IMG/VR virus record: IMGVR_UViG_3300046168_000026
Location: 96,001-160,000 of that record
DNA length: 64,000 nt
DNA from: a virus
Strand: one strand, 5' to 3'
Shown here: one piece after another, positions 1 through 64,000 of the stretch
How positions within the stretch are numbered: position 1 is the first letter of the stretch
Layout: each line of letters opens with the position of its first letter
Program-made: the position numbers and the translations under genes
Notes under the pieces: generated by a model
What the model was told of the DNA's origin: nothing
The model's database searches: none
Seen by the model: the letters and a program-made list of their open reading frames with translations, nothing else

Positions 1-344
1 GTAATTGCGTTACTTGCAGTTTCAATATCAGGCAATCCACTATTCATTTCAACCTCAATATCAAATGTTAGAATTGTATGTCCTGTTGATAGTTCGTCTG
101 AATCACCATACTCATCAATTAGAAACCTCGTCATTTCATTGACATCAGACTCATATAATTTTAAGTCATCATCTTGTTTCCAATAATTTAATTTCTTAAG
201 TCGTTCACCATGAATGGATTGATGTGCTCCATTACCATCTCTTACATAGGCGTACCTACGATACTTAGATGTAAAGTAACCTTTTTCATCATCCCAACAA
301 TGGATGATAGACTTTTCTTTTTCGAAGAATACATTTTGATACAT
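1..344 (-). CDS. Family B DNA polymerase, N-terminal part (runs off the window)
   Basis: Hand translation from ATG at 344: MYQNVFFEKEKSIIHCWDDEKGY...HTILTFDIEVEMNSGLPDIETASNAIT, with the ExoI 'FDIE' motif. Host-type promoter directly upstream. Not in the ORF track because it is truncated. Confidence 0.85.
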   Translation of the reverse strand, partial: MYQNVFFEKEKSIIHCWDDEKGYFTSKYRRYAYVRDGNGAHQSIHGERLKKLNYWKQDDDLKLYESDVNEMTRFLIDEYGDSDELSTGHTILTFDIEVEMNSGLPDIETASNAI

Positions 345-348
345 ATGT

Positions 349-380
349 TAAATATACGAAATTATTTTGACTTTACCAAA
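349..380 (-). promoter_or_regulatory. Bacteroidota-type -33/-7 promoter upstream of polB
   Basis: Minus strand TTTG-N20-TATATTTA, 4 nt before the ATG. Confidence 0.65.
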
Positions 381-1161
381 AGTTAACTGCGTTTTCTGGC
401 GTATAAGTTTCATGTTTTTCAATAGGTGGTAAAAACTCCTCAGGGTCTTTTGGATACGGACTTGTTTTATGTTTTAACATCTTACTAAGTTTTCGTTTCT
501 CAGATTTGTTTTGACCTAAGATTTGAATGTACCTATGTTTAGGTGCTTCTTTCTTTCGCCAAAAACATGATTTGTTTTGTTTACCTATTTCTGTTTTTAA
601 GTGTTCTACATTATGTGAACCCCATTTTGAGAATACAGTTCTCGAATGAATCCAATTGTAAGGATTTTCAGTTAGTGATACTGAATAGTTTGGCATTAGT
701 TGTATATCACGACAATCTTGATATAACCAATTAGTTGCTTGGTAAATGCCACCGAGGTGTAATTGTTCAGGGTCTGCGTAACTCAATAACATCTTAATAT
801 TTGGTGCATTTTCTCTCATCCATTTAAAAGACTGACCCATTGAGTATGATTCTACATTTGAACCATATCCATCGTGTATAAACAATCTTGTCAATTCTAA
901 ACACTCATCTTTTTCTAAACCATCAATTACAGACTTAATCGCTGAACGACCTACGGGATATCCATATACCAAACAACCAATTAGTTTTTCACTACCAAAA
1001 AACTCACCATCACCCTTGTAATACACACCAAGTGCGTATCTACACATTGTCCATGCGTGAGAGTAGTGATACTTTACTATCATATGTTTTGCAACACTTT
1101 TATTGATTTCTCTGATTGAAACCTTTGAAGCGTCTACATAATGTTTATTAGGTTCTTTCAA
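373..1161 (-). CDS. Mom-family (GNAT-like) DNA adenine modification protein, paralog 1
   Basis: Motifs HYS, LELTRLFI, SYADPEQLHLGGIYQATNW and KHRYI are typical of Mu Mom homologs. Confidence 0.75.
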   Translation of the reverse strand: MKEPNKHYVDASKVSIREINKSVAKHMIVKYHYSHAWTMCRYALGVYYKGDGEFFGSEKLIGCLVYGYPVGRSAIKSVIDGLEKDECLELTRLFIHDGYGSNVESYSMGQSFKWMRENAPNIKMLLSYADPEQLHLGGIYQATNWLYQDCRDIQLMPNYSVSLTENPYNWIHSRTVFSKWGSHNVEHLKTEIGKQNKSCFWRKKEAPKHRYIQILGQNKSEKRKLSKMLKHKTSPYPKDPEEFLPPIEKHETYTPENAVNFW

Positions 1162-1900
1162 TTGGTTCTAATTTTTTTATTTCTTCTTCAAATAACTCAC
1201 TCTGTTTAGGATATGGTAGTGAAGGGTATTTTAAACTCTTTAATATACGACTTTTTTTTGACTTATCCAAAATATAAATGTATCGATGCTTTCTTGGTTC
1301 TTTTTTAATCCAAAAAGTTTTACCAATTACCTTTTGTATTTTGGTGGGGTTATTAGTTCCATAATATGGAAATATTGTTCTACCATGCTGCCACTCCCCA
1401 TTTTCTTCAAACTTAAATAACCAACTATCATTTGGTCTTATTCTATTTCCTTGGTATACCCAATTAGTTGACTGATATACAGTTCCTAAATGACCTGCTT
1501 TTGGGTCTGAGTATGAAATCAATCCTTTAATGTGTTTTGCGTGGGTTTTTAACCACTTAAATGTTTGACCTACAAACCAACTTTCAATGTTACATCCGTA
1601 TCCATCAAATACAAATAATCTTGTGAGTTCTAATACTTCTTTTCTATCCAATAACTCTGATATTGATTGACCAGAGTGTCTTCCGATTGGGTCACCATAT
1701 GTTGCAACACCGATTAACTTATCTGTCGATGAAAAGAAAGAGTGTGAGTTATCCTCAATATACAATCCCAAACAATAACTAACCTTTGTCCATATACCAC
1801 TATAATGGTTCTTTATGATAATGTCCTTTGCTACTGATTTTGAGATAGGTCTTACGGATAACTTTGAAATATCTGTATACTCTTTCCCTTTAATTTTCAT
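1148..1900 (-). CDS. Mom-family (GNAT-like) DNA adenine modification protein, paralog 2
   Basis: Motifs NHYS, LELTRLFV, SYSDPKAGHLGTVYQSTNW and KHRYI; collinear with paralog 1. Confidence 0.75.
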   Translation of the reverse strand: MKIKGKEYTDISKLSVRPISKSVAKDIIIKNHYSGIWTKVSYCLGLYIEDNSHSFFSSTDKLIGVATYGDPIGRHSGQSISELLDRKEVLELTRLFVFDGYGCNIESWFVGQTFKWLKTHAKHIKGLISYSDPKAGHLGTVYQSTNWVYQGNRIRPNDSWLFKFEENGEWQHGRTIFPYYGTNNPTKIQKVIGKTFWIKKEPRKHRYIYILDKSKKSRILKSLKYPSLPYPKQSELFEEEIKKLEPIERT

Positions 1901-2100
1901 TGATACTCGTTAAACTCACCAAATAGTAAGTGTTTCCAAGTTTCACCTCTAACAATTTTTCTTATGTTAGCAGGTGACACTCCATTGTTTCTTGCCAATA
2001 CTCTAATATTACGATGACCCACTTGCCATAATTTACGAATAGACCTTACTTGTCTTTCCGTTAATTTATGTTGTGGATGTAATTCACCTCTTAATGCCAT
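1897..2100 (-). CDS. Small basic HTH-like DNA-binding protein, similar to the C-terminal module of phage HNH endonucleases
   Basis: RGELHPQHKLTERQVRSIR...LARNNGVSPANIRKIVRGETWKH. Start moved to ATG 2100 because the GTG at 2115 overlaps the -7 promoter element. Confidence 0.6.
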   Translation of the reverse strand: MALRGELHPQHKLTERQVRSIRKLWQVGHRNIRVLARNNGVSPANIRKIVRGETWKHLLFGEFNEYQ

Positions 2101-2114
2101 TCTAAATCTTTTCA

Positions 2115-2146
2115 CTAATATACGAAATTTATTTTAATTTTCCAAA
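2115..2146 (-). promoter_or_regulatory. Bacteroidota-type -33/-7 promoter for the HTH-mom-mom unit
   Basis: TTTG-N20-TATATTAG on the minus strand. Confidence 0.65.
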
Positions 2147-2691
2147 ATTATATCACCACTTTTCAATCCACTTGGTTCAATATCCCATAAATTGATTGCT
2201 ATTGCGTGTCTTGTACCACGAGTAACTTTAGTAACTCTATGTGGATGGGCGCCTGCAGGGAATATAACCAGTCTATTATACTTTGGTTCTAATCTTTCAG
2301 GTTCACCATCTTGACCATGTGGATATATTTCAAGATAACCACCATCAATATCATTTTCCCAAGGATAGTAAACTGTTCCAATTATTGGTGTAATAATTTC
2401 GTTTGTTCTCCAGTAATGTGCTTCGTCTTTGTCAAAATGGAATGGTAGTTCATCCTTTTCTTCAAACTCCGAGTAAATGCCTGTCCAATATTCGAATCCT
2501 GTAATACTTAATGGTTCGTATGGTGAGTTCTCACCCCAAATGTATTCTATCAACCTTTTTTTAAGTGTATCGGTAGGTGAATTCCACCAACCATCCCACC
2601 ACATATAACTTTTATCATTAAAAAATGTGGTGTCATTCTTTAAATCATTCAATAGACTTTCGTCTTTTATAAAATCATCTATTACTATCAT
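2134..2691 (-). CDS. 2OG-Fe(II) oxygenase (prolyl-hydroxylase-like fold)
   Basis: HFD (HxD), GGYLEI, NRLVIF, distal His and Arg in HRVTKVTRGTR. Confidence 0.8.
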   Translation of the reverse strand: MIVIDDFIKDESLLNDLKNDTTFFNDKSYMWWDGWWNSPTDTLKKRLIEYIWGENSPYEPLSITGFEYWTGIYSEFEEKDELPFHFDKDEAHYWRTNEIITPIIGTVYYPWENDIDGGYLEIYPHGQDGEPERLEPKYNRLVIFPAGAHPHRVTKVTRGTRHAIAINLWDIEPSGLKSGDIILEN

Positions 2692-3779
2692 AAACTTTCT
2701 ACTTTCTTAAGTGCGGATGCGATTACTTGATGCATATCATAGTATTTGTACTCTGCCAACCTACCACCAAATATTACTTTATCTTGACCATCCGCAAGTT
2801 TTTTATATTTGTTATACATCTCATTGTTAATTTTATCATTTACAGGATAATATGGTTCTACCCCTCTTTCGTAAAGTTGTGGATACTCCCAACTAACATA
2901 AGTTCCTTTTTGATTCTGATTATCAAAATGTTTATGTTCTATGGTTCGAGTATAAGGTGTTTCTGAATCCGTATAGTTCATTAATGCACATCCTTGATAA
3001 TTATCTTTTGATTTATACATTTTATGCATCCAATGTAAAGACTTGTATTCTAAGTCACCATATTTGTAATCGAAGTACTTATCAATCGGACCTGTATAAA
3101 TTACTTTATCACCCATATCATCCCAAAAGTCTTTTTTATCAAAATAATCCGTTTCTGTAAATACTTCAATATCTTCTAACAACCTTTCAAATATCTGAGT
3201 GTATCCACCAATTGGTATTCCTTGATATTTGTCATTGAAGTAATTGTTATTATATGTGTATCTTACAGGCAATCTTTTGATAATTGACTTTGGTAACAAC
3301 TTAGCTGGCTTCATCCATTGTTTTTGGGTATAACCTTTTATTAACTTTTCGTAAATGTCGTCACCAACAAGTGCTTTCGCCTGTTCTTCTAAATTAGTTG
3401 GAGTATCCTTAAATCTTTGTGATTCAATCCTTTGTTTTGCTCCTTCGGGTGTCGTTACACCCCACATTTTGTTGAATGTATACATATTGAAAGGTAACGG
3501 ATATATTTCACCCTTATAGTTTGCAACTATATTCAATTGGAATTGGTGAAAATCTACAAACTGATTTATCCAATGCCAAACCTTATCATTATTTGTATGA
3601 AATATATGTGGTCCATATTTGTGTACATGAATACCTTCTATTTCTTCGGTATAACAATTACCACCTATGTGGTCTCGTTTTTCTAATACAAGAACCTTTT
3701 TACCTTTTTCTTTAAGTTCGTATGCACATACTGCACCAAAGAATCCAGAACCTACAATAATGTAATCGTATTTAGCCAT
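2688..3779 (-). CDS. glf: UDP-galactopyranose mutase
   Basis: FAD motif GSGFFGA, HIGGNCY, YGPHIFHT, YFNDKYQGIP, EPYYPVN, GRLAEYKYYDMHQ. Confidence 0.95.
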   Translation of the reverse strand: MAKYDYIIVGSGFFGAVCAYELKEKGKKVLVLEKRDHIGGNCYTEEIEGIHVHKYGPHIFHTNNDKVWHWINQFVDFHQFQLNIVANYKGEIYPLPFNMYTFNKMWGVTTPEGAKQRIESQRFKDTPTNLEEQAKALVGDDIYEKLIKGYTQKQWMKPAKLLPKSIIKRLPVRYTYNNNYFNDKYQGIPIGGYTQIFERLLEDIEVFTETDYFDKKDFWDDMGDKVIYTGPIDKYFDYKYGDLEYKSLHWMHKMYKSKDNYQGCALMNYTDSETPYTRTIEHKHFDNQNQKGTYVSWEYPQLYERGVEPYYPVNDKINNEMYNKYKKLADGQDKVIFGGRLAEYKYYDMHQVIASALKKVESL

Positions 3780-4902
3780 TCAATCCTCTTAATGCTTTAG
3801 TATGAAGTTCTTTTGGATATTCACTTGTATCGTAATATGCGGTATCCTCTATTATAAACTGAAGATTTGGGAATGGGTTTTTTCTGTTTAAATCTACTAA
3901 CATTTTAGTACATTGTAACGCTTTACTAAAGTGTTTTCGTTCCAAGTATATTTCTGCTAATCTGGCATATGATTCATTTCTGGCGTGACAAAACTCAACA
4001 CTTTTATTCAACCACTCTATTTGTTTATCAATTTGACCTATCCACTTGTATGCAGCTGCTATTCCAACACAACACCAATAAGAAAATTCATCTCTTGTAG
4101 ATGATACTAAATTATTCTCTTTATACTCTGGATTTACTTTATACAGATATTGTTCAAAATAAAATATACATCGTCTTGCAAACTCTTCCCTATGGTCTTC
4201 ACCAAATGGAAAATTATCACCAAGTGTATCGTGATAGGATTTTGCTATGTAGAATAAATGATAATTATCTTCTAAGACTTTATTGTTTGGGACTACATCA
4301 AGTTCTAAGTTTAATGCATCTTTTAAAAACTTCATTGGTTGTAACCAAGTTTGTCCATCATTAGTTAGAATGTGTCTAAACTTTTTGTCTAATGGTACTC
4401 GTTGAAATTCTTCACCAACATCATCTCTATCTAAATAAATTGTCTCATGCGCTTTTTCTGGGTAGAATGCCCATGGTTCTTTTGCATTCCATAACCAAGT
4501 TCTAAAATACTTTACACCTGGCCCTTGACATGGTACATTGAAACTCTGAATCGATGTATCGTTAAATACGGACCAATCAAAATCATCATCTACTTGTAAT
4601 TGTTCATCTGCATCAACTCTAAGTATCCAATCACACCCATGGTCTGCACTTAATGCAGTTTTTATACAATGGTCTCTGTTTATTCCATGACCCTTCCACC
4701 AATCTAATTGATATAAGAAACCAGGTATTCCTTTAGCTTCAAAGAAGTTCTTAATTATATCTTGTGTTCCATCAGTTGAACCATTATCTTGAATAACCCA
4801 ATAGTCGATATACTCGTAAACACTCTCTAACATCCTTGTGATGACATGAGCTTCGTTATTTACCATCGTGTTAAAACAAAACTTTGCAGTAGTGTTCTTC
4901 AT
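3772..4902 (-). CDS. Glycosyltransferase family 2 with TPR-like C-terminus
   Basis: MVNNEAHVITRML, DNGSTDGT, RVDADE (DxD), HE motif, helical C-terminus. Confidence 0.8.
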   Translation of the reverse strand: MKNTTAKFCFNTMVNNEAHVITRMLESVYEYIDYWVIQDNGSTDGTQDIIKNFFEAKGIPGFLYQLDWWKGHGINRDHCIKTALSADHGCDWILRVDADEQLQVDDDFDWSVFNDTSIQSFNVPCQGPGVKYFRTWLWNAKEPWAFYPEKAHETIYLDRDDVGEEFQRVPLDKKFRHILTNDGQTWLQPMKFLKDALNLELDVVPNNKVLEDNYHLFYIAKSYHDTLGDNFPFGEDHREEFARRCIFYFEQYLYKVNPEYKENNLVSSTRDEFSYWCCVGIAAAYKWIGQIDKQIEWLNKSVEFCHARNESYARLAEIYLERKHFSKALQCTKMLVDLNRKNPFPNLQFIIEDTAYYDTSEYPKELHTKALRGLNG

Positions 4903-4918
4903 AACTTATTAATTGTTT

Positions 4919-5155
4919 TTATGCAGATAGATATTCGTTTACAGGTTTTACACCAATGTGTCTTTTTACTTCAACTCCACCTTCTAATAACACAACAGTC
5001 GGTACACTTCTGATTCCGTACTTTTGTGCAAAGTCTGGTTGTTCATCTACATTTATTTTATTTACAGGAATAGTATTCCCCACCTGCTCCATTACGGGAC
5101 TCAACATTTTACATGGACCACACCATGGTGCTGAAAAGTACAAATATTCTTTCAT
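4919..5155 (-). CDS. trxA: Thioredoxin
   Basis: WCGPC active site; adjacent to RNR. Confidence 0.92.
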   Translation of the reverse strand: MKEYLYFSAPWCGPCKMLSPVMEQVGNTIPVNKINVDEQPDFAQKYGIRSVPTVVLLEGGVEVKRHIGVKPVNEYLSA

Positions 5156-5172
5156 TACTTACCTTTTTTTAA

Positions 5173-6957
5173 TTAACCATCGCAGGATACACAATCGGGG
5201 TCTAATGCTCGTGCTGCGATATCACCACGAAGGACAGATTCCGTTCTCATATAATATAAAGTTTTGATTCCTTGTTTCCATGCTTCTAAAGTAACTTGAT
5301 TAATCCACTTTGGACTTGCTTCAGATGGAAATGCCAGATTCAACGAAACTCCTTGGTCAATATATTGTTGTCTAACACCCGCTTGTCTAACCAATTCTAA
5401 TTGATTAATCTCTTTGAATGTTTTAAAAACATCTTTGACCCAAAAAACTTGGTCTTTATCAAATGCTTCTTGGGAGATGTCTTCTCTTTTTAAGAGTTTA
5501 GCATCAACATATCCCCAATCGTCCAATTCTTTAATATCTTGAACTGAACCACCATCTTCTAAAACTTTATCCCAAGTTCCTTTTTTGTTAATACCCACTT
5601 TCCTAAATACCTTTTCTAATTCAAGGTTTTTACGAATGAATGTTCCCTTTGCCGTTTGTTCCGTAAATACATTGGAAGGCCAAGGTTCAATTCCTGCGGA
5701 TACATTACCACTTAATTTAGAATTAGAAACAGTAGGAGCAATTGCTCTTAAGTGTGTGTTTCTAAATCCACTATCTTTACACCATAATGGTTCACCATAC
5801 TCGGTAGCCATATCTCTTGATGCTCTTTCTGATTCAATCTTTAACTGAGAAAAAATCTTACGAGTTTCAAATTGAGCAGGTAATCCTTCAAAGGAAATAC
5901 CTTTTCTTTGTAAGTAAGTGTGCCATCCTAAGACACCCAAACCTAATGCTCTACCTTTTTCTGCTGAACGAACTGCGTTTTCAAATCCTCTCATATTCTT
6001 AGCTTTTTGTAAGAATTCTGAAAGTACACCATCTAAAAAGTATGTAGCGGTGTATATTAAATCTGTATCTTTCCACTCATCATACTTTGCTAAGTTGAGT
6101 GATGATAAACAACAAACAAAACTATGTGATTCGTCTGTATGTAATGTGATTTCAGAACAGATGTTTGTCATATGAACTTTTAATCCATTGTTTTTGTACA
6201 TTGGTGGATTTGCTTTGTTGATATTACCTTTATACATTATATAAGGTTCACCTGTTGCTTTTCTTTTTTGAAGTACTTTACCCCATTTTCTTCTTGCTTC
6301 TGGGTCAGCTTCTTCCAATCTTCTCATAAACTTATCACCAACAACTACACATTGATGTAAATTCAAACATTGTCTGTTTACATCACCTTTGGGTTCTCTG
6401 ATTTCAATCCATTCATCAAAATCACCATGTTCGATGTTTAAGTTTACGGATGCTGCTCCTCTTCGTACTGCTCCTTGATTTGTAGCAAGGATTGTAGAAT
6501 CATAAATCTTTGCAAATGGTACAACCCCATCTGATGTTCCATTTTGAGTAATATTAGAACCTGCAGGTCTAATCATATTCAAACCTACACCTACTCCACC
6601 ACCATGTTTGGCGAGTAACATCATCTCTAAGTTCTTCTTACCGATATCATTTATTGAGTCTGCCACATCAATTCCAAAACAACTTATTGGTAGTCCTCTA
6701 TCTGTACCTGTATTTGATAGTACAGGTGATGCTAAATTTAGCCAACCTTTCCAAATGTAATCAAAGAATTTTGATGCAAGTTGTGGTTTTTCTAATCTAC
6801 GAGCTACTGCCGTTGATACTCTCCAATATGCATCTTTTGGTTTTTCTCCAGGTAGTAAATAACCATTTGATATAGTTTTTACATATATTTCTGTATTTGC
6901 CCAAACAGGAAAATCCGTACCTATTTCCCACTCTAAATGTTCTGCGTGATTCTTCAT
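5173..6957 (-). CDS. nrdA: Ribonucleotide reductase class I alpha subunit (no ATP cone)
   Basis: PISCF, GGGVG, TNICSEI, VCCLSSLNL, AIAPT, TLYY, C-terminal CVSC. Start set at MKNHAE (ATG 6957). Confidence 0.93.
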   Translation of the reverse strand: MKNHAEHLEWEIGTDFPVWANTEIYVKTISNGYLLPGEKPKDAYWRVSTAVARRLEKPQLASKFFDYIWKGWLNLASPVLSNTGTDRGLPISCFGIDVADSINDIGKKNLEMMLLAKHGGGVGVGLNMIRPAGSNITQNGTSDGVVPFAKIYDSTILATNQGAVRRGAASVNLNIEHGDFDEWIEIREPKGDVNRQCLNLHQCVVVGDKFMRRLEEADPEARRKWGKVLQKRKATGEPYIMYKGNINKANPPMYKNNGLKVHMTNICSEITLHTDESHSFVCCLSSLNLAKYDEWKDTDLIYTATYFLDGVLSEFLQKAKNMRGFENAVRSAEKGRALGLGVLGWHTYLQRKGISFEGLPAQFETRKIFSQLKIESERASRDMATEYGEPLWCKDSGFRNTHLRAIAPTVSNSKLSGNVSAGIEPWPSNVFTEQTAKGTFIRKNLELEKVFRKVGINKKGTWDKVLEDGGSVQDIKELDDWGYVDAKLLKREDISQEAFDKDQVFWVKDVFKTFKEINQLELVRQAGVRQQYIDQGVSLNLAFPSEASPKWINQVTLEAWKQGIKTLYYMRTESVLRGDIAARALDPDCVSCDG

Positions 6958-6968
6958 AACTTGTTTTC

Positions 6969-7961
6969 TTAAAATATGTCGTCCCAATCTTCACCTTCAT
7001 TTGCCTTACTATAATCAGTAGGCCTCAAAGCGAAGAAGTCCGTATGTGTTTGTCCACCTGTTAAGTGGTAGAACCAATCTAAATTAGATGCTTTTTCCTC
7101 ATCAAAGTCAAAGATACCATTATATCCCAATTCTTTTAATTTAGAGTTTGTTCTTGATTTTATAAATTCTTTTAAATTGTCTGATTTTAGATTTTCCAAA
7201 TCACCCATCTCAAACATTTTATCAATGTACTTAATTTCAAGGTCAACAATTAATCTTGCTGCCTCTTCAATTGATTCTTTACATTCGTCTAATAATTCTG
7301 GATATTCATCACACATATGTCTGAATAACTGACATCCCATCTTGGAATGTAAAGATTCATCTCTTACAGACCATTTCATTTGCTGACCGATACCTTTTAA
7401 CTTGTTTCTCATTTGAAATGAGTAAAGTACTGCGAATGAAGAATATAACGCCACACCCTCTGTAAATGCTGAGAATATAGCGAGTGATTTTCCTACTTCT
7501 TTTCTTGCGTCTGAATTAGATTTTAAATCTTCATGAGTGTATCTGTTTGTTATACTTGCAAGGTTCTCAAATCTCTCTGCCGTTGCAGGTTCATGTAAAA
7601 ATGCCTCAAAGTCTTCTAAACCTAATGATTCGTTTAGATATGAATATGCCGTTGCGTGTATTGTTTCTTGTGAACCAAACATCATTGCCATCTGTTTTAT
7701 CTCATGCTTTGGAAACCAATCGGTAACCATATTAGTCCAATAATCAGATACCGCACATTCAGTTTGTGCAAACCCAAGTAATATATTACCGACTAAGTTT
7801 TTTTCTTCAGGTGTTAAATGTTCGTTCCAATCTTTGATATCCCCTTGCATTGGAATTTCAGTATGTAACCAAAATGCCTGTGCCTGTTTCAACCACCCTT
7901 CTGTATAATATTCAGGGTATTCAAAAGGTTTAAATGGGATACGATTGTCAAATAATGCCAT
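6969..7961 (-). CDS. nrdB: Ribonucleotide reductase class I beta subunit
   Basis: ETIHATAY, EGVALYSSF, RDESLH, TDFF. Confidence 0.95.
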   Translation of the reverse strand: MALFDNRIPFKPFEYPEYYTEGWLKQAQAFWLHTEIPMQGDIKDWNEHLTPEEKNLVGNILLGFAQTECAVSDYWTNMVTDWFPKHEIKQMAMMFGSQETIHATAYSYLNESLGLEDFEAFLHEPATAERFENLASITNRYTHEDLKSNSDARKEVGKSLAIFSAFTEGVALYSSFAVLYSFQMRNKLKGIGQQMKWSVRDESLHSKMGCQLFRHMCDEYPELLDECKESIEEAARLIVDLEIKYIDKMFEMGDLENLKSDNLKEFIKSRTNSKLKELGYNGIFDFDEEKASNLDWFYHLTGGQTHTDFFALRPTDYSKANEGEDWDDIF

Positions 7962-8020
7962 AGTAATTTTTATAGATTTATATTATACATTTATGTTATT
8001 GTCGGTTTTAATATATATGA

Positions 8021-9379
8021 TTAAAAATCGATATCACCCGACATTTCTTTATATTTTTGCGCTAATTCCTTTCTTACTAAACTCTCCCCTTGTTTCATCT
8101 GGGTAGTAGTTTTTCTACCATCAATGGAATCATCGTTGTAAATATGAATTTGGCCTGTTGAGAAGTTTGCTTTAGATGGGAATGTCATTCCATCTGGCCC
8201 AAACCTATTTTTAATAACATGCCATCTACCCGTTCCTGCAAGTTTGTCTTCTATTTTACGAGATAATGATACTACAAAGTCTGCGGTCATCATTTTAGAG
8301 AATGAACCTGCGATTTTTGTACCTGTAATAATATCATCTTCTGCACCACTTCGATTAATCTGTGATGCCGTATAAACGGGAACTTCATATTCACCTGCCA
8401 TACCACGAAGGTCTTCAATAATTTCTTCTAACTCTTCGTGTCGTTTTTCTTTCTGAGGACCTCTAAGTAAGTCTGCGTAATCAACAATAACTACATCAGG
8501 TTTCTTACCTTGTAAAATCATCTTGTCCATATGGGCTTTTAATGATGTTACACCTGCGGTTTTGGTTGGATAATGTTTTACAACTAAGTCACCCTTTACA
8601 TTTTGGACTGCCTTCTCGACATCTTCCATATTAAATTTCAAGTTTCCTACTGCTACTCCACTTAGTACGGCATCATATCTCTGACCAACATAACCTTCAT
8701 TTAATTCAAGAGTATAGTGTGCTACTATCTTCCCTTGTTTCATTGCGTTAACCCCAATGTTTACCAACGACCAAGATTTACCAATACCAGGAGGTGCTGC
8801 GAATAAAACTAACTCACCCTTACCAAAACCACCTTGTGTAATTTCATCAATAACTTGCCAACCTGTTGAGACTACATTCCTAACTGTATCTTCATATCTT
8901 TCGGTAATCATAGATTTGTACTCATGACCAATATCAGAATCTTGACCTGCTTTCATAGCAGTATCAATGTTTTTCTTTATCATATCATATTTCCCACTTT
9001 CTAATAATGGTACTGAATCTAAGATTGCGTTTTTGATAGATTGATTTTTACAGAAGTCAAGAACTTGCTCTTTTACAAATTCCAAATCATCACTTTCTAA
9101 ATGATTCCATGCAAATTTTAATGTATCAACTACCGAAGTTTTTAATACATCTCTTTCTATGGTGTTTATTTTGACTTTGAGAACATCTAAGGTTGGCATC
9201 TTCTCAAATTCATGCATATACTTTAGGATATTTTTTACTAACCACTCTGCTGATTCAGCATCAAAGTACTCTGGCTTTATAATATCATATATCTGTCGTG
9301 TAAACGACCTATCTGATAATATAGAAGATATAACTTTATTCTGAAATGAGGTACTGAACTTACTTCCTAATTTTTCCAT
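8021..9379 (-). CDS. Replicative DnaB-like helicase (T4 gp41-like)
   Basis: Walker A APPGIGKS, TLEL, VDYADLL, TASQINR, KNRFG. Confidence 0.92.
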   Translation of the reverse strand: MEKLGSKFSTSFQNKVISSILSDRSFTRQIYDIIKPEYFDAESAEWLVKNILKYMHEFEKMPTLDVLKVKINTIERDVLKTSVVDTLKFAWNHLESDDLEFVKEQVLDFCKNQSIKNAILDSVPLLESGKYDMIKKNIDTAMKAGQDSDIGHEYKSMITERYEDTVRNVVSTGWQVIDEITQGGFGKGELVLFAAPPGIGKSWSLVNIGVNAMKQGKIVAHYTLELNEGYVGQRYDAVLSGVAVGNLKFNMEDVEKAVQNVKGDLVVKHYPTKTAGVTSLKAHMDKMILQGKKPDVVIVDYADLLRGPQKEKRHEELEEIIEDLRGMAGEYEVPVYTASQINRSGAEDDIITGTKIAGSFSKMMTADFVVSLSRKIEDKLAGTGRWHVIKNRFGPDGMTFPSKANFSTGQIHIYNDDSIDGRKTTTQMKQGESLVRKELAQKYKEMSGDIDF

Positions 9380-9384
9380 AGACT

Positions 9385-9415
9385 ACAATATACGAAATTA
9401 TTTTTTAATATCAAA
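9385..9415 (-). promoter_or_regulatory. Bacteroidota-type -33/-7 promoter upstream of helicase
   Basis: TTTG-N19-TATATTGT. Confidence 0.6.
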
Positions 9416-10453
9416 GTGATTCTTAAGATAATTGTCTAATGATGTAAATGAATTTCTTAACCACGAATCTACATTTGCAAATGCGGTGTATAATTTGTCA
9501 TACATAAACATCTTTTTGAACTCTACTATGTTTAGTTGAGGTTGGTGTACATCCATCATTTCTCTAACATTAGATGTAATTGATGAAGATATCTCAGGGT
9601 CAGATAATTGCATTAACCCATAATTCATATTTATTGTATCTAAATTGTCCATAAGTTTTTTTGACAACTTCTCATCACACTCTTTAGAACATTTCTCTAT
9701 GAATGTGTCTAAAGAAAGGTGATTTTCCGTTAAAAACTTCATTTTAGATTCAATTGTCTTAATACCAACACCATTTACACCTTTTATGTTATCTGATTTG
9801 TCACCCATTAAAACTCTGTAAAATATAAGATTTTGTGCACTTACTCCGAAGTCTTCTTTAACCTCTGTTTCAGTATACATTTTCTTTTTAGTGGGTGTAT
9901 ACACTTGGATTCGGTGATTTACTAATTGTAAAAAGTCCTTATCAGATGAAAGAATAGTTACCTGCTTTTCAAAGTAGTGATTTGCAAGATATGCTATAAT
10001 ATCGTCTGCTTCTACATAATCTATATAAGTCATTGTTATCGGTAATATCTGTAAGTACTCAATTAATCTCTTAAATTGATTCCTCATAGATACTCGTTGG
10101 TCTTCTAAGTCCTCATATCCTGCAAGTCTATTTAACTTAGTTAACCCCGTTCTACCTTCCTTATATCCCTTATATACGGACTTTCTTCTGTTTGAACCAC
10201 CTTTTCCATCAAAGACTATAATAACACGAGTTGGTTTTAATCTTCTAATCGTTGCAGCGGTGGACAAGAGAAACCCTGTCACACCACCACAATGTTCACC
10301 ATCATCATTTAAAGCAGGTACTGCTCCAAATACTCTAATGAATTGATTAAGACCATCAATGATAAGAACTCTATCATTGAGTGATTCATTTTTAGTTGTA
10401 TTATATTCTTTGTTTACTTCCTCAAGAAGTTCTGCGTATTTACTATTCATCAA
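9398..10453 (-). CDS. 5'-3' exonuclease / flap endonuclease (T4 RNase H-like)
   Basis: IIDGLN, VFDGKGG, YKEGR, EADDIIA, SSDKDFLQL, GDKSDNIKGV. Confidence 0.92.
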   Translation of the reverse strand: MMNSKYAELLEEVNKEYNTTKNESLNDRVLIIDGLNQFIRVFGAVPALNDDGEHCGGVTGFLLSTAATIRRLKPTRVIIVFDGKGGSNRRKSVYKGYKEGRTGLTKLNRLAGYEDLEDQRVSMRNQFKRLIEYLQILPITMTYIDYVEADDIIAYLANHYFEKQVTILSSDKDFLQLVNHRIQVYTPTKKKMYTETEVKEDFGVSAQNLIFYRVLMGDKSDNIKGVNGVGIKTIESKMKFLTENHLSLDTFIEKCSKECDEKLSKKLMDNLDTINMNYGLMQLSDPEISSSITSNVREMMDVHQPQLNIVEFKKMFMYDKLYTAFANVDSWLRNSFTSLDNYLKNHFDIKK

Positions 10454-11576
10454 AATCTGTTACTTCAACATTATCAATATTTGCCTCTTCACTTGATTTC
10501 TTGTATGCCATAATATATGAATTACAGATTTCTTCGTAAAGAGATTCTTTTAGCTCAGGTCTCTCTTCGAGAATGTCTTCAAAATTCTTTGCTTGGAATT
10601 TTAGTTCCTCACCTGTCGTTTTGTCAACATAAGTGTACCATGCACCACTTTGAGTTACCAACTTATATGTTTTCATCATTTGTAACCATGAACCATAATT
10701 GTCGATACCACTATCAAAGTAGATATCATAGTCAACTGAACGAAGAGGTGGCCCCATTCTATTCTTGATAACTTGAGCACGAGTTTTGATACCAACTACT
10801 TGGTCAACCCCACCTATTTTAGATTTAAGTTGTCCCATAGATTTTAGTCTTAGTCTACAAGATGAGTGGAATGCGATTGCTTTACCACCACTTGTAGTCC
10901 AAGGGTCACCGAATGAAACACCTAATCTTGTTCTTAACTGATTTGTGAATATTAATGAGATTCGTTCTCTACCAATAAGATTAGTAACTTTTCTCATAGC
11001 TTTAGAGATAATAATAGCTTTCTGAGTTGCATAACCTGCTTGGTCATAATCTGCTGATAACTCAACCTTAGTTGATGCACCAGCAACAGAGTCTACTACT
11101 ATTGTTACTAACTTCTTCTTATCAGAACCTCTTACAGATTCTATAATAGAGTCGATTGCTTCAAATATATCTTCTACGGATTCAAGAGGAACATATAACA
11201 TCTTTTCGATATCAATTCCAATAGCCGCCAAAAACTCAGTATTACAAGCATTCTCAGTATCTATGTAAACACCAAGACCACCCTTCTTTTGAGTGTCTGC
11301 TATTGCGTGTGCAGCTAGTAATGATTTTCCACTTCCTTCTAAGCCAGTAATCTCAGTTATACGACCTACTGGTAATCCACCATTTGGTCTGTTTGAGATT
11401 GCCAAATCTAACATTGGAGAACCTGTCGAAACCCACCCATCAAGGTCAGTTGGAGTTTGTTCCCCACCATCCAAGAAGTAAGCCACCTTGTGGGTGGACT
11501 TAAACTTCTTGTTTAGATTGGTAGCTAAGATGGAAGATAGTTCATCACGAACTGATTCTTTCTTCTTCTTTGCCAT
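10443..11576 (-). CDS. recA: RecA/UvsX recombinase
   Basis: GLEGSGKS Walker A, YIDTE, VVDSVA, FTNQLR, TTSGGKAIAF. Confidence 0.93.
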   Translation of the reverse strand: MAKKKKESVRDELSSILATNLNKKFKSTHKVAYFLDGGEQTPTDLDGWVSTGSPMLDLAISNRPNGGLPVGRITEITGLEGSGKSLLAAHAIADTQKKGGLGVYIDTENACNTEFLAAIGIDIEKMLYVPLESVEDIFEAIDSIIESVRGSDKKKLVTIVVDSVAGASTKVELSADYDQAGYATQKAIIISKAMRKVTNLIGRERISLIFTNQLRTRLGVSFGDPWTTSGGKAIAFHSSCRLRLKSMGQLKSKIGGVDQVVGIKTRAQVIKNRMGPPLRSVDYDIYFDSGIDNYGSWLQMMKTYKLVTQSGAWYTYVDKTTGEELKFQAKNFEDILEERPELKESLYEEICNSYIMAYKKSSEEANIDNVEVTDFDE

Positions 11577-11579
11577 AAA

Positions 11580-12341
11580 TTATTCGTTAAATAAGTCGTC
11601 AAACGCCTCTTTTACATTACTTGCTGGAGAGGTTGCAGTTGTAGTTTCTTTAACTTCAACTTTAGGTTCTTCTTTTTTATCAGAAACTTCACCTGTATCT
11701 AACCATTCTTTCAACATTCCTTCCATTTCCTCATAAGAAACTTTTTTGAACATATCACCAAGAACGATTTGGTCTTTAGAGGTTTCTAAAATGTTCTTAT
11801 CCTCTGAGATAGGTGTTGTATTAGGTTTTACTCTGATGTATGTCTCAGGATAAGTTTTACCTAATTCTGCAGCAGTTTTAAATTCTACTGTTACATCTCT
11901 ACCATTCACAGGGTCAGTTAAATCACCATAGTCAGGGTCAGCGAAGAATCCAAGAAGTTCTTGGTATACATTCTTACCGAATCCCCAAAACTTAACACCT
12001 TCAGACTCTTCACCTCTAACGATGATAGGAACATAAGTTCTCATCTTTGGAGTTAATTTTCTTGAAAGTTGGTAATCGTTTCTGTCACCTGTTGCTTTCA
12101 ACTTTTCTGCAAACTCTAAAATAGGGTCTGCTTCACCAAAAGAACTTGGGCTGATAATGTTTTTACCACCAAATCCAAAATGGAAATAAAGTTCGATGAA
12201 CGGGTTAGAAGGATTGTGAACATAAGGAAGAATCCTTACTTGTTGTTTGCCGGGTTGTGGTTTCCACAAGTTGTCGGTCTTTGTTACTTTGGTCTGAAGA
12301 GAATTCAGACGATTGCGGATTGCGTTTAAATCAATTGCCAT
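11580..12341 (-). CDS. Single-stranded DNA-binding protein (gp32-like)
   Basis: VRILP, FWGFGK, DLTDPVNGRD, acidic tail ending FDDLFNE; next to recA. Confidence 0.8.
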   Translation of the reverse strand: MAIDLNAIRNRLNSLQTKVTKTDNLWKPQPGKQQVRILPYVHNPSNPFIELYFHFGFGGKNIISPSSFGEADPILEFAEKLKATGDRNDYQLSRKLTPKMRTYVPIIVRGEESEGVKFWGFGKNVYQELLGFFADPDYGDLTDPVNGRDVTVEFKTAAELGKTYPETYIRVKPNTTPISEDKNILETSKDQIVLGDMFKKVSYEEMEGMLKEWLDTGEVSDKKEEPKVEVKETTTATSPASNVKEAFDDLFNE

Positions 12342-12380
12342 AATTTACCTTTTTTAATTATTAATTATTTATGTTAGTCA

Positions 12381-12412
12381 CTAATATACAACATTTGGTT
12401 GACAAATCCAAA
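12381..12412 (-). promoter_or_regulatory. Bacteroidota-type -33/-7 promoter upstream of SSB; a late-type motif also lies at 12455-12462
   Basis: TTTG-N20-TATATTAG. Confidence 0.6.
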
Positions 12413-12495
12413 TATATTCTTAATTATTTTTTATTTTGTTCTTTTCAGTACTACTATAAATATGTAAAAATATTTAATAACGCAGTTTATATGAA

Positions 12496-13375
12496 TTAAA
12501 TCAGATTAGTTAGTATTCCCTCATTGACGAGTTCCAAATAGTGGTTTCTGTAATCTATATCTTCCATATCACCTTGTCTTAATTCAATAGGAGTACTGTA
12601 TTCTTGATTCATTGCGAAAATACGAACTGACTCTTCAAAATCAGGTATTCTATCATATAACTTCATACCATCATAGTACTCAGCAAACGGACTCTTTGCG
12701 TCCCAATTTGTATGAATCATTAAATCTTGCTCGTACCATTTGTATCGTTTACCTACTTGTAATGTTCCTGTTCCCGTTAACAACTTACTTCGAGGTTTAC
12801 TCCTATCGTATGGATTTTGGATTGGTCGTCTAGCATCCTTTTCATAATACCATGGCCATTGTTCGTGTTGAAACATCCAAAACCCATCTTTAAATTTTGT
12901 TTTAGGTGCATATGAGTGTTTAAGCATTGGTTCATGAACTTCAGAATCAAAATTAGAACCACCTGAAATATGCTTTACATAAGTGTAATATCTTTGAAAG
13001 ATTTTGTATTGTTCTTCTGATGGACTATTAATGAACACAAGGTCAATACATTCCCATGCCATTCTGAATATCTTTATTACATCTTCGTGTAGTATTGGTC
13101 TAACTAAATCCCCATACTCCCCAAATTGAAGCTTTAAGAAAATCTAACTGCTCTCTTGTAAAGTCGTGTACTAAATATATCCATTTGAATTGTTCAGAGT
13201 CTACAAATTTTTGAATTAACTCATCATCAGTATAACCGACTATAACCGCAGTTCGTTTTGGTTGAAAATCAACTGGTATAGATTTACCACTACCTATCTG
13301 ATAATTGTCTTTATGAAAATTGTGTCTTTTGATACATGATAACATATCATCAAGACCATTATAACTTTTTTGCAT
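12496..13375 (-). CDS. Hypothetical protein, probably one ~292-aa gene split by a 1-nt insertion near 13135-13142
   Basis: ORFs 13100..13375 and 12496..13062 join as ...EQLDF-LKLQFGEYGDLVRPILHEDVIKIFRMAWE... if one base is removed; 880-1 nt is a multiple of 3. Confidence 0.55.
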
Positions 13376-13380
13376 ATAAC

Positions 13381-13770
13381 TTAGTTTACATTGACTATTC
13401 TAAATAAACTTGTATTTAATATTTTGTATCCATCACCTTCTGTTAGAATCATAGAGTTTCTATAACTATCCCAATCAATTTTATATGTTTTATCCTCAAC
13501 ACCACCATTTAAGTCTACAATCAATCTATTCAATGCGTTGATTGTGTAAATAGTGTTTGACTCTTTCTTACGATGTGCTAATATAGTACTTCCTAAGAAT
13601 TTTCTTTCATTGTTTGGTATGATGTTATAACTAATCACTAATTCTTGTGATGGTTTTAATTTTAAAATAAATATCTTTCTACTATAAAGGATGAATGAGT
13701 CTTGAATAGTTTCTAAAACCGATTCAAATTCAGCTTCATTAGTAAATGTACATAATAATTGCGTTCTCAC
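13381..13770 (-). CDS. Hypothetical phage protein
   Basis: Clean ORF in operon context (HRKKESNTIYTINALN). Confidence 0.7.
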   Translation of the reverse strand: MRTQLLCTFTNEAEFESVLETIQDSFILYSRKIFILKLKPSQELVISYNIIPNNERKFLGSTILAHRKKESNTIYTINALNRLIVDLNGGVEDKTYKIDWDSYRNSMILTEGDGYKILNTSLFRIVNVN

Positions 13771-13779
13771 CCATATCCC

Positions 13780-15873
13780 TTATTTTATCTTTAAAGCTGA
13801 TTTAACTTTTCCTAATGGAAGTTCTTGTGTACCTTCAAAGTTGTAACTATATCTACCAGATGAATTAGTTCCCATTCTAAATTGGGAATATTTCATATCA
13901 CCTGTTGTTTCATTTATACCTGTTAATCCATATCCCGTCATTGTGAAATACTTACCATCTTTTGCGTTTGTTCTTAAAAAGAATACCGTTGTATCTGATA
14001 AGTCTTTTGACAACTTGTCTTGTACAAATTTTTCAGAACCAGGAAATTGTTTATATGTAGTTCCTTTTCCATCTTTATCTACACCAAAGACTTTATATAA
14101 AGGTAATGTTGTTTTACCATATATCATTTCTTTCTCTATCTCTATTAGTTGTGAGTATAACTTTTTTGCATCGCCAGATAAATCACCCAATATACTTTTA
14201 AGTACGATTGCTGATTGAAAGTTTGTCAATAACTTAGCAACAGTATCTTTTGATACAGGTGCAGTTAAAGAGAGTTTTTCATATCCGTTATAGTAAAATG
14301 CTGGATTTGATATAGCTGAACTATACAATGCTTTTAGTTTAGTATCCACATTAGTTACTAATTTATCTAATACTTTTTGATTTGTTGCAATTTGTTCAAA
14401 AGAATCATATATAGATGGTTTCTTAGCTTCATTTAGAATACCTTCATGTAACCCTGCTCTTAGTAATTCTTTTTCTAATTTTTTAACTTCAGATTTTGGA
14501 GATTTTTTTAATCCCTTGAATATCTTTTTTGAGAATCCAAATAAGAATTTTCCTAATTGAGAAATTTTCTGTAATAAGTTAGAACCAATACCTTTTATAA
14601 AAGCAACACCCTTATTTAAAAAGTCTCTTAATCCCTCATTCAATTGAACTGACTCTAATGCCAAATTCTTAACATCCTCAGTACCCAATAACCCATACTT
14701 GTCTTTTAAGAATCCGTATATTTTACCTAATTGAGCTCCACCTTCTGCTTTTTTGAGTGATACTTGTATAAACTTAATACTTGTACCAATTATTGTACAA
14801 ACACCCTTTTTATCATATTCAACAGGTAACCCTTCACCTAACTTAGATATAAGTTCAGACGATGGGACATTGGATATAACACAATCAGCAGTATTATCTT
14901 TTACACCATCTACTAATTCAGAACGCTCAGTAGCTTGATAATATCCTTTTATATTTTTATGAGTTATAAATGCACCTTTAAATTTCATATCATCTGTAAA
15001 CTTGGTCATACCTGCCATTAATTGTGCTATCAAGAAATAATCACCAAGTGGCATTGTATCTAATTTAGATAAAATCTCATTAGGTTTTGCGTATTCTCCA
15101 CTACTTCCCAATGCTTTTACAAATTTCTGTTTTACATCGTTAGTAACTTTTGGTAAAGTTTCTTCGGTAGCTGAATTTAATTGTTTAAGTATACTGAAAC
15201 CATTTACATATGTTCCCATACATTGTGCAGTTTCCATCGTTTCTGTATCAAAGTTTACATCAGTTGGTTTAGAACCTTTTCTCATTTTACCAAATAAAGA
15301 CTGAATGTTTCCATTACTTGCAGTAATTATATAATTTTTACCAGTATCTTCAGCGGATACATATACAGTTTGACCATTATTTATTTTTACTTGAACACCA
15401 TCTTCAGTAGGTGCTATTTTAGTAAAAGGTCCTTTAGGTACTTTTTCACCTTTTGGTAATCCCATTTGTAATAAATCTGCGGTATTTTTAAGTGGTATGA
15501 ATTTATCACCTATTGCATATTTGTTATCATATATGGAAGCTTCACTAAGGAGTTGTCCTAATTGAATTAGTATATTTTCTTTTACTTTTTCTTTATCCTT
15601 TAACTTGTCTTTTTCAATCTGAGTCAACATTCCAAATTTGTCAATCTCTTTTTCGTCACCAGAGTCAGGTCTTTCTTCTTCTGGCTCTTCTTCATTATCT
15701 TTATCAAACTCTTGAATTAGAATATCAGCTTTTGCTTCACCAACCTCATCTATAAGATGATAATAAAAAGATTTTAAGAATTCTTCAGTATAAATACCTT
15801 CAGTAAGTTTAGTGTCTATATCAGACCAAACCTTCCGTAATATTCTATCTACTATGTTTTGGGATTTCTTCAT
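13780..15873 (-). CDS. Large hypothetical protein, possibly capsid-packaged, with a weak PD-(D/E)xK-like motif
   Basis: Late-type motif at 15877-15884; L-x-E sites (KLTE, LLSE, QLNE, ILNE); DNTAD...QVSLKK. Confidence 0.5.
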   Translation of the reverse strand: MKKSQNIVDRILRKVWSDIDTKLTEGIYTEEFLKSFYYHLIDEVGEAKADILIQEFDKDNEEEPEEERPDSGDEKEIDKFGMLTQIEKDKLKDKEKVKENILIQLGQLLSEASIYDNKYAIGDKFIPLKNTADLLQMGLPKGEKVPKGPFTKIAPTEDGVQVKINNGQTVYVSAEDTGKNYIITASNGNIQSLFGKMRKGSKPTDVNFDTETMETAQCMGTYVNGFSILKQLNSATEETLPKVTNDVKQKFVKALGSSGEYAKPNEILSKLDTMPLGDYFLIAQLMAGMTKFTDDMKFKGAFITHKNIKGYYQATERSELVDGVKDNTADCVISNVPSSELISKLGEGLPVEYDKKGVCTIIGTSIKFIQVSLKKAEGGAQLGKIYGFLKDKYGLLGTEDVKNLALESVQLNEGLRDFLNKGVAFIKGIGSNLLQKISQLGKFLFGFSKKIFKGLKKSPKSEVKKLEKELLRAGLHEGILNEAKKPSIYDSFEQIATNQKVLDKLVTNVDTKLKALYSSAISNPAFYYNGYEKLSLTAPVSKDTVAKLLTNFQSAIVLKSILGDLSGDAKKLYSQLIEIEKEMIYGKTTLPLYKVFGVDKDGKGTTYKQFPGSEKFVQDKLSKDLSDTTVFFLRTNAKDGKYFTMTGYGLTGINETTGDMKYSQFRMGTNSSGRYSYNFEGTQELPLGKVKSALKIK

Positions 15874-15885
15874 AACTATAAATAC

Positions 15886-17112
15886 CTAAATATTGGTCTT
15901 AACCATATTATCATAATTGTTTCCAATTTCTATCTCGACAGGGAATCCATCTTTTTCCATTATTGATTTAACTTCCCTAATGTAATTCTCTTCGTTTGCG
16001 TCAACATCGAACAGAATCGAGTCGTATGTATATAATATAGGTACTGACTTTTGATTCAAATTGATTTTTGACAATTTATCTAATATAAATATGTTTCTTT
16101 CTGTTTCAAGCGCTTGTAAAACATAATTAAATAATTTATTTTTATTTAGATTCTCATCAAATTTAATTTTTCTTTGTAAAATAGGTGTAACCACTTCACG
16201 ATTTCGTAAGAAATCTAACCATAGTGAGTTTATGTAATCTGATGTTTTTTTGAAAAATGGTATGTGATAGTACTCATCTTCCACCCCACCATATAGTTGT
16301 CTAAATGTGATTGCCTTTGCTTGACTAATATCTTTTCCATATTGATTTGCCAACCACCCATGTGCTTTCTTATCTAATGGAATATCTATGCCAATTAGTT
16401 TTGATATGAGTCGAATGTGATATCCATCGAAATCTAATTGGCACAATTTACCATTTTCGAATCGTGAAATAAATCTACTACGAGTACCATCATTTTTCTT
16501 AAGTGCTGCGTAATTTACTCCACCAAATGTATTGGATGGTCGTGATGTTGTAGTAAGTGTATTATATTGAGTATGTTCAAGTGTATCTAAATCCGTATAA
16601 AGTCCATTCTTTTCAACCCATTGTAATGATTTCGCATATAGTTGTGAGAATTTAGAAATTTTTGAGTCGACAAAAAGTTTCTTCCAATCTTCGAATTGTT
16701 CGTAGTGTTTCCATATAGGAATAAGGTCATTTGCTTTAGGTGCCTGTCGTCTTCTGAATATAGTGTAGATGGGTTTCTCTTGTACATCGAATGATTTAGC
16801 TTGCCAAAAGAGTGACATTTCTAAATCATACATATTGGGTAAGAAATCATAGTGATATAGAAAATCTTTCATTCCTACTATGTAAACTTCTTTAAAGTTG
16901 TGAAACTCTACCTTTTCGTCTATTTTACTTGCGTCTATGTTGTTGTAATTAACAAATAGGTCTAATGTACCATCTGATATGATTAGTGCGGATACTCGTG
17001 TCTTTATAGGGTGTTTATCTAAACTCGTAAGTATAGGGTACACCAATATCCTTTCCCGATAGAGTTGGGATATATGTTTCTTAAGTTGTTTGTTGCTATC
17101 TACAATTTTCAT
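15886..17112 (-). CDS. Divergent family A DNA polymerase-like protein
   Basis: TTSRPS...N, motif A LDFDGYHIRL, motif B AKAITFRQLYG, FNYVLQALE, motif C YTYDSILFD. Confidence 0.75.
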   Translation of the reverse strand: MKIVDSNKQLKKHISQLYRERILVYPILTSLDKHPIKTRVSALIISDGTLDLFVNYNNIDASKIDEKVEFHNFKEVYIVGMKDFLYHYDFLPNMYDLEMSLFWQAKSFDVQEKPIYTIFRRRQAPKANDLIPIWKHYEQFEDWKKLFVDSKISKFSQLYAKSLQWVEKNGLYTDLDTLEHTQYNTLTTTSRPSNTFGGVNYAALKKNDGTRSRFISRFENGKLCQLDFDGYHIRLISKLIGIDIPLDKKAHGWLANQYGKDISQAKAITFRQLYGGVEDEYYHIPFFKKTSDYINSLWLDFLRNREVVTPILQRKIKFDENLNKNKLFNYVLQALETERNIFILDKLSKINLNQKSVPILYTYDSILFDVDANEENYIREVKSIMEKDGFPVEIEIGNNYDNMVKTNI

Positions 17113-17118
17113 CCGTAA

Positions 17119-17150
17119 CTAATATACGAAACTTTTATGAATTATCCAAA
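17119..17150 (-). promoter_or_regulatory. Bacteroidota-type -33/-7 promoter upstream of the polA-like gene
   Basis: TTTG-N20-TATATTAG. Confidence 0.65.
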
Positions 17151-17476
17151 TTAATATCCGATAAACTCTAAGTCAATACCACTTACCAATCCTTTTTCAG
17201 CATAGTAAGGATACTCTTCGCTTAACCAATAGTTTTGAACATTATCAAGTTCGTTTATAACTTCTTCGTATAATTCTGAAGTATCATCATCACTTCCGTA
17301 TGATGCTCCCCATTGGATTCCACCACAAAGTTGTATCAGTTCATTGAGTTTATCCCAATTATTTTTATTGTTCTTAATACTAAGTAATATCTCAGCTTTC
17401 ATCAATTCTGCTACTTTGTCATTGTGGTCATACATTTCTTTGACCATGGTTTTGTGATTTCAATTCCGTATTTCAT
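17151..17476 (-). CDS. Hypothetical protein; probable start at 17476 (MKYGIEITKPWSKEMYDH) with a 1-nt deletion near 17440
   Basis: Track ORF is 17151..17447; adding one A to an A-run gives a 108-aa ORF starting close behind the upstream gene. Confidence 0.5.
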
Positions 17477-17486
17477 ATTTTTCATT

Positions 17487-17705
17487 TTATTTATACATTA
17501 TTACTACTGACCCAAACTTGTCATCAAACACTTTGATTAGATTATCATAATCACCACTTGTCATTTCTTTCATTAGTGGTTCAAATGGAACACCCACTTG
17601 TTTACAAAGGTTTTTTGCAACTCCTAATATGTAATATGCATTACCTTGAGGACCTGTCAAGTCTATTTCAATTTTTCCGTTACTTTTTGGTTTTGATTTT
17701 ATCAT
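17487..17705 (-). CDS. Small hypothetical phage protein
   Basis: IEIDLTGPQGNAY...MTSGDYDNL; own host-type promoter. Confidence 0.7.
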   Translation of the reverse strand: MIKSKPKSNGKIEIDLTGPQGNAYYILGVAKNLCKQVGVPFEPLMKEMTSGDYDNLIKVFDDKFGSVVIMYK

Positions 17706-17724
17706 ATCTCTTAATCTTACACTA

Positions 17725-17756
17725 CTAATATAGTGATAATATTTGAGACTACCAAA
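17725..17756 (-). promoter_or_regulatory. Bacteroidota-type -33/-7 promoter
   Basis: TTTG-N20-TATATTAG; marks the boundary between the structural and replication blocks. Confidence 0.6.
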
Positions 17757-17776
17757 CTTTTAATGTTAAGAAATTG

Positions 17777-18355
17777 TTAAATTTTTGCACCTTGTTGTAA
17801 GTTGGTAAGATATCGTTCAAGGCCTAAAAATGTATTCTGATACAACATAATTGTTCTTTTATTGGTATCAATAATACCTTTTTCTTCTGGTGTATCATTT
17901 AAAGGTCCAGCAATTTTCCATTTTAATTCGAGTTTCTGATAGTATACACTCTCTAACTCACCAAATCCTTCTTCACTTAGTTCATTAATAATGGTACTTC
18001 CCTTTCTTTTGTAAAAATACCTTGTTGCAAAAGAATTGTCATAATCTTCTTGAGTTGGTTGAAACAAATGAGGGTCAGGTATTACAAGATTTTGTTCATA
18101 ATCTTCAACTGCCTCTTTTAATACATTATATTGAAAAGTATTTTTCGCAAGTTGTTCGCTCAATATATAAAGTGGTACTAATTTTACAGATACATCTTTT
18201 ACATATACTGGCTGAGTATATATTTCTCCTGTGTTGGTATATTTGTGATATTGCCCAACCCATTCGTTACCATCATCAGTCATCCATTCACCACCCTCGG
18301 TGTATAGACCCTTTTGGATACTTCCTTCTGGATAATATATTCTTCGTCTTCCCAT
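17777..18355 (-). CDS. Hypothetical, probably baseplate-associated protein
   Basis: Translationally coupled to the upstream baseplate genes. Confidence 0.55.
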   Translation of the reverse strand: MGRRRIYYPEGSIQKGLYTEGGEWMTDDGNEWVGQYHKYTNTGEIYTQPVYVKDVSVKLVPLYILSEQLAKNTFQYNVLKEAVEDYEQNLVIPDPHLFQPTQEDYDNSFATRYFYKRKGSTIINELSEEGFGELESVYYQKLELKWKIAGPLNDTPEEKGIIDTNKRTIMLYQNTFLGLERYLTNLQQGAKI

Positions 18356-20112
18356 TATGCATCAATCATCATTAAGCCAGATATTTTAGTAGACCAATCA
18401 CCACCATTAAATTCTTGACCAATTTTTGTTACTATAAAATATGCTTTATTTTTTATTCTCGATGGTAATCTATCAACGCTAAAACAATCTCCATATTTTG
18501 GTAAATTGTAACCATCAACAGTAAGTTCACATTCTAACCCATAACTAATGTTTGGGTTATATTTTTTATTGTTATTTTTTACATATGCTTTCAATGCTTG
18601 TTTTGCACCTGTAATATCATCTTCACTAATATTATCCCCAAGTGATTCAATTGCTTTTGCTAAATCTCCTGCGTAATCATTAGCATTTTCTCCAATAGAA
18701 CCTGGATAACACCCACCGAAAACTGCGTCTAATTGTGGTGAACCCTCACCATCCATAGCTGCTGCAGTTGCTAACGCAATTAGGTCTGAGTCTAAATTAG
18801 ATGTAAGACTGCAATCTCTAACACCATTTGCAAAACCTTTTGTTAATCTAATCATTGTTGGATTTACTTGTTTTTTAGCTGCAGTACCCTTATTTAAAAT
18901 TAGAAATTTACCTTTTTCAGACTCAGCCGAATCTGGGTCATTGTATAAAAATAATGTAAGATATCCACCTGAGTTTTCATTTATTTTATTAAATATTTTT
19001 TTTAAGAACATAGATGTTGCTATCCTATTTGGAGAATCTTCTTTTCCTGGTGGATTTTTTAGTTCTTTCATTGTGGTTTGCAGAAACCCAATTTGAACCC
19101 AAATACCTGCCAATGGATTACTACCTTTTGTTAAAGCGCTATAATCTGCATTAGGACCATACTTCGATGCCCAACCAAATATCATTTCTAATGGATTTGC
19201 TGATGCTATTTTTGAATCATTTTTTGTTTTTATTTTTATTTTAGAATAATCAAACTTTTGAGCTGCAGTACCGGCAACACTTTTAGAATTTTTATTAACA
19301 TAGTCAATAAACTCATCTAATCTTACATATGGTAAAACATTATCTGTTGCACTATTAAAGAACGATGACCATCCCGTATTTACCATTTGGTGATTAACCA
19401 ATCCAATTTTAGGTTTACCTGCACCACCACTTCTAACTTGAGCTTTACCCTCTGCAGGTTTACCCGTTAGTTTTGATGAGATTCCAACAAGGTTTGTTAT
19501 TAAGTCGGTTGATGGGACTTCTTTACCAGACTCAGGGTCTTTAACTGTTTCTTTACCTACATCTTTTAAAGTCATGTAGTCAACATCTAAAACACCATCT
19601 GCCGCTCCTGCTACTTTTAAACTAACATCGTAACTTAAATCAGAGTTAATAGTGAAATTAAATCCTGTGATTTCACCTGTTACTGTTTTTGCATTTCCAC
19701 CAACCCATCCTATCGTAATCTTTACTCGTTGTCTTGGTGTCATAAAGTTTTTTTCGATATGGTCAAAATGAGCTTGATTATAAACTTTACAATTACAACT
19801 TGCTTCAAATAACATTGCGTCTGATATATCTTGCCCACCATCGTTATTTATAGAAATACTTTCTAATACAGGAAAAGGTGTTAATCTACCACTATCATCT
19901 GTAAGCAAGTCTGCGTGTGTAGAACTATTAGTAATACTTTCTATTGACTTAAATGAACTGGAAGAACATTTAACAATTCCACCACCTGTAAGTGTAATTT
20001 TTCCATAAGCTCTACTGTGAAGTCCTACTCCTGAGACACCAATGCTACTTGCATTACTTGACATTTGCTGTGTTGGTCTTGGCAATGCTCTTGCACCTAA
20101 TTGAAAACTCAT
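18355..20112 (-). CDS. Putative baseplate hub protein
   Basis: Follows the LysM protein; C-terminal beta-rich segment CELTVDG...YFIVTKIGQEFNGGDWSTKI. Confidence 0.55.
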   Translation of the reverse strand: MSFQLGARALPRPTQQMSSNASSIGVSGVGLHSRAYGKITLTGGGIVKCSSSSFKSIESITNSSTHADLLTDDSGRLTPFPVLESISINNDGGQDISDAMLFEASCNCKVYNQAHFDHIEKNFMTPRQRVKITIGWVGGNAKTVTGEITGFNFTINSDLSYDVSLKVAGAADGVLDVDYMTLKDVGKETVKDPESGKEVPSTDLITNLVGISSKLTGKPAEGKAQVRSGGAGKPKIGLVNHQMVNTGWSSFFNSATDNVLPYVRLDEFIDYVNKNSKSVAGTAAQKFDYSKIKIKTKNDSKIASANPLEMIFGWASKYGPNADYSALTKGSNPLAGIWVQIGFLQTTMKELKNPPGKEDSPNRIATSMFLKKIFNKINENSGGYLTLFLYNDPDSAESEKGKFLILNKGTAAKKQVNPTMIRLTKGFANGVRDCSLTSNLDSDLIALATAAAMDGEGSPQLDAVFGGCYPGSIGENANDYAGDLAKAIESLGDNISEDDITGAKQALKAYVKNNNKKYNPNISYGLECELTVDGYNLPKYGDCFSVDRLPSRIKNKAYFIVTKIGQEFNGGDWSTKISGLMMIDA

Positions 20113-20115
20113 AAC

Positions 20116-20421
20116 TTAATCTTCTATTTTATTTAACGCATCATACTCACTTACAAACTTTAGTGTATCGTTGGGAATTCTTAATTGTATTCCAACTTCT
20201 GGAAACAAAGTACCTTTTCCTATATTATTAGCTCTGGCTATAATCCACCACAATGTAGGGTCTGAATAATATTCCCATGCTAAATTATCTAACCTATCAC
20301 CTTCTTTTGTTATAATGTAAGTATCATTAATTTCAGGATTTATTATAGGATATACTAATGTAGTAGAGTACTTTCGTTCACCCTCTTTTTTAATTACTGG
20401 TATGTTATCGTATCTTTTCAT
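20116..20421 (-). CDS. LysM-domain baseplate protein (gp53/GpX-like)
   Basis: YIITKEGDRLDNLAWEYYSDPTLWWIIARAN...QLRIP. Confidence 0.85.
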   Translation of the reverse strand: MKRYDNIPVIKKEGERKYSTTLVYPIINPEINDTYIITKEGDRLDNLAWEYYSDPTLWWIIARANNIGKGTLFPEVGIQLRIPNDTLKFVSEYDALNKIED

Positions 20422-20423
20422 AT

Positions 20424-23213
20424 TTAACTCGCACCTTGAATTCTAAAATCACTACTAAAAACAAATACCTCACCACTATCATATTCGTGTATATTATTTC
20501 CAAGTACAGTAGCACCTACCGCAACATCAATACCCATTGGTAATCCAAAATCTACATCCCATGCAACCTCGTCTGAGTATGTATATGATAATGATGTTAA
20601 TATCATTGGTGTTTCTACATACAACTTACCAACTGTTAGTTTTAATTCTTTGTTCGTACTACTACCCGGCGCAGTATATCCTGCTCCTGTATAATTTGGC
20701 ATTGTATAAGTTGCTAATCGTTCTAACTTAGTCCACAATGGTTGCATCTCAACTCTTGATGTTGGGTATACTTTAAAATTAAATGATATGTCTCGTTTAA
20801 ATGACTCATAAACATATACAGGTTCTGCTCTACCACTATATTTTATTTCAGTATAACTTGGTGAGAAGTTCTCTGCTAACCCTGTTACAGTTCCTCTAAA
20901 TTGTAGATTACTCTTGTCAGTACCTAATCTGAAAACTAAATTAACTAAGTCTGATTGAATTGTGTCACCAATTTTTGATGCTTGTATTTTATCGTAATGC
21001 GATGACCAATTAGTAAGCTTTGAGTCATCATATGTCATGTCCGTTTGACCAGTTCTAGCCTTACCATCTACATAGACAGGTTTACCTGGACTTGGGAAGC
21101 TAAATTTTGTTTCTATACTTTCTTTGTCATAGTCTTTTGATTCTGCATTACCCCTTGAACCACCATCTAACTCTTTCCTAAAATCAGATGGCTTTACAGG
21201 TGTAGCTCCAAGCTGCGCTCTATCATCTGCCATATCCATTAACTGACCATGAGAAATCATCATATAATCCCCAATGTCAACAATATCTGGCCCTACTAAT
21301 CCATCTGATTTAACAAGGTTTGGTTTGTTATCTTCATTGAACTTTTGTATTTTACCTAATTGTTCTACTACACCATATTTCTTAAGGTCTTCTGGGTCAG
21401 TTGGTATAGATTTAAAATATGTTTCTTCAGTTTCTTCATTTTTTTCTTTAAAAAAGAACTTTTGAGTGTAATCAGATAGACCTGTAATTTTATTACCAGT
21501 TGCGATTGCACCCAATCCTTTTATAAATGAATTTGTGTATCTTTTTACAAAAGTCTGACCAATACCATATAAGGAATCAGTACCACCACTAAATGTTTTT
21601 AAGTCACTACCAATTTCAATCGTACCAAAACTATCATATAACGAAATTAGATTATTTTTTGGTTTTTGAAGATTACCTTCAATGACACCACCTATTTTTG
21701 TGTATTTTCCTAGCGTATCTAATCCAAGGATACCACTTCTATCAGGTTTAAATCCTATTTGTTGACCACCTATCGCAGCTAAGAAGTTTGCAGGAGTCCA
21801 AATTTTATTATATGTGTTACTTCTCTGATTTCCAATTTGTGTTGCAGACCATAGTAAACCTTTTACTGATAAAAAGAATGAACCCATCCTTACTAAGTCT
21901 ATTGCAGCTCTTTCAGTTGAAGCAACTGCTCCACCACGAATTAAACCATCATCAATTGGGAATCCAAATCCCCAACTTTGAGGTTCACCTTTTTTCTTTC
22001 GTTGTATACCTCTTAAAACATATGGTTGAGGTATTAAACTAAATTTATTTGCTTCTGGGTCTTGAAGATTGAATTTAGAGTACATTTCGTCTAAGAAAGA
22101 TGGCGATTGTCTTTGTTGTAATAAATCACCAATACTTGTATATGAATCTATGTATCTATCACCATCTGGTGAGTATCTTTGTGTATCACCAATTGCTTTT
22201 CCTACCTTATATTGACCATATCCGGCTTGAAATGATATTCCAGGACTTTGTTGACTAAAATTACTTAATAATGACGATGCGTTATCAAATTGAGTACCAT
22301 TTATACCTGTAAATTTAGTATCATCTTTGGTTCTCATAAATGGTGAGAATCCAACTGCTTTATCATCGGTAAAGAAATTAACCTGTTGTGGTACTTCAAG
22401 TCCTTGACCTTCTAAGTTACCATTGAAAGTAAAATCATTAGGTGTCGTTTCACCTTTAAATTTATCACCTTGTCCTGCAACTGGTGGAGTCGTTTCACCT
22501 AAAAATGATTCACCAGTTTGTTTTAACATTTCGTTAGGTGTCGTTTCACCTAAAAACTTAGAACTTCTATCTGATTCATTGGGTGTCGTTTCACCTAAAA
22601 ACTTTGAAGACCTATCTGATTCATTGGGCGTTGTTTCACCTAAAAACTTTGAAGACCTATCTGATTCATTGGGTGTTGTTTCACCTAAAAACTTAGAACT
22701 TCTATCTGATTCGTTAGGTGTTGTCTCACCTAAGAAGTTTTGTGCAAATTTAAACTCTTTAGGAGTTGTCTCACCTAAAAACTTTTGTGTAAACTTAAAC
22801 TCTTTTGCTTCAGTCTCACCTTTAAACTTTTCTGTCTGATTTGCAAGTGTAGGGTTTGTTTCACCTTTAAACTTTTCTGTCTGATTTGCAAGTGTAGGGT
22901 TTGTTTCACCTTTAAACTTTTCTGTCTGATTAACAAGTGTTGGGTCGGTTTGTCCTTTGAACTTATCACCTTGTGTTACTTCATTTGCTTCAGTCTCACC
23001 CTTGAACTTATCACCTTGTGTTACTTTATTCTGAGAAGTACCTACTTTTTCAGGAGTTTGTCTTGAATATTGTACATCATTTTTTGTTTTTATTTTATCA
23101 GTTAATGGTACAGTATTAAACGCAGAAGGTTCTATTCTTGCTTTTACTTCAAGAGGTTCACTTTTTGGCTTTCTGTAATCACCAAGATTTGATTTTAAGT
23201 CTTTTAACGACAT
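20424..23213 (-). CDS. Putative tail tube initiator / baseplate protein with an N-terminal repeat tract
   Basis: C-terminal FRGTVTGLAENFSPSY...YSGRAEPVYVYESFKRDISFNFKVY; located between tape measure and LysM genes. Confidence 0.6.
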   Translation of the reverse strand: MSLKDLKSNLGDYRKPKSEPLEVKARIEPSAFNTVPLTDKIKTKNDVQYSRQTPEKVGTSQNKVTQGDKFKGETEANEVTQGDKFKGQTDPTLVNQTEKFKGETNPTLANQTEKFKGETNPTLANQTEKFKGETEAKEFKFTQKFLGETTPKEFKFAQNFLGETTPNESDRSSKFLGETTPNESDRSSKFLGETTPNESDRSSKFLGETTPNESDRSSKFLGETTPNEMLKQTGESFLGETTPPVAGQGDKFKGETTPNDFTFNGNLEGQGLEVPQQVNFFTDDKAVGFSPFMRTKDDTKFTGINGTQFDNASSLLSNFSQQSPGISFQAGYGQYKVGKAIGDTQRYSPDGDRYIDSYTSIGDLLQQRQSPSFLDEMYSKFNLQDPEANKFSLIPQPYVLRGIQRKKKGEPQSWGFGFPIDDGLIRGGAVASTERAAIDLVRMGSFFLSVKGLLWSATQIGNQRSNTYNKIWTPANFLAAIGGQQIGFKPDRSGILGLDTLGKYTKIGGVIEGNLQKPKNNLISLYDSFGTIEIGSDLKTFSGGTDSLYGIGQTFVKRYTNSFIKGLGAIATGNKITGLSDYTQKFFFKEKNEETEETYFKSIPTDPEDLKKYGVVEQLGKIQKFNEDNKPNLVKSDGLVGPDIVDIGDYMMISHGQLMDMADDRAQLGATPVKPSDFRKELDGGSRGNAESKDYDKESIETKFSFPSPGKPVYVDGKARTGQTDMTYDDSKLTNWSSHYDKIQASKIGDTIQSDLVNLVFRLGTDKSNLQFRGTVTGLAENFSPSYTEIKYSGRAEPVYVYESFKRDISFNFKVYPTSRVEMQPLWTKLERLATYTMPNYTGAGYTAPGSSTNKELKLTVGKLYVETPMILTSLSYTYSDEVAWDVDFGLPMGIDVAVGATVLGNNIHEYDSGEVFVFSSDFRIQGAS
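22432..23009 (-). repeat. About 13 tandem 45-nt (15-aa) coding repeats, KF(L/K)GET(T/N)PxxxxxxX
   Basis: Directly visible, e.g. KFLGETTPNESDRSS and KFKGETNPTLANQTE. Confidence 0.9.
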
Positions 23214-25599
23214 TATGTTCCTCTACTTTGTCTTGTTCTCTGTGTTCTTGATATTTCACTAACTACTTTATTATCAAATACTATTTGTATTGGTTGACTC
23301 TTTATGTCAGCTCTCAACAATTTAAGTTCTTCTAATAATGGGTCACTTTCACCACCACCACCTGCGGTTGCACCACCACCATCGTCACCACCTGCTCCAA
23401 ATGCTCCTGCAATCATTGGTAACATAAGTCCTAATGCGAATACTGTTCCAAGGAATGGTGTTATCATCAATAGACCCATTGCGAATGGCATCATCGCCAA
23501 TCCTACTGCCGCAAGTCCTGCCGCCAAGGAAAGTAAACCTGGTGCGACTAACACTAATTGACTTAATCCTGCGGCTAATGCGGATATTGCTGGAACTGCT
23601 GCAATCAATATCATAGATGCGAGTCCAAATGCAAGAATACCCGGCGTTGCGTAAAGTAATCCAAGACCCAATGCCAACATACCAATACCAAGTAAACTTA
23701 ATATAGCGGTTAATGGTATTAATGCGGGAGCAATCATAATCAGACCCATTAAGGATTCTGTAAGATTACCCATCATTTCAAATCCTTTTGCAATTTCTTG
23801 TATTGCGTATCCAAGAACTAATAATGCTGCGGCTATAATTAACATTGCGGCTGCACCTGCGAGAATCGCAACTGCCCCAACACCACTCATCATTATTGCA
23901 CCTACCAATGCCAATGCACCTACTAATGCTAACATGGATACAACTGCCATACCAATAGCTTTCCACTCTACCTTCATAAATTCTTGTACTGCTTTTGCGA
24001 ATACAAATACGGCTGCCGCTACAAGTAATAATGCCGCACCACCTGCGAGTAGTTTCTTGGCGTCAATACCTTGAACTGCCTTAGTCATACCACTCATTCC
24101 TTTACCACCGCCTGATTTTAATTTTGGTGTTTTTGGTGTTTTTGCTTTAGGTCCACCACCACCACTACCTGGTGCACCACTAAAGAAACTCTTACCACCT
24201 AATTTGTTCATTATACCATATTGTATAATCATTGAAGCAAGTTGTTTTCCTGTTTCCATTAAACCTTGCCCCATACTGGTAGCTCCTGCGGATAGGAATC
24301 CGTAAACTTGTGCACCTTTTTCACCAAACTTTGATTGTAACTCTGCGTTCTTTTCTTGAGTCTGTAACATATTACCCAACTCATCTGCAGACATTCCAAT
24401 TGCGTCAGCATATATCTGTTGTTGTTTACGACCCATTTTACCAAAGTCTGCCGCAGATACACCTGCGTCATTTATAGCCTTCATCATCATTTCAGCACCC
24501 TTGGCTTGGTCACCGAATTGCATTTCAGCCGCAGCTGCGGTCATAGCTTGTTGGTCAGGTAACATTTCACCTAATCCAAATGCTCTTGCTTTCATCTGTT
24601 TTTGGATACTACCTTCTATATCTAACATATTGTCAGATACCGCATTTAGTTTATCCATTGACATTCCTTGTTTAACAAGTTCTGCTGATTTTTTTGCTAA
24701 TACTTTAATTTCTTCTTTTGACATTCCCCAACATTTGGTTTTGTTGACTTGCCATATCCTTTAAAACTGCGGATGCGTTGACACCGACACCACTTGCGAT
24801 GTCTTTTATCTCAGATGTCATATCACTTGCGTCAGCACCTGCTTGTTCAAATATTTGTTGCATTGCGACTGCACCAGCACCATCACCTAATAAGTTGGAT
24901 AGTTCTGCTACATCTTTTAATGTTTCTGAGTTTATGTGTTGAGTCGTTCCAAATGCGTCACTCATTGCCGTTGCAGCTGCTGCCGCATCTTCTGCACTTA
25001 CTGTTAGTGAGAACATCGATGCACCTTGAATACTTGAAGCTAATCCTGCTGCTTCATTTGCTGATAGACCTATTGTCTTATATAAATCTATTGCAGTATC
25101 GTAAGTTCCAGTAAATGCCTCTTTTGCTGCACCAATACCTTCAGTAAATGCTTTTGCACCAAGAGCCATTACACCACCTGCCATAAACAAGTCTGCAAGT
25201 TCTGATGAGTATCCTAATGATTCTTTTAATTTATCGTTTTGGTCCTTTAAGTATATCTTCGTATTCTTTTGCTTTGTCTACTTGTTTTCGAAGTTCTATA
25301 TTTCGTTTTTCATCACCCTCAAGAAGTTTAATTGAAGTGTCTAATTGTGCTAATAATCCTTTATTTAGGAATTTACCACTCTTTACAGTTTCTTCTATGT
25401 ATTCTTTTCTGGCTTCAACAAGTTTATTTAATTGGTCAGATGCGGTTGTTTGTGATTTTAGATTGTCTGCTAATTTTGAGGCAAACTCATTTGCAGCCTT
25501 GGTATTCTTTCCTGCTTTAGCAAGAACATCAGCTAAGTCATTGGCGTAATTTCTAGCGCCAAGAAATGATTCTTCAATCTTTTTGTAATCATCTGCCAT
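23213..25599 (-). CDS. Tape measure protein (~794 aa after repairing two 1-nt insertions near 25245 and 24727)
   Basis: Three track ORFs join in frame (LK-DQNDKLKESLGYSSELADLFMAGG; MLG-MSKEEIK). Ala/Gly-rich helical sequence with a hydrophobic C-terminus; follows the chaperone genes. Confidence 0.8.
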
Positions 25600-25619
25600 T
25601 TAGAACCCTAAAGTTATTT

Positions 25620-25874
25620 TTAACCTTAAACTTTTTCAAGATAAAATCAGGAGAACTTTATCTAAAGAACCATATGTTTTAATCAATAGCTCTTTTTGTT
25701 CTTTATCTATCTGTACAACCCTTTGTTTAGACGCTTCAATGTCTTTTTCAATTTGTTTAAGTTTGTTGTCGGTTTTAGCTTTTCTATTCTGTGAAAGATT
25801 CTATCAATAAAACCCTCATCTACCCCTTTGGAAGATAAGACCTCTCTTAATTTAGTTGCTTTGATGGTTTTCAT
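25620..25874 (-). CDS. Small hypothetical protein, apparently frameshifted (MKTIKATKLREVLSSKGVDEGFIDRIF...); end approximate
   Basis: ATG at 25874 preceded by a late motif (25897-25904); one added A near 25782 extends it to ~80 aa of coiled-coil-like sequence. Confidence 0.45.
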
Positions 25875-25907
25875 ATAATATCCCTTTGTTATATTCTATA
25901 AATATGT

Positions 25908-25934
25908 AAAAACCCAACAAATATGTCGGGTTCT
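25908..25934 (-). terminator. Putative intrinsic terminator
   Basis: Minus strand AACCCGACA-TATT-TGTTGGGTT then T-run. Confidence 0.5.
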
Positions 25935-25944
25935 TATACTACTA

Positions 25945-26172
25945 TTATTTTCTTGGTGTTTTTGACTTGATTTTTCTCATTTCTTTATCATGTGCCTTTT
26001 TTTCTTCTTGTTTGAATTCTATTATCTTACCGATATAGAAGTTTCTCGCCCAAACAGGCATATTGTAGACATCGGTGTGACTAAACCCACCATTTCCATG
26101 ATATATGAGGTCAAAAATTTGAGAATGTAAATGCTTTCTATAATCACTCGGAAGGCCAAAAAAACCCGACAT
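25945..26172 (-). CDS. gp51-like / tail assembly chaperone C-terminal ORF, possibly reached by frameshift
   Basis: GFFGLPSDYRKHLHSQIFDLIYHGNGGF...VYNMPVWARNFY overlaps the end of the upstream gene at a T7 run. Confidence 0.6.
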   Translation of the reverse strand: MSGFFGLPSDYRKHLHSQIFDLIYHGNGGFSHTDVYNMPVWARNFYIGKIIEFKQEEKKAHDKEMRKIKSKTPRK

Positions 26173-27022
26173 CCATAGGCAGTTGCATTTCTCTCTCTTC
26201 CCCGGTCTCCTCAGATACAAATTCAAATGTTAAATCAATATCGGGAACACTTTGGTTGATATACGCTCTGAGTGCCTTTGAATCTACTGCGAATAATTCA
26301 TTGTCCACGAAATGATTGATGTCTTTTTGGTCATCTGACCCATCTACTGAAAGAATCATATTTTTCATTCTTGTAGTTAACTCTCTTGAAGTCATATCTT
26401 TTAATTTACGATTTGCCTTCTTAATTGCTTCTACTTGATGTTTAACTTTTCTTTCTTTAGATTCGGTCATCGCCATAAAGGTAACCTTTCTCTTTGAGGT
26501 TGGTAAAGTGAATTCGAACTCATTTTTATGTGGTTCTACTTGATTTTCACCCTCATAATCCTTATTTTGGAATTGAGTAAGGTCGATGTTTTCTTTTTGC
26601 TTTGTACCTGGCATAGTTGGGTCGTCAATTTCAACCTTATACTCTTTACCATACCCAAGTACTCTTGCAGCAATCATAATTGCGTTTTTATCACCTGTAA
26701 CTAAATCTATGTATTTAATTGTTTCACCATCACCATTACCAACGATTAATGACTGAAATAATCTGTCTAAAACAGTTCCGTCTTTAATATATGATTGTGT
26801 GGTTAGGATATCTTCCTCTTTTGCGGTCATATACTTCATTTCAACCTTTCCACTTGATAGTGGGTTGTCTTTTGGGTATATAAGTCCTTTTGAGGGTAAA
26901 TCTATAACTTCCGTAGGGAACTTATAGTCACGAACTTCTCTTTGTTCGTGGTCTTTGATAGCTTTTTGTACCATATCCTTGTCGGAAACTGGGTACTCAT
27001 CTTCTAATCGTTCTTTTGCCAT
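26144..27022 (-). CDS. gp26-like baseplate hub assembly protein / tail assembly chaperone
   Basis: FPTEVIDLPSKG...MKYMTAKEEDIL...DSKALR; lies between tube and tape measure genes. Confidence 0.7.
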   Translation of the reverse strand: MAKERLEDEYPVSDKDMVQKAIKDHEQREVRDYKFPTEVIDLPSKGLIYPKDNPLSSGKVEMKYMTAKEEDILTTQSYIKDGTVLDRLFQSLIVGNGDGETIKYIDLVTGDKNAIMIAARVLGYGKEYKVEIDDPTMPGTKQKENIDLTQFQNKDYEGENQVEPHKNEFEFTLPTSKRKVTFMAMTESKERKVKHQVEAIKKANRKLKDMTSRELTTRMKNMILSVDGSDDQKDINHFVDNELFAVDSKALRAYINQSVPDIDLTFEFVSEETGEEREMQLPMDVGFFWPSE

Positions 27023-27095
27023 AATAAAACTCGTTTTATATCTTTTTTTGTTGTACTGTACTATAATATATATGTAACTGGACTATTATTAATAC

Positions 27096-27130
27096 AAAAA
27101 GTCTCAAAATTGTTTTAATAATGAGACTTT
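27096..27130 (-). terminator. Putative intrinsic terminator
   Basis: Inverted repeat AAAGTCTCA...TGAGACTTT followed by T's on the minus strand. Confidence 0.45.
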
Positions 27131-27153
27131 AAGATTTTAAAATAGATTTTGGA

Positions 27154-27423
27154 TTATCCCCAAGTATAACTACCTTCGGTTCCTGTTAGTGTAGTTACAC
27201 CACATTCAAATCCATCTGGTAAATCACCATCATAGGTAATTTTTTCTCTTCCACCATAATCGAAGCCATTAATTGGGAGTCCCCAATCTTCATTTGCTTC
27301 TTTGATTGTAAAATGTGTTGCAGCTTCTTCACCATTGTCCTTGTCTTCCCAAGTACAATATGAATCATCACCAATCCACTCGACAATATTGTCTTCAATT
27401 CTTTTAACTATTAATTTTGCCAT
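27154..27423 (-). CDS. Small acidic hypothetical protein
   Basis: Strong SD (AAGGAG) and its own late-type motif at 27451-27458. Confidence 0.65.
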   Translation of the reverse strand: MAKLIVKRIEDNIVEWIGDDSYCTWEDKDNGEEAATHFTIKEANEDWGLPINGFDYGGREKITYDGDLPDGFECGVTTLTGTEGSYTWG

Positions 27424-27471
27424 ATCTTCTCTCCTTTTTGGTTAACCTTTAATAAATATGTAAATTAAATT

Positions 27472-27498
27472 AAAAAACCCACCTTATGGGGTGGGTTT
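27472..27498 (-). terminator. Intrinsic terminator after the tail tube gene
   Basis: Minus strand AAACCCACC-CCATAA-GGTGGGTTT then TTT. Confidence 0.75.
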
Positions 27499-27527
27499 CT
27501 TGTTTCAATTTTTATTACAATCCGTAT

Positions 27528-28016
27528 TTAGTATTGTAGTATTGCGTAATCGTAAGTAAGTGTCATTTCTACTGTTGCTAAATCTTCTCCTGCATAATCC
27601 ATGTCTGAGAAATTAGCTGATTGAATGTATGCACCTTTAAGTGTCCACTCTTCTACTTTATCACCAACAGGACCCAAACTGTTAAATGTGATATCTTTCT
27701 TATAGAAATCAGAGTATCCATCTCTACCTGTTACAGATTCATGATGTAGTCTTACCCACTCCATTACTGCTTGTGCAGCGGAAGGTACGACTGGGTCGTA
27801 TAAAGTGATTGCTAAATCTTGCCACTCAGAACGACCTTTTACATATCTTCTAACATTGATATGGTCGATGGTAACTTTACCATTGTTTATTTCTGGTCTG
27901 GCTGCCGTTTTCACCAAGTATGCAGGAATTCCTTCGATGTACATGATGAACCTATTTGACATTTTAGGTTCAAAGTTGGTGAACATTATTTCATTTGGGT
28001 CTAATAATTGTGCCAT
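27528..28016 (-). CDS. Tail tube protein (gp19-like)
   Basis: FEPKMSNRF, WQDLAITLYD, VMEW, YKKDI, EEWTLKGA; follows the sheath gene. Confidence 0.88.
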   Translation of the reverse strand: MAQLLDPNEIMFTNFEPKMSNRFIMYIEGIPAYLVKTAARPEINNGKVTIDHINVRRYVKGRSEWQDLAITLYDPVVPSAAQAVMEWVRLHHESVTGRDGYSDFYKKDITFNSLGPVGDKVEEWTLKGAYIQSANFSDMDYAGEDLATVEMTLTYDYAILQY

Positions 28017-28063
28017 TTAATTCTCCGTTTTCTCTTTCTAATAAATAGTCTTTATTTTATTTT

Positions 28064-30466
28064 TTATTCAGGGAACGCTGCGCCAGTTGGAAGTACATTG
28101 AAATCAAGTACTATAAACTCTGCAGTTTTCGCTGGTTGAATAAAGATTTCTCCTTTTAAGATGTTTCTATCTATAATATCGGGTGTATTGTTTGATTCGT
28201 CCATAATAACTCGGAATGCGTAAAGACCTTGTCTTTGTTGTACTGATTCTAAGTAAGGGTTAACTATACTTAGGAATCTGTTTCTTGTTGCTGCCGTATT
28301 ATTTTCGAACAATAAATACCTTGAAGATGATGCGATGAACTTCTTCAATGCGATTAGTAATCTTCTTACATTAATTCTGTCAAGAGCTGAAGGTCTAGCT
28401 TGAAGTGTCTTCTGACCAAATACCGTAGCACCTTGTCCAGGGAATGTAGCGATTGGGTTAATTCTATTTTCGTATAATGTATCTCTCTCGTCATGAGTCA
28501 ATCTTGACTTAACTTCGATTACATTTGATAAACCACCTCTATTTAAACCTGCGGGTGCGAACCATGGTTCAGCAACTGCGTCATTAAATGCGATAACACC
28601 TGGTAATACAACACTTGGTGGTACCCAGACTGGTTTATTTTTGTCTGTATCAAGAATCTTACACCATGGGTGATAAGTTCCGACATAGTTTGAATCGAAT
28701 GAACTTAGTGAGTTAACTACTGTTGAGATTGAATCTGTGTAAGAACCTGCGTCCATTACGAAGAATGCATCTTGTCTGTCTTCACACATATCTTTTGCAA
28801 AAGTAGTTACTGAAGAGTGTAGTCTATTGATTACACCTGGTAATACTAATAGGTTCATATCATATTCATCAGGATTTGACATTGCGCTAATAGCTTTTCT
28901 CATTGCGATTGTACCACCTGCGGTTGCTGATGATAAATCCAATCCTTGCATATTACCTGCAACAATGTTTGTTCCTGTTAGTACTGTTCTGTTTGGTGCG
29001 AATCCATCGAACCCACCTTGGAATGGTACTAAGAATTTTTTATTGTCTATAAGACCATCGTTTAGTGCAATTGCTGCTCCATTAGAAGTACATTGACTTA
29101 ATAAGAACTTAGTTCCAACAGTTTCAGAACTTGAGTCTGGAATTGGGTTTAAGTAGTTTAAGTTATCTGTATTTGTAAAGTCGAATGAATAACCTAAGAA
29201 TGCTCTTTTGTTAAATTCATTTGCAATTGACTGGTCTGTTACATATGTAGGACTTGGTAAATTATGTCCACTATGTATAGGTGACTTAACTGCTGCGAAT
29301 CCGAAAGGAACAAGACTTGCATCAAGTGCTCCACCATCCATATCACTATTTACTTCTACTCTAATGTTTACAGATGCGTTTGGATAATCCCCATTTGAAG
29401 TAACTTTACCATTGTTATCAACAGTAATATACTTGTCACCAATAACTCTTTTAATGTAGTTAGGTGAATTAGGGTCTAAGTTAAGTCCACTAAATTCTTC
29501 TATAATACTTGGTCTAACATCACTATCTTGAACAGTTTGACCAAATATAGAATTAGCAATTTTAGAAGTATCTACTCTTCGTAGGATAACACTAAATGTT
29601 CCGTACTCAGAACCAGGAACTTCATTTGCTGGTTTAATATCTCTAATACCAATTTTAAATTCGTAGTTTGTCGAAGTACCATGTGACAATGTGTGGAATC
29701 TAAATAAGTTTTTACTTGTACCTGATACATCTTGTGATATGATGAAAGGTGTTGAAGCTTCTTGGTATGCTTTTGTATAGTCAGTTTTTCTAAATGTATC
29801 AACTTCTACATTACAATTAGGGTCAGCTGCGAAAGATGACGATTGGAATGAATTGAAGTTCATATATAGGTAACCAAATTCCGAACCATTTTTAGGAGAT
29901 GAACCAAGTGTTTTTCCAATGTAGTTTACTGCGCTTGGGTCTAATGATGCGGTTGCTATTGCAAGTACTGCTGACTCTGATAAACCTGTTACTGCACCCG
30001 ATGCACTCATATAAAGTGCGAAGTTAGATGCCGAAACATCTGGTGTTGGTGAAGCTGCTGAACCACTCAAGTTTGTTACAAGTGACCTATCAAATGAACC
30101 TGTTGAGTTTGCAACACCACCGAAAGGTACTTTTGTAGTAGGGTGAATTACTGCTGCTACTGAACCACTAATCTTTAATACTAAAGGTTCAACAGTATAA
30201 CCACTCTGTCCTAATACTCTTACGATAGTCGCAGTTCCTGCGTCTTCTAAATATGATTGTGCAGTATAAGGTAGGTATGAATCTTCTGTCAAACCACCAA
30301 ATACTTGTTGAAATTCTTGAAAGGACTCTACCTGTGTTGGTACGAATGCAGGCCCCTTTATACTTTGTCCTATAAGTGCCGCACCTATCTCTCCTATACC
30401 TTGTGGTAAGAATGAGAGGTCTTTTTCTCTTGTGAATACACCTGGACTAACAATTCTTTCTGCCAT
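28064..30466 (-). CDS. Tail sheath protein (gp18-like)
   Basis: SPGVFTREKD, WFAPAGLNRG, INPIATFPG, GQKTLQ, RINVRRL, PAKTAEFI. Confidence 0.95.
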   Translation of the reverse strand: MAERIVSPGVFTREKDLSFLPQGIGEIGAALIGQSIKGPAFVPTQVESFQEFQQVFGGLTEDSYLPYTAQSYLEDAGTATIVRVLGQSGYTVEPLVLKISGSVAAVIHPTTKVPFGGVANSTGSFDRSLVTNLSGSAASPTPDVSASNFALYMSASGAVTGLSESAVLAIATASLDPSAVNYIGKTLGSSPKNGSEFGYLYMNFNSFQSSSFAADPNCNVEVDTFRKTDYTKAYQEASTPFIISQDVSGTSKNLFRFHTLSHGTSTNYEFKIGIRDIKPANEVPGSEYGTFSVILRRVDTSKIANSIFGQTVQDSDVRPSIIEEFSGLNLDPNSPNYIKRVIGDKYITVDNNGKVTSNGDYPNASVNIRVEVNSDMDGGALDASLVPFGFAAVKSPIHSGHNLPSPTYVTDQSIANEFNKRAFLGYSFDFTNTDNLNYLNPIPDSSSETVGTKFLLSQCTSNGAAIALNDGLIDNKKFLVPFQGGFDGFAPNRTVLTGTNIVAGNMQGLDLSSATAGGTIAMRKAISAMSNPDEYDMNLLVLPGVINRLHSSVTTFAKDMCEDRQDAFFVMDAGSYTDSISTVVNSLSSFDSNYVGTYHPWCKILDTDKNKPVWVPPSVVLPGVIAFNDAVAEPWFAPAGLNRGGLSNVIEVKSRLTHDERDTLYENRINPIATFPGQGATVFGQKTLQARPSALDRINVRRLLIALKKFIASSSRYLLFENNTAATRNRFLSIVNPYLESVQQRQGLYAFRVIMDESNNTPDIIDRNILKGEIFIQPAKTAEFIVLDFNVLPTGAAFPE

Positions 30467-30536
30467 TATTTTCTCCTAAATTAAATCTTTGGGTTTACCT
30501 TTATATAAATACTCCAAAAATTTCCAAAACGAATAC

Positions 30537-30818
30537 TTATTTGTTAGGTGTGAAAGTATTTGTAGCCACATCGTAAGTTCCCTCACCATATTTAGCTCTC
30601 AACTCCACACTTAATTCTCTTTCCTCGTTGGATAATTCTCTGTAAGATTCCATCAAAGTGTTCTTTTCAAGTTTCATTTCATTGAATTGGGCTTCCATGT
30701 TTTGAATACCAATTTCAATCTCACCTAACCTTGATGTAATTGATAGAGTTTTACTTTGAATTTCCGTAATTTTTTTAACTTCTTCTTCCGAAAAACTTTT
30801 TATTTCTTTTTCTGCCAT
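30537..30818 (-). CDS. Small coiled-coil hypothetical protein
   Basis: Heptad-rich, ends KYGEGTYD; own late motif at 30845-30852. Confidence 0.65.
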   Translation of the reverse strand: MAEKEIKSFSEEEVKKITEIQSKTLSITSRLGEIEIGIQNMEAQFNEMKLEKNTLMESYRELSNEERELSVELRAKYGEGTYDVATNTFTPNK

Positions 30819-30860
30819 AACATATTAATTTTATTTACTACACTTATAAATATGGAAAAA

Positions 30861-31700
30861 TTATTCATTACCACTCTTTTTAGAGATTTTAATGCCAGAA
30901 AGACTTGGGTCTTCTGAAAATGAAACTTTTCCAATCGATACTGTTCGTTTAGTATTGTTGTTTAGTCCGACATATTCTGGAACGATATAAGCCTTAGTTA
31001 CTAAAGATATTGTTGCTTTAGTAATTCTATCTTGACCCATCTCGGACATTGTTTCAAATGAGTAAGAATCACCTTTTATTACAAACTTATATCTTTCACC
31101 AAAAGAACGACCTTGGAAAAATACAATTTGCTCTACAACTTTGTTAACTTGTTCCATATAGTCACACCAAACTATCACTTCATATTGTAAATCAACATAA
31201 TCAGGTCTTTCAACTGACATAAATTCTTTCTTTGGATTTTCTCCTGTCAGTATTGCAAATTGGTCGTACTTATTAAGTTTATTGTACTTTCTTTCAAAGA
31301 ACTGATGTGTATCTTCGTTTTGTGCAACTTTTAATTTTGCTAAATCGGTGTTTACTGATAGATTATCTCTTTTAAAAACAATAACGGGAGTTAACATCAT
31401 TCCGTTTTCGTCTCTCATAAACCCATCTCGTTGTGCACTTGCCCACTTTTCAGGTGATGCATACATTACAGGAACAGGATAAAATCTTCCATCATCCTCA
31501 ACAGTTGGTCTTACATCCTTTTCTAAAAAGTTTTTAAATGCAGAATCGATATCGTAAATACCAACACTTACATTTTTTACATTATCCTTATCCCTTCTAT
31601 ACTGCTTTGCTTTATTTAATATAGGGTCAGGTGATGTAGAAGATTGTGTTTGTATAATCTGAGGTTTCGAGTTGTCTGTATTTCTGTATTTAGTTGCCAT
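30861..31700 (-). CDS. Tail terminator / sheath stabiliser (gp15-like)
   Basis: VPVMYASPEKW, PDYVDLQYEVIVW...EQVNKVVEQI; follows the neck genes. Confidence 0.65.
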   Translation of the reverse strand: MATKYRNTDNSKPQIIQTQSSTSPDPILNKAKQYRRDKDNVKNVSVGIYDIDSAFKNFLEKDVRPTVEDDGRFYPVPVMYASPEKWASAQRDGFMRDENGMMLTPVIVFKRDNLSVNTDLAKLKVAQNEDTHQFFERKYNKLNKYDQFAILTGENPKKEFMSVERPDYVDLQYEVIVWCDYMEQVNKVVEQIVFFQGRSFGERYKFVIKGDSYSFETMSEMGQDRITKATISLVTKAYIVPEYVGLNNNTKRTVSIGKVSFSEDPSLSGIKISKKSGNE

Positions 31701-31703
31701 CGT

Positions 31704-32231
31704 TTATAGTCCCATTGGTACTTCGTTATCATTTTGGTTTGAATTACCGAATCTTGTTTCTACTAATTTAATACTTGTTTGTCTTGTAACATGACTATCA
31801 CATATAATAGATACATTTAAACCTTGAGCATCACCACCATCCCAATACTGAGGATTCTTTCCTGCAAAGTATTGATATGAGTATGATGCGTCTATTAGAT
31901 GATATTCATTATTCCATTGTACAATATCACCAACTGCAGGTACTAAATCTTTTTCTTTTAATGTATCTCTTAAAAACTTAAACTGAACTTCACGAGAATA
32001 TGATTGTCCAAACTCATCAGATATTTGTGCTGCTTGATTTCTTTCTACTAAACATGGTATTTTTATTGGATTGTGAAATACTTTATTGTCACCCTCACCA
32101 TATAAATTAGATTTGGTTTCAGTAATCGCAACCATATAGTAATACACTTCTGTATCAATTATATCATTAATGAGTTCTTTGTTCAATTTATTAAACAAAC
32201 TCATATCTCTTTGTCCACCGAACAATGCCAT
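31704..32231 (-). CDS. Neck / head closure protein (gp14-like)
   Basis: SNLYGE, PAVGDIVQW; gp13-gp14-gp15 synteny. Confidence 0.65.
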   Translation of the reverse strand: MALFGGQRDMSLFNKLNKELINDIIDTEVYYYMVAITETKSNLYGEGDNKVFHNPIKIPCLVERNQAAQISDEFGQSYSREVQFKFLRDTLKEKDLVPAVGDIVQWNNEYHLIDASYSYQYFAGKNPQYWDGGDAQGLNVSIICDSHVTRQTSIKLVETRFGNSNQNDNEVPMGL

Positions 32232-32234
32232 AAA

Positions 32235-33398
32235 TTACCCTATAAAAATTGGTCTTGGTACTCTGTTTAAAGTTTCCTCTAAGTATTCAGACTCTTCTTT
32301 TTTTGCTTCCATTAATGCTCTACGAGAAGTTGATTCTAACATTTCTTTCAAGTCAGTTAACAAAGTTTCTTTTTCAGCCGAAGCTTCATTTCTTAAATCA
32401 GACCCATCAAGTGTTACATCTGCACCTGGTATAGGAATAGAACTAAATTTAGCTCTGATAGCACCTAACATTTCTTTTGCTAATGCCAATGCGTATCGTG
32501 CAATCCATTGTTTACCTGCACTATTGATATTAGTATATGTTAATCTTCCAAATGGTGCGTTTGATAAATCACTTACAACATTTGAATTTGCAATTGGTGA
32601 TTTACTTTCACTTTCTAATGTATAATCGAAATATACTTTTGCACCTGTATCTTTTCCTTGAGGGAATGGATATAATCTAATTCGTTGTCCATCTATATGG
32701 AATCCATATGATGATTTTCTAATATAATCATTAAATTCAATTGCTTGTAATCTTAATAAGTCATCAAACATTGGTTGCATCATGAATGAAACACCTGGCG
32801 AGTAATTACCCCATCCAAAAGTTTCTAACATTTGCTGAGAACCTAATCCTGTTCCGATGAATGGGTCAAAGTATCTTATGATTGCTGGTGGTTGTGTATG
32901 GAATACTCGTCTAAGTACGATACCATCATTTACTGAACCATTTTCTAAGTTCACCACATTTGCATCAGATAAATCATAAATTTGTTTACCTGCCACCATT
33001 TCAAAAGAACCTGTATATACTGTTACTCGTCCACCACTTAATGCTTCAGTACCATAATCTTTTGCTATACTAACCATACCATTTAGATTTGGTGCAATCT
33101 CAGTATCAGACAAATCAGTACCTAAAGCAGTACCTTGTATTGACAACATATTTTCTTTTGCTCTGTATTGATTTACTTGTGAAGAGTATTCGTTAGCTGC
33201 TTCTTCAAGACAAGTAAAAAAGTTTATATCTTGCAACTCGACATCTACGATTGGGTATCCCAATCTCTTCGCACACCATTCTGCTACTTTCGGAGCGTCA
33301 TTCTGAAATTGAGTATCAGAATCAAAGAATCCGAAAGGAGTTGATGAACCACTTGAAAATGAACCTGAACCAGGCCATATTGGAATGTTTACTGCCAT
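32235..33398 (-). CDS. Neck / head-tail adaptor protein (gp13-like)
   Basis: KRLGYPIVDVEL, WIARYALALAKEMLG..R.KF, VTLDG. Confidence 0.75.
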   Translation of the reverse strand: MAVNIPIWPGSGSFSSGSSTPFGFFDSDTQFQNDAPKVAEWCAKRLGYPIVDVELQDINFFTCLEEAANEYSSQVNQYRAKENMLSIQGTALGTDLSDTEIAPNLNGMVSIAKDYGTEALSGGRVTVYTGSFEMVAGKQIYDLSDANVVNLENGSVNDGIVLRRVFHTQPPAIIRYFDPFIGTGLGSQQMLETFGWGNYSPGVSFMMQPMFDDLLRLQAIEFNDYIRKSSYGFHIDGQRIRLYPFPQGKDTGAKVYFDYTLESESKSPIANSNVVSDLSNAPFGRLTYTNINSAGKQWIARYALALAKEMLGAIRAKFSSIPIPGADVTLDGSDLRNEASAEKETLLTDLKEMLESTSRRALMEAKKEESEYLEETLNRVPRPIFIG

Positions 33399-33433
33399 TT
33401 AATTCTCCTCTATGTATATAAATATGGAAATAA

Positions 33434-35245
33434 TTAGCTTTCCCTATTTTCCATGAACGAAACTACAATATAACGAGTACCTTTAGTGGTTGCACGCGCT
33501 CCATGCTTATGAGTTATATTGCCAGGATGTAATGTTGCGTAACCAATTGGATTTTTTACTAACTTCTTTTGTCTTCTGAACCAAGTACCACCACCTTCGT
33601 ATTCATCTAAATCTGATAGTTGTACTAAACAAGTAATATCTGCCCTATCGTGATGTATTCCCAAGTGTCCTTGTGCAGTTGGTATATATTTTGCTAAAAA
33701 GTTTTCGGAACTCATACTATCCCATCCTTTACCTTCTAACGCCCATAAATATACTGCAACTTGCATAACATAGTCTTTCAATACATCATTATATATCTCG
33801 TCCATTCCAATTTCTGTTATCAACATATCAGTTGTTGGGTAATTTTCATGTCGGTCAAAAGTCCATCTATTAGAATGTTCGGCTTCTTCTCTAATCATTT
33901 TACAAAATTCTTCAGTAAATAAAGGAAATTGAAAACAACTATCAAATGGTTCGTCTACTATCAAATCCCATTCCTTTGTACGAGCTGAATATGATATGAA
34001 TTTTTTTGTCCACTCATCTTTGTTGTCCCAATATGTGTATAGTTCTGGATGAAGTTTTTCAAATCCAAAATCTTCTGGCGGAGTAAATCCTCTTGCCTCA
34101 TCTGGTAACTTATCATTCACCAAATTATACCACTCTACATATCTGTCACTCCAATTTTGTTTTCTTGCAAATTGTTCAGCACTATCTAACAACTTCTTGT
34201 GTTCTTTTACTTGTTGACTTGAAAAAGCAAATGCTGCGATAAATGTATATCGCATAAGGCCTGTATTTTTATTTTCCCATTTGTAGTTATCAGGGGAACT
34301 ATCATCAAATGGAGTTTCACCTGACTCATGAGTATGTGAACTTATTAATGTACTTTTATTATCGAGTAAGTGTTTTAAATTACCTGTATCAGATGATAGA
34401 AGTTTAACTCTACCCATCATCATTTCAAGAGCAGTTATACAATATGTTTCAGGATACTGAGATGGGTAAATCCACCACTCAGAAGATTTAATTTGTTTGT
34501 ATAACTCAGATGGATTTAGTGAACCTAAATAATGTACATCAAAGTCTCTTTCATAAGTTGGGTAATCTTTTTTTATTCGTTCTAAAGTGTCCCAATCATT
34601 AGTATAAGGTGGTGATGCAACCCACAAAGTTAAATTAGGATTAATGTTTTTTAAATCATCCCAAATATTTAACAGATTCCACAATCCTCTATCAGGTCCA
34701 GATGTGTAAATTACTTTGTCTTTAAATTTTTCTTGTTGGATGGAATCAAAGTCGGATGGGTTTATAGCATTTCCTATAACTTTAACCTTTTCAGAGTTTA
34801 AATTATATTTTTTCACTAATTGACCCTTTTGCCACTCTGATACTGCGATTATATTTGTTAATTTAGGATGGTTTAGATAATCTACTCCATCATTTGGAAG
34901 AGTCTCACCATTATACCATGAATAGAACTCTAAATTATGTATCCAAAAGTAAGAACTATCGAATGTTATATTTTTATCTTCTAAAACTTTAAAGTAATGA
35001 ATGTAATTTGATGCAATAACAACATCAAAGTGTTGATTGTTATCAATACTGTCATAATCAATAAATTTTAGATTATTTGTTTGACTATTTGAAACTTCAC
35101 CTGTAATTATTACCTCGTGACCTTTCTTTTCAAACTCTTTAGCTAAGTTAATGACGCAATATTCAGAACCACCCATACCTTTTTGTTTTAGTATGGTGTC
35201 ATTAATTGGTTCGTTTTGATATCCTACTGTAAATAAAACTCTCAT
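33434..35245 (-). CDS. Fusion of a GT-B (GT4-like) glycosyltransferase and a PLOD-type lysyl hydroxylase (2OG-Fe(II)) domain
   Basis: N-terminal GGSE, YTSGPDRGL, YPSQYPETYCITALE. C-terminal LHPELY..WDN..EW, FPLFTEEFC, ENYPTTD, HHD, YEGGGTWF, LHPGNITHKH and GTRYIVVSF match lysyl hydroxylase motifs as I recall them. Confidence 0.85.
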   Translation of the reverse strand: MRVLFTVGYQNEPINDTILKQKGMGGSEYCVINLAKEFEKKGHEVIITGEVSNSQTNNLKFIDYDSIDNNQHFDVVIASNYIHYFKVLEDKNITFDSSYFWIHNLEFYSWYNGETLPNDGVDYLNHPKLTNIIAVSEWQKGQLVKKYNLNSEKVKVIGNAINPSDFDSIQQEKFKDKVIYTSGPDRGLWNLLNIWDDLKNINPNLTLWVASPPYTNDWDTLERIKKDYPTYERDFDVHYLGSLNPSELYKQIKSSEWWIYPSQYPETYCITALEMMMGRVKLLSSDTGNLKHLLDNKSTLISSHTHESGETPFDDSSPDNYKWENKNTGLMRYTFIAAFAFSSQQVKEHKKLLDSAEQFARKQNWSDRYVEWYNLVNDKLPDEARGFTPPEDFGFEKLHPELYTYWDNKDEWTKKFISYSARTKEWDLIVDEPFDSCFQFPLFTEEFCKMIREEAEHSNRWTFDRHENYPTTDMLITEIGMDEIYNDVLKDYVMQVAVYLWALEGKGWDSMSSENFLAKYIPTAQGHLGIHHDRADITCLVQLSDLDEYEGGGTWFRRQKKLVKNPIGYATLHPGNITHKHGARATTKGTRYIVVSFMENRES

Positions 35246-35247
35246 AT

Positions 35248-36534
35248 CTATTCTACTATATAATTAACAAATTCTTCGTTTTTACCATATCTGTCATAAT
35301 CTCTATAACTGATATCTTTTATTGAATGGTTTTTTTCATAATCCCACATCCAATCTTCTTTTCCTAATTCCTCAAATCTATCCTTTATTTGAGTATCATA
35401 ATAATCTCTAATTAACCTTGCTCTTCGGTTAATATCAACTCTATTGTTGTCAACAGTAGAGTCTCCATTATTATATTGTACATATAACATTTTTTTAAGA
35501 TGAATAAATTTAGTTTCTAAAAATGTTTTAATAATTAATTCTAAATCATCTGCGACTGAAATATTTCTATTGTGTCCTCTGATTTTATGATACACATCTC
35601 GATTCCAAACTCTACAATGGTTTGGCATCCCAATATTAAATCTAATTGTTTTTGGATTTATTTCAGGATAATGATGTACTAACCACTCTTTATCATCAAT
35701 CTCTTGCCAAGTATGACCTGCGTAACCCCATACAAATCCATTCTCAGAATGACCATACCAATCATCACCTATGTAACCATATATTCTCGGTGAATTATCC
35801 TTTTCAACTTCAGTTACATCTGTATAAATAAATCCAGCATCTGTATGTTTCTTACTTGCATCAAGAACATCTTCTAAACAAGTTGATATTAACCAATCAT
35901 CGTGGTCTAATTCAAATAACCACTCACCATTACATAACATTGCCGCTCTATGTTTAGCCTCACCAACATTTCCACCTGATATTGGTGATATTCTATATGG
36001 TTTTACCCTATAATCTAATTTAGCTATATGATTTATCATTTGCCAAGTTAAATGATGGTCTTCTGGTGAATCATCTACCACAACCCACTCCCAATTCTGA
36101 TATGTTTGTTCTAATAGAGATTTGTATGTTCTAAATATTCTATTTTCAGTTTTATATGTTGGAGTGAATACTGATAATAGTGGTGAATCTTCATTACTAT
36201 AAACTCTATTTGATTCACATGACCAAAAAGTTGACTGACAAACTACATCATTCGCTATTACATTATCAGGATAAATTTCTTCTGCATTAACTATCTTAGA
36301 TTTTACAATATCATCGGTTACATTTTGTAATTCCGATGGAATTTCACCTATTACATAAATAATATCAGCTTTATGTTTGGATAAATGTGATTTCCAATTT
36401 TTAGCATCTCTGTATGAATAAATTACAACATTTTCGAATAAATCTTCTTCGTGATAGATGTCGGATGTTAATTCGTATTTACCAAATCGTTTCCAACCAT
36501 ATACTAATGCCGTTGGTAAAGTAGTCTTTTGCAT
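35248..36534 (-). CDS. Glycosyltransferase family 2
   Basis: SVFTPTYK, WEWVVVDDS, ELDHDD, ADDLEL. Confidence 0.88.
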   Translation of the reverse strand: MQKTTLPTALVYGWKRFGKYELTSDIYHEEDLFENVVIYSYRDAKNWKSHLSKHKADIIYVIGEIPSELQNVTDDIVKSKIVNAEEIYPDNVIANDVVCQSTFWSCESNRVYSNEDSPLLSVFTPTYKTENRIFRTYKSLLEQTYQNWEWVVVDDSPEDHHLTWQMINHIAKLDYRVKPYRISPISGGNVGEAKHRAAMLCNGEWLFELDHDDWLISTCLEDVLDASKKHTDAGFIYTDVTEVEKDNSPRIYGYIGDDWYGHSENGFVWGYAGHTWQEIDDKEWLVHHYPEINPKTIRFNIGMPNHCRVWNRDVYHKIRGHNRNISVADDLELIIKTFLETKFIHLKKMLYVQYNNGDSTVDNNRVDINRRARLIRDYYDTQIKDRFEELGKEDWMWDYEKNHSIKDISYRDYDRYGKNEEFVNYIVE

Positions 36535-36537
36535 ATC

Positions 36538-37140
36538 TTATCTGTAAGGTTCACCACCAACCCATAAAACAAATGATTTTCGTATACCACTTGTTACGGG
36601 AGTTACTCTATGTAAATAAAATGAAGGAAATATAATCGCTGCTCCTTTTTTAGAAGGTGCAGTCAATTCTTTTCCAATATTAAATTGTAAGTCACCACCT
36701 TCGTATTCATTTGAATCTGAAAGTTGTACTGTTACTGATATTTTTCTTTGATTTTGTATCTCTATACCACAATCCATATGCCAATCATACCCACCTTCTT
36801 GACTTCCGTAATATTCAGTATATTGAATTGATTCATTCATAGTAGATAAATCAAACTTCCACATTTTTTGATTTGATTCTACAATCATATTGTGAAGTTT
36901 TTCATAAACCCATCCCCATTCTTGATTTTGAGGACACCATTTTACTCTTGATTTTCTATAATCTGATTTTTTTGATGATTCACCTTCACCTGTTGCTGCA
37001 TCTTCAAATGGAAGGAGTTTGGTCATTTGTTCTATTTGACTTAATTCAGTTGAATCAAACCCATCTGCGAACCAATAATAATCTGTGAAATTTACATCCC
37101 ATCTATGAGGGTTTCTATCGAATCCAAAATTTGCTCTCAT
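36538..37140 (-). CDS. 2OG-Fe(II) oxygenase (PKHD / prolyl-hydroxylase-like)
   Basis: YDWHMD, KISVTVQLS..YEGGDL, FPSFYLHRVTPVTSGIRKSFVLW. Confidence 0.88.
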   Translation of the reverse strand: MRANFGFDRNPHRWDVNFTDYYWFADGFDSTELSQIEQMTKLLPFEDAATGEGESSKKSDYRKSRVKWCPQNQEWGWVYEKLHNMIVESNQKMWKFDLSTMNESIQYTEYYGSQEGGYDWHMDCGIEIQNQRKISVTVQLSDSNEYEGGDLQFNIGKELTAPSKKGAAIIFPSFYLHRVTPVTSGIRKSFVLWVGGEPYR

Positions 37141-37178
37141 AACTTTTTTAATGTTTGTATATAAATATGAAAAATAAT

Positions 37179-40100
37179 TTAGTAAAAGCTACCACTATGT
37201 ACAGACCTTATGATATAGACATCATCACCTGAAGACCATCCATTTGGTTTAAATGTTAGTATACCACCTTGAACTTCAAAATATCCTAAACCACTCATCG
37301 AAGCCCCTTGAGCACCAATTACACCTTTTACACCTTGAACACCCGTATTACCTTTAACGCCAGTACGACCACCTGAGCCAGTTGCACCTTTATTACCTGC
37401 ATTACCTTGAGCACCTTGAACACCACCACCACCTGTTGTACCTTTAGAACCTTTATCGCCTGAATTACCTGTTTTACCTTTTAGACCTTGTAAACCTACT
37501 GCGCCTGTATTACCTTTATCACCTGCGAGGCCTGTATTCCCTTTAATACCCGTTCTACCGCCAGAGCCAGTTGCACCTTTATTACCTGCATCACCTTGAG
37601 CTCCAACTGCACCTTGGTTTCCTGTATTACCTTTAGAACCCTTATCGCCTGCATCACCTTGAGCTCCAACTGCACCTTGTAAGCCCGTTGCACCCGTATT
37701 ACCTTTATCACCTGCTACGCCTGTATTACCTTTTACACCAGTACGACCACTTGAACCAGTTGCACCTTTATTACCTGCATCACCTTGAGCTCCAACTGCA
37801 CCTTGATTACCTTGGTTACCTTTTGCACCTTTATTACCTGCGAGGCCGGTATTACCTTTATTTCCTTTAACACCTTGGTTACCAGTATTTCCTTTATTAC
37901 CTGCATCACCTTGAGGACCTGTTGCACCTTTTACACCTGTTCTACCACCTGAGCCAGTAACACCTTTATTACCTGCAGCACCTTGAGCACCAAGTAGACC
38001 TTGATTACCAGTATTTCCTTTAGAACCCTTATCGCCTGAGTTACCTGTTTTACCTTTTAGACCTTGTAAACCTACTGCGCCTGTATTACCTTTGTTTCCG
38101 GCAACACCCGTATTACCTTTTACACCTGTTCTACCACCTGAGCCAGTAGCACCTTTATTACCTGCATTACCCTTAGTACCTTTATCACCTTGGTTACCAG
38201 TATCTCCTTTAGCACCTTTATCACCTGCGAGGCCTGTATTACCTTTTAGACCTTGTAAACCTACTGCGCCTGTATTACCTTTGTTACCTGCATCGCCAGT
38301 ATTACCTTTTACACCTGTTCTACCAGTTGAGCCAGTAGCACCTTTATTACCTGCATCACCTTGAGCTCCAATTGCACCTTGTAAACCTACTGCGCCAGTA
38401 TTTCCTTTAGAACCTTTATCGCCCGAATTACCTTTTGCACCTTTTAGACCTTGTAAGCCCGTTGCACCCGTATTACCTTTATTACCTGCGAGGCCTGTAT
38501 TCCCTTTAATACCCGTTCTACCACCTGAGCCAGTAGAACCCTTATTACCTGCGAGGCCTGTATTTCCTTTAACACCTTGGTTACCAGTATTTCCTTTACT
38601 ACCCTTATTACCTGCATCACCTTGAGCTCCAACTGCACCTTGTCGACCTACTGCGCCTGTATTACCTTTGTTACCTGCTACGCCTGTATTACCTTTACAC
38701 CAGTACGACCACCTGAGCCCGTACCACCTTTATTACCCGTATTTCCTTTTGCACCTGTTAGTCCTGTATCACCAGTATTTCCCTTAGCACCTTTATTACC
38801 TGCGAGGCCTGTATTTCCTTTATTTCCTTTAGCACCTTGATTACCTTGATTACCTTTAGCACCTGCGAGGCCTGTATTTCCTTTTGCACCTGTTGCACCT
38901 GCCGAACCTGCAGCACCTTTATTACCTGCGAGGCCTGTATTTCCTTTTACACCTTGGTTTCCTGTATTACCTTTAGAACCTTTATCGCCTGAATTACCTG
39001 TTTTACCTTTTAGACCTTGTAAGCCCGTTGCACCCGTATTACCTTTATTACCTGCGAGGCCTGTATTCCCTTTTACACCTGTTCTACCACCTGAGCCAGT
39101 AACACCTTTATTACCTGCAGCACCTTGGTTACCCTTAACACCTTGATTACCAGTATTTCCTTTAGCACCTTTATTACCTGCGAGGCCGGTATTACCTTTA
39201 TTTCCCTTTGCACCTTGGTTTCCTGTATTACCTTTAGCACCTGCAACACCCGTATTACCCTTAACGCCTGTTCTACCAGTTGAGCCAGTAGAACCTTTAT
39301 TACCTGTATTACCTTTGTTACCCTTAGCACCTTGGTCACCTGCCGAGCCAGTATTACCTTTTGCACCTTTATTGCCCGAATTACCTTTTGCACCTTTTAG
39401 ACCTTGTCGACCTGTGTTTCCTGTTGACCCTTTGTTTCCTGCAGAACCCGTATTACCCTTAACGCCTGTTCTACCACCTGAGCCAGTAGAACCTTTATTA
39501 CCTTGAGCACCTTGGTTACCCTTAGCACCTTGTAGACCTGTATTTCCTTTAGCACCAGTTTCACCTGCGAGGCCTGTATTTCCCTTTGAACCTTGATTAC
39601 CAGTATTTCCTTTAGCACCTTTATTTCCTGCGAGGCCTGTATTTCCTTTTGAACCTTGTCGACCACTGATTCCAGTAGCACCTTTATTTCCTGCAAGACC
39701 CGTATTACCTTTTGAACCTTGATTACCAGTATTTCCTTTTGAACCTTTTGCACCTGCGAGGCCTGTATTTCCCTTTGAACCTTGATTACCAGTATTTCCT
39801 TTAGCACCTTTATTACCTGCGAGGCCTGTATTTCCTTTTGCGCCTGTTCTACCACCTGAGCCAGTAGAACCTTTATTTCCTGCGAGGCCTGTATTTCCTT
39901 TTGAACCTTGTCGACCTGTATTACCTGTTGAACCTTTATTACCTGCGAGGCCTGTATTTCCTTTAGCACCTTGTAGACCCGTATTTCCTTTAGCACCTTG
40001 GTTACCTGCGAGGCCTGTATTACCCTTTACACCTGTTCTACCAGTTGAGCCAGTAGAACCTTTATTTCCTGCGAGGCCTGTATTTCCTTTAGCACCTTGA

Positions 40101-41431
40101 TTACCAGTATTTCCTTTTGAACCTTTTGCACCTGCGAGGCCTGTATTTCCTTTTACACCTTGGTTTCCTGTATTACCTTTTGACCCTTTTGCACCTGCGA
40201 GGCCTGTATTTCCTTTTGCGCCTGTTCTACCACCTGAGCCAGTAGAACCTTTATTACCTGCGAGGCCTGTATTTCCTTTAACTCCTTGTGCTCCTGTTGC
40301 ACCTTGTGAACCAGTTGCACCTGTATTTCCTTTTACACCTTGTCGACCTGTATTACCTGTTGAACCTTTATTACCTGCATTACCCTTTAAACCTGTTGGA
40401 CCTTGAGGGCCAGTTGCGAAACCGAGTCCAGCTATACCTGTATTACCCTTTAAACCTGTTGGACCTTGAGGGCCTGTTGCAGCTGATGCACCTGTAGCTC
40501 CCTTTGCACCCTGTCCTCCAGAAGAAGCATTTGAACCTGCATCACCTGCAGCTCCTTTTGCACCTTGAGGACCTGTGGAACTATCTGAATCGGAACAATT
40601 ATTACAAGATGTATAAGCTTGATAATTACCTGAACTGTTTAAACATAGTTGAGTACCATCAGGACTAACTGACCCTTGATTTTCATAACAAGTAGTACCT
40701 ATTTTTATTACAGTAGAATTAAATTCATCTTGAAATGCAAATTCAAAATAAGCATCATCACTACATCTTGAAAATTCATAGGCGTACTCACATTCCTCTT
40801 CCCCGAATCCTTTATCGTTGTGTACTATGAATCTATTAACTAAGAACAAGTCAGATTCTTCAATATCTAATTTTGATACTGGAAACTGACCTAATAAACT
40901 TGGATTCTCGGTATTTACTTCTTGAAAACCACCTGTAACTGGCACATATTCAAATGTAGAGTTATCTGATTTTAATTTTACTAAGTAATGGTTACTATAT
41001 TCGTCTGAACCCCATTCGATTCCATCTAATTGTTCAAAGTAAATATTCCACCCGCTTTGAATAGAAGAAGTGGTTTCGGTCTCTTCATCCCAAACAACTT
41101 GTCTATTTTTCTGTGCAACAAGGATATATTCTTGGTCTGTAACTGATAAGGAACCTGATGGTGTTTCTAATGTATATACATTTGCAAACTTTAAGGTATT
41201 AGAGTTATTTGCAATAGACCAAACAACTTCTTCATTTTCATTTAATTGAATATATGAAAAATCATTGAAACTACCCGTCCATGTAGTTGGTATATCATTT
41301 TGAAATGTATATCCACTCCCACTAAGACTAATACCTACAATAGTTGACCCTGAATTTATATTTTTTAATTCAGAAGTAGACCCTTGTAGATTTACTAAAG
41401 TATGTTGTGTATTTAAAAATCCAACTGCCAT
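37179..41431 (-). CDS. Collagen-like protein B: Hint domain, Cys-rich linker, ~1090-residue Gly-X-Y tract (~1417 aa after repairing a 1-nt deletion near 38695)
   Basis: The track ORF ends at 38678, where the repeat GGTGTAAAAGGT has lost one A. Gly-X-Y continues in the shifted frame to ...GYFEVQGGILTFKPNGWSSGDDVYIIRSVHSGSFY* (stop 37179-37181); 4253+1 nt = 1418 codons. Confidence 0.85.
40817..41431 (-). other. Hint-like domain of collagen B (aa 1-205), ending His-Asn
   Basis: MAVGFLNTQHTLV (block A-like, no Cys) ... VSKLDIEESDLFLVNRFIVHN|D (blocks F and G). Confidence 0.6.
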
Positions 41432-41448
41432 TGTAACCTTATTTTAGT

Positions 41449-44400
41449 TTATGAAGAACCACTTGTATACATTAATACAACAAATTTTGTACTTCCACTC
41501 TGAAATGTTAATAATCCATCAGTTGCCGAGTATGCAAATCCACCACTTGGACCTACTTCAGCGCCACCAATTAATGTTCCAATTCCACTTGCACCTTTCT
41601 GACCTTGTCCACCTTGAAGACCTTGAGCGCCTTGAGAACCTTTTGGTCCTTGAGCACCTTGAGCCCCCGTAGGACTTGCACCTTGAGCACCTTGAGGACC
41701 TTGAGCACCTTGAGCACCTTGGTCACCTTGAGGACTTGCACCTTGAGCACCTTGGTCACCTTGAGGACCTTGAGCACCTTGTGCACCAGTTGGACTGGCA
41801 CCTTGTGCACCTTGAGAACCTTTTGGTCCTTGAGCACCTTGAGCCCCCGTAGGACTTGCACCTTGAGCACCTTGGTCACCTTGAGGACCTTGTGCACCTG
41901 TATCTCCTTTTGGACTTGCACCTTGAGCACCTTGGTCACCTTGAGGACCTTGAGCACCTTGTGCACCAGTTGGACTGGCACCTTGAGCACCTTGAGAACC
42001 TTTTGGTCCTTGAGCACCTTGAGCCCCCGTAGGACTTGCACCTTGAGCACCTTGGTCACCTTGAGGACCTTGTGCCCCTGTATCACCTTTAGGACTTGAA
42101 CCTTGAGCACCTTGAGCACCTTGGTCACCTTTAGGACCTTGAGCACCTTGAGGACTTGCCCCTTGAGCACCCGTTGCTCCTTGAGCACCTTGAGGACCTT
42201 GAGCACCTTGAGCTCCCGTAGGACTTGCACCTTGAGCACCTTGGTCACCTTTAGGACCTTGTGCACCTGTATCTCCTTTTGGACTTGCACCTTGAGCACC
42301 TTGGTCACCTTGAGGACCTTGAGCACCTTGAGCACCTGTTGGACTGGCACCTTGAGCACCTTGAGAACCTTTTGGTCCTTGAGCACCTTGTGCACCAGTT
42401 GGACTTGCACCTTGAGCACCTTGGTCACCTTGAGGACCTTGTGCCCCTGTATCACCTTTAGGACTCGAACCTTGAGCACCTTGAGAACCTTTTGGTCCTT
42501 GAGCACCTTGAGCACCTTGAGGACTTGAACCTTGAGCACCTTGAGAACCTTTTGGTCCTTGAGCACCTTGTGCACCAGTTGGACTTGCACCTTGAGCACC
42601 TTGGTCACCTTGAGGACCTTGAGCACCTTGAGCACCTTGGTCACCTTTAGGACTTGAACCTTGAGCACCTTGGTCACCTTGAGGACCTTGAGCACCTTGT
42701 GCACCAGTTGGACTGGCACCTTGAGCACCTTGAGAACCTTTTGGTCCTTGAGCACCTTGAGCCCCCGTAGGACTTGCACCTTGAGCACCTTGAGAACCTT
42801 TAGGACCTTGAGCACCTGTATCACCTTTAGGACTCGAACCTTGAGCACCTTGGTCACCTTGAGGACCTTGAGCACCTTGTGCACCAGTTGGACTGGCACC
42901 TTGAGCACCTTGAGAACCTTTTGGTCCTTGAGCACCTTGAGCACCTTGAGGACTTGCTCCTTGAGAACCTTTTGGTCCTTGAGCACCTTGAGCACCTGTA
43001 TCACCTTTAGGACTTGAACCTTGAGCACCTTGAGCACCTTGGTCACCTTTAGGACCTTGTGCTCCCGTAGGACTTGCACCTTGAGCACCTTGTGAACCTT
43101 TTGGTCCTTGAGCACCTTGAGCACCTTGAGGACTTGAACCTTGAGCACCTTGAGAACCTTTAGGACCTTGAGCACCTGTATCACCTTTAGGACTCGAACC
43201 TTGAGCACCTTGGTCACCTTGAGGACCTTGAGCACCTTGTGCGCCAGTTGGACTCGAACCTTGTGCACCTTGAGAACCTTTAGGTCCTTGAGCACCTTGT
43301 GCACCAGTTGGACTGGCACCTTGAGCACCCGTATCTCCTTTAGGACCTTGTGCACCTGTATCTCCTTTAGGACTTGAACCTTGAGCACCTTGAGCACCTT
43401 GGTCACCTTTAGGACCTTGTGCTCCCGTAGGACTTGCACCTTGAGCACCCTGTGAACCTTTTGGTCCTTGAGCACCTTGAGCACCTTGAGGACTGGCACC
43501 TTGAGCACCCGTATCTCCTTTAGGACCTTGTGCACCTTGAGCACCTTGGTCACCTTTAGGACTAGCACCTTGAGCACCTTGGTCACCTTGAGGACCTTGA
43601 GCACCTTGTGCACCAGTTGGACTGGCACCTTGAGCACCCGTACTTCCTTTAGGTCCTTGAGCACCTTGAGCCCCCGTAGGACTTGCACCTTGAGCACCTT
43701 GAGAACCTTTTGGTCCTTGAGCACCTTGTGAACCTTTTGGACTGGCACCTTGAGCACCTTGTGAACCTTTTGGTCCTTGTGCACCTGTATCACCTTTTGG
43801 ACTTGCACCTTGAGCACCTTGAGAACCCTTTGGTCCTTGTGCACCTTGAGCACCTGTTGGACTTGCACCTTGAGCACCTTGAGAACCTTTAGGACCTTGA
43901 GCACCTGTATCACCTTTAGGACTCGAACCTTGAGCACCTTGTGAACCCTTTGGTCCTTGTGCACCTGTATCACCTTTTGGACTGGCACCTTGAGCACCTT
44001 GAGAACCTTTTGGTCCTTGAGCACCTTGAGCACCTGTTGGACTTGCACCTTGAGCACCTTGAGAACCCTTTGGTCCTTGTGCACCTTGAGCACCTGTTGG
44101 ACTCGAACCTTGAGCACCTTGAGAACCCTTTGGTCCTTGAGCACCTTGTGAACCCTTTGGACTTGAACCTTGAGCACCTTGAGAACCTTTTGGTCCTTGA
44201 GCACCTTGAGCCCCCGTAGGACTAGCTCCTTGAGCACCTTGTGAACCCTTTGGTCCTTGTGCACCTGTATCACCTTTTGGACTGGCACCTTGAGCACCTT
44301 GTGAACCTTTTGGTCCTTGTGCCCCTGTATCACCTTTAGGACTCGAACCTTGAGCACCTTGAGAACCTTTTGGTCCTTGAGCACCTTGAGCACCTGTTGG

Positions 44401-45159
44401 ACTTGCACCTTGAGCACCCGTAGTTCCTTTTGGTCCTTGAGCACCTTGAGCACCTTGAGGACTTGCACCTTGTGAACCTTTTGGTCCTTGAGCACCTTGA
44501 GCACCTTGAGGACTTGCACCTTGTGAACCTTTTGGTCCTTGAGCACCTTGTGCGGATGAACCTGATGAACCTTGAGCACCTTGAGAACCTTTTGGCCCTT
44601 GAGCACCTTGAGAACTTGCACCTTGAGCACCTGTAGCTCCCTTTGCACCCGTTGAACCAGATGAACCTGCCGAACCTTTTTGTCCTTTTTGTCCTTTAGC
44701 ACCTTGAGGACCTGTATTGTGTATTAGTAACTCACCTACAAAGTAATTATGGTCTGGTTCTACTTCGATACTTATAAGTTCTATTGGTTTTTCAACTAAT
44801 TTTACTGAAGTTATCTTTATTCCATTGAAAAATGGTGTAGTACCACATTTACAATCACCACAACCACATGATTCGTTACCGACTGGTGAAACCCATTCAC
44901 CATCTTTATATATTTTTATATCGACAGAAGTTTTTAGCTCAGTTCCGTCTGAAAGTTTAATTTGTAAGTAGGAGTCGAGAGTTCTTTCCCATTTGGTTAC
45001 AACCTTATTGTACCTAATGACCCCATTTTCAACATCATAACCTTTTATATAGTCACCAAGTTCAATATTAGACAAATTGATTGGAACGCCTTGTCTATTA
45101 TTTACTCTTCCTTTGATGTCTACTAAGGTATCTTTATGTAATCCATGTATATGTTCCAT
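41449..45159 (-). CDS. Collagen-like protein A: Hint domain and ~1040-residue periodically interrupted Gly-X-Y tract
   Basis: [15 protein letters not shown] triplets; short C-terminal domain [31 protein letters not shown]. Confidence 0.9.
41590..44620 (-). repeat. Predominantly 60-nt (20-aa) tandem repeat: six Gly-X-Y triplets plus a 2-residue P(T/K/Q) insert
   Basis: Consecutive 60-nt sequence lines around 42.2-43.5 kb start with near-identical words; unit [20 protein letters not shown]. Confidence 0.9.
44716..45159 (-). other. Hint (intein-like) domain of collagen A (aa 1-148), ending His-Asn followed by Thr
   Basis: [11 protein letters not shown]...[11 protein letters not shown]...[12 protein letters not shown]...[20 protein letters not shown]|TGPQG. 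Confidence 0.75.
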
Positions 45160-45169
45160 AACTTACCCC

Positions 45170-46001
45170 TTAACTAACAAAATCAAGTCTTAATATTATT
45201 GTGAAACCAAATCCCCTTGACCTGGCCGATGAACCTCTATTTACTAATAAACTTAATGGTGCACTACCACTAAATGCATATGTTGAACCAAAAGTATAGG
45301 TTGTTGGAACACCTGCGGTTGCTGAAATTGTTCCATTTACTTCGGTTGAAATATTGCCACCCTCTTCTTTCCATTGTAATCCAACAGTACCACTTGTTGC
45401 AGATTGATGTGGACTTACAATTACTGATTCTATATATCCATCGACAGGCGCTACATATTGCCAATAACCAGTTTGAACTTCTGCATCCATTTGGTTTATA
45501 TTGCCAAATGGTACATAGCCAGTTACTTCAGATGCTTTTTAGTACCTCACCATTTGTTACAATGATTTGTTTTTCTTTTTCTGCGTCAAGTGAACCTATA
45601 ATTGTAACACCACTATTATTTACTTGTAGTCTTTTTGTACCACCTGTTTTAACTTCAAAACTATCTGCACCACCAAATCCAAATTTAGTGTTGGTATCAC
45701 CTTTATGTTCAATGTATGTTGGTATTTCTATTAGACCAGATGCGGTAATATCAACGGCAGACAAGCTTGATTTACTCGTTAATGTATTATCTACGGTAAA
45801 ACTCGTAAATCTACCATCGTTAAATGTTAGTGCTGATGTACCAACCGACCCTATATTGTCGGTTTGTGGGACAATATTCGCTCCTGCGTTAAATTGTCCT
45901 TCAAGTTGAAAACCACCTTCGAATAATACATCCGATGAGGCGGTTACTTTGTTTAATACGGCATTACTGCCAGAAGTTATTAATTTTTTCCAATTTGGCA
46001 T
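45170..46001 (-). CDS. Fibre-like structural protein (~276 aa after repairing a 1-nt insertion near 45538)
   Basis: ORFs 45528..46001 and 45170..45490 join as VLK-ASEVTGYVPFGNINQMDAEV; N-terminus MPNWKKLITSGS. Confidence 0.65.
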
Positions 46002-46018
46002 ATTCTAATCCTCTTTGC

Positions 46019-46070
46019 GGTTGGTAACTCAACTATTGAGCCCACTTCCCCTTTTCGGGGGCCAACAACC
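46019..46070 (-). ncRNA. Candidate structured cis-regulatory RNA (multi-stem junction) in the leader of the fibre/collagen genes
   Basis: GGUUG/CAACC closing stem enclosing CCCC-GAAAA-GGGG and CUCAA-UAG-UUGAG hairpins; GC-rich island in AT-rich DNA. Confidence 0.4.
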
Positions 46071-46121
46071 AGGTTCTTTAATTTATTCCTTGTATATAAG
46101 TATCAAGAAAAAAAGAAAGAA

Positions 46122-46292
46122 TTACCCTTTTGACTTTTTTGCTTTAGGAGTTTTGAGTAATTCAATCTCCATTTGAATTTTTTGTTGAAGATTTACCATC
46201 ATAGATGCTTCAGCACCTGTAATTTGTAGTTTACTTAGAGCGATTTGAATTATTTTTAAATCTGCCTCTGTTAATCCATCATATTCTTGCAT
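46122..46292 (-). CDS. 56-aa hypothetical protein (below the track cutoff)
   Basis: MQEYDGLTEADLKIIQIALSKLQITGAEASMMVNLQQKIQMEIELLKTPKAKKSKG*; similar helix pattern to the neighbouring gene. Confidence 0.55.
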   Translation of the reverse strand: MQEYDGLTEADLKIIQIALSKLQITGAEASMMVNLQQKIQMEIELLKTPKAKKSKG

Positions 46293-46296
46293 AACT

Positions 46297-46482
46297 TTAT
46301 AATTTATCGTGTTCGTTTTGTAATTTTACTGCTAATTTGTAGATTCGTTCAATATCTCGTCCTTGGAAAGTTCCATTGGATATTAAAAACAAGAGAACCT
46401 CAAGCTCATTTTTACTAAGCTTGAGGTTTGTCTCTTTTTTTTGTGGTTGTGTTGTTTTACTAATGTTTTTGTGATTCGACAT
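46297..46482 (-). CDS. Small hypothetical protein (possible fibre chaperone)
   Basis: Start at MSNHK; LSKNELEVLLFLISNGTFQGRDIERIYKLAVKLQ. Confidence 0.6.
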   Translation of the reverse strand: MSNHKNISKTTQPQKKETNLKLSKNELEVLLFLISNGTFQGRDIERIYKLAVKLQNEHDKL

Positions 46483-46499
46483 AACTTTTTTTTTAATTA

Positions 46500-47819
46500 T
46501 TAAGAATAAATCCAAATAGTTTCATCATCAGTTCTTACATTAATAGTACCTACTCCTTGGAATGTTGGAGCGGTTGTTGGATTTGCACCCGTTGAAGTCT
46601 GAATATTACCTAATTTAGAATCTATATTTGCACTAGTTGCATTATGTGCTAATTCTTCGACAAATCCGAAGTTACCAGTACCTGCGCCAGTTCTTTCCCA
46701 ATAAATTGCGTGACCTGCTTGTGCAGTACCACTTGAACCACCAAATATAATACCAGCATCAGCACCAGCTGAACCAGAATTGATAAGTATGAATTGGTCT
46801 TCTACATTTAAGTTTGCAACATTTAATTCTGTTCTTGAACCTTCAACAGTTAAATCACCTGTCACTACCATATTTGCAAATTGTACATTAGAACTATTTG
46901 TTACACCTTGGTTCATTGCACCTAAGTAACCCCATTGAGTTGCTGAGATTGTTGTTGTACCGATGTTCTCTAATTGTGCACCTTCGTCTGCAGTTAAGTT
47001 ACTGATTTCAGTTACTGATGCTGCGGAGATTGAACCTGAATGTATTCCTGCACCCAATCCTCTAACACCTGCTGCCGTAAGTGTAAATGCGTTTGCACCA
47101 TCTGCTACATTTAATATACCTAAAACTTCTGATTTAGATAAAGCTTTTACTACACCATCTGAAGCTGCAGTTCTACCTACTATTGTGTCTGTTGCGACAT
47201 TTTGTATTTTAGCAAAAGTAACACCACTATCTTTAATTCTTAGTGCGTCTGAGTTAAGTTCGATTGTTGAATCGTCAACACCTACTGCTAATGAGATAGT
47301 TCCATTACTTCCTGTATTAGTAGTAAATGAACCACCACCTGATAAACCATTACCTGCAGTTACTGTTATTGTTGAATTTTGAACACCACCTAATGCAGAT
47401 ACCTGTGCTGATGAGGATACAATTCCTGCACCTAATGCTCTAATTCCTGCTGCGTCAGTTACATCTGCTCCGTTTTCAACATTAATCAGTTCTAATACAT
47501 TTGCTTTAGTTAATGCCGATGGAGCTGCAGTGTCCCCTGTTATATTACCTAAGATTGTATTGTTTGCAATACTTTCTATTTTTGCGAGTGTTACACCACC
47601 ATCTTTTATACTAATAGTTTTTCCCGCCGCACCATCATATGTGGTACCCGAGTTAAGTTGGATTGTCGAATTATCTACTGTAAGACTATTTCCAACTTGA
47701 GTTGCTGTTGTTGCCGTTGTTGCGTTTCCGACTAAATTACCTTTGAATCCTACTGATGCAGAAACTTCGGCTAAACTAGCTATCGAACCCGAGACAATGA
47801 CTTTTTTCCATGTTGCCAT
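46500..47819 (-). CDS. Tail fibre-like structural protein
   Basis: MATWKKVIVSGS N-terminus, duplicated 'IKDxGVTxAKI' module, VTGDLTVEG..VEDQFILIN. Confidence 0.7.
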   Translation of the reverse strand: MATWKKVIVSGSIASLAEVSASVGFKGNLVGNATTATTATQVGNSLTVDNSTIQLNSGTTYDGAAGKTISIKDGGVTLAKIESIANNTILGNITGDTAAPSALTKANVLELINVENGADVTDAAGIRALGAGIVSSSAQVSALGGVQNSTITVTAGNGLSGGGSFTTNTGSNGTISLAVGVDDSTIELNSDALRIKDSGVTFAKIQNVATDTIVGRTAASDGVVKALSKSEVLGILNVADGANAFTLTAAGVRGLGAGIHSGSISAASVTEISNLTADEGAQLENIGTTTISATQWGYLGAMNQGVTNSSNVQFANMVVTGDLTVEGSRTELNVANLNVEDQFILINSGSAGADAGIIFGGSSGTAQAGHAIYWERTGAGTGNFGFVEELAHNATSANIDSKLGNIQTSTGANPTTAPTFQGVGTINVRTDDETIWIYS

Positions 47820-47926
47820 TTTGTTTTCCCTTTTAATTTATTTTTTTAAACATTATGATACACAACCAATGCATCAATAGCGAAACTTCTTAAATCTATA
47901 TACAATAAATATAGATTATTTTTTTA

Positions 47927-48589
47927 TTAATTACCTATCCCCATATAAAAGTTAGATGCTGAATAAAACATTCCACCTTCTTCATATGTAGGTGTAGAAC
48001 TTAATTCTTTAAACTTAATTACATTACTAACTCTAACGGAACCTGTTATATCTAAATTATTAGTAGTTGATTTGAAAGAACCTGTTGTTGTAAAGATTCC
48101 ACCAAAACTTGAACCCGTAAAAGTATTTAATGCAGCAATACTTGTATTTGCTGAACCTGTAAAGTTATTTAGTGGTGTGATTACACTACTAACACCACCT
48201 TTAAATGTAGTTGAGTTAGTATCTAATGTAACAGTTGCTGCACCACTTGTTGCACCACCACTTAAACCATTTCCTGCTACTACACTTGTAATATCACCGG
48301 CACCACCACCGCCGCCACCACTAATACCTAAATTAGTTGTATGGAATGATGCGGAATCATCCGTTCCATCATAACCCGGCGTAGAAAATGCAACAAACTT
48401 TCTTGTAACATATAATTGTTCGGTATGTTCTACCCAAATTACCTGTCCATCTCTAAGTCTGTCGTGATATATGCCTGTCATGTCTGAAGCAGAGGGTACA
48501 GTAGTCCAACCACCTTGTACATATTGTACTGATGTGAATGAGCCCGAAGCCCCACTTCTTACATAAATATCACCTGCCGTTGTTGCCAT
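47927..48589 (-). CDS. Fibre-like structural protein
   Basis: Gly-rich linker, GDITSVVAGNGLSGGATSG motif. Confidence 0.6.
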   Translation of the reverse strand: MATTAGDIYVRSGASGSFTSVQYVQGGWTTVPSASDMTGIYHDRLRDGQVIWVEHTEQLYVTRKFVAFSTPGYDGTDDSASFHTTNLGISGGGGGGAGDITSVVAGNGLSGGATSGAATVTLDTNSTTFKGGVSSVITPLNNFTGSANTSIAALNTFTGSSFGGIFTTTGSFKSTTNNLDITGSVRVSNVIKFKELSSTPTYEEGGMFYSASNFYMGIGN

Positions 48590-48606
48590 TTATCTTCTTC
48601 CTTTTA

Positions 48607-51600
48607 TTATGGTGCTGACGCTGAGTCAGGCATTAAATAATATCTTGAGTTATTTGTATTTTCACCTTCTGCAAAAATCATTCCCCATCTTGTATATCCT
48701 TCTACTGCATTTTCAGTATTGAAATAATATACACCTGTTCCAATTGTACCAGGTATTGATGAGTCTTTTGCATATACATAGTATTCGTTTGCAGTACCCG
48801 TACTATCCGGCGGTACTCCATCATACATACTTACAGGTTTACCACCTTGATTCGATGCTGATGGGAATACTACTACTAATCTTTTTGAACCACCACTACT
48901 AAAGTTTATATATCCAAAACTTGATAGACCTGTTGCGCTACTATCTGATAGTGTTGTTTTTGAACTACTTCCAAATAATTGCATTGTACCACCAACATAT
49001 GTTGGACTGAATGTTGTACCAAGTGAACCACTTTGTAATTTTGCAATTACTGAACCTGCTTCGATTCCTACTCCATCACCACCACTATCACCCATAGATG
49101 CGATTGCAGCTGCTTCACTTGCCGCAGAACCACCATCCCAACCATAAACATATGTTTTCGCTACAGGGTTAAGAATTGTTATACTTCTATTGTAACTTGT
49201 TGACTTATCAAAGTTGTCAAATACTGATGCGCTATAATTGTAAGTAACACCACTACTGATTATGCCTGTATTTTGTAGTTGATATGATGATGAGTTTGCA
49301 TTTTGTGGTACAAGTTTTAAATTACCTGCGTGTGTTCCACCTAATGAAGCTGAGAATGGTGTATCCGATTCTGTATCTGATATAGTAATCGTTGTAAGAT
49401 TAGTTGATGCCGCAACTGATGCGGTCATGTTTGCACCTACTTCATTAAATGTTGCAGTTGGTGCTTGGTTTGCGAATACATTTACTGTTACCGAACCACT
49501 TCCTATATTATCAAATTGGTCTCTGTATGTTATTGTTGATGTAATTGCATCACCACTACCTGTACTTGAACCACTAACATGAACTTTCATTGTTAAGTTA
49601 CCACTATTGTTAATACCAATTGCGGCGTTGGATGATGTAAATGATTGAACTGCGGCTGAGTTATATTGTGGTGAATAACTTACTGTTAATTGAGATGCGT
49701 TACCATTTCCAAACCCAGTAGCGTCTCTAAGTACAGAACCACTAACTGCAGATTCTATAATATATGATGTTGTATCACCACCTAAAGTACCGATTGGTGA
49801 TTGAGCGATTGTTACACTATGTTTAGTAGTACCTGTTCTAAATCCATGACTATCTTTTATAGATGCCGTCATTTGATAAGCAGAACCACTTAAATTATTT
49901 TTTGGTTGTACTAAATAAGTATCACCAGATTTATATGCATTTAATTGACCACTTGGGTCTGTAAAAGTAAATGAAGTATGGTTTAGTGAATCACTTTCTG
50001 TATCTGTAAATGATATTGTTGAAAGTGTACTTCCACTTCTTGCACCATTTGTATTTAAGTTTGCAGATGTGTTACTGAAACTTGGAACTGGTGCATTATT
50101 GATAACAACTGATATATTTTGATTTACATATTGTTTAGTTGTTTCGAATCCATGCTCTGATGCAGTTAGTTCTACTGCAATTGTACTTCCACTTGCGTAT
50201 GCCGAACCACTTAGGTTATTTGCAAGTTCTAATGTTGTTGAAGAACCCGTTGCACTTGTTAATGTAATTAAATTACCTGTTGATTTAACTTCCCATCGTT
50301 GAGATGCCGCTGATGACCATTGTGCACTTGTTCCTGTTCTACCATTTGAGATAATTTTAATATCATCACCACTTGTTGCAGATTCTATAACATATAAGTT
50401 ACTCCAATTATCAGATATTGAGCTTGCCGCGTCATCTGCGATATTAATTCTAATTAAACCTGTATCAGATGTTGTATTAAATGCGTCTTTTACTGTTACT
50501 TGGTAAAAATATCTATTTGCAACATCAGAATTTAGATAAACTCCATTCCTTCTTGTTACAACACCTGCAGAACTACATTGGAATGGATTAGAATGTGGGT
50601 CATATAGTGAATTACCACCTAAAGATGAGGTAATATTTGAACCACCATCTAAATTTGCTTCTTTTAATGTAAAATTACTAAATACAATAGTATCACTCGT
50701 TGGGTCTGTTGCGGTTATTGTACCAACACTTGCACCATTACTACTATTTTCATTAATACTACCCAATGTTTGGTCATTTACTGTTGGACTTATGTTATCA
50801 ACAACTTTTATTTGGAATGGTAAGTATGCAATTGCTTCAGTATCATCACCACTTACATAGTGTTCATCACTTGCAGTTAAAACTAACTCATATTTTGGTG
50901 TAGTTTCATAATCCAATGATGATGTTGTCTGATTTAACTGAACATATGTACTTGCTTTAGTAATTGTAAATCCACTTGGGACTGAACCACTACCAATTGT
51001 GATTGTATCACTCTCATCATCGGTGAAATAAACTCTAACTTTGTTACTTGCCGCTGCTGAGTTTTCGTTTAGTGATTGTGTAAATGTAGTTACCACAGAA
51101 CCACCGACTGATGTTTGTCTCCACTTCGGTGGAGTGTTAGGTGTTACCCTAATGTATATTGTTTTTGAACCAACACCTGCGAATGTATCTACTGCTTCTA
51201 CTAAGAATGGATGTGAACCACTACCTGGTGTGTTATCAGTATTTAATGATGCCGTTGATTTTGTATTTAGTGTTATAGCTCCATTTGATGCTATTCTAAA
51301 TTTATCTGCCGTATAAGAACTTGCAGTTCTAAATGTAATCGATTGTCCTTCTGCGTCTGTTGCACTAACAGTTCCAACAGAAGACCCACTTGCTACAAAT
51401 TCACCAATTGTAAATCCAGTTGTACTAATTGATGGTACTGTATTTGGAAAGAATACCTTTTCAACAAAGTCTGATAAAGAAGTAGTTGTTCCAAAGTTAT
51501 TATTGTAAACACCTGATGGTAAGTCTGTATTTGATACGACTCGGTTTCCATCAAATGAAACAAAAGATGCGGTAGCTACCGACATTGAAGAAGTCTGATT

Positions 51601-52866
51601 GTTAGATATAGCTGACCCTGTAAAAGTATTCAATGCACTAATGTCGGTTGAACCACCACCGCTACTACTACCCGTATTTGCGTTATCAATATAGATAACC
51701 CCACCCATATTTGCATGAGCAGTACATTGATAATATAAAACTCTTGGTGAATCGAATTGTACATTCCAAGTTAATGTTCCATTTGAAACATTATTGTTTG
51801 TTATACCATCATTGTACTCAGAACCTGCCGAACCATTAGGAGTTGATTGAATCCTAAATGGGTGAGCTCCCATATTATTTATAAATTTATACTTTTGACC
51901 TCTTGTTAAATAAAGAGTTGGGTCATTTTCTGCACCTATTAAACCTGGACCAGTAAATGTGTAATGACTATTCCCATCTGCACCCAATGTCCATTGTGAA
52001 GTATAGTTACTTAGTTCGGATACCGATGAGGAGTTAACACTTGTTATTGAAGATGATATTAACCCACTTGGTAATTGTACCGAAGATGATATTAACCCAC
52101 TTGGTAATTGTACCGAAGATGATACCAATCCACTTGGTAATTGTACCGAAGATGATATTAACCCACTTGGTAATGATACCGAACTTGTATTGATTGTAAC
52201 TGTAACTGCGTTACCATCATTGGTTGCCGTAACTGCGTTACCTACAAAATCAAAACTACGAACTATTTTACTTAGTGCAGTTCCTTCATCTGATGCAGTT
52301 ATGTTTAATCCGGCTCCACCACCACCGCCACCTGAAAGTGATGATAAATCTACTGAATTTCCACCTGAAATACTTAATGAGTTGTTTCCATCATTAAATG
52401 ATAATGTTTGTTCTGAACCTGTACTATCTGTGGTTGAGAATCCTAATGCCGTTATTTGTGCAGATGATGATATTGTTCCATCAGGAAGTGTATCACCACC
52501 ACTACCAAATCCTGCGGCTGCAGCACTTGCCGATGTTAAATAACCGGCACCTTCAACATTTGTTAATCTTGTTGCTAAAGATGATGAGGTAGTACCAAAC
52601 GCTCCTGATATTTCTGCTTTTGTGTAATTATTTCTTGCTTCTAATGATGTGATTCTTGTAGAAATAGAACCTGATGTAATTGGATATACTTTTTGTCTAA
52701 AGTTATTTGCTGCAGTTATCGAGTTCTTTTGAAATGCAGTTATTGTTTGAGGTCTATTCTGTATAGAATTATATGTTACTTGCGCAGATGATGATATTAC
52801 ACCATTAGATGATGTTATATCCCCAAAGAATGAACCGCTAAATGAACCTGAATAGTCGAATGGCAT
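48607..52866 (-). CDS. Large virion surface protein with a cupredoxin-like domain and cadherin-like repeats
   Basis: HPF...YYQCTAHANMGG; repeated ENS..G..VGT..ATD and LDYE motifs; Ser/Thr-rich. Confidence 0.7.
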   Translation of the reverse strand: MPFDYSGSFSGSFFGDITSSNGVISSSAQVTYNSIQNRPQTITAFQKNSITAANNFRQKVYPITSGSISTRITSLEARNNYTKAEISGAFGTTSSSLATRLTNVEGAGYLTSASAAAAGFGSGGDTLPDGTISSSAQITALGFSTTDSTGSEQTLSFNDGNNSLSISGGNSVDLSSLSGGGGGGAGLNITASDEGTALSKIVRSFDFVGNAVTATNDGNAVTVTINTSSVSLPSGLISSSVQLPSGLVSSSVQLPSGLISSSVQLPSGLISSSITSVNSSSVSELSNYTSQWTLGADGNSHYTFTGPGLIGAENDPTLYLTRGQKYKFINNMGAHPFRIQSTPNGSAGSEYNDGITNNNVSNGTLTWNVQFDSPRVLYYQCTAHANMGGVIYIDNANTGSSSGGGSTDISALNTFTGSAISNNQTSSMSVATASFVSFDGNRVVSNTDLPSGVYNNNFGTTTSLSDFVEKVFFPNTVPSISTTGFTIGEFVASGSSVGTVSATDAEGQSITFRTASSYTADKFRIASNGAITLNTKSTASLNTDNTPGSGSHPFLVEAVDTFAGVGSKTIYIRVTPNTPPKWRQTSVGGSVVTTFTQSLNENSAAASNKVRVYFTDDESDTITIGSGSVPSGFTITKASTYVQLNQTTSSLDYETTPKYELVLTASDEHYVSGDDTEAIAYLPFQIKVVDNISPTVNDQTLGSINENSSNGASVGTITATDPTSDTIVFSNFTLKEANLDGGSNITSSLGGNSLYDPHSNPFQCSSAGVVTRRNGVYLNSDVANRYFYQVTVKDAFNTTSDTGLIRINIADDAASSISDNWSNLYVIESATSGDDIKIISNGRTGTSAQWSSAASQRWEVKSTGNLITLTSATGSSTTLELANNLSGSAYASGSTIAVELTASEHGFETTKQYVNQNISVVINNAPVPSFSNTSANLNTNGARSGSTLSTISFTDTESDSLNHTSFTFTDPSGQLNAYKSGDTYLVQPKNNLSGSAYQMTASIKDSHGFRTGTTKHSVTIAQSPIGTLGGDTTSYIIESAVSGSVLRDATGFGNGNASQLTVSYSPQYNSAAVQSFTSSNAAIGINNSGNLTMKVHVSGSSTGSGDAITSTITYRDQFDNIGSGSVTVNVFANQAPTATFNEVGANMTASVAASTNLTTITISDTESDTPFSASLGGTHAGNLKLVPQNANSSSYQLQNTGIISSGVTYNYSASVFDNFDKSTSYNRSITILNPVAKTYVYGWDGGSAASEAAAIASMGDSGGDGVGIEAGSVIAKLQSGSLGTTFSPTYVGGTMQLFGSSSKTTLSDSSATGLSSFGYINFSSGGSKRLVVVFPSASNQGGKPVSMYDGVPPDSTGTANEYYVYAKDSSIPGTIGTGVYYFNTENAVEGYTRWGMIFAEGENTNNSRYYLMPDSASAP
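52045..52175 (-). repeat. Four 33-nt (11-aa) repeats, LPSGL(I/V)SSSVQ
   Basis: Directly visible tandem repeat. Confidence 0.85.
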
Positions 52867-52931
52867 CTATTTTTTCTCCAATTAAAATACTTTTACCTAT
52901 ATAAATAGTTTATTATTTTCAATAACTGAAA

Positions 52932-53594
52932 TTAATCATATGAAAATAATAATTTTAAGACTTCATCCAAAGATTCGTGTCTATGGTTGTCTTTTAAGTT
53001 TACATTAAAAACAAATAACGATTCCTTCAGTTTATGAACTTCGTGTACCGCTGAGTCGTTTGCAAATTTTAAATCTATTTGTTGAGGGTCACCACATAAC
53101 ATCATTGTAGAGTGTTTACCCAAACGACCCAAGACCATAGCTAATTGTTGTTTAGTTAAGTTTTGAAACTCGTCTACTATAACTATTGAATTATCAAAAG
53201 TTCTTCCTCTAAAGTGTGATAAAGATACTAATTCAATATTCTCATCCTTTTCCATCTTTTCTAAGATTGTAGGTTTGTTGTAGACTTTTCTCATATTAGA
53301 ACGAATTGGAACTAACCAGGGTTCCATTTTTTCATCTAATGAGCCAGGTAAGAATCCGTTGTCTTCATTTGATATGGTAGGTCTTGTTATAACTATTTTA
53401 TTAACTTCTCGTTTAAAAAAACTATCAAGTGCAATCTGAACTGCTAATAGTGTTTTACCACTACCTGCTTTTCCTAATATAAAATTAAATGGATGATTTC
53501 TTATTTGTGCTTTTGCTTGTTTTTGCTCTTCTGATAAACTTATTGAAAATCTAACATTTCCTTTTGGAGCTTTCTTCGCGATATTCTCTGCCAT
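52932..53594 (-). CDS. phoH: PhoH-like ATPase
   Basis: GKAGSGKT, GFLPG, RGRTF, DEFQN, GDPQQID; start at MAENI behind a GAGGA SD. Confidence 0.92.
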   Translation of the reverse strand: MAENIAKKAPKGNVRFSISLSEEQKQAKAQIRNHPFNFILGKAGSGKTLLAVQIALDSFFKREVNKIVITRPTISNEDNGFLPGSLDEKMEPWLVPIRSNMRKVYNKPTILEKMEKDENIELVSLSHFRGRTFDNSIVIVDEFQNLTKQQLAMVLGRLGKHSTMMLCGDPQQIDLKFANDSAVHEVHKLKESLFVFNVNLKDNHRHESLDEVLKLLFSYD

Positions 53595-53635
53595 AGACAA
53601 TCCTCTTTTGGTTTATTATAAATATCCGTAGGCAT

Positions 53636-53665
53636 AAAAAAAAGGGTGACCGAAGCCACCCTTTT
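53636..53665 (-). terminator. Intrinsic terminator after the major capsid gene
   Basis: Minus strand AGGGTGGC-TTCG-GTCACCCT then T-run (UUCG tetraloop). Confidence 0.85.
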
Positions 53666-53691
53666 AATAACATTAAGTTATAATCTTATGA

Positions 53692-55353
53692 TTATCCGCT
53701 TATTGCCTCTAAACCATGACAAATTACTTTACCATAGAACTCACCTCTTACCATTTGTTTAGCGTAACGAGTCATTACACCTTTTCTTGGTTGGAAGTTA
53801 GTTGGGTCATACACAAGAGGAGTCATAATTAATGGAATGTATGGAGCGTAAACTGCACCAGTTTCCAAGAATTGAGAACCTTTGAATCCTAATAGAATTA
53901 CATTCTCTTTCATGTATGGGTTTTTGTACACTTGGTATCTGTTAGCGAAAGAACCTACTTGGCTTACACCAAACGCAAATTGCATTTCGTTACCTGTACC
54001 ATTTGACTGATAACCTGGAATAGACTCGATGATAGTAGCAACATCAGGAGATACTACCATAAAGTTTGCTCCACCTCTCATTGTCTTAGCGTGGATTTGG
54101 TTAGAAACTCTCTGTAACTGAGTACCTAAAGTCTGGAACCATTGTTGTTGAGTATATCTCTCAACTGCTGCGTTAAGACCACTTGAAGTGAATTTACTAC
54201 CATCCCAAGAATATCCGATTCTAGCAGACCACTTAGCTTCAGTTAAAGCGTTTTCCATTAACATATCTAAGATTTCTAAGTCAATCTCTTGTGAGATGTA
54301 CTCAGATAACATAGAAGTTAATTCAGCTTCAGCGTCAATTGAGTGATAAGCGTTTAAATCTTGTGCGAACTCAGGAGTCCATTGTGCTTTCAACTTTCTT
54401 GTCTTAGCTACGATTGGAACACTTCTAAGTTCAACATTCAATTCTGGAATACCTAAGTCTGAACCACCTGAAGTTGTGTCTTCAAAGTCACCTCTTGTAA
54501 TGTCAGTTGGTTGCTTTTGGTATTTTACTTTAACACCAGCGATTGCGTTAGTAGCACCTACTAATTTAACCATGAATGATACTGAGTTAGACCCAGAAAC
54601 ATTTGCTTTAGTGTATGCAGGATAGTAAGCTGCGATGTTAGAACCACTAATTTCGAATGCTCTTACGCCTTCTAAATCAGCACCACTTAACGATGCGTTA
54701 GCTACTGTTACTCTTCTTAACAATGCTCTATCAGCTGCTGATAAAGATTGTGAGAAGCTTGAATCATAATCGATTGCTGGGTCTAAAGCGACACCATTTG
54801 CGAATGATTCAGATGTAAATGTACTAGCTGCCGCTACTGCTCCAGCTGCTGCTTGAGTTAAAGGTCCAGATTCAGTCTCGTTGATTGAATATGCAAATCT
54901 TCCTGCTCCGTAAAGACCTTCACTTGCTTCACTTGCAGTTTCAGTTACACCGAATACTGAGTCAGTTTGTGAATCTTTACCTGCACCAGTTTCAAATCCT
55001 GGTTGTGCAGTACCATATTTAAAGTCTAAGTAAAATACCAGACCTGATGGTAAGTTCATTGGTTGTACGCTAACGAATTCTTTTGCAGCGATTTCGCTGA
55101 AAATTCTTCTAACCAATGGAAGTGCTACACCTGCCCACTCTTCAGAGTTTGCGGATGTACCTGTTGAAGAAGCTTCTTTTACTAATTCTCTTGCTTGGTT
55201 TTCAAGTAGAGTAGCAATAGTACTTCTTTCAAAATCAGACTCGATACCTTCTAAAAGGCCAGTCTTGTCCCACTTAGATACTAATCCTTTTGCCTCATCA
55301 GACATTTTCTTAGTATACCCAGCGGATTCGTTTAATAATGAATTTGTATCCAT
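53692..55353 (-). CDS. Major capsid protein (T4 gp23-like)
   Basis: LLENQ, PLVRR, VQPMNLPSGLVF, KTRKLKAQWTPEFAQDL, YAPYIPL, GVMTRY. Confidence 0.96.
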   Translation of the reverse strand: MDTNSLLNESAGYTKKMSDEAKGLVSKWDKTGLLEGIESDFERSTIATLLENQARELVKEASSTGTSANSEEWAGVALPLVRRIFSEIAAKEFVSVQPMNLPSGLVFYLDFKYGTAQPGFETGAGKDSQTDSVFGVTETASEASEGLYGAGRFAYSINETESGPLTQAAAGAVAAASTFTSESFANGVALDPAIDYDSSFSQSLSAADRALLRRVTVANASLSGADLEGVRAFEISGSNIAAYYPAYTKANVSGSNSVSFMVKLVGATNAIAGVKVKYQKQPTDITRGDFEDTTSGGSDLGIPELNVELRSVPIVAKTRKLKAQWTPEFAQDLNAYHSIDAEAELTSMLSEYISQEIDLEILDMLMENALTEAKWSARIGYSWDGSKFTSSGLNAAVERYTQQQWFQTLGTQLQRVSNQIHAKTMRGGANFMVVSPDVATIIESIPGYQSNGTGNEMQFAFGVSQVGSFANRYQVYKNPYMKENVILLGFKGSQFLETGAVYAPYIPLIMTPLVYDPTNFQPRKGVMTRYAKQMVRGEFYGKVICHGLEAISG

Positions 55354-55374
55354 TTTGATTTCTCCGTTTTTAAA

Positions 55375-56520
55375 TTATTTTATTAGTCCTGCTAACTTCT
55401 TAAATCTGTTAGCAACTTCGTTACCTTCAGAGATTATTGATTTGCTAGGTGCAGTACTTGCAGTTGGTTTAGAAGCGATTCCTTCTTTAACAACAGTTTT
55501 CTTTTTTCTTGCAACATTTAAGTTTTCACCTAATGTAGCAAAAACAAGCTTAACTTCTCTTAAGTTTGCAGCTCTATCAAAGTTCTCGATAACTTTAACT
55601 TTTTGTGACTCATTCAAATCAAAAGTTCTGAATAATTTGTTGGTGTAAAGTAGTTTAGCGTTTAAAAGATTAACTTCGTTGATAGTTCCTTTTAAAGATT
55701 CGATAGTAGCGTATGCTTCTTCCAACTCTTTATTTTCTTCTTCAACTTCTTCAGTCTCTTCAACTTCTTCTTCTTCGTTTACAACAGATTCTTCAACTTC
55801 TTCTTCTTCGTTTTCATCTACTTCTTCGTCTGACATTTCTTTTAATGTTTCAATGATTTCGTCAATATTTAACTCGTCATCGTTTTCGATGTCAGAAGAA
55901 TCGTTAGCATCATCAGATGGTTCAGCGTTTTCGCCGTCACCTAAATCAGATGAGTCAAGTTCTTCTTTTACTTCTTCTTCCTCTTCAACTTCTTCTTCGT
56001 TGATAGAAGCTTCTAATTCTTTAATTACAGATTCTAAATCAAGTTCGTCTTCGTCCATTTCATCTTCGTCCATGTCATTCATTTCGTCTGCAGGCGCTTC
56101 TTCTTCTGCTTCTTCAGCAGCTTCTTCTTCGTCATGCATTTCGTCTTCATGTCCATCAACAACATCAGATGCGATGTCTTCGACTTCTTCTTTATCTTCT
56201 GTATCTAATTCCTCGTCAGCTACTTCCTCTTCAGATACTTCATCATCAGACTCGTCCATATCTTCGTTTTCGTCAGCTACTTCTTCACCTTCATAGGTTT
56301 CGTCAGCAACTTCCTCATCAGATGCCATTGCCATTTCGTCAGCAACTTCATCTTCTTCGATATCGTCTTCGTCTAATTCTTCAGCAATCTTATGAGATAA
56401 CATTGATTGAAGTTTTGGAGTGAAGGCTTCTTCTAAGGCCATCTTTGCGTTTGCTAATGCAGTTTCTTTTACTGCCTTTGCGTCAGCGATAGCTTCTTTT
56501 AATAAATCAGATTTAGCCAT
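55375..56520 (-). CDS. Prohead core / scaffold protein (gp22-like)
   Basis: Highly acidic coiled coil directly upstream of the capsid gene. Confidence 0.8.
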   Translation of the reverse strand: MAKSDLLKEAIADAKAVKETALANAKMALEEAFTPKLQSMLSHKIAEELDEDDIEEDEVADEMAMASDEEVADETYEGEEVADENEDMDESDDEVSEEEVADEELDTEDKEEVEDIASDVVDGHEDEMHDEEEAAEEAEEEAPADEMNDMDEDEMDEDELDLESVIKELEASINEEEVEEEEEVKEELDSSDLGDGENAEPSDDANDSSDIENDDELNIDEIIETLKEMSDEEVDENEEEEVEESVVNEEEEVEETEEVEEENKELEEAYATIESLKGTINEVNLLNAKLLYTNKLFRTFDLNESQKVKVIENFDRAANLREVKLVFATLGENLNVARKKKTVVKEGIASKPTASTAPSKSIISEGNEVANRFKKLAGLIK

Positions 56521-56680
56521 TTCTGTCTCTCCTTAATTAAATTTTGGATAATAAGATTATTTGGAATCTTAATAGTGATTACTATTATAAAAATAAGTGA
56601 CCACTCATTGGGGAGTGGTATTGTGTTCGGTTTATAAATATAGGTCTAAAACCAAAAACAGTAAGTGTTTACTATTTTAT

Positions 56681-56929
56681 TTAATCGTTTGACCTAATTC
56701 TTCTTATATATTCTGCTCTGATAGCGTCCATCTTTTGTTTTCTTTTAACTGCGGATGGTTTTATAAACTCTTTTCTGTCCTTAAGTTCTTGTAAGACATT
56801 TGATTCTTTAACTTGTCGTTTAAAAAACTTAAGTGCGGCTTCAATATTTCCGTTGATTACTTTTGCGGCTTTGAATTTACCAGGGATAATCATTTGTTCC
56901 CTTCTTACTTTTTTGTATCTTTTTTGCAT
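56681..56929 (-). CDS. rpsU: Phage-encoded ribosomal protein bS21 with a basic N-terminal extension
   Basis: VINGNIEAALKFFKRQV...LQELKDRKEFIKPSAVKR; start set at MQKRY. Confidence 0.85.
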   Translation of the reverse strand: MQKRYKKVRREQMIIPGKFKAAKVINGNIEAALKFFKRQVKESNVLQELKDRKEFIKPSAVKRKQKMDAIRAEYIRRIRSND

Positions 56930-57001
56930 ATATAAAAAATTAAACACCGGCCATTAGTGACCGATGTTAATAAATATAGAAATTATTTTAGTAAATATAA
57001 A

Positions 57002-57631
57002 TTATTTGAAATCTTTATCAGATGCTAACTTAGCACTATCTTTTTTGTAGAAGTCAATTAATGTTTTTAATCGTCTAGCATCAATAGTTACTGATTCATT
57101 ATTTTCTTTATCTTTTATAAGAAGCGTTGGTCGGTATTCAAATTGACTAACTGCAGATTTTATTTTAGCACTTCTAAAATATTTAATTACTTCTACAATT
57201 CTTTCCTTTGTGAATGGAACACCTTCAAGATAAAATAAACCAACTTGAGGACTGTAATGTGATGAGTAATCTTCGTTTACTGATTTTTTAGATTCTAATA
57301 GGTTCTTTTTGAATTTCTTTGATAATGTAACTACTGCCTTTATAACATCCTTAATATTTTTTGCATCTACTTGAGCGTATTGCTTTGAACCATCTTCAAT
57401 ACTAACATTGTATGGTTTGTCTTCATCTTCGTAATATCCAACGAATAATTGTGTTTCGCCACCATTACCTGCGTAGAATGTACTTGTGCCTGTATGGTAT
57501 TCAACATCGTCCATGTTAACTTCAACATCACGACCAATAGCTTTACTCATTGCCTTTGCGATGATTTTTTTCTCACCATCTTTTAATGCTGGGTCAGCCT
57601 TTTCGCTTAATAAGTTTTTTAGTTTTATCAT
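57002..57631 (-). CDS. Putative internal head protein
   Basis: N-terminal MIKLKNLLSE; head gene cluster. Confidence 0.55.
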   Translation of the reverse strand: MIKLKNLLSEKADPALKDGEKKIIAKAMSKAIGRDVEVNMDDVEYHTGTSTFYAGNGGETQLFVGYYEDEDKPYNVSIEDGSKQYAQVDAKNIKDVIKAVVTLSKKFKKNLLESKKSVNEDYSSHYSPQVGLFYLEGVPFTKERIVEVIKYFRSAKIKSAVSQFEYRPTLLIKDKENNESVTIDARRLKTLIDFYKKDSAKLASDKDFK

Positions 57632-57639
57632 AATGTTCC

Positions 57640-58071
57640 TTAACTCGCGTACTTCATTAATTCTTTAACTTTCTTTTCCATAGCAGGTACTTTGAGTCCA
57701 TATGTATTGGCCATCAACTCTTTCATGTATCCTGAGTTCATAAAGTTTTGTAATTCTTTTTTAGTTGCAACTGATGATTTAAAATCATTTTTTGCAATCT
57801 TATCTAATTCTTGTGCAGTTACTTTACCTTTCATATATGCGTTCATCGCATCTTGTTTGGTATTGTAGTTAGCTTCGTTTATACCCATATGAAGTCTACG
57901 ATTCATTCCAACACCTTCAGATAAGTCATCCACTTTATTTTTAAAGTCAACAAACAACTTTGCAAATTGCTGTCTTGTCTTAGGGTCTAACTTTTTAATA
58001 TTCTTAAGTGCTTTCTTGTACATAAAAGAAAGGTCTACTGAAATATCTTGTAAGATTTCCGTCTTATCCAT
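57640..58071 (-). CDS. Hypothetical, putative head-associated protein
   Basis: Operon context; internal LSE and INE sites. Confidence 0.55.
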   Translation of the reverse strand: MDKTEILQDISVDLSFMYKKALKNIKKLDPKTRQQFAKLFVDFKNKVDDLSEGVGMNRRLHMGINEANYNTKQDAMNAYMKGKVTAQELDKIAKNDFKSSVATKKELQNFMNSGYMKELMANTYGLKVPAMEKKVKELMKYAS

Positions 58072-58373
58072 TAGTCACCTCTCATTGCTTTTGCTAATGT
58101 TTTCAAGTGTTTCAATTCTTCTTTAGCACCTTTATGTTTAGCATATCTATCTAAACCAAAAGACATCATAATACCTATTGATAAATGTAATCTACCTTTT
58201 TTAGCATTTGGATATTTTCTACCATAAGGTGAAGAGTTAAACCAATCAATCATAGCTTGTGCCATTTCTTTTGATACTTTGATTCCTTCTACTCTATCAG
58301 TATTACCTTTTACAACCTGCTTTAATCCACCGATTGCTGAGATTTCCGTTAATATGTCTTTTAATTTAATCAT
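58071..58373 (-). CDS. Putative internal head protein
   Basis: N-terminal MIKLKDILTE. Confidence 0.55.
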   Translation of the reverse strand: MIKLKDILTEISAIGGLKQVVKGNTDRVEGIKVSKEMAQAMIDWFNSSPYGRKYPNAKKGRLHLSIGIMMSFGLDRYAKHKGAKEELKHLKTLAKAMRGD

Positions 58374-59191
58374 TACTTTACCTTACCACTTCTTTCTAAT
58401 TCTTGTGCTGCACCAATTACATAACTCAATGCAGTTGCAAGGTCTCTGTTCATGTATTTAGCAATCTTTCTAACTGCCATCATTACGATTCTTTTTTCTT
58501 CAGTAGAGAATGATTCAACGATTGCTTTATTTTTTGGGTTAACTGAATCCATCATTTCTTTAGCAGATACTTTCATCTTCTTTAATTTAGATGATGGTAA
58601 TTCGCCCAATCCAAATGACTCGTTTAATAAACTTGTTAGTTTCATTGACTTAGATTCATTAGTAAATTCTTTTGCATTTTCTTTATCATCTTTGTCAACT
58701 GATTTTACAGGATATTTTTTTCCATCTACTTCGAACTCATCTTTGCCTTTAGCGATTGCTTTAGCTCTTTCAGCGCCGAATTCATTTCCTTCTTTAATTT
58801 CATAATATTTCGAAAGTACTTCACCGATTTCATCATAAGTAGACTCCATTCTTTGTTGTAGTGTGTGAACTTCACTTAATGTTTTTTGAAAAACTTTAAA
58901 TGACTCGTTCATTGATTTCATATGTCTGTTAACAGTAACTCTATCAAACCAATCACCCGTTTCTTCGAGTGTTACTTTGTTTGCATTCTCAACAATGTTC
59001 TTAATTGCGCCATATGTTTCCATAAGGTCACCATTACGATAAATTGTTTCACCAAATTTCTTATATGCAGATACGGCTTCAAGAAATGCTCTTTTTTCTT
59101 CTGAAGTCATTTTCTTTTCTTGCTCTTCTTCACCAATGTTTACTCTTTTGTAAGACTTTGATGATTCGTTAAGTAAATCTTTTAATTTCAT
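58373..59191 (-). CDS. Putative prohead core / internal protein
   Basis: MKLKDLLNE at the N-terminus and MKLTSLLNE internally; directly after the protease gene. Confidence 0.55.
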   Translation of the reverse strand: MKLKDLLNESSKSYKRVNIGEEEQEKKMTSEEKRAFLEAVSAYKKFGETIYRNGDLMETYGAIKNIVENANKVTLEETGDWFDRVTVNRHMKSMNESFKVFQKTLSEVHTLQQRMESTYDEIGEVLSKYYEIKEGNEFGAERAKAIAKGKDEFEVDGKKYPVKSVDKDDKENAKEFTNESKSMKLTSLLNESFGLGELPSSKLKKMKVSAKEMMDSVNPKNKAIVESFSTEEKRIVMMAVRKIAKYMNRDLATALSYVIGAAQELERSGKVK

Positions 59192-59205
59192 AATATATCC
59201 CTAAT

Positions 59206-59838
59206 CTAAAAACATTCACAATAGCCACCAACTTCACAGATGATGTCTCTCATAATGTCTTGTGCTTTATTATACTTATAAGTATCTTGTTTTCTACTAA
59301 TACCTTCATTTATAACACCTTCATTCTTTGGCGACATAAATGCCCCATGAGTTGATGGGTTAGATACAAAGTCCCAACAAATTAATTCAAAGTCTTGTTC
59401 TACTGCAACAGTCCCATCTTCACTTATCTGTTTTACAGAACCCATACCTCTTGAAGAGATACCAACAGTACAACCTGCTTTTATAATTTCTTGTAATATT
59501 TTTCCTGATGGTGTATTTAGAATTTCTACTGTTCCGATTACATCATCACCTCTCCACTTTACATTTCTTACAATGTGTGAAGTGTTTTTTAATTCAACTA
59601 CTGATGATTCTGGATGGTCTAATTCACCATACGCTCTATTCTCTGCGATTTCTTTTCCTAAGTACTTAGTAACTTCTCTTCTTAATATATCTTTTGGATA
59701 TACTCGTCCATTTTGGTTTTTAGCGTTTGCTCTTTGTAAAACACCATCTACCAGAAATCTACCATGTTCAGATTTAGCCTCTGCCAACATAGTAGGAGTT
59801 ACTTCAAATATCATTGTATCAATTAAAAGTGATTTCAT
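59206..59838 (-). CDS. Prohead protease (gp21-like)
   Basis: NQNGRVY, GELDHP, GISSRGMGS, WDFVSNPSTHGA. Confidence 0.95.
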   Translation of the reverse strand: MKSLLIDTMIFEVTPTMLAEAKSEHGRFLVDGVLQRANAKNQNGRVYPKDILRREVTKYLGKEIAENRAYGELDHPESSVVELKNTSHIVRNVKWRGDDVIGTVEILNTPSGKILQEIIKAGCTVGISSRGMGSVKQISEDGTVAVEQDFELICWDFVSNPSTHGAFMSPKNEGVINEGISRKQDTYKYNKAQDIMRDIICEVGGYCECF

Positions 59839-59985
59839 CTAACCTTCCCATTGTTTTTTCTTACGATATAAATCAAAGAATACTCTGGCTAATTCATGAC
59901 GAATTAACTTTCGTATTTGTTGGATATCTGTGATTTCCAACTCCTCTTTCAAGGTCACCTTTTTATTTTCACACCCACAAGACAT
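59839..59985 (-). CDS. 48-aa hypothetical protein (below the track cutoff)
   Basis: MSCGCENKKVTLKEELEITDIQQIRKLIRHELARVFFDLYRKKKQWEG* fills the gap between neighbours. Confidence 0.6.
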   Translation of the reverse strand: MSCGCENKKVTLKEELEITDIQQIRKLIRHELARVFFDLYRKKKQWEG

Positions 59986-59986
59986 A

Positions 59987-60532
59987 TTAAGCACTCAATT
60001 CTTTTAATTGTCGTGCAACTTTTAACATTCTTTCAGAAATCTTACCAAATCTTTTTTGAGTAGACTTCCAATACTGACCAGTATGTACACCCGTTTCAGT
60101 TTTTAGTTTAGAGTTCTGATTTACAATCTTTGTAATTTCCCACATCAATCTATTAATCTCTTTAATTGAAGTATTTACTTTTTGATGAGCTTTCATAGAG
60201 TCATCTCGTTTGTAATCACGATAACTAGCCTCAACTATTTTTTCTAACTTAGCTTCAATCTTACTAACAGATTCTAATTTCTTAATATTCTTGTTTGACT
60301 TCTTAGATTTCTTGTACCCAAATACTTCTATGTGGTCATTGTCCATATCGTCCTCACTTTTTGCAAACGCATAAGGAGTTTTTGGTGGACCTGCGCCACC
60401 ATCTAAATTACCTGTAACATTGGCTTCATCTTTAGTTTCTTCTTCCTCTTCTTCTTGTCCAAGTAGAACAGTTTTCTTTTCTTCCAATTCCTCGAATCTT
60501 TTATCGAGTTGTTCAAGTAAAAATTTAGACAT
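59987..60532 (-). CDS. Hypothetical head-cluster protein
   Basis: TPYAF motif, coiled-coil C-terminus; operon context. Confidence 0.6.
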   Translation of the reverse strand: MSKFLLEQLDKRFEELEEKKTVLLGQEEEEEETKDEANVTGNLDGGAGPPKTPYAFAKSEDDMDNDHIEVFGYKKSKKSNKNIKKLESVSKIEAKLEKIVEASYRDYKRDDSMKAHQKVNTSIKEINRLMWEITKIVNQNSKLKTETGVHTGQYWKSTQKRFGKISERMLKVARQLKELSA

Positions 60533-61369
60533 TTATCTTCTCCTTAATTCGTCAAGTAATTGATTATATCTTAATAGAGCTAATATTTGATTTTCGTTAA
60601 CTACTTTATGCTTAGTTAACTCTTTTATAAGATTTATTGTTTCATTAAGTTTAATATTAGTAACTTTATCGGAAATCTTAATAGATTTTAATTCTCTTTT
60701 CAATCTAGCTACCTCAGAAACAACAAATTTTCTTAAATTTTGAGAATTGTCAATGTTATTGATGTAATTTTTCAATATAAGTTTTTGAGATTCTGAAAGA
60801 GTCGAGTATTTTGAATTAAACGAGTCTACTAAGAACTTATATGCTAATAGTCTAACCTCTTTTGGTTGTTTCTGATATTCTTTGTTAGATACATCCTCTG
60901 TTATTACAACTTTATCTGTTGTTATTGATTCAAAGATTGTATTCTTACACTCTACATATTCTTTTGGTGATTGTGATTCACTATTTTCAAATAATTTGTA
61001 TGCAGATGCTAATTCTTTATAATTTGAAACTCTATATTTAAAAAAGTCTTCAATAAGATATGAATCTTTTATAGATTTGATTAAATTGTACTTTTCTCTT
61101 TTTAAAGTACCTTCAATTAACTTAGCTCGTTCTTTTAAAACAATGTTTAAGAACTCTTGTGCTTTATATTGAGAGTCAAAGTTCTCTTTTGTAAGAGCTT
61201 GATATAATTTTAGCTCTGTTGCGAGTTGAGAACCTTTTGTAAAGTGTTTTTTTATAATCTGAGTTGCATAGCAGGTATTATCTGATAAAGTATCAGAGGC
61301 AATTTGTCGAACTAATAGTTCAAACAGAATTCCTGTGTTTTTAAATTTACTATGTTTTAATTTTCCCAT
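60533..61369 (-). CDS. Hypothetical head-cluster protein
   Basis: Start at MGKLKHSKFKNTGILFELLVRQ; downstream of portal. Confidence 0.65.
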   Translation of the reverse strand: MGKLKHSKFKNTGILFELLVRQIASDTLSDNTCYATQIIKKHFTKGSQLATELKLYQALTKENFDSQYKAQEFLNIVLKERAKLIEGTLKREKYNLIKSIKDSYLIEDFFKYRVSNYKELASAYKLFENSESQSPKEYVECKNTIFESITTDKVVITEDVSNKEYQKQPKEVRLLAYKFLVDSFNSKYSTLSESQKLILKNYINNIDNSQNLRKFVVSEVARLKRELKSIKISDKVTNIKLNETINLIKELTKHKVVNENQILALLRYNQLLDELRRR

Positions 61370-61419
61370 TTTTATTACCTTAATTATTAACAACTACACT
61401 ATAAATATCTAAAAAAAAA

Positions 61420-63333
61420 CTAAATCGTGTCATCTATTAAATTGTTCTCATCTAACAACCCACCTTTATCATTAGGTTTGGAGTCATCTTTCAAAGATTC
61501 AAGTATTACACTTCTTGTTTTTCTCTTCATCTTACTAAGACTACTTTTCATAGCTTCGGCTTGTTCATATGCCAATGGTGATATCTTATGTTTACTATAA
61601 GATGTCTCTGGCTTGGACGCTCTTCTATTCATTTTTTGTCCAATTGGGTCTCTTCCAAATGGATTATCATCCGTTTTGTAGTTCCCTGCCTTTGGTGGTC
61701 TTCCCGCGCCATCAAATCCACCATCTGGTGCACCAGGAGGGTTACTTGGAACACCCGAATTACCATATTCGTTTTGTGAACCTTCTTCACCATCACCATT
61801 TTGTTGTATCATAGCTAAATCATGTGGAGTACCAAACGACTCACCTGATTTTATTGGGTCATTACCTTCAGATTCTATCTGTTCATGTCTGAAACCTAAC
61901 TTAAGGTCGTTTATTACCTTACCTTGTTCAAGTTTCCATTCATCGTCTGACATATTAAAGATGTTTTTGTATACCCATTCTTGAGATACCATCTTAAGGT
62001 CTTTTAAATCACTTGCAAGTCTTGTTTTTTCAGTCCAAAGATTTGCTTTCTCTTGTTCGTATATGATTGATGGGTTAGTCAACTCTAATTCAAAGTTAAC
62101 TAAGTCTGCATTTTCATATCCTTGTGAGTATAAGTGAATGATTGCAATCTTTGTTAATTCAGATAGTACAATTTTTTGTAATCTCTCAACAGTTCTTGCG
62201 AATCTAATATCTTCTTGTGCTAATGTTGCTTTACCCTCAACACCTTCTTCATATCCAATAAATGCTTTTGGAACTTTAAGTGCTGCTAACATTCTATTTT
62301 TTAGATATTCAATATCATCAATACCACCGAATTCCATTCCACTTAGGGAATCAATCTCAGTACCACTTTGTCCACCTCTAACAGGTAGATAGTAATCTTC
62401 TAACATATTTTGAAGGTTGAACTTAAGGTTGTAGTCACCTGTATTTTGGTCGAGGTAAGGAACTTTCTTCATTTGGTCAATAATACTTCTCATGTGATTA
62501 TCAACTTCATTAGGTGGAATGTTACCTACATCGATTTTGAACACTCTTTTTTCAGGCGCTCTCATAATTCTATGAATCATCATTGCGTCTTCCATAAGAG
62601 TTAATTGTTTCCAAGTTTTTCTTGCACCTTCAATTAGAGAACGACCATATGGAAGGAAGTTTGTATCTGACATTAATCTAAAGTGTGCCATTTGATAAAA
62701 CTCCATATAGTCTGCTTGTTTGTTAGATGCGACACCATGAGCTGCGCCAGCTGAACCTAACTTAAATCTAACTTCATAAGGATTCTCTGGATTAAAACCT
62801 TCTTCTCTTTCTATTTCATATGCTGACATTGGTGATGCGTTTACAATACCCACACCTTCTTCAATATCAAGATGTAAAAAGTAATCACCATATTTATTCA
62901 TACCTCTAATCCAAGACCAAAGGTTAAACTCTATATTCAGTACATCATAGAAAAGGTTTTGTAATATCTTTTTTACATTCTCGTCATTTGTCTTAATTCT
63001 AAGAACATCACCCATATCATTTTTTAGGGTACATTCATCCGAGTATATATCTAATACAGATGCGATGATTGAATCTTTATCCATCGCTTCATAATCTGTA
63101 TATAATTCTAATTTATTTGAATGGTAGTTGAATTGGTTATTATAAGTTTCCCAATGCTTTCTTGTAGTGTGTAATCTACCGAACCTATCATAATAGGACG
63201 AGCTCCTCAAGTTACCTTGTGATTGTAGTCTTTGAGTATCGATAGCTTGTGTGTTACCTTTACCAATTCTACGAACAACAACTTGGGTGTTGAATAATTT
63301 CTTTAGTCTACCAAATAATGATTTATCTGCCAT
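61420..63333 (-). CDS. Portal protein (gp20-like)
   Basis: LMEDAMMIHRIMRAPEKRVFKIDVGN, MLEDYYLPVRGG, DIEYL, LKVP, DIRFARTVERLQ. Confidence 0.95.
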   Translation of the reverse strand: MADKSLFGRLKKLFNTQVVVRRIGKGNTQAIDTQRLQSQGNLRSSSYYDRFGRLHTTRKHWETYNNQFNYHSNKLELYTDYEAMDKDSIIASVLDIYSDECTLKNDMGDVLRIKTNDENVKKILQNLFYDVLNIEFNLWSWIRGMNKYGDYFLHLDIEEGVGIVNASPMSAYEIEREEGFNPENPYEVRFKLGSAGAAHGVASNKQADYMEFYQMAHFRLMSDTNFLPYGRSLIEGARKTWKQLTLMEDAMMIHRIMRAPEKRVFKIDVGNIPPNEVDNHMRSIIDQMKKVPYLDQNTGDYNLKFNLQNMLEDYYLPVRGGQSGTEIDSLSGMEFGGIDDIEYLKNRMLAALKVPKAFIGYEEGVEGKATLAQEDIRFARTVERLQKIVLSELTKIAIIHLYSQGYENADLVNFELELTNPSIIYEQEKANLWTEKTRLASDLKDLKMVSQEWVYKNIFNMSDDEWKLEQGKVINDLKLGFRHEQIESEGNDPIKSGESFGTPHDLAMIQQNGDGEEGSQNEYGNSGVPSNPPGAPDGGFDGAGRPPKAGNYKTDDNPFGRDPIGQKMNRRASKPETSYSKHKISPLAYEQAEAMKSSLSKMKRKTRSVILESLKDDSKPNDKGGLLDENNLIDDTI

Positions 63334-63371
63334 ATTTTCTACTTCTAATTATATTGTATACTTATACATTC

Positions 63372-63379
63372 TATAAATA
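63372..63379 (-). promoter_or_regulatory. Representative putative late promoter motif TATTTAT(A/T) on the coding strand; ~16 intergenic copies
   Basis: Plus-strand (T/A)ATAAATA at 12455, 15877, 25897, 27451, 28040, 30504, 30845, 33417, 37160, 47904, 52900, 53617, 56633, 56969, 61400 and 63372, each upstream of a minus-strand start. Confidence 0.7.
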
Positions 63380-63407
63380 TACAAAAAAAATAGTTTATTT
63401 CCAAATT

Positions 63408-64000
63408 TTATAACAACCAAGTTAAATCTTGGTCATTACCATGCTGGTCTTTCTGTTTCCAAGGGTCTATTCCAAGGTTTCTATTGTTATAAGCACCTGG
63501 TTGATTCCTTTTTATGTGGGTTAATGTAGTTCTTGTTAAGTCCATACCTTGTTGTCTTAACTTCAATGCCGTATCTCTAACCCAAAGACCTGTTGAGAAA
63601 GATATTACTAAATCATCATTATAACCTCGTTGAGCTTCTGCTCTACTACCATTCCATATAAAAACAAACAACTCATCGATTAATCTTTTTGACCTAATCA
63701 TTGGTGTTCGTTCTCTCATATAAGTATCTAATTTAGATATAACCAATGGGCGAGTTCTACTTGTCATTGAGAACCCAGGAACCATATCGTCTTTTCTTTT
63801 TAAATCAAAACCTTTTCTAAGATGAATATCCTCATCGACATAACCTAAATCTCTGTATGAATAATATAGGTTTTGGTAGTTTCTGTCTATAACTTCTTGT
63901 ATTACTGCCCAACCAATGTTTGCGTTTTCAATTACAAGTAATGCATTGTTCCAATCAGTTGCAACCGATGTTAAAAATGCACCATATTGTTTTGTTTCAA
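63408..64000 (-). CDS. Terminase large subunit, C-terminal nuclease part (starts outside the window)
   Basis: Frame open to the window edge: LLVIENANIGWAVIQ...PGFSMT...GYNDDLVIS; directly upstream of portal. Confidence 0.88.
   Translation of the reverse strand, partial: ETKQYGAFLTSVATDWNNALLVIENANIGWAVIQEVIDRNYQNLYYSYRDLGYVDEDIHLRKGFDLKRKDDMVPGFSMTSRTRPLVISKLDTYMRERTPMIRSKRLIDELFVFIWNGSRAEAQRGYNDDLVISFSTGLWVRDTALKLRQQGMDLTRTTLTHIKRNQPGAYNNRNLGIDPWKQKDQHGNDQDLTWLL

What the first reader, a model, noticed from the sequence alone, without database searches (positions are those of the whole stretch)
33434..46070. Candidate phage 'procollagen' pathway: self-cleaving collagens with dedicated hydroxylases and glycosyltransferases
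Seen, contiguous and co-oriented between the fibre and neck genes: a fibre-like protein, Hint-collagen A, Hint-collagen B, a 2OG-Fe(II) hydroxylase, GT2, and a GT4-lysyl hydroxylase fusion. A late motif sits at 37160 in front of the enzymes. Both Gly-X-Y tracts are ~1040-1090 residues with Lys at Y (GPK, GAK, GNK, GVK, GSK). Known: animal PLOD enzymes hydroxylate X-Lys-Gly, the hydroxylysine is then glycosylated, and propeptides are removed; mimivirus has a similar enzyme; a triple helix of ~1000 residues is ~300 nm long. Inference: this bacteriophage builds long, hydroxylysine-glycosylated collagen fibres, using Hint domains as self-removing propeptides. Possible roles are host capture through glycan-binding receptors, adhesion, or shielding. 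I do not know of this complete arrangement being described in a bacteriophage, but could not search.
Basis: partly seen in the sequence, partly recalled or inferred. Interest (0 to 1): 0.92.

Follow-up and report, generated by a model that had tools for sequence, protein, structure and literature searches.

The report
Phage collagen fibres with lysine-modifying enzymes
An uncultured marine T4-like phage encodes two roughly 300-nm collagen-like fibre proteins, each starting with an intein-type domain that probably cuts itself off, next to an animal-type collagen lysyl hydroxylase fused to a sugar transferase, so phages probably make sugar-coated hydroxylysine collagen, a chemistry published only for animals and giant viruses.

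Summary
On the minus strand, between the fibre/baseplate genes and the gp13-like neck gene, lie p157, p106, ColA, ColB, a PF13640 2OG oxygenase, a GT2, and a GT4 fused to a PLOD-type lysyl hydroxylase (LH) domain. The LH domain matches human LH3 at E 9e-31 and keeps the metal and 2OG ligands.

ColA and ColB have 1043- and 1090-residue Gly-X-Y tracts. 175 of their 178 lysines are followed by Gly and none of their prolines is.

ColB is split by a one-base frameshift in this record. Contigs from four other seawater runs carry the extra base that restores one 1417-aa frame.

Both N-terminal domains have the Hint fold. ColA has lost the residues for N-terminal scission and keeps the His…His-Asn|Thr cleavage set.

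Of 80 IMG/VR loci with the LH domain, 64 have a collagen gene directly upstream. The other 16 are cut within 826 nt. An unrelated phage lineage links a Hint-less collagen to the same enzymes, so the core module is collagen + PF13640 oxygenase + GT4-(GT25)-LH. Hint and GT2 are add-ons.

Nothing is tested biochemically, and I found no paper on this in phages. This scan had already noted the enzyme module in at least 24 other genomes and the Hint caps in one.

The parts
45528..46001 (-). p157, a fibre-like protein and first gene of the collagen transcription unit. It shares the N-terminal motif WKK-x-I-x-SGS with the 439-aa fibre protein at 46500-47819.
   Evidence: ORF list; phrog_18345 tail fibre, E 1.5e-8; no Pfam or NCBIfam hit.
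45170..45490 (-). p106, a small protein of unknown function that precedes ColA in the relatives examined.
   Evidence: ORF; homologues directly upstream of ColA in L011, L015, L020 and L075; no family hit.
44716..45159 (-). ColA N-terminal Hint domain (residues 1-148), ending in His-Asn and followed by Thr-Gly-Pro. Proposed self-cleaving cap.
   Evidence: AF2 model, pLDDT 79. Foldseek top hits are all BIL domains and inteins, prob 1.0, TM 0.65-0.8. Weak sequence hits to gp41-1 intein (6e-4) and PT-HINT (3e-4). [10 protein letters not shown] and HNTGP are invariant in 12 orthologues.
41584..44712 (-). ColA collagen-like tract (residues 150-1192): 264 Gly-X-Y triplets with 50 regular five-residue interruptions, G-[AS]-S-P-[TKQ].
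   Evidence: PF01391, 260 bits; triplet and lysine statistics.
41452..41583 (-). ColA C-terminal cap (44 aa), homologous to the ColB cap. Candidate trimerisation or attachment domain.
   Evidence: Alignment A4 of 16 caps from both families, motif G[GY]F...G.LTF..G......SGS; no PDB or Pfam relative.
40817..41431 (-). ColB N-terminal Hint-like domain (residues 1-205), ending in Val-His-Asn.
   Evidence: AF2 model is weak (pLDDT 52). Even so, residues 75-208 match only inteins and hedgehog Hint among the top 30 chains, Z up to 9.3, with the alignments ending at the HN. The profile aligns to the ColA Hint over the last 26 columns only. V-H-N is invariant in 11 orthologues.
40574..40816 (-). ColB Cys-rich spacer (residues 206-286) between the Hint domain and the collagen tract, ending in the motif D-x-D-S-S-x-G.
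   Evidence: Alignments A2 and A3; length varies and it is reduced to about 20 residues in L015.
37305..40573 (-). ColB collagen-like tract (1090 residues, 357 triplets, 3 interruptions), split in this record by the frameshift at 38693-38696.
   Evidence: PF01391, 301 bits; three-frame translation; statistics.
38693..38696 (-). One-base frameshift site in ColB: A3 where A4 is needed (GTAAAGGTAAT).
   Evidence: Contigs of four independent seawater or viral metagenome runs carry an extra T behind 38693 on the + strand, which restores the frame. Relatives have single ColB ORFs of 1237-1370 aa.
37182..37304 (-). ColB C-terminal cap (41 aa); the stop codon is at 37179-37181.
37160..37167 (-). Promoter-like motif (coding strand ATATTTATA) 20 nt upstream of the oxygenase gene.
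   Evidence: The same motif lies 11-46 nt upstream of the sheath, neck, baseplate and PhoH genes.
36538..37140 (-). OG200, a stand-alone 2OG-Fe(II) oxygenase (PF13640, PKHD/YbiX/PiuC-like) with HxD...H...R present. Its substrate residue is unknown.
   Evidence: Pfam E 1.4e-13; phrog_61; PDB 3dkq and PiuC; NCBIfam Fe2+-dependent dioxygenase. A homologue is conserved in the cassette in both phage lineages.
35248..36534 (-). GT2-family (GT-A fold) glycosyltransferase, 428 aa.
   Evidence: PF00535, E 5e-17; nearest solved relative is chondroitin synthase, E 4e-12. Absent from some relatives and from the second lineage.
34256..35245 (-). GT4 (GT-B fold) glycosyltransferase domain of the fusion protein (residues about 1-330).
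   Evidence: PF13439 and PF00534; NCBIfam GT4-type matches.
33437..34069 (-). PLOD-type collagen lysyl hydroxylase domain of the fusion protein (residues 393-603).
   Evidence: Human LH3 E 9e-31 and mimivirus L230 E 7e-22, with HHD, distal His and Arg aligned. H, D, H and R are invariant across distant relatives.

Best explanation
This is a late-expressed structural module of an uncultured marine T4-like myovirus. It makes two very long collagen-like fibre proteins and modifies them in the infected cell.

Proposed steps:
1. ColA and ColB are translated with an N-terminal Hint domain.
2. While the chains are still unfolded, the PLOD-type domain of the GT4-LH fusion hydroxylates lysines in X-Lys-Gly. 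Nearly every lysine of both tracts is in that context.
3. The fused GT4 domain adds sugar to the new hydroxylysine. The GT2 gene of this phage, or the extra GT25 domain fused into the enzyme of some relatives, probably extends or varies the glycan.
4. The conserved PF13640 oxygenase adds a second, unidentified hydroxylation.
5. The chains trimerise, probably nucleated by the shared 40-aa C-terminal cap.
6. The Hint domain removes itself by cyclisation of its C-terminal Asn. This leaves a fibre of about 300 nm that starts with Thr-Gly-Pro in ColA, or with a Cys-rich knot in ColB.
7. The fibres are mounted on the virion. The genes sit where T4 has its short tail fibre and whisker genes, just before gp13.

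Shown here: the domain identities, the catalytic residues, the lysine positions, the Hint fold and its residue pattern, and the gene linkage.

Inferred: all of the chemistry, the cleavage, the trimerisation and the virion location. My rough odds are LH acting on these collagens 0.8, glycosylation of hydroxylysine 0.65, Hint self-cleavage 0.65, virion fibre 0.7.
For: **Lysyl hydroxylase.** Residues 393-599 match the LH domain of human LH3 (E 9e-31) and mimivirus L230 (E 7e-22), with the HxD, distal His and Arg aligned.

**Substrate sites.** 59 of 59 Lys in ColA and 116 of 119 in ColB are followed by Gly, and no Pro is. The same holds in 16 orthologous collagens, for example 98/98 and 83/83, and in the second lineage at 146/146 and 230/230.

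**Linkage.**
- The order p106-ColA-ColB-oxygenase-GT2-GT4LH-neck is conserved in 13 relatives at 60-99% enzyme identity.
- Of 80 IMG/VR loci fetched with the LH domain (279 found), 64 have a collagen ORF directly upstream. The other 16 are cut within 826 nt, and four of those still show the collagen's C-terminal cap.
- All 5 ColA-bearing genomes tested carry GT4-LH.
- An unrelated phage backbone (portal phrog_6547) links a collagen to GT4-GT25-LH and a PF13640 oxygenase.

**Glycosylation of hydroxylysine.** Among 69 multidomain LH proteins, 43 carry GT25 (the family of the animal collagen galactosyltransferases), 23 the PLOD GT domain and 15 GT4.

**Negative controls.** The cultured relatives Mel-JY01 and immuto have PhoH directly next to the neck gene and no LH homologue. 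Mel-JY01's collagen-like fibre has no lysine in its tract.

**Hint.**
- The ColA model matches BIL domains and inteins, and the ColB model matches only Hint folds.
- In ColA, Cys1 is Gly or Ala, the block-B His is absent and Asp F:4 is Ser130. His F:13, His G:6, Asn G:7 and Thr+1 are invariant in 12 orthologues down to 47% identity. The roles of these residues are taken from PMC4031507.

**Timing.** The oxygenase gene carries the same upstream motif as the sheath, neck and baseplate genes.
Against: - No experiment of any kind exists, and there is no cultured host or virion.
- Bacterial homologues of GT4-LH (40-44% identity) sit alone in chromosomes with no collagen gene nearby. The enzyme family is therefore not tied to collagen everywhere.
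- Lysine preferring the Y position is a general tendency of collagens, and the repeats are not independent observations.
- Lysine number varies from 8 to 98 per tract among orthologues.
- In some inteins Asn cyclisation is coupled to the earlier steps, which cannot occur here (PMC4031507).
- One subclade has Arg-Asn instead of His-Asn in ColB.
- The ColB Hint assignment rests on a low-confidence model (pLDDT 52) and a 26-column profile match.
- ColB is frameshifted in this record.
- The phage has three more PF13640 oxygenases elsewhere, so such genes are common in it.
Confidence: 0.6

Rival explanations
1. The enzymes do modify the collagens, but the Hint domains are not cleaved. They stay on the fibre as folded end domains, for example as a registration or trimerisation knob, an attachment site or a receptor-binding tip. 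Their His-Asn is then a relic or has a structural role.
For: - The N-terminal nucleophile, block-B His and Asp F:4 are gone, and some inteins need the earlier steps before Asn cyclisation (PMC4031507).
- The L057-L064 subclade has Arg-Asn in ColB.
- ColB residues 1-80 are an extra, poorly modelled segment that may have its own role.
Against: - Across two paralogues so diverged that only the last 26 columns align, the conserved residues are exactly the C-terminal catalytic ones. ColA keeps H137, H147, N148 and T149 invariant down to 47% identity. ColB keeps V-H-N among only 13 invariant columns.
- The losses are the ones that uncouple C-terminal cleavage from splicing, and they are not scattered at random.
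Confidence: 0.2
2. The glycosyltransferases act on something other than hydroxylysine. They might glycosylate Thr or Ser of the collagens directly, as in Bacillus BclA, or they might act on other virion proteins or host envelope glycans. The lysyl hydroxylase domain might hydroxylate a non-collagen protein.
For: - Thr is as common as Lys at Y in ColB (113 against 116).
- GT2 and GT4 are generic families whose nearest named relatives make polysaccharides.
- Bacterial GT4-LH homologues have no collagen neighbour.
Against: - The GT4 is covalently fused to the LH domain in at least 308 protein clusters.
- LH domains are fused mostly to GT25 or to PLOD-GT, the two families that glycosylate collagen hydroxylysine in animals.
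- Linkage to collagen genes holds in 64 of 64 informative phage loci and in two unrelated phage backbones.
- The one related phage examined that has collagen but no LH has no Lys in its tract.
Confidence: 0.1
3. The collagens are modified as proposed, but they are not tail or neck fibres. They could be head decoration, or a released matrix or coat material that acts outside the virion.
For: - In the second lineage the collagen gene sits right after the portal gene, among head-module genes.
- No anchoring domain was identified in ColA or ColB.
- Mimivirus uses its modified collagens in a capsid fibre layer (papers listed).
Against: - In the T4-like lineage the genes lie between a gp10-like baseplate or fibre-connector gene plus fibre genes and the gp13 neck gene, which is the place of gp12 and wac in T4 (T4 gene order from my own knowledge).
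- They are co-transcribed with a fibre-like protein, with only 10-37 nt between the genes.
Confidence: 0.1

Closest known systems
Acanthamoeba polyphaga mimivirus L230, a bifunctional collagen lysyl hydroxylase and hydroxylysine glucosyltransferase (LH domain PDB 6ax6), together with the mimivirus collagens, L593 prolyl hydroxylase and R699 glucosyltransferase
   Same: A virus encodes its own collagens plus a single polypeptide that joins a glycosyltransferase to a C-terminal PLOD-type LH domain. The LH domains are homologous (E 7e-22). A separate small 2OG oxygenase is also encoded.
   Different: - The host is a bacterium, not a eukaryote.
- The N-terminal transferase is GT4 (GT-B fold), not the PLOD-type GT-A domain.
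- The enzymes sit directly next to their presumed substrates in a structural operon.
- The collagens carry Hint caps.
- There is no X-Pro-Gly for a prolyl 4-hydroxylase.
- L230 activity is shown experimentally (PMC5802723, PMC9546862). Nothing is shown here.
Animal procollagen lysine modification: PLOD1-3/LH3 (PDB 6fxk), COLGALT1/2 (GT25), and propeptide removal by procollagen proteinases
   Same: - The target motif is X-Lys-Gly.
- The LH domain is homologous at E 9e-31 with all ligands aligned.
- Relatives of this phage fuse a GT25 domain into the same protein.
- The logic is the same: modify the unfolded chain, form the triple helix, then remove a terminal non-collagen domain.
   Different: - The propeptide is removed by a built-in Hint domain, not by external metalloproteinases.
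- The process would take place in the bacterial cytoplasm, with no ER.
- There are no hydroxyproline sites.
- The GT4 and GT2 domains have no counterpart in the animal pathway.
Type-A bacterial intein-like (BIL) domains (C. thermocellum BIL, PDB 2lwy; Tetrahymena BIL2, 6y75) and mini-inteins such as gp41-1 (6qaz)
   Same: The Hint fold, the C-terminal His-Asn and the block-F His. In these domains cleavage products dominate over splicing (PMC4031507).
   Different: - There is no N-terminal Cys or Ser, no block-B His and no Asp F:4.
- The domain sits at the very N-terminus, with only 2-5 residues in front.
- Only C-terminal cleavage is chemically possible.
- It is fused to a collagen.
Self-cleaving C-terminal intramolecular chaperone domains of phage tailspikes and fibres (Peptidase_S74: K1F endosialidase, T5 L-shaped fibre). 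Recalled from my own knowledge, not tested here.
   Same: A terminal domain of a trimeric phage fibre that is proposed to help assembly and then cut itself off.
   Different: A different fold and chemistry (Ser-Lys dyad against Asn cyclisation), and the opposite end of the protein. No sequence or structural relation was found or sought.
Bacterial and prophage collagen-like proteins (Scl1/2, BclA, phage tail-fibre collagen repeats), and the predicted bacterial hydroxylase/sulfotransferase operons with collagen-like proteins (Iyer et al. 2010, PMC2938197)
   Same: Prokaryotic Gly-X-Y proteins without hydroxyproline. BclA is glycosylated. Iyer et al. predict that operon-encoded dioxygenases modify neighbouring collagen-like proteins.
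   Different: Those operons use beta-hydroxylase or PhyH-type dioxygenases and sulfotransferases, not a PLOD-type LH fused to a glycosyltransferase. BclA is glycosylated on Thr. None carries a Hint cap.

Membership tests
PLOD-type collagen lysyl hydroxylase (LH domain) | Full-length sequence similarity to the C-terminal LH domain of LH3 and L230 | tested here: met
   Residues 393-599 against LH3 498-714, E 9e-31; against L230 LH domain (6ax6) 25-234, E 7e-22.
PLOD-type collagen lysyl hydroxylase (LH domain) | Fe(II) triad His-x-Asp...His and the 2OG-binding Arg | tested here: met
   HHD, TH-x-H and T-R-Y align with the LH3 residues. By my count these correspond to H667/D669/H719/R729; the LH3 numbering is from memory. 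H, D, H and R are invariant in alignments A5-A7.
PLOD-type collagen lysyl hydroxylase (LH domain) | Hydroxylates Lys in X-Lys-Gly of collagen chains | not testable with these tools
   Only the presence of sites (175 of 178 Lys followed by Gly) and the gene linkage could be shown.
PLOD/LH3/L230 whole-protein architecture | N-terminal PLOD-type GT-A glycosyltransferase domain (PF25342) before the LH domain | tested here: not met
   The N-terminal half is GT4 (PF13439/PF00534). PF25342 is found in 23 of 69 other LH proteins but not in this clade.
Hint superfamily (intein / type-A BIL), ColA | Hint fold | tested here: met
   AF2 pLDDT 79. Foldseek found 59 PDB matches at E<=1e-3, and the listed matches are BIL domains and inteins, TM 0.65-0.8.
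Hint superfamily (intein / type-A BIL), ColB | Hint fold | tested here: inconclusive
   The model is weak (pLDDT 52). Residues 75-208 nevertheless match only Hint-fold chains in the top 30, Z up to 9.3. hhalign to the ColA Hint covers only 26 columns, prob 31%. There are no Pfam or PDB sequence hits.
Hint superfamily (intein / type-A BIL) | C-terminal His-Asn (blocks G:6, G:7) and block-F His | tested here: met
   ColA has DHNY...HN|T invariant in 12 sequences. ColB has VHN invariant in 11 sequences but its block-F His is replaced. The L058 group has Arg-Asn.
Hint superfamily (intein / type-A BIL) | N-terminal Cys/Ser/Thr nucleophile, block-B Thr-x-x-His and Asp F:4 | tested here: not met
   In ColA position 1 is Gly or Ala, the block-B His is absent and F:4 is Ser130. 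ColB starts M-x-G-G-F or M-x-G-L-N, with no nucleophile.
Hint superfamily (intein / type-A BIL) | Autocatalytic peptide-bond cleavage | not testable with these tools
   Needs expression of ColA(1-250) with and without N148A.
Collagen triple-helix repeat (PF01391) | Long uninterrupted Gly-X-Y periodicity above the Pfam cut-off | tested here: met
   ColB scores 301 bits, with 357 triplets and 3 interruptions. ColA scores 260 bits but has 50 regular five-residue interruptions.
Collagen triple-helix repeat (PF01391) | Forms a trimeric triple helix | not testable with these tools
Collagen prolyl 4-hydroxylase (for the PF13640 oxygenase) | P4H-type 2OG oxygenase domain with HxD...H...R/K | tested here: met
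   PF13640, E 1.4e-13. WHMD, LHRV and RKSF are visible in the translation. The nearest solved structures are PKHD-type hydroxylases 3dkq and PiuC.
Collagen prolyl 4-hydroxylase (for the PF13640 oxygenase) | Substrate motif X-Pro-Gly present in the partner collagen | tested here: not met
   There are 0 Pro-Gly dipeptides in either tract. Pro occurs only at X or inside the interruptions.
GT25 collagen galactosyltransferase (COLGALT-like) | PF01755 domain in the enzyme | tested here: not met
   Absent from the window's 603-aa protein. Present between the GT4 and LH domains in relatives P0072/L023 and L119.
T4-type late promoter | TATAAATA on the coding strand upstream of late genes | tested here: not met
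   The motif at 37160 is on the non-coding strand, and 15 of its 18 copies lie on that strand. The coding-strand element is ATATTTATA.

The most novel reading that the evidence does not exclude
Marine phages carry a widespread, mobile toolkit for collagen hydroxylysine glycosylation, found in at least 279 IMG/VR contigs and on two unrelated backbones. Its LH domain scores higher against human LH3 than against the mimivirus enzyme. The T4-like lineage has in addition evolved a natural single-use propeptidase, a Hint domain stripped down to Asn-cyclisation-only cleavage, to mature 300-nm collagen fibres. If so, phages and bacteria would be a reservoir of the LH + GT25 chemistry that animals use for their matrix, and possibly its source. 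The system would also give a bacterial-cytoplasm route to glycosylated, self-processing recombinant collagen.
Probability: 0.3. Interest if true: 0.9.

Novelty: new variant of a known kind. Interest (0 to 1): 0.8.

Why it matters
Hydroxylysine-linked glycosylation of collagen is regarded as an animal trait, with mimivirus as the one viral exception.

- **Phage biology.** A conserved and abundant phage module would mean that bacteriophage fibres can carry this modification. That bears on host recognition, fibre stability without hydroxyproline, and resistance to proteases.
- **Evolution.** The module bears on where the LH and GT25 enzymes came from.
- **Biotechnology.** It offers enzymes that probably work in a bacterial cytoplasm for making glycosylated recombinant collagen. 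Authors of the mimivirus work state that this cannot yet be done in bacteria (PMC9546862).
- **Protein chemistry.** The Hint caps would be a natural counterpart of the engineered C-terminal-cleaving intein tags. They suggest a way to control the assembly of very long triple helices.

Tried and rejected
- **Close DNA relatives.** Megablast of the enzyme genes against cultured phages found nothing. tblastn found only partial matches at <=30% identity.
- **ColA Hint domain.** The word-index search among proteins of similar length found none. Among longer proteins it found 3 fragments. tblastn against cultured phages found none.
- **ColB N-terminal domain.** The IMG/VR pattern scan found none. Pfam and PDB sequence searches and the protein atlas gave nothing usable.
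- **ColB Hint evidence.** AF2 gave only pLDDT 52. hhalign against the ColA Hint aligned only the last 26 columns.
- **Frameshift comparison.** I could not compare the frameshift site with the closest relatives L009 and L010. Their ColB DNA is only about 78% identical, although their enzyme proteins are 96-99% identical. Laying contigs of public runs settled the question instead.
- **Programmed frameshift.** I considered programmed -1 frameshifting at A-AAG. I rejected it in favour of an assembly error or minor variant, because the intact A4 form exists as DNA in four runs.
- **Cap relatives.** The PDB profile search with the cap alignment matched only through its collagen part.
- **Bacterial genome.** The genome behind L022 is not held, so I could not check it for collagen genes elsewhere.
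- **PiuC/YbiX substrates.** The literature search found nothing.
- **LH alignment.** The 20-sequence LH alignment was too diverse for a pattern scan. A 6-sequence one worked.
- **Class-2 or class-3 splicing.** I considered intein-like splicing without Cys1. ColA lacks the required block-B His, Asp F:4 and block-F Cys, and ColB has no +1 nucleophile.

Full report
**Source.** The window is bases 96001-160000 of a 176-kb IMG/VR viral contig estimated 97% complete. Nearly all genes lie on the minus strand. PHROG matches identify a T4-like myovirus: tail sheath, gp13-like neck protein, gp10-like baseplate/fibre connector, major head protein and PhoH. The nearest cultured relatives by capsid protein are Microcystis phage Mel-JY01 (57%), Flavobacterium phage immuto (52%) and Rhodothermus phage RM378 (36%). 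The stretch occurs in seawater and marine viral metagenomes of 19 studies.

**Observation.** In transcription order the region holds:
- p157 (45528-46001), with a weak tail-fibre PHROG match
- p106 (45170-45490)
- ColA (41449-45159, 1236 aa)
- ColB (from 41431)
- a 200-aa PF13640 2OG oxygenase (36538-37140)
- a 428-aa GT2 (35248-36534)
- a 603-aa protein with GT4 domains and a C-terminal oxygenase domain (33434-35245)
- the neck gene

Only 10 and 17 nt separate p106 from ColA and ColA from ColB.

**Promoter-like motif.** The TATAAATA at 37160 is on the + strand. On the coding strand the element reads ATATTTATA. In that form it also lies 11-46 nt upstream of the sheath, neck, baseplate and PhoH genes. 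I read it as a promoter element that the enzyme genes share with late structural genes, and not as the T4 late consensus as such.

**ColB frameshift.** ColB stops after 917 aa at GTAAAGGTAAT. The collagen frame continues one base out of phase for another 504 aa, to a stop at 37179-37181. Relatives have single ColB ORFs of 1237-1370 aa. I laid Logan contigs of four independent seawater or viral metagenome runs on 38400-39000. In each run one contig has an extra T behind 38693 on the + strand, carrying about a third to a half of the local depth. That turns A3 into A4 on the coding strand and gives one 1417-aa frame. The split in this record is therefore an assembly error or a minor allele. It need not be a pseudogene or a programmed shift.

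**Collagen tracts**.
- ColA residues 150-1192 (1043 aa) hold 264 Gly-X-Y triplets and 50 regularly spaced five-residue units, G-[AS]-S-P-[TKQ]. The helix would be interrupted about every 20 residues.
- ColB residues 287-1376 (1090 aa) hold 357 triplets and 3 interruptions, with Asn dominating X and Lys (116) and Thr (113) dominating Y.
- 59 of 59 Lys in ColA and 116 of 119 in ColB are followed by Gly. No Pro is followed by Gly in either tract.
- The lysine rule holds in 16 orthologues, although the number of Lys ranges from 8 to 98.
- At 0.286 nm per residue (textbook value) each tract would span about 300 nm.
- Both proteins end in a homologous cap of about 40 residues with no known relative.

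**Hint domains: ColA.**
- Residues 1-148 give weak but consistent sequence hits to the gp41-1 intein, PT-HINT and a BIL domain. Each alignment ends at the terminal His-Asn.
- An AF2 model built on 12 orthologues (pLDDT 79) matches only BIL domains and inteins at the top of the PDB (prob 1.0, TM 0.65-0.8).
- In the 12 orthologues, down to 47% identity, [10 protein letters not shown] and HN|TGP are invariant.
- Against gp41-1, the Cys1 position is Gly or Ala, the block-B His is missing and Asp F:4 is Ser130.
- According to the review PMC4031507, Cys1, His B:10 and Asp F:4 drive the N-terminal steps. His F:13, His G:6 and Asn G:7 drive Asn cyclisation, and Asp F:4 can hold that cyclisation back until the earlier steps are done.
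- So the N-terminal machinery is lost and the C-terminal machinery is strictly kept. This pattern is what a domain selected for C-terminal cleavage alone should show.

**Hint domains: ColB.**
- Sequence methods fail and the AF2 model is poor (pLDDT 52).
- Its better-modelled part (residues 75-208) nevertheless matches only inteins and hedgehog Hint among the top 30 of 48,161 chains, with Z up to 9.3, and the alignments end at residue 205-208.
- The profile aligns to the ColA Hint over the last 26 columns.
- Val-His-Asn is invariant in 11 orthologues that share only 13 invariant columns.
- One further subclade has Arg-Asn.
- A variable Cys-rich spacer follows the Hint domain.

**Third Hint protein.** A fibre protein of at least 2341 aa, outside the window, carries a complete Hint domain (Cys1, S-x-x-H, HN|T) after a short collagen-like stretch. 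It is a plausible source of the caps.

**Enzymes.**
- Residues 393-599 of the fusion match the LH domain of human LH3 (E 9e-31) and of mimivirus L230 (E 7e-22). The HxD, distal His and Arg are aligned.
- The N-terminal half is GT4, a GT-B fold, unlike the GT-A domain of PLODs.
- The 200-aa oxygenase is a PKHD/YbiX/PiuC-type enzyme. Its nearest solved structure is 3dkq, which Guo et al. report as the closest non-LH structure to L230 (PMC5802723).
- With no X-Pro-Gly present, it cannot be acting as a classical collagen prolyl 4-hydroxylase here. Its target residue is unknown.

**Comparative evidence: the T4-like lineage.**
- 13 IMG/VR relatives (enzyme 60-99% identical) keep the order p106-ColA-ColB-oxygenase-GT2-GT4LH-neck-sheath.
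- 20 contigs carry the ColA Hint, and all 5 tested also carry GT4-LH at the expected distance.
- A scan with an LH alignment found 279 viral contigs. Of the best 80, 64 have a collagen ORF directly upstream of the enzymes. The other 16 are cut at most 826 nt upstream of the first enzyme gene, and four of them still show the ColB cap in what is left.
- The enzyme set varies: with GT2, without GT2, or with a GT25 domain inserted between GT4 and LH.

**Comparative evidence: a second lineage and controls.**
- Eleven loci belong to a different phage type: portal phrog_6547, then a collagen of 1004-2147 aa without a Hint domain, then DUF6445, GT4-GT25-LH, a PF13640 oxygenase and virion proteins. In two of the three collagens examined every Lys is followed by Gly (146/146, 230/230), and in the third 150 of 154 are.
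- The conserved core is therefore collagen + PF13640 oxygenase + GT4-(GT25)-LH. Hint caps and GT2 are lineage-specific additions.
- In Mel-JY01 and immuto, PhoH abuts the neck gene, so the whole 19.5-kb fibre, collagen and enzyme block is absent there. Neither has an LH homologue. Mel-JY01's collagen-like fibre has no Lys in its tract.
- Bacterial homologues (40-44% identity) stand alone in chromosomes.

**The LH family at large.**
- An exhaustive search found 1937 representative clusters at E<=1e-3 and 87 at E<=1e-30.
- Of 69 multidomain representatives, 43 carry GT25, 23 the PLOD GT domain, 15 GT4 and 8 a PF13640 domain.
- The domain is thus fused again and again to the glycosyltransferase families that act on collagen hydroxylysine in animals. 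This supports the view that the fused transferases act on the hydroxylase's product.

**Mechanism and its rivals.** These are set out in the fields above. The chemistry, the cleavage, the trimerisation and the virion location are all inferences.

**Novelty.**
- Full-text searches combining lysyl hydroxylase or hydroxylysine with phage, collagen-like, Hint or tail fibre returned only work on mimivirus, animals or recombinant collagen. They also returned the 2010 prediction of bacterial hydroxylase/sulfotransferase operons next to collagen-like proteins. The library lacks most subscription journals.
- Earlier notes of this scan describe GT25-LH and GT4-LH fusions next to Lys-Gly collagens in at least 24 other genomes, and Hint-capped collagens in one other genome. 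The module is therefore not unique to this record. Those notes are AI readings, and my conclusions rest on the calls cited here.

Noticed in passing
L052:5239-12264 (= G000:169238-176263, outside the window): A third fibre protein of at least 2341 aa runs off the contig end. It has Ig-like repeat modules, a short collagen-like stretch, and then a complete Hint/mini-intein (Ser|Cys-Val-Leu..., S-N-S-H, ...Ser-His-Asn|Thr) followed by a C-terminal domain of about 230 aa. It matches the ColA Hint profile at E 6.5e-7.
   Followed up: partly
L113-L123 (IMG/VR contigs), e.g. L119:400-20556: A second, non-T4 phage lineage carries portal, a collagen (1004-2147 aa, no Hint, nearly all Lys followed by Gly), DUF6445, GT4-GT25-LH (about 777 aa), a PF13640 oxygenase and virion structural proteins. 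The collagen-modification module is therefore mobile between phage backbones.
   Followed up: partly
window 15877, 30504, 30845, 33417, 37160, 52900, 53617, 61400, 63372: A recurrent motif, ATATTTATA on the coding (minus) strand, lies 11-46 nt upstream of structural genes. It is a candidate late promoter of this phage group and reads as the reverse complement of the T4 late consensus.
   Followed up: partly
window 37179-41431 against L009 and L010: The enzyme genes of the closest relatives are 96-99% identical in protein. ColB is only about 65% identical in protein and 78% in DNA. Either the collagen genes diversify much faster than their neighbours or they are assembled unreliably.
   Followed up: partly
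L022, L050, L051 (bacterial chromosomes): GT4-LH homologues (40-44% identity) occur as single genes in gammaproteobacterial-type chromosomal contexts with no collagen gene within 10 kb. Their substrate is unknown.
   Followed up: partly
window 46002-46102: The leader before p157 contains a GC-rich inverted repeat (GGCCCC-GAAAA-GGGG, flanked by GGTTG...CAACC). This is unusual in a genome of 33% GC. I did not examine it.
   Followed up: no
window 45528-46001 and 46500-47819: p157 and the 439-aa fibre protein share the N-terminal motif M-x-x-W-K-K-[VL]-I-x-S-G-S. It may be a common attachment peptide.
   Followed up: no
L058:1740-5915 and the L057-L064 group: The ColB orthologue of L058, checked as the example of this subclade, ends its Hint-like domain in Val-Val-Arg-Asn instead of Val-His-Asn.
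   Followed up: no
G000:64831-65121, 78482-78796 and window 2188-2463: Three further PF13640 2OG oxygenase genes lie elsewhere in the genome.
   Followed up: no
W01 (Mel-JY01, PP395634.1) 1-3050: Microcystis phage Mel-JY01 has a 1016-aa collagen-like fibre built of GTS/GSS triplets with no lysine in the tract. The genome has no lysyl hydroxylase.
   Followed up: partly

What the first reader, a model, noticed from the sequence alone, without database searches (positions are those of the whole stretch)
40817..45159. N-terminal Hint domains configured for C-terminal cleavage only
Seen: both collagens begin with a Hint-like domain within a few residues of Met1. The Cys/Ser1 position is Gly (HGLHKDT, VGFLNTQ), while the terminal His-Asn is intact (LLIHN148|TGPQG; FIVHN205|DKG). 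Known: Asn cyclisation cleaves Hint domains from their C-flank without the N-terminal nucleophile, as in bacterial intein-like domains and pretoxin-Hint. Inference: these are self-removing propeptides or folding chaperones. This mirrors the C-terminal autocleaving chaperones of tailspikes but uses different chemistry at the opposite end. The Thr+1 in collagen A leaves open ligation chemistry.
Basis: partly seen in the sequence, partly recalled or inferred. Interest (0 to 1): 0.8.

Follow-up and report, generated by a model that had tools for sequence, protein, structure and literature searches.

The report
Half-disabled Hint domains capping phage collagens
Two giant collagen-like fibre genes of an uncultured T4-like phage each start with an intein-type (Hint) domain that has lost the residues for cutting at its front end but keeps those for cutting itself off at its back end, so it most likely acts as a self-removing pro-piece; this pairing of domains was not found in the papers searched.

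Summary
Collagen A (41449-45159, minus strand) starts with MEHIH and then a 143-residue domain. That domain is a Hint domain both by profile search (BIL2 E 2e-8, gp41-1 intein 1e-6) and by predicted fold (Foldseek E 3.5e-9, TM 0.74).

Position 1 is Gly6 (Gly, Ala or once Ser in relatives). The block-B His is Ile81 and F:4 is Ser130. The C-terminal set is kept: His137, His147, Asn148 and Thr149.

Collagen B (38678-41431) has a very divergent N-terminal domain with no Pfam hit. Its model (residues about 61-205) matches only inteins, Hedgehog and BIL domains (Z up to 9.7; unrelated folds reach 3.3 at most), and Asn205 lands on the intein's last residue.

The A-then-B gene pair recurs in about 20 IMG/VR contigs. 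His-Asn is invariant in 16 A-type and 14 B-type sequences, down to about 25% identity.

Most likely these are N-terminal pro-domains that cleave only at their C-terminal end, by Asn cyclisation. Cleavage itself and its purpose are untested. The main rival is a retained structural domain that does not cleave.

No isolate phage, bacterial genome or paper searched shows this architecture. I rate it a new variant of a known kind, interest 0.6.

Other readers of this scan noted the same stretch earlier.

The parts
41449..45159 (-). Collagen A gene, 1236 aa. Order of parts: 5-residue leader, Hint domain, about 1040 residues of Gly-X-Y repeats, then a roughly 35-residue C-terminal cap.
44716..45144 (-). 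Hint domain of A, residues 6-148. Key residues: Gly6 at position 1; Ser78 and Ile81 at block B positions 7 and 10; Ser130 at F:4; His137 at F:13; His147-Asn148 at G:6 and G:7.
   Evidence: Profile and fold matches. Residue mapping.
44713..44718 (-). Predicted scissile junction Asn148|Thr149. The collagen repeat starts at Gly150.
   Evidence: HN|TGP is invariant in 16 distinct A-type sequences.
44845..44868 (-). CxCxxCxC cluster (Cys98, 100, 103, 105) in the loop between blocks B and F of A's Hint domain. It is present only in the closer relatives.
   Evidence: Alignment A3; weak metallothionein-like Pfam hit; low pLDDT at residues 99-101.
38678..41431 (-). Collagen B gene, first frame (917 aa).
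40817..41422 (-). Divergent Hint-like domain of B, residues 4-205, ending Val203-His204-Asn205. Asp194 sits at the F:13 position.
   Evidence: AF2 model pLDDT 59, with residues 80-205 mostly 70-88. Foldseek top hits are all Hint. VIA-align Z up to 9.7, with Hint rows far above unrelated rows. Conservation.
40574..40816 (-). Cys-rich linker of B (residues 206-286) between the Hint domain and the collagen start (..SDSDSS TGPQG). Its length varies from about 20 to 110 aa in relatives.
37179..38729 (-). Continuation of collagen B in another reading frame (516 codons), ending in a C-terminal cap like A's. One base is missing in an A-run at about 38694-38696.

Best explanation
Each collagen chain is made with an N-terminal Hint (Hedgehog/intein-type) domain that is catalytically one-sided.

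The upstream junction cannot be activated:
- There is no Cys or Ser at position 1.
- There is no block-B His.
- Only 3-5 residues lie in front of the domain.

The downstream apparatus is kept. It consists of the penultimate His and terminal Asn, plus the block-F His in A.

Proposed mechanism: the terminal Asn (Asn148 in A, Asn205 in B) cyclises to a succinimide. This breaks the Asn-Thr149 bond in A and the Asn-Asp206 bond in B. The products would be:
- a released Hint piece of roughly 17 kDa (A) or 23 kDa (B);
- a mature fibre chain starting TGPQG... in A, or starting with the Cys-rich linker in B.

Shown here: the Hint identity or fold, the residue pattern, its conservation, the gene order, and the setting among phage structural genes.

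Inferred: that cleavage happens. Also inferred is its purpose, namely a transient pro-domain that keeps the 1000-residue Gly-X-Y chain soluble, or times its assembly, before removal. That role would be analogous to a procollagen propeptide or the self-cleaving chaperone of phage tailspikes.
For: 1. A is a Hint domain. Profile against PDB: BIL2 E 2.4e-8, gp41-1 intein 1e-6, BIL 3e-6. The profile pulls Hint-annotated proteins at E 3.5e-23. AF2 pLDDT 79 with Foldseek top hit BIL2, E 3.5e-9, TM 0.74.

2. Residue mapping for A:
- Gly6 aligns with intein residue 1.
- The BIL block-B stretch T-T-F-D-H aligns with A's T-S-V-D-I, so His B:10 becomes Ile81.
- gp41-1 D107 (F:4) aligns with Ser130, and its block-F His with His137.
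- The roles of these positions are taken from PMC4031507.

3. Conservation in A. HN|TGP is invariant in 16 distinct A sequences of 44-99% identity. Two of these were found only through an N-terminal DNA motif, so they are not biased towards blocks F and G. In residues 126-149, 14 of 24 positions are invariant, against 19 of 110 elsewhere.

4. B is a Hint fold ending at Asn205. In an all-against-PDB search, 31 Hint chains score Z 9.7 down to 3.4 before the first unrelated row at Z 3.3.

5. Conservation in B. Val-His-Asn is invariant in 14 B sequences down to about 24% identity, while the +1 residue varies freely. B sequences were collected by a full HMMER search and by gene position, not by this motif.

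6. His147 and Asn148 are two of only five columns invariant across A, B and the genome's third, canonical Hint domain.

7. Asn cyclisation is the only role the review read here gives the Hint terminal Asn, with the penultimate His assisting it. BIL domains cleave without splicing.

8. Setting: both genes lie in a myovirus structural gene block. Nearby are portal, major head, sheath and baseplate-fibre connector genes, next to 2OG oxygenase and glycosyltransferase genes.
Against: - No biochemical or proteomic evidence exists, and no cultured relative is known.
- In canonical inteins Asn cyclisation is slow and is stimulated by the upstream steps, so efficient uncoupled cleavage is not guaranteed.
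- B has Asp, not His, at F:13.
- Fibre proteins usually dock to the virion by their N-terminus. Removing the only N-terminal globular domain of A would leave a bare triple-helix end.
- All A sequences come from one phage clade, so part of the invariance reflects relatedness. The block-F string EVEPDHNY was itself a search pattern.
- The model of B is of low confidence overall (pLDDT 59).
Confidence: 0.55

Rival explanations
1. The Hint domains are retained, non-cleaving structural modules of the mature fibres. They could serve as the virion-docking or trimer-nucleating N-terminal head. His-Asn would then be kept for folding or packing reasons, or only a trace of cleavage would occur.
For: - Fibres normally need an N-terminal attachment domain, and A has no other N-terminal globular part.
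- Loss of half of the catalytic residues shows these domains are drifting away from intein chemistry.
- B lacks the block-F His.
- Coupling of Asn cyclisation to upstream steps in real inteins is described in PMC4031507.
Against: [quoted passage not shown] From general knowledge, Hedgehog Hint domains also lack a terminal His-Asn.
- Here His-Asn is invariant in two paralogues at about 15-25% identity, and it is among the best-conserved columns.
- In A the whole C-terminal catalytic set is invariant.
Confidence: 0.3
2. The domains perform a non-canonical splicing or ligation. One form would be Thr149, or Ser130 at F:4 in the manner of class 3 inteins, attacking the upstream junction. That would join MEHIH to TGPQG, or join the collagen to another partner.
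For: - Thr+1 is invariant in A.
- Ser130 occupies the F:4 position that carries the nucleophile in class 3 inteins.
- The leader M-E/S-L-I-H is conserved.
- One relative (P0004) has Ser at position 1.
Against: - There is no block-B His.
- The class 3 Trp/Cys/Thr signature is absent. F:4 is Ser, not the Cys that the review requires. The Trp and Thr positions are my own reading of alignment A3, recalled from memory of the motif.
- Class 2 inteins use Cys+1 and Asp F:4.
- B has no +1 nucleophile at all.
- Splicing a five-residue leader onto the chain would achieve nothing obvious.
Confidence: 0.04
3. The domains are decaying remnants of a selfish mini-intein or BIL insertion. They would have no present function and would be tolerated at the N-terminus.
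For: - The same genome carries a fully canonical Hint domain in another fibre-like gene, which could be a donor.
- The N-terminal catalytic residues are lost.
Against: - The domain is present, in frame and at the same place, in every A and B gene recovered.
- The paralogues have diverged to about 15-18% identity yet keep the fold and His-Asn.
- No Hint-less allele was found, although the search for one was weak.
Confidence: 0.05

Closest known systems
Bacterial intein-like (BIL) domains, type A, including Tetrahymena BUBL BIL2 (6y75/6tmm) and the Clostridium thermocellum BIL (2lwy)
   Same: They are the best sequence and fold matches for A. They are small Hint domains without an endonuclease, they end in His-Asn, and they sit in non-conserved, often surface or structural proteins. 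Cleavage dominates over splicing in them (PMC4031507).
   Different: Per the review, the proposed type A BIL splicing mechanism starts with a thioester at the BIL N-terminus, which needs a nucleophile at position 1. The solved BIL chains aligned here carry the block-B His. A and B have neither. They also sit at the extreme N-terminus, not inside a protein.
Class 1 mini-inteins such as the cyanophage-like gp41-1 intein (6qaz/6riz)
   Same: Same fold, 24-25% identity to A, matching blocks A, F and G, and His-Asn followed by a hydroxyl residue.
   Different: True inteins interrupt conserved host proteins and splice. Here Cys/Ser1, His B:10 and Asp F:4 are missing, and the 'N-extein' is 3-5 residues long.
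Pretoxin-HINT (Pfam PF07591) of polymorphic toxins
   Same: It is the best Pfam model for A (E 3.3e-4; best family member 1.7e-5). From memory, it is also thought to release whatever lies downstream of it.
   Different: The score is below Pfam's gathering threshold (21.4 against 27.7 bits). PT-HINT sits internally before a C-terminal toxin, whereas here the domain is N-terminal and sits before a collagen fibre.
Engineered C-terminal-cleaving intein tags (position-1 Ala mutants used for tag removal)
   Same: Identical logic: an N-terminal Hint domain with a dead front end and a live Asn, which drops off the downstream protein. This comparison is from general knowledge, not a tool result.
   Different: Those are laboratory constructs. 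This would be a natural, conserved equivalent.
C-terminal intramolecular chaperone domains (Peptidase S74) of phage tailspikes and fibres, and procollagen propeptides
   Same: The functional idea is the same: a terminal domain that helps a trimeric fibre assemble and is then removed. This comparison is from general knowledge.
   Different: S74 domains have an unrelated fold and chemistry (Ser-Lys dyad) and sit at the opposite end of the chain. Procollagen propeptides need separate proteases.

Membership tests
Hint (Hedgehog/intein) superfamily | Hint fold | tested here: met
   A: AF2 pLDDT 79; Foldseek finds 58 Hint chains at E <= 1e-3, top hit BIL2 with E 3.5e-9 and TM 0.74. B: residues about 61-205 score Z 9.7-6 against 27 inteins, Hedgehog and BIL chains, with unrelated folds at Z 3.3 or below. 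B's model confidence is moderate, and residues 1-78 are not modelled reliably.
Hint (Hedgehog/intein) superfamily | Significant sequence or profile similarity to known Hint domains | tested here: met
   Met for A: profile against PDB gives E 2.4e-8, and Hint-annotated proteins are retrieved at E 3.5e-23. Inconclusive for B: no Pfam or PDB sequence hit. B shows only weak collinear matches to A.
Class 1 intein | Cys, Ser or Thr nucleophile at position 1 | tested here: not met
   A has Gly6. The family has Gly or Ala, with one Ser. B has Gly4 or other non-nucleophiles.
Class 1 intein | Block B Thr-x-x-His (His B:10) | tested here: not met
   A has Ser78-Val-Asp-Ile81, aligned to T-V-N-H of BIL2 and T-F-D-H of 2lwy. 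B has no conserved His there.
Class 1 intein | C-terminal His-Asn followed by Cys, Ser or Thr at +1 | tested here: met
   A has H147-N148|T149, invariant in the family. B has H204-N205, but its +1 residue is Asp, Phe, Ala, Pro or Val, so B does not meet the +1 criterion.
Class 1 intein | Interrupts a conserved host protein, with intein-free alleles known | tested here: not met
   Only 5 (A) or 3 (B) residues precede the domain. No Hint-less allele was found, but that search was weak.
Class 3 intein | Cys at F:4 (part of the Trp/Cys/Thr signature) | tested here: not met
   F:4 is Ser130, aligned to gp41-1 D107. The positions expected to carry Trp and Thr hold Lys and Ile/Val in alignment A3. 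The requirement for Cys at F:4 is taken from PMC4031507; the Trp and Thr positions are recalled from memory.
BIL domain, type A | N-terminal nucleophile that forms the thioester at the BIL N-terminus, combined with a C-terminal His-Asn | tested here: not met
   His-Asn is present, but there is no position-1 nucleophile. The need for an N-terminal thioester in type A BILs is taken from the review read.
Pfam PF07591 PT-HINT | Score at or above the gathering threshold | tested here: not met
   21.4 bits against a cut-off of 27.7. Ten of 14 A members hit, with best E 1.7e-5. None of the B members hit.
Asn-cyclising self-cleaving Hint (functional class) | Asn-dependent cleavage of the downstream peptide bond | not testable with these tools
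   This needs expression of wild type against N148A and N205A mutants, or virion N-terminomics.

The most novel reading that the evidence does not exclude
A phage-encoded 'procollagen' system that needs no protease. In this reading, one-sided Hint domains act as conditional, self-removing N-propeptides on kilo-residue collagen chains. Cleavage would be timed by environment. For example, the CxCxxCxC cluster inside A's Hint domain could sense metal or redox state as the particle leaves the cell. Cleavage would control registration, assembly or exposure of the glycosylated fibres.
Probability: 0.15. Interest if true: 0.8.

Novelty: new variant of a known kind. Interest (0 to 1): 0.6.

Why it matters
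If cleavage is real, this would be a natural counterpart of the engineered C-terminal-cleaving intein tag. It would also be, as far as the papers searched here show, the first Hint domain recruited as an N-terminal pro-piece of a collagen-like virion fibre.

It would add a third route to fibre maturation, alongside S74 chaperone domains and host or phage proteases. It would also show how intein-type domains are domesticated by losing one catalytic half.

In practical terms, a compact (about 134-143 residue) natural Hint domain tuned for uncoupled Asn cleavage next to Gly-X-Y repeats could be useful for making recombinant collagens.

The family is confined to uncultured far-T4-like phages, so it also flags a clade worth isolating.

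Tried and rejected
Searches that gave nothing:
- GenBank phage collection: blastn of the region, and tblastn of both N-domains, gave no match.
- GTDB representative genomes: no relative.
- The search for related loci with the B alignment failed for lack of a conserved stretch. The B single-sequence patterns found nothing. B relatives were obtained instead from the full HMMER search and from gene position downstream of A.

Looking for orthologous collagens without a Hint domain: I searched with A's C-terminal cap and with the upstream 106-aa gene. Both only re-found the same contigs, often cut at contig ends. Absence of Hint-less alleles is therefore not established.

Literature: six full-text searches found no paper describing this architecture. 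The terms covered Hint or intein with collagen-like, tail fibre, structural protein and PT-HINT (checks).

The ESM Atlas look-up only returned viral collagen clusters.

Register of position 1: the single-sequence alignment to gp41-1 first suggested Leu12. I rejected this because the window's A carries a 7-residue insert. The family profile and insert-free relatives put Gly6 at position 1.

Ascertainment worry: the distant A loci could only have been caught by the block-F pattern. A DNA scan with an N-terminal motif re-found 19 of the 20 contigs, plus two new complete domains, all with HN|TGP.

Class 2 and class 3 splicing were considered and rejected; see the rival explanations.


Full report
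**What is there**

The window is part of a 176,264-base virus record, about 97% complete. All genes in the region lie on the minus strand.

Two very long collagen-like genes sit in tandem:
- Collagen A: 41449-45159, 1236 aa.
- Collagen B: 38678-41431, 917 aa.

B then continues in another reading frame, 37179-38729. That part ends in a C-terminal cap resembling A's. One base is missing from an A-run at about 38694-38696.

Both start codons are well supported. Each has a ribosome-binding site and lies within 10-17 nt of the previous gene's stop. Only MEHIH (A) or MAV (B) can therefore precede the N-terminal domains.

The surroundings are a myovirus structural block: portal, major head protein, a baseplate-wedge fibre connector, fibre-like proteins and tail sheath. 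Directly downstream of the collagens lie three enzyme genes:
- a 2OG-Fe(II) oxygenase;
- a GT2 glycosyltransferase;
- a GT4 glycosyltransferase fused to an OGFOD2-like oxygenase domain.

The major head protein is closest to Microcystis phage Mel-JY01 (57%) and Flavobacterium phage immuto (52%). These are distant members of the T4 superfamily.

**Collagen A's N-terminal domain is a Hint domain**

Taken alone, the sequence gives only sub-threshold hits:
- PT-HINT, E 3.3e-4, 21.4 bits against a cut-off of 27.7;
- gp41-1 intein, E 6e-4.

Twenty IMG/VR loci carry relatives at 44-99% identity. A profile built from 14 of them (alignment A3) gives much stronger results:
- Tetrahymena BIL2 at E 2.4e-8, gp41-1 intein at 1e-6 and the C. 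thermocellum BIL at 3e-6.
- Metagenomic proteins carrying six Hint-type Pfam families, at E down to 3.5e-23.

The AF2 model has pLDDT 79 and pTM 0.74. It matches BIL2 (E 3.5e-9, TM 0.74), then the BIL, gp41-1, DnaB and DnaE inteins and others.

**Catalytic inventory of A**

I use the block nomenclature and residue roles summarised in PMC4031507.

Position 1 is Gly6.
- The profile aligns its position 12 with chain residue 10 of gp41-1.
- The chain numbering is offset by 3, as shown by the D107C residue at chain position 110.
- Thr11 therefore matches intein Thr6, and Gly6 matches residue 1.
- Relatives have Gly or Ala here, and one has Ser.

Block B reads Ser78-Val-Asp-Ile81. It aligns with T-V-N-H of BIL2 and T-F-D-H of the BIL. 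The His that activates the upstream junction is therefore Ile, or Ala, Ser or Val in relatives.

F:4 is an invariant Ser130, aligned to gp41-1 Asp107.

The downstream set is complete and invariant: His137 (F:13), His147 (G:6), Asn148 (G:7) and Thr149 (+1). The Gly-X-Y repeat begins at Gly150.

Conservation is concentrated at this end. In residues 126-149, 14 of 24 positions are invariant, against 19 of 110 elsewhere.

The string EVEPDHNY had itself been a search pattern. I therefore repeated the collection with a DNA motif for the N-terminal I-H-G/A-L-H-K/E-D-T-L. It re-found 19 of the 20 contigs and added two new complete domains. Both end HN|TGP.

**Collagen B**

B's first 205 residues have no Pfam or PDB sequence match. 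They show two weak, collinear similarities to A:
- residues 9-73 against A's 9-79 (BLASTP E 0.001; A3 profile E 9.6e-4);
- the last 36 columns (hhalign E 8e-4, probability 25%).

A full HMMER search of 1.8 billion representatives found 13 relatives. In addition, every A locus with enough downstream sequence has a B-type gene right after A.

In the 15-sequence alignment (A4), identity to the window's B falls to 24%. Even so, Glu191, Asp194 (the F:13 position) and Val203-His204-Asn205 are invariant. The +1 residue varies freely among Asp, Phe, Ala, Pro and Val.

The AF2 model is weak overall (pLDDT 59). Residues 1-78 score below 50, while residues 80-205 mostly score 70-88. The fold searches gave:
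- Foldseek: best hits are all inteins or Hedgehog, but only at E 6e-3 and above.
- VIA-align: Z 9.1 with 109 aligned residues at 2.9 Å against the GyrA intein.
- An independent search of 48,161 PDB representatives: 31 Hint chains (Z 9.7 to 3.4) before the first unrelated fold at Z 3.3. Model residue 205 aligns with the last residue of the inteins.

I therefore accept B as a divergent Hint domain that ends in His-Asn. The assignment of Gly4 to position 1 rests only on MAFFT. That residue is not conserved across B relatives.

After Asn205 comes a Cys-rich linker of variable length, and then D-S/T-D-S/T-S-x-G-P-x-G opens the collagen part.

**Most likely mechanism**

Both domains have lost what is needed at the upstream junction and kept what is needed downstream. 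The only role the review assigns the terminal Asn, with the penultimate His assisting it, is Asn cyclisation, which breaks the downstream peptide bond. BIL domains, and intein precursors whose splicing steps are uncoupled by mutation, perform this cleavage without splicing.

His-Asn is invariant in two paralogues that share only about 15-18% identity. His147 and Asn148 are two of five columns invariant across A, B and the genome's third Hint domain. That pattern argues for selection on this chemistry.

I therefore favour a self-removing N-terminal pro-domain, with confidence 0.55. The biological purpose is inference. It could be solubility, assembly timing, or exposure of the mature fibre end.

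The main rival, at 0.3, is a retained structural head that does not cleave. A fibre normally needs an N-terminal docking domain, and uncoupled Asn cyclisation is slow in many inteins.

Splicing or ligation is unlikely (0.04):
- There is no block-B His.
- F:4 is Ser, not the class 3 Cys.
- B has no +1 nucleophile.

A decaying selfish element is also unlikely (0.05), given how constant the presence and position of the domain are.

**Comparison and novelty**

The closest relatives are type A BIL domains and mini-inteins. Membership of the intein, BIL-A and PT-HINT families fails on defining features: the position-1 nucleophile, the block-B His and the Pfam threshold.

Functionally the arrangement works like an engineered C-terminal-cleaving intein tag. 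It is analogous to S74 chaperone domains and to procollagen propeptides.

Nothing similar was found in 50,697 GenBank phage records, in GTDB representative genomes, or in the searchable literature.

I rate it a new variant of a known kind, with interest 0.6.

**Earlier notes from this scan**

Other readers of this scan had flagged the same stretch. Their notes on the C-terminal caps and on the neighbouring hydroxylase and glycosyltransferase genes agree with what I found.

Noticed in passing
window 38690-38700 (minus strand): Collagen B is split by a frameshift. One base is missing from an A-run (GTAAAGGT where the repeat pattern expects V-K-G-N-T-G). The frame then continues for 516 codons to 37179 and ends in a cap like A's. 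This may be an assembly error in repeats, or a real truncation or recoding site.
   Followed up: partly
L022:1492-1932 (minus strand), equal to genome 169892-170266, outside the window: A third Hint domain lies in the same genome, inside a 2341-aa fibre-like ORF. It is fully canonical: Cys at position 1, a block-B His (S-N-S-H), and His-Asn followed by Thr. A roughly 230-aa C-terminal domain of unknown kind follows it. It could be an active BIL or mini-intein, and a possible ancestor of the A and B domains.
   Followed up: partly
window 44845-44868 (A residues 98-105): A CxCxxCxC cluster sits in the loop of A's Hint domain where large inteins carry their endonuclease. It is present in the closer relatives (L001-L007, P0004) and absent in the more distant ones. 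It is a possible metal or redox site.
   Followed up: no
window 40574-40816 (B residues 206-286); also L002-L018 B genes: A Cys-rich linker lies between B's Hint domain and its collagen part. Its length is very variable (about 20-110 aa), and it is followed by a conserved acidic D-S/T-D-S/T-S motif just before the first Gly-X-Y.
   Followed up: no
proteins P0021, P0025, P0027: Metagenomic proteins retrieved by the A profile carry tandem Hint domains separated by linkers of 2-5 residues. In P0025 the first domain resembles the B type (..DVEDIDTYF..ILVHN|IPP), and the next has Cys1 but no terminal His-Asn.
   Followed up: no
window 33434-37140 (minus strand): Three genes lie directly downstream of the collagens: a 2OG-Fe(II) oxygenase (36538-37140), a GT2 glycosyltransferase (35248-36534), and a GT4/GT1 glycosyltransferase fused to an OGFOD2-like oxygenase domain (33434-35245). 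Together they look like a collagen hydroxylation and glycosylation set.
   Followed up: partly
window 41452-41598 and 37179-37290 (minus strand): A and B end in similar caps of about 35 residues (..G-L/I-L-T-F-x-x-G...Y-x-S-G-S). Both caps are conserved in relatives, and they are candidate trimerisation knobs.
   Followed up: no
window 48607-52866 (minus strand): A 1419-aa protein has an N-terminal match to a baseplate-wedge tail-fibre connector (phrog_677) and an internal cadherin-like repeat.
   Followed up: no
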